Virus record (IMG/VR): IMGVR_UViG_3300024046_000018
Location: 1-32,635 of that record
DNA: 32,635 nt
Source of the DNA: a virus
Taxonomy: Duplodnaviria; Caudoviricetes
Strand: one strand, 5' to 3'
Positions 1 to 32,635 of this stretch are shown here, in pieces. Under the pieces are notes generated by a model. The model saw only the letters and a list, made by a program, of their open reading frames with translations, made no database searches and was not told where the DNA came from. Numbering within the stretch: the first letter of the stretch is position 1; every line of letters starts with the position of its first letter. Made by a program: the position numbers and the translations under genes.

Positions 1-273
1 ATGGATGACACAGTTAACGCCCTCTGCTACCTGATCGAACGGCTCGCCAAGGAAACGAACCGCTCAACCAGCACGATTTCCCGCCTGTCGACCGGCTCGG
101 GCACAACCTACCGCCGCCTCAAGCTGCTCACCGCTGACGGCCGCCCCGTGCACCGCATATCCACCGAGCGGGTCGACCGTGCGATGCGACGCCTGTCTGC
201 AATGTGGCCCGCCTATCTGCGCTGGCCGCCGCAGATACCGCGACCCAGCACCATCACGCGGGGTGCAGCATGA
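1..273 (+). CDS. Small Ner/Cro-like DNA-binding protein
   Basis: 90 aa with HTH-like segment (STSTISRLSTGSGTTYRRL) and WP..WP..IPRP tail. First gene of the early operon, at the Ner position. Stop overlaps next ATG (ATGA). Confidence 0.6.
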   Translation: MDDTVNALCYLIERLAKETNRSTSTISRLSTGSGTTYRRLKLLTADGRPVHRISTERVDRAMRRLSAMWPAYLRWPPQIPRPSTITRGAA

Positions 274-1214
274 ACTCTGCACTCACCATCGCCCTGGCCG
301 ATATCGACACGTCGAACCGCGTGCAGCCGCTCGACGAGGCCAAGGCGCAGGAAATCGCCACATCGTTTGGCGTGCATGGCCAACTCATCCATCGCATCGG
401 CCTGCGGCAGACGCCGAAGGGCAAGAAAAAATGGGTGCTGGTGGTCGGCCGCCACCGGCTGCGGGCGCTAGAAATCGCGGGCCTCACCCAGCTGGTCGAG
501 GGCGAGCATTTCGACCGCATGGCGGTGGATGCCGCCCGGGCGCGACTGCTCGAAATCGAAGAGAACATGGCCCGCACGGACATGTCGCCCTTCGGCCGCG
601 CGGTGATGCTGGCCGCCTATCGCGAGGCCACCGGCCTTGACGGGCGCGGTGGCGACCGCAAGAGCACCGCGTTTCAGGCGCGCAACCAGGCGGGGCTGGC
701 GGCCCTCGGCGAAGGGTTTACCGCCCATGCGATGCGCGTGTTCGACCTCTCGTCCGACCAGATCGAGCGGCTGCTGCGCATCGGCGTGGCGCTGACCAAA
801 CCCGAGGGGCTGGCCGGGCGGCTGCATTTCTCGCGCATCGCCCGCAATCAGTCGCAGCTGCTCAAGCTCGCGGCCCTGCCCGAAGAGCAATTGGCGCGCG
901 CCGCCGAGGCGTTCGACGCGGCCAAGGGCGATTTTTTCGTGATGATGACGATCCTATCGCGCTCACCCGAGGGGCAATCGGCGCTGCTCAAGAAGTTGCT
1001 GGCCGGCGCCAGCCTGTCGGAGCTGGTCGAGGCCAGGCCCGAGCAGCCGGCGGGCTTCGACCATTGGAAACAGGTGATCAGCGCTTTCGATCAGCTCGAC
1101 TTCAAGGGCCGCGTATCGGCCACCGTCGAGCACTTCAAGCGCGACGAGAAGGCCATCAGGGCCGCTCTCGGCACCCTGGGCTACGAGCTGGTCAAGCGGG
1201 AGACGGGAAAATGA
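270..1214 (+). CDS. ParB/Srx N-terminal domain protein
   Basis: Start at ATG 270 (ATGA overlap). Motifs LVVGRHRLRA (GxxR), EIEENMARTDMSP and GRGGDRKS, then an HTH-like region. Confidence 0.85.
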   Translation: MNSALTIALADIDTSNRVQPLDEAKAQEIATSFGVHGQLIHRIGLRQTPKGKKKWVLVVGRHRLRALEIAGLTQLVEGEHFDRMAVDAARARLLEIEENMARTDMSPFGRAVMLAAYREATGLDGRGGDRKSTAFQARNQAGLAALGEGFTAHAMRVFDLSSDQIERLLRIGVALTKPEGLAGRLHFSRIARNQSQLLKLAALPEEQLARAAEAFDAAKGDFFVMMTILSRSPEGQSALLKKLLAGASLSELVEARPEQPAGFDHWKQVISAFDQLDFKGRVSATVEHFKRDEKAIRAALGTLGYELVKRETGK

Positions 1215-1345
1215 TGCGCTCGCTCGCCTGGATCGGTCTTGTCCTCGCCTTCGCCACCCTGGCCGCCCTGGTGCTGGCCGATGACGGCATGACGGCCTGC
1301 CAGACCGCCCATTCTTTCGGGGTGTGCCATGACACCATCCACTAA
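1211..1345 (+). CDS. Small membrane/exported peptide (44 aa)
   Basis: ATG 1211 overlaps the ParB stop. Hydrophobic N-terminus (MMRSLAWIGLVLAFATLAALVLA) then a Cys/His-containing tail. Fills the gap before MuA. Confidence 0.6.
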   Translation: MMRSLAWIGLVLAFATLAALVLADDGMTACQTAHSFGVCHDTIH

Positions 1346-3251
1346 GTGGTTTTCACTCGAACAGGCGGCGCTTGCCGGCGATCCGGCGATGCCGGGAACA
1401 GTGCGCGGCTGGGCCAAGATCGCCAGCGCCGAGGGCTGGCGCGACCGCGATGGCCGGGCGCGCAAGGAAGGCCGGGGCTGGGTCTATCATCTGACCCTGT
1501 TCCCCGCCTCGACGCAGACGCGGCTGCTGCTGGCCGCGCAACCTGATATTGCCGCGCCGGCCGAACGCAGCCCGCTCTGGCAGCGTTACGACGCGCTGCC
1601 CGAAACACATAAAATCATGTGCTCGGCCCGCCTCAAGGCGGTGGAGAACGTGCAGCGCCTCAAAGCTGCGGGCATGACGCTGGTGGCGGCGGTGGCGCTG
1701 GTGGCCAGCGAGGCGCAGGTGTCCAGCTCCACCTTGCGCAACTGGTTGTCGGCGGTGCGCGGCCACAATCGTGCCGACTGGCTGGCGGCCCTGGCACCGG
1801 ATTACCGGCCGACCGCGCAATTTGCCGAGGTTCACCCGGCCGCCTGGGCGGCCCTGAAATCGGATTACCTGCGCGCTGGCGAGCCCAAGTTTTCGGCCTG
1901 CTATCGCCGCATGGTCGACGCCGCGACGAAACAGGGCTGGGCGCCGATCCCCAGCGAGCGGGCGCTGCGGCGGCGCCTGGAGGCCGAAGTGCCGGCCGCC
2001 GTCATCACGTTGACGCGCAAAGGCGCCGATACCGCCAAGGCCATCTACCCGGCGCAGCGCCGGACCCGCATGAAGCTCAAGGCGATGACGCTGGTGAACA
2101 TCGACGGTCACCGGTTCGACGTGTTCGTGCGGCGGCCCGAGGGCAATGGCGCACCGTTCCGCCCGATGCTGGTCGGCATTCAGGATATCTACTCGGGCAA
2201 GTTCGTCGGCTGGCGCCTGGCCGAGACCGAAAGCCGGGTGTCGGCGCGGCTCGCCATCGGCGACATGGTCGAGCATTTCGGCATCCCCGAGCACATGATC
2301 CTCGACAACGGTCGAGGTTTCGCGAGCAAGTGGATCAGCGGCGGCGCACCGAACCGCTTCCGGTTCAAGGTCCGCGACGACGAGCCGGACGGATTGCTGG
2401 TGCAGCTCGGCGTCAAAATCCACTGGGCGACGCCCTATCACGGCCAGGCCAAGCCTATCGAACGCGCCTGGCAGGATTTCTGCGAGAACATCTCCCGGCA
2501 CCCGTTTTGCGCCGGTGCCTATACCGGCCCCAACCCGATGGCCAAGCCGGAAGACTATGGCTCGCGCGCCATCGAATGGGACGCCTTCAAGGTCTTTGTC
2601 GATGGGATGATCGCCGAGCACAATGCGCGGCCCGGCCGCAACACCGAGACCGCCAAAGGCCGCAGTTTCGACGCGGTCTTTGCCGCCTCGCTGGCCGAGA
2701 ACGACACCATGGTGCGCTGGCCCACGGCCGAGCAGCGCGACCTCTGGCTGTTGATGGCCGAGGAAGTCAGCGCGCAGCGCGGCAATGGCGAAATCCACCT
2801 GCTCGGCAACCGCTACTGGGCGCCCGGCCTGGTCGAGCATGCGGGCCGCAAGGTGCATGTGCGGTTCGACCCCGACGATTTGACCCGGCCGATCAAGGTC
2901 TATGACCGCAAGGGCCGGTTCCTGCTCGCCGCCGGGCTCTACCAGGATGCCGATTTCCTCGACGCCGACGCGGCCCAGCGCCATGCGCGGCTGCGCTCCG
3001 AGTACCAGAAAACCCAGCGCAAGCTGCGCGACCTGCACGTGACGATGAAGCCCGAGCAGCTGGGCGAACTGTACGCGCCGACCCACCAGCCCGACCCGAA
3101 GCCTCAGCGTCCCGCCGTCACGCGGCTGGCGACGCGCGGCAATGCCGCGCTCAAGGCCGAGCAGCAGGGCGATTGGGGGCAGCGCCAGGAGGAAGATTTC
3201 GGGGCCGTGGTTGACATGGCCGCGCAACGGCTCGCCCGCCGCAACGGGTGA
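1329..3251 (+). CDS. MuA-like DDE transposase
   Basis: 640 aa. N-terminal Mu-type DNA-binding domain (WFS...PGTVRG...EGW...GRGWVYH), catalytic D (NIDGH), D (LDNGRGF), E (KPIER), and a Mu transposase C-terminal region (VRFDPDDL). Confidence 0.96.
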   Translation: MTPSTKWFSLEQAALAGDPAMPGTVRGWAKIASAEGWRDRDGRARKEGRGWVYHLTLFPASTQTRLLLAAQPDIAAPAERSPLWQRYDALPETHKIMCSARLKAVENVQRLKAAGMTLVAAVALVASEAQVSSSTLRNWLSAVRGHNRADWLAALAPDYRPTAQFAEVHPAAWAALKSDYLRAGEPKFSACYRRMVDAATKQGWAPIPSERALRRRLEAEVPAAVITLTRKGADTAKAIYPAQRRTRMKLKAMTLVNIDGHRFDVFVRRPEGNGAPFRPMLVGIQDIYSGKFVGWRLAETESRVSARLAIGDMVEHFGIPEHMILDNGRGFASKWISGGAPNRFRFKVRDDEPDGLLVQLGVKIHWATPYHGQAKPIERAWQDFCENISRHPFCAGAYTGPNPMAKPEDYGSRAIEWDAFKVFVDGMIAEHNARPGRNTETAKGRSFDAVFAASLAENDTMVRWPTAEQRDLWLLMAEEVSAQRGNGEIHLLGNRYWAPGLVEHAGRKVHVRFDPDDLTRPIKVYDRKGRFLLAAGLYQDADFLDADAAQRHARLRSEYQKTQRKLRDLHVTMKPEQLGELYAPTHQPDPKPQRPAVTRLATRGNAALKAEQQGDWGQRQEEDFGAVVDMAAQRLARRNG

Positions 3252-3291
3252 AAAAAAAGCCCCTCCGGATCGGATCAGGAACCGGAAGGGC
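3251..3291 (-). terminator. Putative intrinsic terminator, antisense to the early operon
   Basis: On the minus strand a 10-bp stem GCCCUUCCGG/CCGGAGGGGC (one G-U pair) with a 13-nt loop is followed by U8 (A8 at 3251-3258). Confidence 0.55.
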
Positions 3292-3319
3292 CAGACGCTA
3301 AAAGCAAAGGAACAGCTAG

Positions 3320-4306
3320 ATGATTGCGGAAGAAATCACAAGCAAGAACGGCCGCAGCGCCGACGATCTACGGCGGCGCGATGAGCTGCTGATCGAGGTC
3401 GACCGCCTGATGGGCGACCGCAGCTGGAGCAAGGCGGAAGTCGCCCGCCGCGCCGGTATCGGCCACGGCACGTTCAACCAGTGGCACCGGGGCAATTACC
3501 CGGGCCGGTACGACACCATCAACGAAACCATCGCCATCTGGCTCGGCCAGGTCGACGATGTGGCCGAGGTTGCGGCCAGCGTGCCGGTCGGGCCGAGCTA
3601 TCTGCCGCTGGAATTTTCGGTGTCCGTGGAGCGGATGCTGTCGGTGGCGCAGATCATGGCCACCATGGTGATGGTGACCGCCGAGGCCGGGCTGGGCAAG
3701 ACGACCGTGGCCCGGCGCTATGTCGCCACCCATGCCAATAGCTACCTCGTGACGATGTCGCCGCAGACCGGCAAGGTCAACAACATGCTGACCGAAATCG
3801 CCGCCCGGATCGGCGTCGACGAGCGCAGCCCCACCAAGCTGGTCCGCGCCATCGCGCGGCGGCTGCGGCGCCAGGGCGACGGCACGCTGCTGGTGGTGGA
3901 CGAGGCACAGAACCTCTCCGATGACGCCATCAACCAACTGCGCCATTTCGTCGATGAAGAGGATTGCCAGTGCGGCATCGCCATCCTGGGCAACACGGCC
4001 ACCTATGGCCGCTTTAACCAGTGGGGCAAGGGCGACAAATACGGCCAGCTGCACCGTCGCATTTTCAAGCGCATGCGGGTGGAACGGCCCCGGCCCGACG
4101 ATCTGGCCGAGTTTATCGCGGCCTGGGGCATCACCGAGCCCAAGCAGGCTGAATTCTTGCAGGGCGTGGGCATGAAGCCGGGCGCGCTCGGGCAGGTGGA
4201 CATGACCATCAAGCTGGCGCGCATGGTCGCCCAGGGCGCCGGCCGCGACCTGACGCTGGCCGACCTCAAGGCGGCCTGGTCCAACCGCGACGTGGAGTTG
4301 GACTGA
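3320..4306 (+). CDS. MuB-like transposition AAA+ ATPase
   Basis: N-terminal HTH (SKAEVARRAGIGHGTFNQW), Walker A AEAGLGKT, Walker B LLVVDEAQ. Directly follows the transposase. Confidence 0.94.
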   Translation: MIAEEITSKNGRSADDLRRRDELLIEVDRLMGDRSWSKAEVARRAGIGHGTFNQWHRGNYPGRYDTINETIAIWLGQVDDVAEVAASVPVGPSYLPLEFSVSVERMLSVAQIMATMVMVTAEAGLGKTTVARRYVATHANSYLVTMSPQTGKVNNMLTEIAARIGVDERSPTKLVRAIARRLRRQGDGTLLVVDEAQNLSDDAINQLRHFVDEEDCQCGIAILGNTATYGRFNQWGKGDKYGQLHRRIFKRMRVERPRPDDLAEFIAAWGITEPKQAEFLQGVGMKPGALGQVDMTIKLARMVAQGAGRDLTLADLKAAWSNRDVELD

Positions 4307-4611
4307 TGGCAAACGTCAATTCCTACCCCACCCTCTCGGACGGCCTGGCGGCCCTGATCCGCGCCCTGGAGCCCTGTCGCAAGACGGGGATGGTCATGGT
4401 CCGGAAGGACGTGAACACGTTCGTGGATGGCCTTGTCGCCATGTACGACGAGGCCCGCCACCTGGAGACCATCGCCGACCGCGCACAGTGGAACCTGGCG
4501 GCACGCCGGGAGGCGCTGGAAGCCGGGCTGGCTGCTGGCACGGTGACCATATTGCCGGTCGTGCCGCGCGCGGCCGCGCACCGCGGCGGGCCGAAAGGCG
4601 GTGCGGCATGA
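4306..4611 (+). CDS. Hypothetical early protein
   Basis: Coupled to MuB (TGATG) and to the next gene (ATGA). Confidence 0.75.
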   Translation: MANVNSYPTLSDGLAALIRALEPCRKTGMVMVRKDVNTFVDGLVAMYDEARHLETIADRAQWNLAARREALEAGLAAGTVTILPVVPRAAAHRGGPKGGAA

Positions 4612-4922
4612 ACGCCGCGCCGACAATCGACGCCGAAGCGGCGGCCCGCAAGGTGGTGGCCGATCGTCGAGCCGTGTTCTCGACGTCGACCCTCGCCCTG
4701 GCCGCCGTATGCGAGGCGCTGGTGGCTGCCATCGACGCCCCGACGCCCGTCATCAGCACGGCGTTGGCCGAGGCCGCACGGGCGCTGATCGCGGCCGAGG
4801 CCGAGCACACCATGGCCAAAGGCGCCGATGGCTATGCGCCCCTCAAGATCGGCCTCGCCCGCGAGCAGGCCTTCCTCACCTTCAAGCTGCTTTTTGAACA
4901 GGAGTTCCCCGATGCAGACTGA
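4608..4922 (+). CDS. Hypothetical early protein
   Basis: ATG 4608 in ATGA overlap. Ala-rich helical protein starting MNAAPTIDAEAAARKVV. Confidence 0.7.
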   Translation: MNAAPTIDAEAAARKVVADRRAVFSTSTLALAAVCEALVAAIDAPTPVISTALAEAARALIAAEAEHTMAKGADGYAPLKIGLAREQAFLTFKLLFEQEFPDAD

Positions 4923-5568
4923 ACACATGGACGCCACCACCTTGCCTGATGGCACGGTCATGATTGGCGGCAAGCCCTACATGCCCGACGCGCGCGGCGG
5001 CTTCACCCCCGTCGAGCTAGTGAAGCCCCAGCACGCTCTGGAGGACCAGGCCGTGCGCAAGATCATGGCTTTCGCGAAGGAATTGTCGGCGCAGGTCGCC
5101 CGCTTCAAGGGCCATACGTTCGACGATCTGTCCGCCCTCGATGCGCTGCTGGCCGAACAGTACCAGGTCAAGCGGGGCGGCAGGAAAGGCAACCGGACCT
5201 ACATGACGCATGACGGTCTGATGAAGGTCCAGGTCGCCATTGCCGACCAGATCGACTTCGGGCCGGAGTTGCAGCAGGCCAAGGCGCTGATCGACGAATG
5301 CCTGGTCGAATGGACGGGCGAAGGGCGGGCAGAAATCCGCGCCATCGTCCTTCGCGCCTTCAACGTCGAAAAAGAGGGCCAGATCAACAAGGCGGAGCTG
5401 TTCGCCCTGTTGCGGCTCGAGATCGATGACGAACGCTGGAAGTCGGCCATGGCCGCCGTGCACGACGCCATCCGCATCACCGGCGCCAAGCAGTATTCGC
5501 GCTTCTACGAGCGGCAGAACCCGGGTGATCGCTGGTCAGCCGTCACCATCGATCTGGCGCAGGCATAG
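4912..5568 (+). CDS. DUF3164 family protein
   Basis: GGAG RBS before ATG 4912. Motifs YMPDARG..TPVELVKP, GGRKGNRT, FGPELQQAKALIDEC, YSRFYER and TIDLA are typical of this Mu-like phage family. Confidence 0.88.
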   Translation: MQTEHMDATTLPDGTVMIGGKPYMPDARGGFTPVELVKPQHALEDQAVRKIMAFAKELSAQVARFKGHTFDDLSALDALLAEQYQVKRGGRKGNRTYMTHDGLMKVQVAIADQIDFGPELQQAKALIDECLVEWTGEGRAEIRAIVLRAFNVEKEGQINKAELFALLRLEIDDERWKSAMAAVHDAIRITGAKQYSRFYERQNPGDRWSAVTIDLAQA

Positions 5569-5574
5569 GGGGCA

Positions 5575-5916
5575 GTGGTGTTCACAGACGATTTCATCAG
5601 GGCCTATCCCACTCCCTGGCGCATCGACGACCGGGAAGTTGTTGATGCTGATGGCTGCAACGTGCAGGATTTCGCGGCTAACACGCCCGAAGATCGCGAA
5701 TTCTGGCAGTGCATCGTAAATGCGGTCAATGGGGCCGCTGCGCGCCAGCTGATCGATGACGAGGATCTACTTCGCCTGGGCGAGAAGCTTGTCGAGATGG
5801 CGCAACAGGCCCGGGCGGCCGACGTCTTTGACTTTGGTGCTCGCGCCATATGGCATTTCGAGATCGATGATGACCGCTATCGCGTGGCGGTGGTTGTCGC
5901 GGGCGGTGCGGCATGA
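5575..5916 (+). CDS. Hypothetical accessory protein
   Basis: GTG start after AGGGGG. Acidic 113-aa protein with YPTPW motif. ATGA-coupled to the next gene. Confidence 0.7.
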   Translation: MVFTDDFIRAYPTPWRIDDREVVDADGCNVQDFAANTPEDREFWQCIVNAVNGAAARQLIDDEDLLRLGEKLVEMAQQARAADVFDFGARAIWHFEIDDDRYRVAVVVAGGAA

Positions 5917-6449
5917 CGATCCAGCACCTGACCTTTGAGGATCGCGGCCAGGACTTCTTATGGTGGGAAGTGGATGACCAGTCCGGCCGCATCGTGGGGT
6001 GCGGCCCGCACCAGGCGAGCGTGTGGGCTTCCGGCCGCTGCTCGGTGGACATGTCCACGGTCGCGCTGGGCGAGCGGCCGATCTTCCACGGCCCCGCCAC
6101 CGAGCCGGGCGGCCGCACATTAAATTATGTGATTGCTGCAATTCGCCCAGCCGAAACCGGGGGGGGGGTGGCCTCTATGACTGACCTTCCTCAGCTGATC
6201 GACGTGGTCAGCAGCAAGCTCGCCGAGGCCGATGGTGTCGACTGGCATGATCGGGAGGGTTGGGACCGGTTCGCGGCACTGGGCGACCGCCTGGTGCAGG
6301 AACTACGCGATGAGCACCGCGCCCGCATTCGCCTAGACCGACAGCCGGCGACCATGCTGATGGGCGGCGTCAGAACCAGCGCAACCGGTGGTTGGGCCGC
6401 CCTCCTGCGCAACTGGGTCAGCGCTGCGCAGCGGAGGCTCGAGCCATGA
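5913..6449 (+). CDS. Hypothetical protein; probable in-frame fusion of two genes (5913-6180 and 6177-6449) across a G10 tract
   Basis: Two dissimilar halves joined by GGG-GGG-GGG-GTG. Internal ATG at 6177 has an overlapping TGA. Confidence 0.7.
   Translation: MTIQHLTFEDRGQDFLWWEVDDQSGRIVGCGPHQASVWASGRCSVDMSTVALGERPIFHGPATEPGGRTLNYVIAAIRPAETGGGVASMTDLPQLIDVVSSKLAEADGVDWHDREGWDRFAALGDRLVQELRDEHRARIRLDRQPATMLMGGVRTSATGGWAALLRNWVSAAQRRLEP
6159..6168 (+). repeat. G10 homopolymer tract
   Basis: Ten consecutive G, the longest homopolymer noticed in the window. Confidence 0.9.
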
Positions 6450-6733
6450 AGCGCGTGCCACTGTCGCCGGCTGTCGCGCGACCGATGCTTTGGGGCCTTG
6501 CGCAGGGCTATTCGGTGCGAGCCGTCGCGCGGGGCCTGGCGATCCGCGAGAGCACGGTGGTGCAGGCCGTGTTCAAATTTGGTCCCGCATGGCTCGCCCT
6601 GCAATTACGGCGCGATTGGCAGGACCGGCGGCAATTGGACGCCGCTCGCCTCGACAATGATCCTCGATATCGGAACTGGTTCCGGGCAGCCACGGGCGCA
6701 GCCTGCCAGTTGGACGCTCTCGGAGAAATGTGA
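6446..6733 (+). CDS. Hypothetical HTH-like protein
   Basis: ATG 6446 (ATGA overlap). LAQGYSVRAVARGLAIRESTV resembles a helix-turn-helix. Confidence 0.65.
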   Translation: MKRVPLSPAVARPMLWGLAQGYSVRAVARGLAIRESTVVQAVFKFGPAWLALQLRRDWQDRRQLDAARLDNDPRYRNWFRAATGAACQLDALGEM

Positions 6734-7344
6734 TGAGCAAATCCATCGCCGCCATCCATGTGGCCAGGAAACAGCTCGGCCTGGACGAGGACACCTATCG
6801 CGCTGCCCTCGTCCAGGTAACCGGGATCAGCTCGGCGGGCGACATGACCGAGGCCCAGCGCCAGCGGGTGCTGGAGCATTTCCGCGAGAAGGGCTTCAAG
6901 GGGCCGTCGACAGGCCGTCGAAAGCCCCTCGAAGGGCGGTTTGCGGCCAAGCTGCAGGCGCTCTGGATTGCCGGGTGGAACCTCGGCCTGGTGCGCGATC
7001 GCGATGACCGGGCGCTGGTGGCCTTCGTGCGCCGCCAGACCGGTATCGACCATGTGCGGTTCCTGCGCCACGGCCAGGACGCCATCAAGGCCATAGAGGC
7101 CCTGAAAGGGTGGCTGGCCCGGGCCGGCGGCGTGGACTGGGACGCGTACCGGGACCCGGCCGATTGCGTGCTGGCGGCGCAGCTGCGGCGCCTCGAGACC
7201 GACCCCGCAGAGGTCGGCTACGCCATGCAGCTGTCGCCCGATGCCGGCGCCGAAACCGTGCGCGCGGTGAGCGGCATGGCGCGACAGACGCTGATGAACC
7301 TGCTGGGCGAGCGCATCCGTGCCTTACCGAGGGCCGAAAAATGA
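6733..7344 (+). CDS. gemA: GemA (Mu gp16/DUF1018) family regulatory protein
   Basis: IHVARKQLGLDEDTYRAAL..VTG..SA.DMT, KLQALW, ALVAFVRRQTG and IEALKGW are characteristic. Lies upstream of the Mor/C gene. Confidence 0.9.
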   Translation: MSKSIAAIHVARKQLGLDEDTYRAALVQVTGISSAGDMTEAQRQRVLEHFREKGFKGPSTGRRKPLEGRFAAKLQALWIAGWNLGLVRDRDDRALVAFVRRQTGIDHVRFLRHGQDAIKAIEALKGWLARAGGVDWDAYRDPADCVLAAQLRRLETDPAEVGYAMQLSPDAGAETVRAVSGMARQTLMNLLGERIRALPRAEK

Positions 7345-7610
7345 GCCGCGTGCGGGTGAGCGACCATGCGTTGCTGCGCTGGCTGGAGCGGGTCGAGGGC
7401 GTTGACCTGGTTGCCCTGCGCCACCGCATCACGAAAGCGGTGCAGCGGGGCGCCGAAGAGCGGGCCGAAGGGGTGCGGATCGACGGCGTCACGTTCAAGC
7501 TCGCCTACAACCCGGGCGAGACGGTGGTAACCACCACTGTTTCGCCCCGCACGCGGCCGCACCTTGCCCAGCCGCGCACCGCGACTGCCGCCGAGGAAGA
7601 GGGCGAATAG
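7341..7610 (+). CDS. Hypothetical protein (SDHALLRWLERV motif)
   Basis: ATG 7341 in ATGA overlap, 89 aa, between gemA and the activator gene. Confidence 0.75.
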   Translation: MSRVRVSDHALLRWLERVEGVDLVALRHRITKAVQRGAEERAEGVRIDGVTFKLAYNPGETVVTTTVSPRTRPHLAQPRTATAAEEEGE

Positions 7611-7629
7611 GGTGGCGGGCGAGCAGCAT

Positions 7630-8001
7630 ATGGCGGCGCTGGACGAGGCCGGGGTAAAAACTCCGGCCCACCTGGCCATCTATGTTTCGGTGCTCGGCAT
7701 CGACGCGGCCATGAACCTCTTTTTGACCATGGGCGGCTCACAGATTTACCTCTCCAAGCGCTCGAGCGACCGCAGCCTGATGGCCCAGGCCATCGGCGCC
7801 GAGGCGGTGGAGCGCCTTGCTGCCCGTGTCGACTATGGTTACGTTAAGGTGCCGCTCGCCCGGCAATGGATCGCCCAGGTCTTGCGTGACCGGGGCAAGA
7901 GCGACAACGAGATTGCCCGCACCATCCGCGCCGATGTGGCCACCGTCCGGCGCTGGCTCGGCTCCCGCCCCCGGGGCGAACAGCTCACCCTGCCACTCTA
8001 G
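7630..8001 (+). CDS. Mor/C-family transcription activator
   Basis: VLGIDAAMNLFLTMGGSQIYL dimerisation-type motif plus C-terminal HTH (SDNEIARTIRADVATVRRWL). Last gene before the lysis genes. GTG 7612 is an alternative start. Confidence 0.82.
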   Translation: MAALDEAGVKTPAHLAIYVSVLGIDAAMNLFLTMGGSQIYLSKRSSDRSLMAQAIGAEAVERLAARVDYGYVKVPLARQWIAQVLRDRGKSDNEIARTIRADVATVRRWLGSRPRGEQLTLPL

Positions 8002-8003
8002 CG

Positions 8004-8056
8004 GACCCGCGCAGCTGCGCCGGTAGATCGGGCCGGCCGAACCCTGACAGATTTGC
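8004..8056 (+). promoter_or_regulatory. Putative late promoter 1 (lysis/packaging operon)
   Basis: GACCCGCGCAGCTGCGC at 8004-8020 and CAGATTTGC at 8048-8056. One of three copies. Confidence 0.75.
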
Positions 8057-8108
8057 TCTCGAGCTTAGCGCGCCGGCACGGCGCGTTTATCGCAATTTGG
8101 GGGCACTC

Positions 8109-8759
8109 ATGACCGACCCGCATGCAATCTATCGTCCGGCGCTGGACCTGTTGGGGCGCTCCGAAGGCACAGACATTCGGCGAGGCTACAACGAAACGCT
8201 AGCCTATGGCGCCTATAGTGGCGGCGACCGCAATCTCACCCTGATGACGCTCGACGAAATCGACGAGTTGCAGCGCGCCATGCTGGCCCATCCGCGCAAC
8301 AAGTGGAACTCGTCGGCGCTCGGCCGCTACCAGATCGTGCGCACCACGCTGCGCGAAATCCGCTCGAAACTGCGGCTGACCGGTCGAGAGAATTTCGACC
8401 CGGAAATGCAGGATCGTATGGCCTGCTACCTGCTTGGCAAACGCGGCATCGACCGTTGGCTGGCCGGCCAGATGACCGACAGCGAGATGGTCAACAGCCT
8501 GGCCAAGGAGTGGGCATCGCTGCCGACCAGCAAGGGCGTGGGCCACTATGACGGCCAGCGGGCGGCGGTCACGGTGACCGAAGTGCTCGACGCGCTCGGA
8601 CGCGTGCGGCAGCTCTACCGCCAGGCGCGCGACCAGCTCAATGCGACCAAGCCCAAGCCGACGCCGCCGCCGCAGGCACCGGCAAAGCCGGCCAGCCGCG
8701 GCGGCGTGATGGCGGCGCTATTGGCCATCTTCAAGGCGATTTTCGGGGGTCGGCCATGA
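8109..8759 (+). CDS. Endolysin, lambda-like lysozyme (GH104-type)
   Basis: LLGRSEGT..GY, SSALGRYQIV..TL, FDPEMQD and LAKEWASLP motifs. Pro-rich linker and amphipathic C-terminal helix. Confidence 0.9.
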   Translation: MTDPHAIYRPALDLLGRSEGTDIRRGYNETLAYGAYSGGDRNLTLMTLDEIDELQRAMLAHPRNKWNSSALGRYQIVRTTLREIRSKLRLTGRENFDPEMQDRMACYLLGKRGIDRWLAGQMTDSEMVNSLAKEWASLPTSKGVGHYDGQRAAVTVTEVLDALGRVRQLYRQARDQLNATKPKPTPPPQAPAKPASRGGVMAALLAIFKAIFGGRP

Positions 8760-9295
8760 ACGCGTTGGGCGGTTTCCTCGGCGCCATCGCGGCCAAGGTC
8801 GGGGCGGAGCTGGTCGGCAAGGTGCTGGGCGAGCAGTTCGGGCCGTTGGGCGGCCAGCTGGCCGAGACCGTCATCGGTGAGGTTGCCGGGCGGCTGGGGG
8901 TCGAGCCGGCCGCCATTCCCACCGTCCCCGCCGAGAAGGTGGACGAGGCCGTCATGGCCGTCGAAGAGGCCATGCCGGAGTTGATCGCGCTCTGGTCGCG
9001 TGGCCTCGACGGGCAGTTCGCTCTGCTCCAGGCGGAGCAGCAGCAGGGCGGCTGGGCCAATAACTGGCGCCCTGGCTGGATGTACCTGCTCGGCCTCATG
9101 TGGGTGGTGCGCCTCCTGGTAGTGCCCTTTCTCGACAGCACCGGCGAAACGGCCCTGGCGGAGGCCATGCCGGCCGAAATCATGCTGACCCTGACCGGCT
9201 GGTTTATCGCTCTCTACATGGGCGGCCACACCATCAAGTCGCTGGGCGAGAACGCCATCGATGCCGTCAAGGCCTGGCGCGAGGGCCGCCGGTGA
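8756..9295 (+). CDS. 3TM-type (GTA-like) holin
   Basis: WRPGWMY motif followed by two hydrophobic segments and LYMGGHTIK. Coupled to the endolysin. Confidence 0.75.
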   Translation: MNALGGFLGAIAAKVGAELVGKVLGEQFGPLGGQLAETVIGEVAGRLGVEPAAIPTVPAEKVDEAVMAVEEAMPELIALWSRGLDGQFALLQAEQQQGGWANNWRPGWMYLLGLMWVVRLLVVPFLDSTGETALAEAMPAEIMLTLTGWFIALYMGGHTIKSLGENAIDAVKAWREGRR

Positions 9296-9516
9296 GCAAG
9301 ACGGGAAATTTCGCGATGGAGCTGGCGGAAGCCCGTGTCGAGCAGGAGCGCGACGCCTCGGTGGCGCGGGTCCAGTCTGGCCTTGGCGCCGAGCATGGGA
9401 GCGCCTTTTGCCTCGACTGCGGCGCGCCGATCCCGGCCGCCCGGCGCCGGGCATTGCCCAGTGCCCGGCGCTGCATTCAATGCGCGCAGCGGCGCGAAAC
9501 GGGGAGCGTGCGCTGA
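9292..9516 (+). CDS. TraR/DksA C4-type zinc-finger protein
   Basis: GTG 9292 (GTGA overlap). CLDCGAPIPAARRRALPSARRCIQC. Confidence 0.88.
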   Translation: MSKTGNFAMELAEARVEQERDASVARVQSGLGAEHGSAFCLDCGAPIPAARRRALPSARRCIQCAQRRETGSVR

Positions 9517-9842
9517 TGCTCCAGGAGCTCCAGTCATTTTCGGGCCTGATCTCCACCCTGCTCAGCATCGGGGCAATCTTTTACACCTGGCTCACCGCGC
9601 GCTCGGCGGCCAATGCAAAAACACTCCAGCAGCACAGCGCTACGCTGAATGCCCATGACCGTCGCATCCAGACGGTCGAGGGGGAGCTGAAGCACCTGCC
9701 CGACAAAGACGCGGTGACCGAGCTCAAGCTGGCCATCGTCGAACTGCGCGGCACCGTGAAGGCCATGGACGCGCAACTGGGGGCGGTGGGGCGAACCGTC
9801 GCCAATATCGACGGCTATCTGCGCAAGGATGATCCGAAGTGA
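9516..9842 (+). CDS. DUF2730 (Mu gp25-like) membrane-anchored coiled-coil protein
   Basis: ATG 9516 (TGATG). N-terminal TM segment, RIQTVEGELKHLPDKD and LAIVELRG. Synteny fits. Confidence 0.8.
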   Translation: MLQELQSFSGLISTLLSIGAIFYTWLTARSAANAKTLQQHSATLNAHDRRIQTVEGELKHLPDKDAVTELKLAIVELRGTVKAMDAQLGAVGRTVANIDGYLRKDDPK

Positions 9843-10135
9843 GCTACGACGAATTCATGGCCGAAAATGCGCGGCTGGTAATGCTCAAGGAGTTGGCCAA
9901 GCAGAATGATGGCCGGCTCAACGAAGTCGTCCTGGTCAAGGTGTTGGACGTGTTCGGCCACCACCGGTCGCGCGAGTGGGTTTGTCAGCAACTCGGTTGG
10001 CTGGCCGAAAAGGGGGCCGTCGAACTCACCCGGGCGGGCACGGTGCTAGTGGCGCGGATCACCCGCATCGGGGTCGACCATGTCGAGACCCGGACCTTTA
10101 TCGACGGCATCGACAAGCCGTCCTTCCGGCCCTGA
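9839..10135 (+). CDS. Mu gp26-like winged-helix protein
   Basis: RLVMLKEL, SREWVCQQLGWLAEKG, ARITRIGVDHV and GIDKPS. Precedes the gp27-like gene. Confidence 0.8.
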   Translation: MSYDEFMAENARLVMLKELAKQNDGRLNEVVLVKVLDVFGHHRSREWVCQQLGWLAEKGAVELTRAGTVLVARITRIGVDHVETRTFIDGIDKPSFRP

Positions 10136-10137
10136 TC

Positions 10138-10728
10138 ATGGCGCGGCCGAAAAAGGATCGTACCGGGCGGGGGCGGCTGTCGCGGCTCGACATGCTGCCC
10201 GAAGAGGCCCAGCCCGACCTAGTCTGGCTCAATGGCGAGCTGCGGGAGGGAAAGCGCCCGCAGAACGAATTGCGCGACGTGTTCAATGCGCGCCTCGCGG
10301 GCCTCGGCATCGAGCCGATCAGCGTAGGCAGCTTTTCGCGCTATTCGGTGCGCAAGGCGATGCAGTTCCGCGAACTGGACGAGCAGATGCGCATTTCGTC
10401 AGAGCTGGTCGACGTCCTGGGCGTCGGTGGCTCGGACAAGATGACCATTGCCCTGGCGGAGCTGATCCGCGTTGCCGGCATCAAGCTGTTGGAGGCCGAG
10501 GGCGGCCAGCTGGCCGCCAAGGACCTGATGGAGCTGGCAAAGGCCAACCAGGCCGCCACAGGCGCGCAGAAGCAATCGGCCGAGTACCGGCGGGCGCTGG
10601 AGCGAGAGTTTGAGCAGAAAATGCTGGATGGAGCCGACCGGGCCGAGGTTGTCGCGCGGGAGGCCGGCGTGTCTGCCGAGACGATTGCGCTTCTGCGCCG
10701 CGAATTTCTTGGGGTCCGGTCTCCATGA
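10138..10728 (+). CDS. Mu gp27-like (DUF3486) putative small terminase
   Basis: GRGRLSRLDMLPEEA, ISVGSFSRY and GVSAETIALLRREFLGV. Immediately upstream of the large terminase. Confidence 0.85.
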   Translation: MARPKKDRTGRGRLSRLDMLPEEAQPDLVWLNGELREGKRPQNELRDVFNARLAGLGIEPISVGSFSRYSVRKAMQFRELDEQMRISSELVDVLGVGGSDKMTIALAELIRVAGIKLLEAEGGQLAAKDLMELAKANQAATGAQKQSAEYRRALEREFEQKMLDGADRAEVVAREAGVSAETIALLRREFLGVRSP

Positions 10729-12362
10729 GCGTAGAAGCCGATCTTTTGCCGACCGCCGACCAGGCACCGCCACTTTCGCCCATAGACCTGGTCATGCCGG
10801 GCATGCTGCCAGCCGAGGGGCACGACCCGCTGGGCGACGGCGTGTTGATGAAACACCAGATCGATTGGTGTGCCGACCACTCACCCCTGAAGCTGGCGGT
10901 GAAGGGGCGGCGCACGGGGTTTACCTACGCCGAAGCTCTCGACAGCACTCTCATCGCAATGGCCGCGAAAAGCGCCGGCGGCGAGACCACCTACTACATC
11001 GGCGACACGAAGGAAAAAGGCCTTGAGTTCGTGGCCGTCTGCGCTCGCTTTGCGCGCACGGTGGCCAAGGAACTGCTGAAGGTGGAAGAGTTCGTCTTCG
11101 AGGACACACTTCCGGACGGCAGCACGAGGGGCATCGCTGCCTATCGCATCCGCTTTTCATCCGGCCACCACATCGTTGGGTTGTCGAGCAATCCCGCCAA
11201 TATTCGAGGGCTTCAGGGCCGTGTCGTGATCGACGAGGCGGCCTTCCACCGCAACGTCGCGGCGGTGATAGACGCCTGCAACGCGCTGTTGATTTGGGGC
11301 GGCACGATCCGCATCATCTCGACCCATAACGGCAATCTCAACCCGTTCAACGAGCTGATTAAGGAAATTGAGCAGGGCATCTACGACTATTCGATCCATC
11401 GGGCGACCTTCGACGACGCCGTTGCCAACGGCCTTTACGAGAGGGTCTGTCTGATCCGAGGCTGGACGCCGACGATCCAAGGCAAAGAAGAGTGGTATCG
11501 GCGCGTCAGGCGGTCCTATGGCAGCCGACAAGAGGCGATGCGCGAGGAGCTGGATGCGATACCACGCGAGGGCGAAGGTGTCCTGTTGCCTCTGGCCTGG
11601 ATCGAAGCGTGCAGCACTGCCGAATACAAGGTTGCGCGCTGGGAACCGCCGCATCCAAACTTTGTGGATTTGCCTGAGGAAGTCCGCCGCGCCAGCATGC
11701 TGGAGTGGTTGGAGCGCGAGGCGGCGCCCATTTTGCGCCGCTTCGGCAACCAGGACATTACCTGGTATCTGGGCGGCGACTTCGCCATGCGACAGGACCG
11801 GAGCGCCTATCCGATAGGGTTTGTCTCCCAGGACCTCAAGCGGCACATACCTCTGCTGATTGAGCTTCGCGCCTGCCCCTATGACCAACAAAAGCAAGTG
11901 CTTTACTGGCTGGTCTCGACGGTGGAGAGCATGGGGCACAGCTTCAAGAAGGGCGTGCTCGACGCAAATGGCAACGGGATGGCGCTGGCCCAGGAGGCTC
12001 GACAGAAGTTCCGCGCCGAGCGCATCGTGGAGCTGATGCCCACCGATGCCTGGTTGCGCGAACACACACCGCGCTTCCGCGCTGCGTTTGAAGACAAGAC
12101 AATGCTGATCCCGGCTGACCTGGACGTGCGCAATGACCTGCGCCAGCTCCAGATCAGAGGTGGCGTGGCCAAGGTTCCCAGCGACGTGCGCACGAACGGC
12201 TCGGATGGCGGAAAGCGGCACGGTGATGCCGCTGTCTCGATCCTCAACTTTCACGCAGCAACCTATGGCGAAGATCTGGCGCCCTGGCGCCCGCTCAATG
12301 CCCAGCCCGGCCAGAAGCCCAAACAAACGCAAACGCTTGACGATATGTGGATACCGGCATGA
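10725..12362 (+). CDS. Large terminase, Mu gp28-like
   Basis: KGRRTGFTYAEA Walker A variant, LSSNPANIRGLQG, VVIDEAAF Walker B, ISTHNG, and nuclease motifs GGDFA, DANGNG, HGDAA. Confidence 0.93.
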   Translation: MSVEADLLPTADQAPPLSPIDLVMPGMLPAEGHDPLGDGVLMKHQIDWCADHSPLKLAVKGRRTGFTYAEALDSTLIAMAAKSAGGETTYYIGDTKEKGLEFVAVCARFARTVAKELLKVEEFVFEDTLPDGSTRGIAAYRIRFSSGHHIVGLSSNPANIRGLQGRVVIDEAAFHRNVAAVIDACNALLIWGGTIRIISTHNGNLNPFNELIKEIEQGIYDYSIHRATFDDAVANGLYERVCLIRGWTPTIQGKEEWYRRVRRSYGSRQEAMREELDAIPREGEGVLLPLAWIEACSTAEYKVARWEPPHPNFVDLPEEVRRASMLEWLEREAAPILRRFGNQDITWYLGGDFAMRQDRSAYPIGFVSQDLKRHIPLLIELRACPYDQQKQVLYWLVSTVESMGHSFKKGVLDANGNGMALAQEARQKFRAERIVELMPTDAWLREHTPRFRAAFEDKTMLIPADLDVRNDLRQLQIRGGVAKVPSDVRTNGSDGGKRHGDAAVSILNFHAATYGEDLAPWRPLNAQPGQKPKQTQTLDDMWIPA

Positions 12363-14431
12363 TGGACCGCTTGAACTGGTTTCAGAAGGCGGCGCTGAAA
12401 GCGTTGCAAATTCGGTGGCTGCCGGGCAGCCAGGCGATGAACGCGGCGATGCGGTCGAGCAGGATCAACTATCGCCAGGAGGTCGGCGACTTCATCGACG
12501 CCTCGGTAGTGACGGCGCCGATCCAGTGGGTGCAGCGCGCGGTGCCCGAAGCTCGACTGACCGTTTATCAGCGTTCGGCCGACGGCAGTCGGAAAGAACG
12601 CGCCGACCACCCGGCCCTGGCGCTGATCCAGCGGCCGAACCCGTTTTACGGCGACCTGACGCTGTTCGCCGGCACGATCTTTTCGTATCTCACCGATGGC
12701 AATGGCTACTGGATCAAGGTGCGCAACAGCTATGGCCGGGCGAAAGAATATTGGTACACGCCGCACTGGATGCTCGAGCCGAAGGGGTCTGATGACGGTG
12801 GCGAGTTCATCACCCATTACGACTACCGGCCGGGGGGTGGCCATGGAACGATCCGCCTCGATCCGAGCGACGTCGTGCATTTCCGCCACGGCATCAATCC
12901 GCGCGACCCGCGAAAGGGCCTGTCGCCGCTGGCCGGGGTGATCCCCGAAATCTACATGGATATCGAAAGCTCGAATTTCGTGTCGTCGCTGCTCAAGAAC
13001 ATGGGCGTTCCCGGCATGGTGGTGTCGCCCAAGACCGGCGGCGTGGTGCCGAGCGATGACGTCGCGGCGACGAAGGCATGGCTTAAACAGGCCTTTGGCG
13101 GATCGCGCCGGGGCGAACCGCTGGTGATGAGCGCGCCGACTGACGTCTATCAGTATGGTTTCAACCCGCAGCAGATGAACATGTCGGAAGCGCGCGACAT
13201 TGCCGAAGAGCGGGTTTGCGCCTGTATCGGGACACCCGCGGCTGTGGTGGGGTTCGGCGCCGGCCTGCAATCGACCAAGGTCGGCGCCACCATGGCGGAG
13301 CTGGTCAAGCTGGCCTGGCGCAATGGGGTGTTGCCGGTGCTGGGGGCGATGGCCGATGAAATGGACCGCTCGGTGCTGACCGATTTCGGCAATGTTGCCG
13401 GGCTGTCCATGGGCTACGACACGTCCGAGGTCGCTGCTCTGCAGGAGGATCGCAACCAGGCGGCGACCGCCTGGAACACGATGGTGGGCGGTGGTTGGGC
13501 CGAGGTGGCCGAGGGCCGCGAAGGCATGAACCTGCCGGTCGACGACAGCCACCATATTTTCCTCAGGCCCGCCATGTCGCTGGAAGTGCCGGCGGGCGGC
13601 CATAAAGCGTCGCCCGGCCCCGTCGAGGCCAAGGCCGTGGCCGGCCGCGAGCGGCGGCTGGCCGGGCTGACGTTCGTGCGGGCGATACAACGCCTGGAAG
13701 AGCCGTTCGCCAGGGCGATGAACAAGCGTCTCACGGGCTTTTTCGGTGAGCTGCGCAAGGCGGCGCGTGAAGCGGCGCTGCCCGTGCTCGAGGCCGACTA
13801 TGTCGTGCCCCCCAAGGATGCCGGCCCATATGAGGAAAAGGCCGACGAGCTGCTGGTGGAGACGATCCTCGAGCGCCTGGGGATCGATGCGCACTGGACA
13901 ACGTTCAAGGGCCTTTACGAGGCTCACTACCTCGACGTGGCCAGGGCGGTGAGCGAGGCGGCGAGGCTCGCCGGGATCAGTGGCAGCCTGCCCGATCCGG
14001 TCGCCCGCACCATTGTGGCCGCCGGCGGCCGCCGGGCCGGCCTTATCGACCTGCGGCAGCAGTCCCGTTCGGCGCTGTTCGACGCCATCGCGGTTGGCCG
14101 GTCGGAGGGCGAAGGCGCCGGCGCCCTGGCGGGGCGCATTGCCCGGCACATCGAGGCTGGCCCCTGGGCCAGCGTCGAGGCCCGCGCACTGACCATTGCG
14201 CGCACCGAAACCAAGTATGCGCAGAACGTCTCCACCATCGAGCGGGCCAAGGCGGCGGGCGTGGCCAGCTTCATCGTATTCGACGGCCGGTTGGGGCCGG
14301 GCCGCTCGAAGCCGGACCATATCGCCCGGGACGGCTCCATCGTGACGGCCGACGAGGCCAACCGCATGGCGGCTGACGAGCACCCCAACGGCACCCTGAG
14401 CTTTGCACCCTATTTCGGCGAGGACGACTGA
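12359..14431 (+). CDS. HK97-type portal protein fused to a C-terminal MuF/SPP1 gp7-like head morphogenesis domain
   Basis: Portal motifs HPALALIQRPNP, YLTDGNGYW, DVVHFRH..GLSPL, KNMGVPG and EGREGMNLP. C-terminal RALTIARTET ... HIARDG ... EHPNGT is MuF-like. Confidence 0.88.
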   Translation: MMDRLNWFQKAALKALQIRWLPGSQAMNAAMRSSRINYRQEVGDFIDASVVTAPIQWVQRAVPEARLTVYQRSADGSRKERADHPALALIQRPNPFYGDLTLFAGTIFSYLTDGNGYWIKVRNSYGRAKEYWYTPHWMLEPKGSDDGGEFITHYDYRPGGGHGTIRLDPSDVVHFRHGINPRDPRKGLSPLAGVIPEIYMDIESSNFVSSLLKNMGVPGMVVSPKTGGVVPSDDVAATKAWLKQAFGGSRRGEPLVMSAPTDVYQYGFNPQQMNMSEARDIAEERVCACIGTPAAVVGFGAGLQSTKVGATMAELVKLAWRNGVLPVLGAMADEMDRSVLTDFGNVAGLSMGYDTSEVAALQEDRNQAATAWNTMVGGGWAEVAEGREGMNLPVDDSHHIFLRPAMSLEVPAGGHKASPGPVEAKAVAGRERRLAGLTFVRAIQRLEEPFARAMNKRLTGFFGELRKAAREAALPVLEADYVVPPKDAGPYEEKADELLVETILERLGIDAHWTTFKGLYEAHYLDVARAVSEAARLAGISGSLPDPVARTIVAAGGRRAGLIDLRQQSRSALFDAIAVGRSEGEGAGALAGRIARHIEAGPWASVEARALTIARTETKYAQNVSTIERAKAAGVASFIVFDGRLGPGRSKPDHIARDGSIVTADEANRMAADEHPNGTLSFAPYFGEDD

Positions 14432-14432
14432 C

Positions 14433-15167
14433 ATGCAGCTGGAAACCAAGAACCTCAACATCGAAAGCATGAACGAGGAAGGTCGTGGCCTGGCGCGCCT
14501 GGCGCTGCTCTCGGCCGTCGACAGCGATGGCGACACCTATGTGCCGGGCGCCTTCGGGTGGAAGGAGCACGGCGAGCAGTGGGCACCGATGCTGCCGGCT
14601 CACGATCGGCACGCGCTGCCGCTGGGCAAGGTGCGGGTGTTCGAAAAGGATGGCGCGGCCTATGCCGACCTGCACCTCAACCTCGACACGGTCGCCGGCC
14701 GCGAGTGGCACAGCCACCTCAAGTTCGACCTAAAAACGGGGAAGCCGGCGCAGGAATGGTCCTACGGCTATGGCGTGGTCGACGCGGAAAGCGAGCAGCG
14801 CGGTGGCGACCGCGTGCGCGTGCTCAAGCAGGTCGACGTGCACGAGGTCTCGCCGGTGGTGCGCGGCGCCGGCTTTGGAACCGCCACGGTGTCGATGAAG
14901 TCGCATGGCAATTTTGCCGAGCAGATCGACGCTGTCATTGCCGAGCTGGACGATATCGTGGCGCGCGCCGGCGGCATCGCCACGCTGCGGGCCGGCCAGG
15001 GGCGCGACATGAGCAAGGCGCGGCTGGAGCAGTTGGCAGCGGTCAAGGCCAAGCTCGACGAGATGCTACGTACCGATCCGGCGCCAGCCGCCGATGGGGC
15101 GCTGGCCGAGAAGATGGCCGCCGAATTCCTCACCCGCGCGGCACGCCGCCGCCTCGGCATCGGCTGA
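14433..15167 (+). CDS. HK97-family prohead protease
   Basis: VDSDGDTYVPGAF, PMLPAHD..PLGK (His), EWSYGY (Ser) and HEVSPVVRGA. Confidence 0.9.
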   Translation: MQLETKNLNIESMNEEGRGLARLALLSAVDSDGDTYVPGAFGWKEHGEQWAPMLPAHDRHALPLGKVRVFEKDGAAYADLHLNLDTVAGREWHSHLKFDLKTGKPAQEWSYGYGVVDAESEQRGGDRVRVLKQVDVHEVSPVVRGAGFGTATVSMKSHGNFAEQIDAVIAELDDIVARAGGIATLRAGQGRDMSKARLEQLAAVKAKLDEMLRTDPAPAADGALAEKMAAEFLTRAARRRLGIG

Positions 15168-15247
15168 ACTCAGGGGCGGCGCCAGGGCTGCGTGGCGTGC
15201 CTTTCGGCTGCACGCCTAGCCAAACGGTGTGTTTAGGCGCTCCAGAC

Positions 15248-15265
15248 CTGTCAAATGCCTGTCAA
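15248..15265 (+). repeat. 11-bp-period direct repeat CTGTCAA-ATGC-CTGTCAA (Pho-box-like)
   Basis: CCTGTCAAAT occurs at 15247-15256 and 15258-15267 in the protease-capsid intergenic region. Confidence 0.6.
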
Positions 15266-15369
15266 ATTCGCGGACAACGCCGGCCGGGGGTCGCAGATTG
15301 CGGACCCGGCCCCGAAACTGGTAATAACCGGTGGCGGCCACTTTGGCGTGGTCGCGTCGACCAGTGCCC

Positions 15370-15421
15370 GACCCGCGCAACTGCGCGGATATCCCAGCAC
15401 CCTCTCCATCCGTAGTTTTGC
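15370..15421 (+). promoter_or_regulatory. Putative late promoter 2 (major capsid operon)
   Basis: GACCCGCGCAACTGCGC at 15370-15386 and TAGTTTTGC at 15413-15421. Confidence 0.78.
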
Positions 15422-15510
15422 CCTACTGGCCCGCGCCGACGCGGGAAGCTGTACGCATGGCCTTAGCGCGGACGCTGAGCCCAAGTGCAATTCGACATGG
15501 AGGGGCTTAA

Positions 15511-16830
15511 ATGTCCACGCTGAAGGAAGTCCGCGAAAAGGTCGCGGCAAAGCAGGATGAGCTTGGCAAGGTGTTCACCGAGGCCAAGACCGATGGCGGC
15601 TACGATTTCCAGAAGGTCAGCAAGGAAACGATCAAATCGGTCCTGGGCGACGACCTGAAAGACACGATCGATATCGTCAAGCGCATCAATGAGCGCGACG
15701 CCGAGCTGAACGAGCTGGTCGCCGAAATGGAGGGCCTGGAGGCAGCCGAGGAGGCGGCCAAGAGCTATTCCGACCGCGAAAAACCGCGCCGCAACTTTGC
15801 GCTGCCGGGCGCCAAGGCGGAGCACGAGCGCCCCCGCGTCAAGTCGCTGGGTGAGATGCTGGCCGAAGAAAAGGCGTTCAAGGACTGGCTGGAGCGCGGC
15901 AGTCCCAGTGGCATCGACTTTTCCTACGACATGCTGCCGTCCGACCTGTTGGCCAAGGCCATGCAGGTGGAGACGTTCGGCTCCAAGGCGCTGATGGCCA
16001 CCTCGGCGGGTTATGCGCCCGAGAGCGTGCGGCTCCCGGGGTTCGTCGATGCGACGACCCGGCCGTTGCAGCTGCTCGACATCGTTCCCGCCGCGCAGAC
16101 CGGCCAGGCCACCGTCAAATATATGGAGGAAACCACCCGCACGCATGGCGCGGCGGAGACGGCCGAAGGCAGCACCTACGCCGAATCGACCTTTGCGTTT
16201 ACCGAACGCAGCTCGGACGTGCGCAAGATCACCGATAGCCTGCCGGTGACCGACGAGCAGCTGGAAGACGTGCCGATGGTGTCGGGCTATATCAACGGCC
16301 GGCTGCTTTTCGGGGTGCGCCAGAAGCTCGATACGCAGACCTATGTCGGCAATGGCTCCGCGCCCAACCTGCGCGGCATCATCAATACGGTCGGCATCCA
16401 GAGCCTGGCCAAGGCCGGTGGCGACCCGGTGCCCGATGCCTTTTTCAAGGCCATGACCAAGGTGCGCACCGTCGGTCGGGCGATCCCGACACACCATGTC
16501 ATGCACCCCGAAGACTGGCAGGACATCCGCCTGCTGCGGACCAACGATGGCGTCTATATCTGGGGGGCGCCCAGCGAGACCGGGCCGGATCGGCTGTGGG
16601 GGCTGCCCGTGGTGCAGAACGAGGCGCGGGCGGCGGGTTCCGGCCTGGTCGGGTCGTTCCAGCCTTCGTGGATTTCGCTGTTCGAGCGCTCCGGCGTCGA
16701 TATCCAGGTGGGCTATGTCGACGCGCAGTTCGGCCAGGGGAGGCGCACCGTGCGCGCCGACATGCGCGCGGCCGTGGTGCTGTTCCGGCCCGCCGCGTTC
16801 TGTGACGTGACCGGGCTCAGCGCCGACTAG
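15511..16830 (+). CDS. HK97-family major capsid protein
   Basis: GGAGGGG RBS. N-terminal coiled-coil (delta-domain-like), then AAETAEG, VRKITDSLPVTDEQLED, GNGSAPNLRGI, VMHPEDW..IRL, RLWGLPVV and FRPAAF. Confidence 0.94.
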   Translation: MSTLKEVREKVAAKQDELGKVFTEAKTDGGYDFQKVSKETIKSVLGDDLKDTIDIVKRINERDAELNELVAEMEGLEAAEEAAKSYSDREKPRRNFALPGAKAEHERPRVKSLGEMLAEEKAFKDWLERGSPSGIDFSYDMLPSDLLAKAMQVETFGSKALMATSAGYAPESVRLPGFVDATTRPLQLLDIVPAAQTGQATVKYMEETTRTHGAAETAEGSTYAESTFAFTERSSDVRKITDSLPVTDEQLEDVPMVSGYINGRLLFGVRQKLDTQTYVGNGSAPNLRGIINTVGIQSLAKAGGDPVPDAFFKAMTKVRTVGRAIPTHHVMHPEDWQDIRLLRTNDGVYIWGAPSETGPDRLWGLPVVQNEARAAGSGLVGSFQPSWISLFERSGVDIQVGYVDAQFGQGRRTVRADMRAAVVLFRPAAFCDVTGLSAD

Positions 16831-16852
16831 CGGCCGGATCGGCCGTCGCATC

Positions 16853-16893
16853 AGGATCGGCCCGGCCGGGTCGGGCCGATCCTTTCCCGTTTT
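16853..16893 (+). terminator. Hairpin/probable leaky terminator after the capsid gene
   Basis: Perfect 12-bp stem AGGATCGGCCCG (16853-16864)/CGGGCCGATCCT (16872-16883), followed by TTCCCGTTTT. Confidence 0.65.
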
Positions 16894-16907
16894 CCCAGGA
16901 GGATACC

Positions 16908-17456
16908 ATGTCCAAAATCGTTGGTTCGCAGCCGCGCATCAGCACCCTGCGGCTGGCCAGTGTCGTGGCCGCCGCCAATGCCCTCATCCTGGCCGACACG
17001 GCCCTGGACGCCGAGGACGTCACGGTGGTCGAGGTTTTCGCCGGCCAGCCGGACGTTGCGCGCAATATCACCGTCAAGGGCAATGACGCCAACGTCGCCG
17101 GCGACGTGACCATCTCTGGGGTCAACGCTGCCGGCGAGGCGATTTCGGAAACGCTGGCGCTGGCCGGCGCCGCCGAAGTGGCGGGCGCCAAGGCCTTCGC
17201 CCGCGTCACCCTGGTGGACCTGCCACCGTACGATACGGCGGACACCGAGCGCATTCGCGTCGGGGTGGGCAGCAAGCTGGGGCTGCCGGTCGCGCTGGAT
17301 CGCAACACGGTCATCGCCGCTTTTCGGGACGGCGCGCGGGAAACCACGGCGCCCACCGTCGCCGTCTCGGCCGGGGCCGTGGAGAGCAACACGGTGACGC
17401 TCAATTCGGCGCTCAACGGCACCGATGTGGTCATCGACTTTTACGAAACGCATTAG
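16908..17456 (+). CDS. Virion structural protein, possibly capsid decoration
   Basis: AGGAGG RBS. Beta-rich Ala/Val/Thr protein (QPDVARNITVKG...GAKAFARVT) right after the capsid gene. Confidence 0.65.
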   Translation: MSKIVGSQPRISTLRLASVVAAANALILADTALDAEDVTVVEVFAGQPDVARNITVKGNDANVAGDVTISGVNAAGEAISETLALAGAAEVAGAKAFARVTLVDLPPYDTADTERIRVGVGSKLGLPVALDRNTVIAAFRDGARETTAPTVAVSAGAVESNTVTLNSALNGTDVVIDFYETH

Positions 17457-17466
17457 GAGCAAGGCG

Positions 17467-18018
17467 ATGCTTGCCAAGGAACGTTTGTATCTCAATGGCG
17501 GCCGCAACCGCCTGGTGCGCCAGGGCGACAAGACGGCGGCCTTCCTCTACGCGGCCGAGGGCGATGAAATCCCGGCGAGCGCCGCGGAAAAATTCGGCCT
17601 GGTCGACGGTCGGCTGAAAGCGTCCGGCAAAAGAAGCGTCGCTGCGGCGCTGCTCGGCTCCAGCCTGCTGCCGTCCCTGGTCGAAATCGCGCAGGGCCTC
17701 ACCGTGCAGCTCGGCGCCATCGTGGCCCGGGCGCACAAGGAGAGCGCCCTGGACGTCGAGGCTTGGAACGACCTCCCCGAGGAAGATCGCGAAGCGCGGC
17801 TGGCGGCCGTGGTCGAGGCGATGAAGGCCGAGGCGGCGAAAGCGCCGCCCGCTGCTCCGGCGAAGCCCAAACCCGCATCACGTCCCGCCAGGGCGAAGGC
17901 GGCGAAGGCCGGCAAGGAGCAGAAGCCGGCGCCGGACAAAGAGCAGAAGCCGGCGGCCGACAAGGAAGAAAAGCCGGCGGAGACCAAGAATATCGGCGCC
18001 CAGGGGTCGGACGCCTGA
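17467..18018 (+). CDS. Hypothetical head-region protein with Lys/Pro/Ala-rich repetitive C-terminus
   Basis: AGGAG RBS before ATG 17467. KEQKPAPD-KEQKPAAD-KEEKPAET repeats. Confidence 0.75.
   Translation: MLAKERLYLNGGRNRLVRQGDKTAAFLYAAEGDEIPASAAEKFGLVDGRLKASGKRSVAAALLGSSLLPSLVEIAQGLTVQLGAIVARAHKESALDVEAWNDLPEEDREARLAAVVEAMKAEAAKAPPAAPAKPKPASRPARAKAAKAGKEQKPAPDKEQKPAADKEEKPAETKNIGAQGSDA
17914..17985 (+). repeat. Three imperfect 24-bp in-frame tandem repeats
   Basis: AAGGAGCAGAAGCCGGCG... units encoding KE(Q/E)KPAxx. Confidence 0.75.
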
Positions 18019-18030
18019 CCGAATACCCGA

Positions 18031-18100
18031 GCGCGCCCGCCGACAGGCGCGTGGTGGCCGAAAGGCCCAATGGGAGGCTGTAGCGGCGGGGCGGCCTCCC
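18031..18100 (+). ncRNA. Candidate structured RNA element (three hairpins, complementary loops)
   Basis: Stems GCGCGCC/GGCGCGU, GGCC-GAAA-GGCC and GGGAGGCUGU/GCGGCCUCCC. Loops CGCCG and CGGCG are complementary. No family recognised. Confidence 0.35.
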
Positions 18101-18103
18101 CCT

Positions 18104-18682
18104 ATGATGGATGCAGTCATGGCCCTGATCGATCGGGTGAAAGAGCGCACCGGCGCCGAGCTGTCCGACACCGAGCTGACGGCGATGATTGCCGGCATCA
18201 GCGCCGAAATCGACGGCCGCTATGGACCGGCCGGCCCGATTGAGCTGACCATGGGCGATCCTCAGGACCGGGCGCGCTGGCGGCGGACGCTGATGCTGCC
18301 CCGCCCGCTCGACCCGGCCGAGCCGGTGAGCGTGGTAGAGATCGAGCCGAGCAATCGGGGGGCGGCGAGCGCCGAGCTGGTGCTGGCCGATGCCGATTAC
18401 CGCGTGCTGCACGGCGGTCGCACCCTGCAACGGCTCTCCGACGGGCCGCATGGCCAGGTCTATTGGGCGCCGTTCGTGCGCATCAGCTTCTCCCCGCTGG
18501 GCGACCAGGCGGCGCGCGACGAACTGGTCATCAAGATCATGCAGCTCGACCTTTCCTATCGCGGCGGGCTCAAGAGCGAGCGGGCCGGCGACTATCAGTT
18601 CACGCTCGGCGCCGACGCCGCAACCGAGCGGGAGAAGCTGCTGGGCAGCTTGTCGACCGGCAACCGCGTGACCATGGCGTAG
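18104..18682 (+). CDS. Head-tail adaptor protein
   Basis: Position after the head genes and C-terminal LKSERAGDYQFT motif. Start may be ATG 18119. Confidence 0.72.
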   Translation: MMDAVMALIDRVKERTGAELSDTELTAMIAGISAEIDGRYGPAGPIELTMGDPQDRARWRRTLMLPRPLDPAEPVSVVEIEPSNRGAASAELVLADADYRVLHGGRTLQRLSDGPHGQVYWAPFVRISFSPLGDQAARDELVIKIMQLDLSYRGGLKSERAGDYQFTLGADAATEREKLLGSLSTGNRVTMA

Positions 18683-18693
18683 GGGCGGCTGCG

Positions 18694-19038
18694 ATGATTT
18701 CCGGCCGCCTCACCATGCGCGCGATCATGTTGCGCAACAGCGCCACCGGCACCGATCCGCGCGGCCATCCATTGCCGCCGGTGTGGACGGCCAACGGCAC
18801 GCTGCGGTGCTTCGCCTGGTCGAATGCCAGCCGTGAAATCGTCGATGGCGACAAGACGGCCATGGTCGAGGACATGCGGGCGCTGTTCGCCCTGGGCGGC
18901 GATATCACCGAGGGCGACCGCATCAGCGGCATAACGGATCGGGCGGGCAATGTGCTGATCGCGGGACCGCTGGAGGTGGACGGGCCGGTGCAGCGCAAGC
19001 ATACGCACCTGGAGGCCGCCTTGAAGCGGATCGGCTGA
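18694..19038 (+). CDS. Head closure/stopper protein
   Basis: 114 aa from ATG 18694. GTDPRGHP, DITEGDRI and HLEAALKRI. Synteny fits. Confidence 0.72.
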   Translation: MISGRLTMRAIMLRNSATGTDPRGHPLPPVWTANGTLRCFAWSNASREIVDGDKTAMVEDMRALFALGGDITEGDRISGITDRAGNVLIAGPLEVDGPVQRKHTHLEAALKRIG

Positions 19039-19190
19039 TGGCAGCGCCGCAAACCTGCCGATGCTGCGGCGGCACGGGGACGGTGCCCGATGCCGATGGC
19101 AAGCCCCGCCCGTGCAGCCGCTGCCAGGTGGAGAAATTCCACGCCTGGGCAGCATCCCGCTACCCGGCCAAACGGGTTGAGGCCGGCTGA
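19038..19190 (+). CDS. 50-aa zinc-finger microprotein (not in ORF track)
   Basis: MAAPQTCRCCGGTGTVPDADGKPRPCSRCQVEKFHAWAASRYPAKRVEAG. TGATG overlaps at both ends. CxxCxGxG...CxxC motif. Confidence 0.75.
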   Translation: MAAPQTCRCCGGTGTVPDADGKPRPCSRCQVEKFHAWAASRYPAKRVEAG

Positions 19191-19432
19191 TGGGCAAGGT
19201 CGTCGACCTGGTCGCCCGGCTGGCGGCTGCCAATGCGCCAGATGCCGACTGTGTCCGCCAGGACCAGGACGGCCGGCCGCTCTATCGGTATGCGCTCGAA
19301 TATCGCATGGGCGACGCCAGCTGGTCGGCCGAGCTGTGGGCCTATTCGTTCGACGATGCCGAGCAGCGCGTGGCGGCAATGCGGGATAGCCTGGTCGTGC
19401 TCGGCCAGCTCAAAGCCGTCATCGGGCCCTAG
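19190..19432 (+). CDS. Small hypothetical protein
   Basis: 80 aa, coupled to the zinc-finger gene, stops 2 nt before the next start. Confidence 0.72.
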   Translation: MGKVVDLVARLAAANAPDADCVRQDQDGRPLYRYALEYRMGDASWSAELWAYSFDDAEQRVAAMRDSLVVLGQLKAVIGP

Positions 19433-19434
19433 AC

Positions 19435-19878
19435 GTGGCGGGCAAGACGAAATCCCTCAAATGGTCCGGCAAGGCCGTCTCGGAAAAAATGCGCAAGGCC
19501 CAGATCGTCGGGGTCAACCGCACCATGGCGGCCTGCGTGGTCGAGGCGAAGCGAAACCACCCCTGGCAAAATCGCACCGGCCTCCTCGAGGGCGGCATCG
19601 ACATTGCCGATTATGCCGCCCCCTATGCAAAAGCCGGGCTCTCCGGCGTCAAGGGCACCTGGGGCGTGCGCGACATGGTGCAGGCGCAAATCCTGGAAAA
19701 AGGCGGGACGATCAGGCCGGTGCGCGCCAAGGCGCTGGCGATCCCCCAGGCCGATGGCAGCCTGCGCTTCGTCAGCTCGGTGACCATTCCGCCCTATCCG
19801 TATCTGCGGCCGGCGGCCGACAAGGAATATGTCAGGCTGGGAGAGCGCATCCGCGCAGCGTTCGAACGGGCCGGCTAG
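19435..19878 (+). CDS. Neck/tail-completion protein (HK97 gp10-like)
   Basis: Basic protein with HPWQNRTGLLEGGI, AQILEKGGTI and PYPYLRPA. Confidence 0.75.
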   Translation: MAGKTKSLKWSGKAVSEKMRKAQIVGVNRTMAACVVEAKRNHPWQNRTGLLEGGIDIADYAAPYAKAGLSGVKGTWGVRDMVQAQILEKGGTIRPVRAKALAIPQADGSLRFVSSVTIPPYPYLRPAADKEYVRLGERIRAAFERAG

Positions 19879-19885
19879 CCGAGCT

Positions 19886-19937
19886 GACCCGCGCACCTGC
19901 GCTGATATTACAGGGTCACGCGCGCGCATAGCTTTGC
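19886..19937 (+). promoter_or_regulatory. Putative late promoter 3 (tail operon)
   Basis: GACCCGCGCACCTGCGC at 19886-19902 and TAGCTTTGC at 19929-19937. Confidence 0.78.
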
Positions 19938-19985
19938 CGGACTGACCCGGCCTGTCGCCGGGCCTGATTTCACCCGTGGCGGGCT

Positions 19986-20405
19986 ATGGCGGACATTGTT
20001 ACCGCAATCGTTGATCTGGCTAGGGCCAGTGCCGGCATCGCCGCATTGGTCGGCGCGCATGTCTATGGCGACGAGCTGCCTGAAGCGGCCGTCAAGCAGA
20101 TGCCGCGCGGCGCCCTGGTCGTGAAGCCTTCAGGCGGCGCCGCCTTCCAGCCCGCCAGCTCGGCCAATGCGGAGGCGCAGCGGATCGACCTGATCAGTTT
20201 TGGCGCCACGCCGCTGGAGGCCGACAAGCTGCGGCGGGTCGCGGCGCCGGCACTGCTGGCTCTGCGGCGCCACCGCCAGGGCGATGTGCTCATCCATTGG
20301 GTGCAGCCGGCCGGCGGCTATCTGACCGGCCGCGATCCGGACGGCCAGTGGCCCTATGCCTTCCAGAGCTTCCAAACCCTTTTTTCCAGCATGGAGGTCA
20401 CCTGA
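19986..20405 (+). CDS. Tail terminator protein
   Basis: IAALVGAHVYGDELP and RIDLISFGATPLEADKL. Immediately before the major tail protein. Confidence 0.72.
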   Translation: MADIVTAIVDLARASAGIAALVGAHVYGDELPEAAVKQMPRGALVVKPSGGAAFQPASSANAEAQRIDLISFGATPLEADKLRRVAAPALLALRRHRQGDVLIHWVQPAGGYLTGRDPDGQWPYAFQSFQTLFSSMEVT

Positions 20406-21013
20406 TGAGTGAACCTTATGAAATCGTCGCCGCGCCGTTCACACTGTGGCTCGCTCCGGTCGGAACGGCCTTCCCCGCCATCGATGCCACACCGAGTGGC
20501 GACTGGAAGAAGGTCGGCACGTCCGGCGACCGGAGCGTGAACGAGGACGGCGTCACCGTCGCCCATAGCCAGACGGTCAACGCTGTGCGCTCGGCGGGTT
20601 CCACCGGGCCGCGCAAGGCGTTCCGCCCGGAGGAAGACCAGGTCGTGTCGCTGACGCTGCTCGATATCTCGCTGGAGCAGTATGCCATCGCGCTCAACAA
20701 CAATGCCGTCACCACGACTGCCGCCGGTGTCGGCACCGCCGGGCATAAGGCGCTCAAGCTTTATCGCGGCGTGCAGGTCGCCACCCATGCGCTGCTGGCG
20801 CGGGGTGTGGCCTCGGCCTATGGCGATGGGTGGACCGCCCAGTACGAAATTCCGGTGTGCTTCCAGTCCGGCGATCCCGAACTGGTTTACACCAAGGGGG
20901 AGCCCGCCGGCCTGGCGCTGGAATTTACGACGCTGGAAGACAATGACGCCGTCACGCCCGACATGCGTTTCGGCCGGCTGCTGATGCAGCACGCCATCGC
21001 CCTCGAAGAATAG
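20405..21013 (+). CDS. Major tail tube protein (siphovirus type)
   Basis: GGAGG RBS and ATG 20405. LWLAPVGTAFP, WKKVG...EDGVTV and YTKGEPAGLALEFT. No sheath gene nearby. Confidence 0.82.
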   Translation: MSEPYEIVAAPFTLWLAPVGTAFPAIDATPSGDWKKVGTSGDRSVNEDGVTVAHSQTVNAVRSAGSTGPRKAFRPEEDQVVSLTLLDISLEQYAIALNNNAVTTTAAGVGTAGHKALKLYRGVQVATHALLARGVASAYGDGWTAQYEIPVCFQSGDPELVYTKGEPAGLALEFTTLEDNDAVTPDMRFGRLLMQHAIALEE

Positions 21014-21023
21014 GGGGGCGACT

Positions 21024-21485
21024 TTGGCACGCGCGCCCCTGCTGGATCTCAGCACGCTGGTGGATGACCGGCCCGCCATCAGGATCGACGGCGAGATTTA
21101 CCATCTCAAATCGCCGGAAGAGTTGTCCTTGCTGGAAAGCCAGCAATTCACGGATTGGGGCAAAGACCTCGAAGAACTCGCCGCCGACCCCGGGAAGCGG
21201 AAGGCGTTGGAGGAACAGGTGGGCGTCGTTGCCTGGGCAGTTTTCGCCGATCTGCCCGCAGCGGTGTTCGACAAGCTCTCCGGCGTGCAGCGCATGGATG
21301 TCGTCGACCTTTTTACCGGTCTCCTGCTGGGGCGGCGCCTGCGGCTGGCGGGAGTACTCGGCGGGCAAATCGTCAGCAGCCGGCCGACTGGGGAGAAGTC
21401 ATCCCCCGGCTCCAGCGCTTCTTCGGCGGCGAGCCCCGACACTGGCTCACCGAAGTCCCCGCCGCGCTCCTCCGGGCCTACATGA
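21024..21485 (+). CDS. Tail assembly chaperone (gpG-like)
   Basis: TTG start after GGGGGG. IRIDGEIYHL motif. Lies between tail tube and tape measure genes. Low-complexity Ser/Pro tail. Confidence 0.78.
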   Translation: MARAPLLDLSTLVDDRPAIRIDGEIYHLKSPEELSLLESQQFTDWGKDLEELAADPGKRKALEEQVGVVAWAVFADLPAAVFDKLSGVQRMDVVDLFTGLLLGRRLRLAGVLGGQIVSSRPTGEKSSPGSSASSAASPDTGSPKSPPRSSGPT

Positions 21486-21706
21486 CCATGCTCCCGCGTC
21501 TCGAGGCTGAAGAAGAGCTGTCGAGGATCGGCGCCATGTCGATGGCGTTCGGCGGCACTCGCCCGGCCGAGCGTCGACGGCACCTGGCGCGGCTCAAGCG
21601 GTTGGCGGGCGGTCACATGGCTCCAGCCAAGGCGACGCCGGCCGTCCTGGCGATGATGGGTATCGGCGTCACGGTGGTGCCACCCGGGGAGGGCGGCGAT
21701 GGCTGA
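21308..21706 (+). CDS. Tail assembly chaperone -1 frameshift extension (gpGT-like)
   Basis: Open -1 frame (DWGEVIPRLQRFFGGEPRHWL...) overlaps the gpG-like ORF and runs to the tape measure start. Candidate slip site CCTTTTTA at 21308-21315. Confidence 0.65.
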   Translation, partial: PFYRSPAGAAPAAGGSTRRANRQQPADWGEVIPRLQRFFGGEPRHWLTEVPAALLRAYMTMLPRLEAEEELSRIGAMSMAFGGTRPAERRRHLARLKRLAGGHMAPAKATPAVLAMMGIGVTVVPPGEGGDG

Positions 21707-23603
21707 GAAGCTTGGCGAGGCGCTGCTGGACCTCGATACCAATGACAGCAAGTTCAACCAGGGGGTGGACCGGGCGGAGAAGCGAGCCGTGCGGCTCGGG
21801 AAGACGTTCGACGCCGCCGGCAAGAAGGCGCTCGACCTGGGGAAAAAGCTCGCGCTCGGCGCGACGGTGGCCGGGATCGGCGCCCTGTCGTTCGGCATCG
21901 GCTCGGCCGTCAAGCGGCTCGACGAGATGCGAAAGGTGTCCGCGCAGGCGGATCGCGCATTGGCCAATACCGGCAATACCGCGCGCACCTCGGCCGCCGA
22001 GATCGAGGCCTGGGCCAATATCCTGGAGAACAAGACGGGCCGCGCGGTCAACGATGTGATGGCGATTTCCGCCAACCTTGCGTCGTTCGGGTTTGGCCGC
22101 GCCGAGTTTTTCCGCGCCATAGAGCTGGCGAATGACATGGCGGCCGCTTGGGGCGGCGACCTGCGGCAAAATCTGGAAGGCCTGTCGCGCGCTCTGGACG
22201 ATCCGATCAACGGCATGGCGATGCTGTCGAAGCGCGGTATCGCCCTGACCGATGAGCAGAAGGAAATGGCCAAGGCGTTTCTCGAGGCCGGCAATAAGGT
22301 CGCGGCGCAGGGCGTTGTTTTCGAGGCGCTGGAAGCGCAGGTCAAAGGCGTTGCCGAGGCCGGGTTCGGCGGGCTCCACAAGGCGCTGGTGCTGGCACAA
22401 AAGGCGTGGGATCAAGCTTTTGAAAGCCTCGTTCGCGGTGACGGCGATGCCGCAAATCTCAATGCCACCCTGGAAACGCTGATCGCCACACTTTCCTCGC
22501 CCGAGTTCATCAGCGCGGCGATGGGGTTCGGCAACCTCATCGTGCAGATGGTCAACGGGATCGCCCAGGTTGTCATCGGCGCCCACCAGGCGCTGAAGGA
22601 CTTCTACGACTTTCTGGATGCTCCGAACCGGAACCGGGCGCAGCTGCCGGAAGGCGTCTCGTTGAAGCGGGTATTTCCGGCTGATTATGGCGCGGCAGAG
22701 GGCGACATCACCCGCCAGCTCGAGTGGATGTATCAGCGCGGCGGAAAGCCCTCGGCGGACCAGCTTTATGCCGATTTTGCCATTGGCCCGGACGGAAAGC
22801 TCGTGGTGCAGCCGCCACCCGGGTCGATGTTCGGTCAGTCGCCATTCGATCCTTATGAGGGCTTTACGTATTCGGGGGGCGGCGGCGGCGCCAAGCGCGA
22901 TCCCGTAAGGGACCTCATTGCCAGCCTGACGGCGGAAAAGGATTTGCTGCGCGAGACCGACCCGGTGCAGCGGCGGCTTATCTCGCTGCGCGAGCAGCTC
23001 GCGACCGCCACCACCGCGCAACGGGACGAGGTGGAAGGCCTTATCCGGACCATCCACGAGGAAACGCAGGCCTGGGAGAATGCGCAGGAGGCGGCGCAGC
23101 TGTTCGGCGACTGGGCGATGAACAGCCTGGAGGGCCTGCGCAAAGGCACGAAGTCGCTGACCGATGTGGTCGGAGACCTGATCGACGCGCTCGCCCAGGC
23201 GGTGCTGCAATCGATGCTACTGGGCCAGGGGCCGCTCGCCGGTTTGTTCGGCACATCCAACGCCAATGGCGGCCTCGGCGGTCTATTCGGCGGGCTCGCC
23301 TCGTTGTTCTCTGGTTTCTTCGCCGATGGCGGGCTGATCCCCAATGGAAGCTTCGGCATTGTCGGCGAGGCCGGGCCGGAGCCGGTCATCGGGACGCCGC
23401 GCGGCGCGCAGGTTTTGCCCAATTCGGCGCTCGACAGCGTGCTGGGCGGGCGCGGCATGGTGAACAACATCAACATCAACGGCTCCAATCTGTCGCAGGC
23501 CGAATTGAGCCAGGCCATCAGGGACGCCCTCGAGCAGTTCAGTCGGCTCCAACTGCCGGGGCGGGTTGCCGCTATCCAGGCTGATCCGCTGGCGGTGGGC
23601 TAG
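21699..23603 (+). CDS. Tail tape measure protein
   Basis: MAEKLGEALLDLDTN start, Ala/Gly-rich helical body, LSRALDDPINGMAMLSKRGI, C-terminal FADGG...IVGEAGPE. Confidence 0.92.
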   Translation: MAEKLGEALLDLDTNDSKFNQGVDRAEKRAVRLGKTFDAAGKKALDLGKKLALGATVAGIGALSFGIGSAVKRLDEMRKVSAQADRALANTGNTARTSAAEIEAWANILENKTGRAVNDVMAISANLASFGFGRAEFFRAIELANDMAAAWGGDLRQNLEGLSRALDDPINGMAMLSKRGIALTDEQKEMAKAFLEAGNKVAAQGVVFEALEAQVKGVAEAGFGGLHKALVLAQKAWDQAFESLVRGDGDAANLNATLETLIATLSSPEFISAAMGFGNLIVQMVNGIAQVVIGAHQALKDFYDFLDAPNRNRAQLPEGVSLKRVFPADYGAAEGDITRQLEWMYQRGGKPSADQLYADFAIGPDGKLVVQPPPGSMFGQSPFDPYEGFTYSGGGGGAKRDPVRDLIASLTAEKDLLRETDPVQRRLISLREQLATATTAQRDEVEGLIRTIHEETQAWENAQEAAQLFGDWAMNSLEGLRKGTKSLTDVVGDLIDALAQAVLQSMLLGQGPLAGLFGTSNANGGLGGLFGGLASLFSGFFADGGLIPNGSFGIVGEAGPEPVIGTPRGAQVLPNSALDSVLGGRGMVNNININGSNLSQAELSQAIRDALEQFSRLQLPGRVAAIQADPLAVG

Positions 23604-23605
23604 CC

Positions 23606-24265
23606 ATGGCCGCGCTGACTTTCCCCCTGGCCACCGAAGACCTGGTCGAGCTGATGATGGTCGAAACGGTTACCTGGTCGCTGTCCGAGACGCAGGAATT
23701 TTCCGGACTGGGCAGCGGCGAGTGGATCGCGCGCGATCTGGCGCCCCGCCTGTGGGCGGCCGACATTGCGTCGGTGGTGATGGACGTCGACAGCACGGAG
23801 GCGCTGCGGGCGCGCTTCAACGCGCTGGATGGGGCGATCCAGAGCTTTTACCTCTACGACCCGCGCCGCCCGGGGCCGGCGACCGATCCGGCCGGAACCA
23901 TCCTTGCCGGCGCAGCGGTGACCCTTTCGGTCATCGCCGATAACCGCAAGGAAATCACCCTCGCCGGCGTGCCGGCCGGGCTGCTGCTGCCGGCGGGAAC
24001 GCGCCTTTCGGTCACGGCCGGCAACCCCAGCCGTACCGCCTATCTCCAACTGGTCGCTTCCGTCACCGCCGGCGGCGGCGGTCTGGCGGGGCCGGTAGAG
24101 GTGCGGCCGCATTTGCGGCCCTGGCTAGTGACCGGCCAGCCGGTGCGCCTGGTCAAGCCGGTCGCAAAGGTCAAGCTGGTGCCCAAATCGCTGGCCGTGA
24201 CGCCGGTGGGCACCGTGCTGGCCCGGCTGCGCGCCTCGGTGCGCCAGACCTTGGCGGCGGGGTAG
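23606..24265 (+). CDS. Distal tail protein
   Basis: Follows the tape measure gene. APRLWAADI, LDGAIQSFYLYDPRR and VEVRPHLR. Confidence 0.68.
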   Translation: MAALTFPLATEDLVELMMVETVTWSLSETQEFSGLGSGEWIARDLAPRLWAADIASVVMDVDSTEALRARFNALDGAIQSFYLYDPRRPGPATDPAGTILAGAAVTLSVIADNRKEITLAGVPAGLLLPAGTRLSVTAGNPSRTAYLQLVASVTAGGGGLAGPVEVRPHLRPWLVTGQPVRLVKPVAKVKLVPKSLAVTPVGTVLARLRASVRQTLAAG

Positions 24266-24269
24266 AGCC

Positions 24270-24890
24270 ATGGTGCGTGTGCTCGACGTGGCGACCCAGA
24301 CGGCCATTCGCGACCGGCGTGCCGTGGCGCCGCGCAACTTCGTGCTGATCATCGCAGAGGCCCTGGTCGGCGGCGCGCTGGAGACCTTTGGTTTTACCGA
24401 CTACGGCGAGGACGTCATCACCAATGTGATCGACGCCCGCACCGGCGCCACCGTCAGCCATACTTTCTACGGCGACAACGCGCCGCTGATCGGCATGGAT
24501 CGCATCCCGCTCAAAATCGGGCTGGAGGTGGCGACCACGCAGGTGCTGCTCAACCCGCTACACCCGGTGGTCGAGCTCATGGCGCGCGGCCACAATTTGC
24601 GCAATGCGGCGGTGCAAATCCATCGCGGCTGGCTGTCGCTGGAAAGCCAGCTGCTGGTAGCGCCGCCGCGGCCGCGCCGCCTGGGTCAGGTCAATGGTGC
24701 GCCGATCACCACCGCGGCCGCCGGCGAGCAGTCGAGGCTCGTGCTCAAGGTGGTAAGCGGCACCCGCGAGCTGACCGAGCTCAACCCCACCCGGCGGAGC
24801 GACGAAAGCCAGAAGCGCCGCAACGGCGACCGGGCGCGCAAGTACAACGGCACTGCGCACCTCTGGCAATCGCGCTGGGGGGAAAGCTGA
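24270..24890 (+). CDS. Tail tip/hub protein
   Basis: Synteny. NAAVQIHRG and RRSDESQKRRNGD...WG C-terminus. Confidence 0.65.
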   Translation: MVRVLDVATQTAIRDRRAVAPRNFVLIIAEALVGGALETFGFTDYGEDVITNVIDARTGATVSHTFYGDNAPLIGMDRIPLKIGLEVATTQVLLNPLHPVVELMARGHNLRNAAVQIHRGWLSLESQLLVAPPRPRRLGQVNGAPITTAAAGEQSRLVLKVVSGTRELTELNPTRRSDESQKRRNGDRARKYNGTAHLWQSRWGES

Positions 24891-27304
24891 TGAATTTCCT
24901 GTTCCAGCTCTTTGTTTATCTCGTTCTGGCGGTCGCCGGCTCCATCGTGCAGGCGGCGGCGACGCAGGAGACCAAGAAAACCACCGGCGTGCGCAGCCAG
25001 CGCCAGGAGGGTGGCGACAATTACCAGGCCGTGGTGGCGGGGAAGCGCGGGCTGGGCGGGCAGTTCGAATACTGGTTGGACTGGGGCCAGGACGGCGAGA
25101 CCCCCAACGCCTACCACACGGAGGTCTATTCGCTGGGCGACAAGCCCTATCATGGCTTTGTCGGCATGCTTTATGACGGCGGGCGCGCCAGCCTGGCCTA
25201 TGACCGGCCGCATGCGAGCCTGGGCATTCCGGTCAATAACGCGCGTCTCGGCGGCAAAGACCACATGTGGGTCAAGTTCTACGATGGCCGGCAAACGGCG
25301 GCCGACGCCATGCTGGTGGCGCGCTCGGCCGGCAGCGAGCGCCCCTGGACCGCCGACATGATTTTCGTCGGTTGTCCCTATGTGGTGGTGACGACGTTGC
25401 TCAATCGCGAGCTGTTCACGGCCATCCCGAAATTCGTGTTCGAGGTCGAGGGCATCGACCTCTACGACATGAGCCTTGACAGCTCGGTGGGGGGCGACGG
25501 CCCGCAGCGCTATGACGATCCGTCGACCTGGTCGTACTCGGACGATCCTATCGTGGCCGCGAGCAACGTGGCCCTGGGCATCTATTACGGCGACGAGTGG
25601 CTGTTCGGCGGCCAGACCATTACGCCGCACCAGCTGCCGGCCGCGAACTGGATTGCCCAAATCCGCAAGAGCAAGGCGCGGGGCTTCAGGTGTGGCTATG
25701 AGATCGTCTGCGGCGCCGACCAGCCGCATGCGGTCATGGGCGAGTTCCTGATGGCCGCCGCCGCGCGCATCGCCGAAATCGGCGGGCTCTACAAGGTGCT
25801 GGTGGCCGAGCCCGATGCGCCGGTGCGCAGCTTTACCGACGACGACATCGTCATCACCGAGAGCCAGGAGCTCGACCCGTTCCCCGGCCTCGAGAGCACC
25901 TGCAACGTCATCACCTCGACCTATCCCGAGCCGGCCCAGGCCTGGACAATGAAGGAGGCGCCGACCCGCTATAGCAGCGCGCTCGAGGCGGCGGATGGCG
26001 GGCGCCGCCTGCCCAAGGAAATCACCTATCGGGCGGTGTGGAGCGGCAGCCAGGTGCAGCAGCTCGACAAGCTGGCCGTGGAAGAGGCCCGCCGCTTTCG
26101 CACCCACATCAACACCATGCCGCCCGAGTGGTGGGAAATGGAGCCGCTGGACGCCGAGCTGTGGACGAGCGCGCGCAACGGCTATGTCGGCAAGCTCTTT
26201 CTCATCACCGCCGTGGACGATGGCGACGACGCGCAGATGCTGGTCGCACGCCGCGAACAGGACCCGGCCGACTATGACTGGTCGCCGGAAATGGAGCTGC
26301 CCTGGGACGTGGCGCCGCTCGGCCATGATCGGCCAGCCCCGCAGATCACTACCGGGTTCAGCGCCGCGCCCTATGTCATTCAGGACGGTGCCAACAACCC
26401 CCGGCGGGCGGCTATCGAAGCGTTCTGGGATGCCGGGCTCCAGGACGTGCGCCTGGTGCGTGTCCAGGTGCGCGAAAGCTGGGGCAGCAAGGCCGTCATT
26501 GCCGATGCGACGATTGAGTACGACATCGACGTGGCGCTGCCCTCGGCCGTGATCAGCAATCCGGCCATCCTGCCCGCCGCGCTCTACGAGGTTCGGGGCC
26601 TTTATGTGCCATTTTCCGGCCGGATCACGCGATGGTCCAACCAGGACGCCGCCGGCATCGATGGCGCGTGGATATCGGTCACCACGCCCGATGTTCGCCT
26701 CGGCAGTCTCGACGTGATGTTTGACCAGATCGCGGCGGAAATCTCCCAGGACCTCAAGTGGCTGAGCATCAAGGTGCGCGATGCGGTCAATAACTTTGAC
26801 CGGCTGGGCTCGCTGCTGGCCGAACAGGACCTGGCCAATTTCAACGACCGGGAAACGCTGCGCCGGGATTTGATCAAGAAAACCGGCGCCCTTGAAGCCA
26901 GGTTCACCGAGATCATCGAGGTGGCCCTGGGCCCGGGCGGCGCCATCGCGCAATCGCTCGAAGCGCTCTACGCGGCGATGGGCGGCGATACCGCCCAGGC
27001 GCTGGTGCGCTGGTCGGCCGAAGCGACGCCGGTCGGCGTGTCGGCACGCTGGGGGCTGCAACTGACCACCGACGGCAGTACGCCCGGCGCCGCCGCCATC
27101 CTGGTGCAGGTCCGGGACGGTGACAGCGAAATTGTGCTCGACGCCGACCGCACGGTCATCAGCACCGATGGCGGCACCAGTGTTTCGGCGCTCTTCAACG
27201 AGGACGGCGCGCTGATCCGTGACCTGACGGTGGGGACGATCAAGAGCCTCGACGGCCGTAGTTTTTGGAACCTGACCACCGGCCTGCGCAGGAGCTCGAC
27301 ATGA
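24890..27304 (+). CDS. Tail tip attachment/central tail protein
   Basis: 804 aa. FEVEGIDLYD...DDPSTWSYSDDP, NVITSTYPEPAQAW and a coiled-coil C-terminal region. Confidence 0.82.
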   Translation: MNFLFQLFVYLVLAVAGSIVQAAATQETKKTTGVRSQRQEGGDNYQAVVAGKRGLGGQFEYWLDWGQDGETPNAYHTEVYSLGDKPYHGFVGMLYDGGRASLAYDRPHASLGIPVNNARLGGKDHMWVKFYDGRQTAADAMLVARSAGSERPWTADMIFVGCPYVVVTTLLNRELFTAIPKFVFEVEGIDLYDMSLDSSVGGDGPQRYDDPSTWSYSDDPIVAASNVALGIYYGDEWLFGGQTITPHQLPAANWIAQIRKSKARGFRCGYEIVCGADQPHAVMGEFLMAAAARIAEIGGLYKVLVAEPDAPVRSFTDDDIVITESQELDPFPGLESTCNVITSTYPEPAQAWTMKEAPTRYSSALEAADGGRRLPKEITYRAVWSGSQVQQLDKLAVEEARRFRTHINTMPPEWWEMEPLDAELWTSARNGYVGKLFLITAVDDGDDAQMLVARREQDPADYDWSPEMELPWDVAPLGHDRPAPQITTGFSAAPYVIQDGANNPRRAAIEAFWDAGLQDVRLVRVQVRESWGSKAVIADATIEYDIDVALPSAVISNPAILPAALYEVRGLYVPFSGRITRWSNQDAAGIDGAWISVTTPDVRLGSLDVMFDQIAAEISQDLKWLSIKVRDAVNNFDRLGSLLAEQDLANFNDRETLRRDLIKKTGALEARFTEIIEVALGPGGAIAQSLEALYAAMGGDTAQALVRWSAEATPVGVSARWGLQLTTDGSTPGAAAILVQVRDGDSEIVLDADRTVISTDGGTSVSALFNEDGALIRDLTVGTIKSLDGRSFWNLTTGLRRSST

Positions 27305-28149
27305 GCGTGCGCGACGTGGAAATGCAAGACCCGGTCGCCGGCCGCTATGCGGTTTTCCGGGAGCCGGTGGATGCGGGCGAATTCGACGACGCGAACTCGG
27401 CTCGCAACGCACCGCTCAATTCGCCGCTGAGCTATTTGCGGCACCTCTATTTCCATTCTGACCTGCGCTACCTCGCGGTGGCGGCCGCAGGCTCGGTGAC
27501 CATCGCGCATCCGACCGCCGGCGGCGGTGGCAATATCCCCGTTGGCGACAACGGCGCCAAAAGCAGCAATTTCGCTTTTGGCACCTTTGCGACCAGCCAC
27601 ACGCTGGTCACCCATAATCTCGGGGTCACGCCCTTTGCCATCGTCGCGGTGGGCAACAACGTGATCTGGCCCGGCGTGCCGATCCAGTTTTCTTCGGGCA
27701 ACGGCATGCGCACCATCATGCCGGTGGTCACCGCGACCCAGCTGGCGCTCACCGAGCGCGTATCCTCGGCCGCTGCGCTGCCAGGGTTCGGGCTCACCTA
27801 TTCTTACCTTGTCATCGAGGCGCCGATTGGCGCGGCCAACGATATCCTCGAAGAGTGGGACCCGGACACCGGCGTGTTCCAATGCGGTCGCGGCAAATTC
27901 CGCTCCGACCGGCGGTTTTTGCAGGTGGTGGCGGGTGGCTCGCCGCTGGCGATGTTTCAGGGACGGTCGATGGACGCGCGCAACGGCGCCGTGCGGTGCA
28001 TCCGCGCCGATGGCACCGCGTTCGACCCGGTGCCACCGAGCATGCAACTGGGCTTTGTCCGGCTCAACATGGCCCCGAGCTATGCTGGCTCAATGGCCTA
28101 TACCGGCAATTATGTCGGGCCGGCGCCGATCATGGTGCAGGCGCCATGA
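27301..28149 (+). CDS. Minor tail protein
   Basis: AGGAG RBS and ATG 27301 (ATGA overlap). LYFHSDLRYL and beta-rich composition. Confidence 0.7.
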   Translation: MSVRDVEMQDPVAGRYAVFREPVDAGEFDDANSARNAPLNSPLSYLRHLYFHSDLRYLAVAAAGSVTIAHPTAGGGGNIPVGDNGAKSSNFAFGTFATSHTLVTHNLGVTPFAIVAVGNNVIWPGVPIQFSSGNGMRTIMPVVTATQLALTERVSSAAALPGFGLTYSYLVIEAPIGAANDILEEWDPDTGVFQCGRGKFRSDRRFLQVVAGGSPLAMFQGRSMDARNGAVRCIRADGTAFDPVPPSMQLGFVRLNMAPSYAGSMAYTGNYVGPAPIMVQAP

Positions 28150-28967
28150 CCAGCTCCGAAAGCTTTGAGGGTGGCAAGATCACCATCGTCCACAACGACC
28201 GGGTGGCGTTCACCACGGCCGGCAAGCTGGTCAACCTGCTGCCGGCTGCCTACGACTACTCGGGCACCGTCGCATGTGTCTTCGCCGACCCGCCCAAGTC
28301 GCGGGCCTATATGCACCAGGCCTATCAGATCAATCACTATGTCAGCGGCGAGCGGCGCTGGGGCGTGTCATCGCGCTGCGTCGCGTGGGTTTCCGTCCCG
28401 GCCCGCGAGTGGAGCCAGGAGACGGTCATCTGCCCGCTGCCGTCGCCCGATATCGACTTTGTCGTGATCAATGCCCGGTTCTCGCGGATATCGGCGCCCA
28501 GCCATGCGTGGTGCGGACGGCCGATTATCTCGATGGTCAACGAGGGGGTGACGATCCCGTTCACGGGCACGGTGCACCTTGAAAGCGGCGACCCCGGGTT
28601 GCAGCGCCTCGCCAGCATCGTGCGGTCGGGGTCCAACCTCGTGCTGCACCAGCAGGAAAGCATCCTCAATTGCGCCGGCAGCTTCGGCAGCTGGACCGAC
28701 CACCCCAGCGGCACCTTCGAATATTCGCGCACCGACTGGCGCGCGGTCGGGACGCCCGGCCTGCCTGTGTGGGCCGACCTAGGGGCGCCATGGCGCCGCA
28801 ACGACGCCAAAAGTCTTCCCGACCAGCAAATTCCGCCCGGCTTCTTGACCACCTGCGATCTTGGCGGCGCGGTGGCCTGCTCGGTGCCGTCCGACCCCAC
28901 CAATTTCGGCTCGACCTGGGCCATTACCATCCACGCCATGTTCGGCGTGGTCAGCAAGGCTGGCTAG
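28146..28967 (+). CDS. Minor tail protein/putative receptor-binding component
   Basis: ATG 28146 (ATGA overlap). Beta-rich with several Cys and Trp. Confidence 0.65.
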   Translation: MTSSESFEGGKITIVHNDRVAFTTAGKLVNLLPAAYDYSGTVACVFADPPKSRAYMHQAYQINHYVSGERRWGVSSRCVAWVSVPAREWSQETVICPLPSPDIDFVVINARFSRISAPSHAWCGRPIISMVNEGVTIPFTGTVHLESGDPGLQRLASIVRSGSNLVLHQQESILNCAGSFGSWTDHPSGTFEYSRTDWRAVGTPGLPVWADLGAPWRRNDAKSLPDQQIPPGFLTTCDLGGAVACSVPSDPTNFGSTWAITIHAMFGVVSKAG

Positions 28968-28968
28968 C

Positions 28969-31122
28969 ATGACCGACCCCTACAATCTCGGCACCGTCAC
29001 CGTGGGCAACGGCGACACCACCGTAACCGGCACTGGCACCTTCTGGGCCGGCAAGGTGCGCAAGAACGACCTGTTCATGGACCCGGCGCAGGGCCTGTTT
29101 GCGCGCATCGTCGCCGATCCGGTGAGCAATACCGAAATCACCATCAATGCCTGGCCGGGCGAGGCACTGGAAGATGCCGCCTACGAGATCATCCCGGTGT
29201 CCGATGGCATCGACATCTCGGGCCGGCTGCGCGACCTTCTCGCCAAAATGTCGGCCATCGAGGCCAATGGCCGGGGCCTTTTCTACCGGTTCTCCGATCA
29301 AATTGAAGATGCCGATCCTGGTGCTGGCCGGCTGCGGCTCAACGCTATTGATCCGGTCGGTGCCACGGCGGTTTACATCGACAACGAGGACGCCAATGGC
29401 GCCGCGGCGGCTGCTGAAATCGACACCTGGGCTGGCAGCACGTCGTTGATCAAAGGCGTGCTCTGGCTGCGCAGTGTGGCCGATCCGTCCAGCGCGCGCG
29501 CTTATGCGCTCACGGGCGCGGTGGTCGATGGCACGGGCTATCGCAAGCTGACCGTTGAGCATATCGGCGGCACCGGTGGTTTCGCCGCCGACGAGGCTCT
29601 GATGGTGGCCTTCTCCCGGGCCGGTGATCAGGGAGACGCCTACCAGACCGACGCCACCGTCGACGACATGGATGGACTGACGGCGTACGACAGCGAGGCT
29701 GTCGGCTTCCGGGTCTTCGTGCGCGACCTCGGGGGCGCCTACGACAACCGTTCCGGCGTCGTGATCAAGGCGGCGTCGGCATGGGACGCAACCGCGATTT
29801 ACACCGGCCCCACGGGCAGCAAGGGCGACAGAGGCGATAAGGGCTGGTCACCGATGTTTGCCGGCGTCGCGGACGGCGAGCGGCGCGTTGAAGTGCTGAT
29901 CGGCTATGTTGGTGGCGAGGGCACCCCGCCCACCGAACATGTGGGCGAGTACCGAAAAGGTGACGGCACCTATACGACCAATATTGCCGAGGCGGTCGAC
30001 TATCGTGGCCCGCCCGGCCGCAACGGTGCGGGCACGGTGGCCGAGCTGGTGCCGGGCAGAGGTATTCTAATCAACGCGACCGACCCGACCCGGCCGGAGA
30101 TCTCGACCGATCAGACGGCCGACGAAACGCAGAATTTCTATGCCACGCTGGCCCTGGAGCAGGCCGAGGACCGTTCGGATGGTCCGGTGATGGCCGGCCC
30201 CGATGGCAATGGGCTTTTTGATGGCTTCAACGCACTCACCTATGTGGACACCGCAGCCGCCTCGGGCCTTGATACGTCCGAGGCGGGGCTGCTCAAGCCG
30301 CTACCTCTGGTCACGGCGATGAGCATCAGCTTCACCCACGATTCGCCCAACTATGGGGGCTACAATCTGCGTTTTCGTATTCCGGCCTCAAAGCTGAGTG
30401 GTAAGGGTGACCAAATTAAGCTGAGGCTGGCAGGGGTAACCACGGGGGCGGCCCTCGTCCTCTCATCCGTCTATGTGGGGCACAAGGCCAGTTCCGGCAA
30501 CGTCTGGGATTTCGACGGCGGTCAGAAGCAGATCAAGGTTGGCGGCAACGCCGGCTTCTCGGTGCCGGTCAACGGCGACGTCGAAACAGACTGGCTCGAC
30601 TTCGACTTTGACGACAGTCGCGATCTGATCGTCGCCATGCACTGCACATCGGGCGACCTTCGGATCGGAACGATCGCCAGTGGCGGGATAGGCGGCTCTT
30701 TTTCGACCAAGATGGGGGCGGACGAGGGAGGTGTGTCGGCGCCGGGAGGATACTCCACATCGTCCACCTATGATCGCCTAACCTGTTATCAGGTCCAGGT
30801 CCGCACCAGTGCGATGAGCGTGCGCAGCTCGGCCCTGACGCTGTCGGCGGAGCCCGGTTGGGCGCGGCTCTACTTCATCGCCGATCTGCAGGACGCCACG
30901 CTCAACACCGATTTGCTGGTCTCGGTGAGCCGCGATGGCGACGACTTCACCGCCCTCACGGCCACTCGTCTCTATCAGCGGCCGGATGGGTCGGGCGTTT
31001 TCGCCACGGACAGGACCGATCTGACGAGTGATCCCGGCTCGATCGGCCGCTGGCGGATCGAAACGGACAATGCCACGCAGCCAAAAATTCTGGCCATCGG
31101 CGTGATGTTCGGAGTGAATTGA
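28969..31122 (+). CDS. Tail fibre protein
   Basis: N-terminal YNLGTVTVGNGDTTVTGTGTFW, DADPGAGRLRLN domain, collagen-like GPTGSKGDRGDKG, and modular C-terminus. Confidence 0.82.
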   Translation: MTDPYNLGTVTVGNGDTTVTGTGTFWAGKVRKNDLFMDPAQGLFARIVADPVSNTEITINAWPGEALEDAAYEIIPVSDGIDISGRLRDLLAKMSAIEANGRGLFYRFSDQIEDADPGAGRLRLNAIDPVGATAVYIDNEDANGAAAAAEIDTWAGSTSLIKGVLWLRSVADPSSARAYALTGAVVDGTGYRKLTVEHIGGTGGFAADEALMVAFSRAGDQGDAYQTDATVDDMDGLTAYDSEAVGFRVFVRDLGGAYDNRSGVVIKAASAWDATAIYTGPTGSKGDRGDKGWSPMFAGVADGERRVEVLIGYVGGEGTPPTEHVGEYRKGDGTYTTNIAEAVDYRGPPGRNGAGTVAELVPGRGILINATDPTRPEISTDQTADETQNFYATLALEQAEDRSDGPVMAGPDGNGLFDGFNALTYVDTAAASGLDTSEAGLLKPLPLVTAMSISFTHDSPNYGGYNLRFRIPASKLSGKGDQIKLRLAGVTTGAALVLSSVYVGHKASSGNVWDFDGGQKQIKVGGNAGFSVPVNGDVETDWLDFDFDDSRDLIVAMHCTSGDLRIGTIASGGIGGSFSTKMGADEGGVSAPGGYSTSSTYDRLTCYQVQVRTSAMSVRSSALTLSAEPGWARLYFIADLQDATLNTDLLVSVSRDGDDFTALTATRLYQRPDGSGVFATDRTDLTSDPGSIGRWRIETDNATQPKILAIGVMFGVN

Positions 31123-32039
31123 TGGGTGCAATCCAGATCATCGCCAACAAGGCGCTGCATGCCGATAGCGGCTGGACCCTGCTGGGCAACGCTGCCTACT
31201 CACACCGGGACAGCTCCCGCGTCTTTGAGCACAAGGGCCTGCTCTACCTATCCAACGGCTACCAGCCCGGCCATATCCTGCTGCCGGACCTCTGGAAATC
31301 CTACGATGGCATCAACTGGCACCTGGTCAACGATGCCACCCCATACACCGGATGGTGTCCTGTCATATCGGTCAAGGGTGCCATTGTGGCGCTCGGCGAT
31401 CCGGTGATGATCAGCGAGGATGACGGGCTGACCTTCATCGCGATCCCCGGCGATCCGCCTTTTACAACCGAGGCCAACACGCGGAAAACCTGGTGGCCGA
31501 TCGTTCGGGGTGATCGGCTGATCATGTGCGGCCAGGGTCACGTCTGGTGGACCGAGGACCTTGAGAATTGGTCCACCGAGGACATGCCGTTCTATCGCGA
31601 GAATTATGCGCTCTGGGATCTCAAGGGTCGTCTCTACATCGCCGCCGGCAGCGACGTTACGACGCCCAACGATCCGCCCGAGCAGCAATATCCGGACAGC
31701 ACCTCGTTCAACGACGTCTGGATGACGGACGACCCGATTTCCGGCACCTGGACGCGCATCCTTGAGTTCGCCCCCTGGGCCGCGCGCATGTGGCCCGGTT
31801 TTGCGGTGCACGGCGACGAGATGGTCATCATGGGTGGTTACAACAATCGCGCCGGCGTCAATTTTGGCGACACCTGGGCGAGCCGCGATGGCGTGAGCTG
31901 GCGAGAAATCACGGGCACGGCGCTGCCCGCCCGGCACTATCCGCAGGCTTTCAGCCGCTTCGGAAAGCTCATCCTCAACAACGGCAACATGAACGCCGGC
32001 ACCACCGGAACCTATAACGACATGTACGAGCTGGTGTGA
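31122..32039 (+). CDS. Kelch/BNR-like beta-propeller protein
   Basis: Repeats DLWKSYDGINW, DVWMTDD...W and DTWASRDGVSW, with LYLSNG/VIMGGY strands. TGATG-coupled to the tail fibre gene. Confidence 0.78.
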   Translation: MGAIQIIANKALHADSGWTLLGNAAYSHRDSSRVFEHKGLLYLSNGYQPGHILLPDLWKSYDGINWHLVNDATPYTGWCPVISVKGAIVALGDPVMISEDDGLTFIAIPGDPPFTTEANTRKTWWPIVRGDRLIMCGQGHVWWTEDLENWSTEDMPFYRENYALWDLKGRLYIAAGSDVTTPNDPPEQQYPDSTSFNDVWMTDDPISGTWTRILEFAPWAARMWPGFAVHGDEMVIMGGYNNRAGVNFGDTWASRDGVSWREITGTALPARHYPQAFSRFGKLILNNGNMNAGTTGTYNDMYELV

Positions 32040-32056
32040 TGGGCGCGGTCTAGCCC

Positions 32057-32635
32057 TCAGAAGTGATAGTTGAGGCCAGCCTTGGCGCTCCAGCCGGAGT
32101 GAGAGGCCCCACGGCTGGACCAGTATCCGTTAAAACCGGCTTCGCCCTTTATCGAAATACTTTCGGAAAGGCGATGCTCGGCACCGGCGGCCAGGGTCCA
32201 GCCGCTTCTGGTCATCCAATAATCGGATGTTATTCCCGATGGCAGGGAGGTGCTTGTGTTCAAAACGTGAATGAATTGTGGGCCGACTGCCAGATAAGGC
32301 AGTGTGTCGCCCATGGGCATGCCAGCCTTGGCGCGGACGGAGAACGTCGCGGCCTCAAACGTCTCGATCTTCAGATCGCCAAATCCGAGGCCGATCGACC
32401 ACACTGTATTCCGGTAGGGGCCACCAAGAGTGCCGCCGGCATCTAGGCCCAGGGCAATCTGACCCATCTGCCACCAGTGACCCACAACCAGACCAGCCAT
32501 CGGCCCCGCTTCGTCGGGCGCGCGCCAAATATACCCAGCGTCAAACCCGGCGAACCAGCCGTCCCATGAAGTTTCCTGCGCGGCGGCGCAGATCGTCGAC
32601 GTGGCGAGTAATGCGATGGCAAGTGCGTATTTCAT
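32057..32635 (-). CDS. Outer-membrane beta-barrel protein (Omp25/RopB-like), probable moron
   Basis: Signal peptide MKYALAIALLATSTICAAA, SWDGWFAGFDAGY, GWTLAAGAE and C-terminal KAGLNYHF beta-signal. Convergent with the late operon. Confidence 0.85.
   Translation of the reverse strand: MKYALAIALLATSTICAAAQETSWDGWFAGFDAGYIWRAPDEAGPMAGLVVGHWWQMGQIALGLDAGGTLGGPYRNTVWSIGLGFGDLKIETFEAATFSVRAKAGMPMGDTLPYLAVGPQFIHVLNTSTSLPSGITSDYWMTRSGWTLAAGAEHRLSESISIKGEAGFNGYWSSRGASHSGWSAKAGLNYHF

Follow-up and report, generated by a model that had tools for sequence, protein, structure and literature searches.

The window, as we call the whole 32,635-nucleotide stretch of Caudoviricetes DNA analyzed here, joins a Mu-type transposition and terminase region to an HK97-type head, which raises the question of how this combination arose and where its two parts meet.

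Gene content of the window

The transposition, regulation and gp25-27-like genes are the following.

1329..3251, + strand, MuA transposase (Pfam DDE_2, E 2.5e-46; HTH_Tnp_Mu_1/2; Mu-transpos_C)
3320..4306, + strand, MuB ATPase (Pfam Phage-MuB_C, AAA_22)
6730..7344, + strand, GemA (Pfam PF06252)
7564..8001, + strand, Mor/C-like late activator (phrog_836)
9516..9842, + strand, Mu gp25-like protein (DUF2730, Pfam)
9839..10135, + strand, Mu gp26-like protein (phrog_436, NF050184)
10138..10728, + strand, Mu gp27-like small terminase (PF11985, phrog_426)

The transposition, regulation and small-terminase hallmarks of Mu-like phages (MuA DDE transposase, MuB ATPase, GemA, Mor/C, gp27 small terminase) are present, and the coordinates and identities given to the MuA/MuB/GemA/Mor and gp25-26-27-like genes by the first-pass annotation hold under Pfam or, for Mor and gp26, under PHROGs. 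The head region comprises four further entries.

12359..14431, + strand, 690-aa portal of the HK97 family with a fused MuF/SPP1-gp7-like domain (PF04860 at residues 49-391, PF04233 at 577-677, phrog_2662)
14433..15167, + strand, prohead protease, Peptidase_S78 (Pfam)
15511..16830, + strand, major capsid protein with an N-terminal delta-like region, 439 aa (PF05065, TIGR01554, HK97 gp5)
18104..19878, + strand, neck genes: adaptor, stopper, Ne1-like (tblastn to outgroup loci L594 and L545; syntenic StopSmel labels)

The portal matches Phage_portal PF04860 at E 4.5e-53 (181 bits, cut-off 39) and scores under the TIGR01537 equivalog cut-off. Its PDB matches are the RcGTA and HK97 portals, and the sequence searches, together with a monomer model (pLDDT 84, clip at low confidence), assign it an HK97-type fold. 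The MuF/SPP1-gp7-like domain at residues 577-677 falls below the Pfam cut-off, and phrog_2662 spans residues 35-636; the earlier call of an HK97-family portal was right but overlooked this fusion. A leftover Mu gpF as the source of the MuF domain is ruled out because non-transposable relatives have the same portal-MuF fusion (31/106 outgroup loci, 0/145 DUF935 loci). The closest solved structure to the capsid protein is HK97 gp5, in an alignment (residues 58-432, E 1.8e-35) that covers the delta region and bears out the delta-like N-terminus proposed earlier; the proposed HK97-type portal, protease and capsid are likewise supported by profile checks (Phage_portal, Peptidase_S78, Phage_capsid; no Portal_Mu). 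The start of the capsid ORF was corrected to 15511. The capsid residue aligned to the Tyr of 2fs3, the structure of the K169Y mutant at the HK97 cross-link site K169, is Tyr. The window lacks the DUF935 portal, the protease I and the gpT that form the Mu-like core head: its proteins gave no Pfam match to Portal_Mu, tblastn of the window gave no match to Mu gp29, gpI or gpT, and a profile comparison of the window portal with Mu gp29 returned a probability of 0.6%. The neck genes probably came in with the head.

A late-promoter-like dyad motif, of putative promoter function, occurs three times.

8004..8020, + strand, late-promoter-like motif before the lysis genes
15370..15386, + strand, late-promoter-like motif before the capsid gene
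19886..19902, + strand, late-promoter-like motif before the tail genes

The copies of GACCCGCGCAnCTGCGC at 8004, 15370 and 19886 are exact, as had been claimed for the capsid gene and the lysis and tail operons; allowing up to 2 mismatches gives 6 matches against 0.25 expected, in a test that is not independent, the pattern having been built from these sites. The motif precedes the capsid gene in 26/64 related loci versus 44/1760 random windows, in agreement with the suggestion that the HK97-type head has been domesticated.

A lineage of transposable phages

In all 62 portal-anchored loci with an upstream sequence of 8.9 kb or more (drawn from 84 loci of baited searches, some of them duplicates), gp27 co-occurs with MuA, MuB or GemA. 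On the portal tree the transposable portals form a single clade (support 99) among non-transposable relatives. The alphaproteobacterial Mu-like lineage with an HK97-type head is real, which upholds the earlier claim of transposable phages with a foreign head of this type, and the portal-MuF/protease/capsid set was likely gained once, from a non-transposable phage. The window's head type is carried by the isolated phages StopSmel (OR786374), Aussie (OR786373) and Mwe-Yong1112-1 (MZ436628), the heads of StopSmel and Aussie being 61-63% identical to the window's. The lineage had been thought under-described; it exists, but isolated phages with this head, paired with a B3-clade TerL, are already in GenBank. 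The literature searched contained no description of transposable phages with an HK97-type head, although isolate announcements and a 2023 ISME J survey may contain one. Of the genome ends (TG...CA), neither was identified in the window, which is estimated to be 82% complete; those of StopSmel and Aussie are TGT...ACA.

The boundary between terminase and portal

The large terminase gene, terL, comprises a body and a tail with two motifs.

10725..12284, + strand, TerL body of the Mu gp28 clade (ATPase and nuclease), the putatively exchangeable part; 36% identity to Mu gp28
12285..12296, + strand, TerL tail motif 1 (W-R-P-L), which likely contacts the portal; W-x-P in 99/101 HK-portal TerLs and 0/145 DUF935-portal TerLs
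12348..12362, + strand, TerL tail motif 2 (W-I-P-A-stop), which overlaps both the portal start and a probable ribosome-binding site; 100/101 versus 0/145

The complete TerL (10725-12362) shows 36% identity with Mu gp28 and 47% with POA1180, and its body is 72% identical to alphaproteobacterial TerLs preceding DUF935 portals, a match that stops at residue 513-516. It has no TerL_ATPase or TerL_nuclease match, unlike the TerLs of L469 and L472, and among PDB sequences it met only spurious designed-repeat matches.

The ATGA overlap of terL and portal at 12359-12362 is present in the sequence as first described, but the swap had been placed exactly at this gene junction, and the DNA comparisons shift it. 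Near-identical phages that differ in TerL show this: in the pair L071/L072, 92% DNA identity flanks an unalignable terL body and returns 73 nt before the stop; in L133/L212, identity returns 72 nt before the terL stop. In the reciprocal case, L311/L222, the TerL cores are 95% identical and the portals 30%, and DNA similarity ends at the tail start. In a breakpoint scan of 9 pairs, two of them with the window and too diverged for blastn break placement (similarity returns at +106), identity in the B/C pairs returns at -137 to -175. By these alignments the head/terminase boundary falls within terL, some 24 codons short of the stop.

Probable exchange of the TerL body

The TerL and portal trees are incongruent. 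Three TerL clades (Mu, B3 and PeaS-P1), 22-31% identical, alternate in the slot before the HK97-type portal, and two outlying TerL types (L083, L601) also sit with this head; the Mu-gp28-clade TerL is a minority partner (21/101 sampled). The clades interleave on the portal tree, with 19 changes in 88 rows against a minimum of 2, and grouping the Mu-clade rows together was rejected by an AU test (p-AU 6.6e-6) on 30 hand-picked rows, the group having been named after the interleaving had been seen. On the TerL tree, the Mu-clade TerLs that go with an HK97-type head fall together in one clade inside the DUF935 users (support 85). Together the trees indicate that the window's pairing with a Mu-clade TerL stems from a later TerL exchange.

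Across the three clades the tail follows the pattern W-[RK]-P-x(15-24)-W-I-P, motif 1 sitting 17-26 codons before motif 2; the motifs were defined after the data had been seen, and the tail counts are not independent events because the loci are baited and related. A W within the last 15 residues is found in 67/145 TerLs preceding DUF935 portals and in 28/30 of the outgroup. The codons of motif 1 are varied (all Pro codons, CGN Arg codons, AAG), and the linker between the motifs is variable, with inserts of 60-70 residues in 10 TerLs that keep motif 1. In motif 2, the Ile codons are ATA, ATC and ATT (98/101), and the Ile persists even in cases whose next in-frame portal start lies >100 nt off; TGGAT lies in this region, with the portal start codon 10-16 nt on, in 70/101. 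Partial rank correlations are 0.68 for tail and portal and 0.03 for tail and core (0.52 and 0.18 among DUF935 phages); inside the HK group the tail-portal similarity correlation is weak (0.13). DUF935 subtypes of ordinary Mu-like phages have distinct protein-level tails, and the best cross-clade tail shares the subtype in 91/107 cases versus 13.6 expected. Co-inheritance of the TerL terminal segment with portal type is present as a correlative result. WRP occurs in 10/30 outgroup tails, where W-R is often written TGG AGG/AGA beside the portal start and WRP is therefore confounded with the ribosome-binding site; because of this Shine-Dalgarno overlap, its value as evidence that a docking motif was inherited was downgraded.

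Proposed mechanism and alternatives

We consider it probable, on sequence comparisons, that the head was gained once and that TerL docks through a C-terminal tail of roughly 25 residues which stays with the portal as the body is exchanged. Binding of the portal by the TerL C-terminus is known from T3, lambda, SPP1 and P22 (PMC13595956). In the model, acquisition of the head would have been followed by repeated exchange of the TerL body behind the portal-docking tail. The gp27 protein would recognize the phage left end in integrated copies, and TerL would cut in host DNA and fill a headful, Mu-style, while the tail (W-R-P-L, a flexible linker and L-D-x-x-W-I-P-A) would bind the portal clip. Recombination between gp27 and the tail could then bring in the TerL body of any transposable phage (Mu-, B3- or PeaS-P1-clade) with the motor-portal contact intact, because the tail would carry the portal specificity.

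That the window is an assembly chimera or a defective prophage is hardly credible. The record is a provirus, incomplete as noted, and may itself derive from the two contigs that span the junction, but every ORF is intact and the same TerL-portal pairing recurs in the isolate genomes of Maricaulis maris DSM 4734 and Sphingomonas sp. ERG5 and in a closed Sphingopyxis chromosome; with 62/62 loci transposable and three isolates sharing the head, an artefact is ruled out for the architecture. Scarcely more plausible is the origin first proposed, a single swap exactly at the terL-portal junction that would have placed an HK97 head right behind Mu gp28. It accords with the ATGA overlap and with the one clade of Mu-clade TerLs bearing this head, from which it follows that the Mu-type TerL met the head once. 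Against it, the last 25 codons of terL travel with the portal, two further TerL clades and the L083 and L601 types share the head, and the Mu-clade TerLs are spread over the portal tree.

A more serious, though still unlikely, alternative is that linkage and translational coupling are all that keep the tail with the portal, the real contact being made by a promiscuous nuclease domain: the tail would hold the portal ribosome-binding site, so crossovers must spare it. Motif 2 does overlap the portal start region, the outgroup WRP is frequently encoded TGG AGG, and the HK97 motor map (10.1101/2023.02.24.529869) puts the nuclease ring under the clip with limited contact. Motif 1, however, lies 60-80 nt from the stop and is kept in 99/101 with CGN/AAG and every one of the four Pro codons, whereas the linker is variable and tolerates inserts; neither the varied Ile codons of motif 2, nor its retention where the next portal start is distant, nor the protein-level tail differences between DUF935 subtypes are in line with linkage. 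The tail might instead bind a fellow traveller of the portal, such as the MuF domain fused to it or the capsid protein at the vertex. The data cannot separate these candidates, since the portal with its MuF domain is inherited along with protease and capsid, but this is very improbable: the C-terminal contacts reported in PMC13595956 go to the portal, and the terminal W motif is present in outgroup relatives both with and without the MuF fusion.

Host immunity includes Avs-type sensors of terminases. A broader reading of the docking-tail model, possible but doubtful, would make the TerL body a plug-in cassette and a tail of 25-40 residues the whole portal address, so that five types of TerL would combine freely with at least six classes of portal; an undescribed alphaproteobacterial family would exploit this to fill HK97-type heads by Mu-style host-end packaging, and terminase-sensing immunity would drive the high swap rate. 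If so, the tails would amount to a natural code from which the compatibility of motor and portal could be predicted and tested. The grip of TerL on the portal is poorly resolved, with few atomic structures (PMC13595956); the lineage offers a natural series of TerL swaps, in which culturable S. meliloti phages make one short peptide testable. TerL trees serve for phage clustering and packaging prediction (PMC10783043), and here they split near-identical transposable phages.

Comparison with known systems

StopSmel, Aussie and Mwe-Yong1112-1 share with the window transposase A/B, GemA, Mor, gp25-27, the TerL tail and the protease, with identities of 61-66% for portal-MuF, 61-75% for the capsid and 58-64% for the tail tube; they differ in their B3-clade TerL, which has 23-24% identity with the Mu-gp28-clade enzyme of the window. 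The window-type head is in none of the best 50 of 120 phage records matching the window TerL. Mu and B3, transposable phages of the Saltoviridae type, share the replication/regulation genes, the gp25-28 block and the TerL clades, but have Portal_Mu/DUF935, a separate gpF, gpG, protease I/Z and gpT, all lacking in the window. Portal and protease are counted as core in 22 reference genera of transposable phages in PMC8705779, and in surveys baited with Mu/B3 portals, as there, a core gene would be counted as missing from this lineage.

The HK97 head module shares the Phage_portal family, the S78 protease and the capsid delta region, whereas the window lacks the cos-packaging set of an HK97-type TerL, a P27-like TerS and HNH (no HNH among 45 window proteins scanned by Pfam), and its portal is MuF-fused and below the TIGR01537 cut-off, with Tyr at the putative K169 cross-link position of the capsid. 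Closer are the non-transposable phrog_2662-type heads of L545, L502, L594 and L577, which share the portal-MuF fusion (portal 35-46% identical to the window's), protease, capsid and neck genes, and whose TerLs end in W-R-P-[LV]; they differ in having DnaB, RusA, a methylase and other TerS and TerL families, without gp27. HK97-type sets had been expected with their own terminases, but these nearest non-transposable relatives do not all use HK97-type terminases. A cos-type HK97 donor of the head is unsupported, the sister rows L502/L545 (support 82), L577 and L593 having other TerL families.

In lambda/21 hybrids, the TerL C-terminal segment sets portal specificity. The prohead-binding regions of lambda gpA and T3 gp19 are alike in confining portal specificity to a short C-terminal segment (PMC13595956); by comparison, in the present lineage TerL clades of 22-31% identity appear, from the sequences, to have replaced one another naturally and repeatedly, behind a bipartite Trp motif.

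Gene content of the window

In the window, a provirus record of IMG/VR that is 82% complete, Pfam and PHROGs scans of 45 ORFs identify MuA, MuB, GemA, a Mor-like activator, lysis genes, gp25, gp26 and gp27. The terminase gene is as follows:

10725-12362: TerL, 36% identity to Mu gp28

The terL–portal junction is an ATGA overlap, as proposed in the first-pass annotation, and leads into a 690-aa portal ORF whose product matches Phage_portal (E 4.5e-53) and, weakly, a MuF domain; an S78 protease and a Phage_capsid protein lie downstream. HK97 gp5 is the best solved relative of the window capsid, and the portal profile matches the RcGTA and HK97 portals. The earlier claim that Mu-type genes run into an HK97-type portal, protease and capsid is thus borne out, and the opposing case, in which Mu gp29 or gpT relatives match best, finds no counterpart: Mu gp29, gpI and gpT give no tblastn match in the window. 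Two 40,747-bp contigs, which may be the window's own source, span 9500-16900 without differences. Their coordinates imply that both end near window 29880 and reach ~10.9 kb past the window's left end, which may reflect a unitig break or permutation. The capsid (15511-16830) has a Tyr aligned with a Tyr of the HK97 structure 2fs3, at a position that we take to be the non-cross-linking K169Y, because of which covalent chainmail appears unlikely. A Kelch-repeat protein with below-average GC (31119-32039) lies at the tail operon end, 3' of the fibre gene.

Distribution and origin of the head

Three of 50,697 phage records, the isolates StopSmel, Aussie and Mwe-Yong1112-1, match the window portal at >60%. 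Each carries genes for transposase, MuB, GemA and Mor, and the genomes of StopSmel and Aussie end in TGT...ACA. Portal-baited scans returned 53 viral loci and 31 genome loci, the named hosts of the latter being nearly all Alphaproteobacteria. Among these 84 loci, which include some duplicates, gp27 plus MuA, MuB or GemA occurs in all 62 with at least 8.9 kb upstream (62/62). The lineage suspected at first pass is real, and its head architecture is present in isolates deposited in GenBank. The Mwe-Yong1112-1 record (L087, MZ436628) is labelled a Microcystis phage, and its relatives here are alphaproteobacterial prophages; it looks rearranged, with capsid and tail opposite in strand to portal and protease, and contains an integrase. 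Four contigs of Stappia albiluteola F7233 (L011, L012, L021, L026) carry this prophage region, which fits replicative transposition.

When 21 portals of transposable phages are placed in a tree with 56 others, they group together in one clade (support 99), adjoined by loci L502 and L545 (support 82). Relatives of the L502/L545 type share the portal-MuF fusion and neck genes, but encode DnaB, RusA and other terminases. The data are most simply read as head and neck having been acquired once, with an inferred root and donor.

The dyad motif found 5' of the lysis, capsid and tail genes in the window, which we infer to be a Mor/C-type promoter, recurs in relatives ahead of the tail gene (23/54 loci) and 3' of Mor (19/36), and is absent ahead of the protease in 70 of 70 loci. 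That the capsid gene carries the late motif of the lysis and tail operons, as noted earlier, holds in 26/64 loci. The background for all these counts is 44/1760. A conserved leader (CCCGCGCCGACGCGGG...GCGCGGACG) separates the motif from the capsid start at window 15430-15500 and in L002, L005, L040, L085 and L086, and could form an RNA structure.

Several TerL clades share one gene slot

The TerLs of the isolates are 23-24% identical to the window TerL and 75% to that of phage B3, and a third clade is ~50% identical to vB_PeaS-P1. Two outlying TerL types, in L083 and L601, occupy the same slot. Of 348 loci with TerL, 35 were dropped because they lacked a downstream portal (20) or the end motif (6), were open (5) or were short (4). 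The 246 unique TerL–portal pairs that were kept comprise 145 with DUF935 portals and 101 in which this portal is paired with a Mu-clade (21), B3-clade (68) or third-clade (12) TerL. Mapped onto a portal tree of 88 rows, TerL clade switches 19 times, where at least 2 switches are required and shuffled assignments average 26.7. Holding the Mu-clade rows together, a grouping named after that count, is rejected by an AU test that used 30 hand-picked rows (p 6.6e-6). In the TerL tree, by contrast, the Mu-clade TerLs that occur with this head fall into one clade (support 85) nested inside alphaproteobacterial DUF935 users. This TerL type thus probably acquired its tail a single time before spreading laterally.

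The TerL tail follows the portal

Tail and portal are co-inherited, with breakpoints inside terL. In each of the three clades TerL terminates with W-[RK]-P-[LMV], followed by a linker and L-D-x-x-W-I-P; the terminal motif (motif 2) is present in 100/101 TerLs with this portal versus 0/145 with DUF935, and the first of the two motifs (motif 1) in 99/101 versus 0/145. Partial rank correlations, computed on pairs that are not independent, are 0.68 for tail–portal and 0.03 for tail–TerL core, and 0.52 and 0.18 among DUF935 phages; within this lineage the tail–portal correlation is only 0.13. When the tail of a DUF935 phage is matched to its best counterpart in a different TerL clade, the two belong to the same portal subtype in 91/107 cases (13.6 expected).

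In loci L071 and L072 the terL bodies cannot be aligned, but the DNA to either side is 92% identical, and identity resumes 73 nt before the stop; in L133/L212 it resumes 72 nt before it. The boundary, first placed exactly at the terL–portal junction, thereby falls inside terL. Identity resumes at -30 to -175 in five other pairs, and two window-containing pairs are too diverged to place a breakpoint. Conversely, the TerL core is 95% shared between L311 and L222, their portals are 30% identical, and similarity at DNA level breaks off at the first codon of the tail. The further TerL of the transposable locus L601 (3349-4920), which groups with L083 on the portal tree, has a tail of W-R-P-L only, resembling non-transposable relatives. 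In 10/101 tails (L001, L025, L033, L056, L058, L059, L064, L067, L070, L332) a conserved insert of 60-70 residues, winged-helix-like by eye, lies between the two Trp motifs.

The main rival explanation is that the tail follows the portal through translational coupling, since motif 2 coincides in part with what is probably the ribosome-binding site of the portal gene, and the W-R of the non-transposable outgroup is often TGG AGG. Motif 1, however, lies 17-26 codons upstream of motif 2, uses CGN and all Pro codons, and is retained across the 60-70-residue inserts.

Comparison with known packaging systems

By analogy with other phages, the tail would bind the portal clip; if so, gp27 plus any TerL body could package Mu-style into this head. 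According to 10.1101/2023.02.24.529869 the motor lands on the clip, and according to PMC11915804 the Mu adaptor C-terminus adds a strand to two clips. In the literature covered, which does not extend to isolate announcements, we found no account of transposable phages with such a head or such a tail rule; the passages covered from PMC8705779, PMC10783043, PMC11318856, PMC12429752 and PMC9503304 describe neither. The parts and the principle of C-terminal docking are known: in T3, lambda, SPP1 and P22, according to PMC13595956, TerL C-termini bind the portal.
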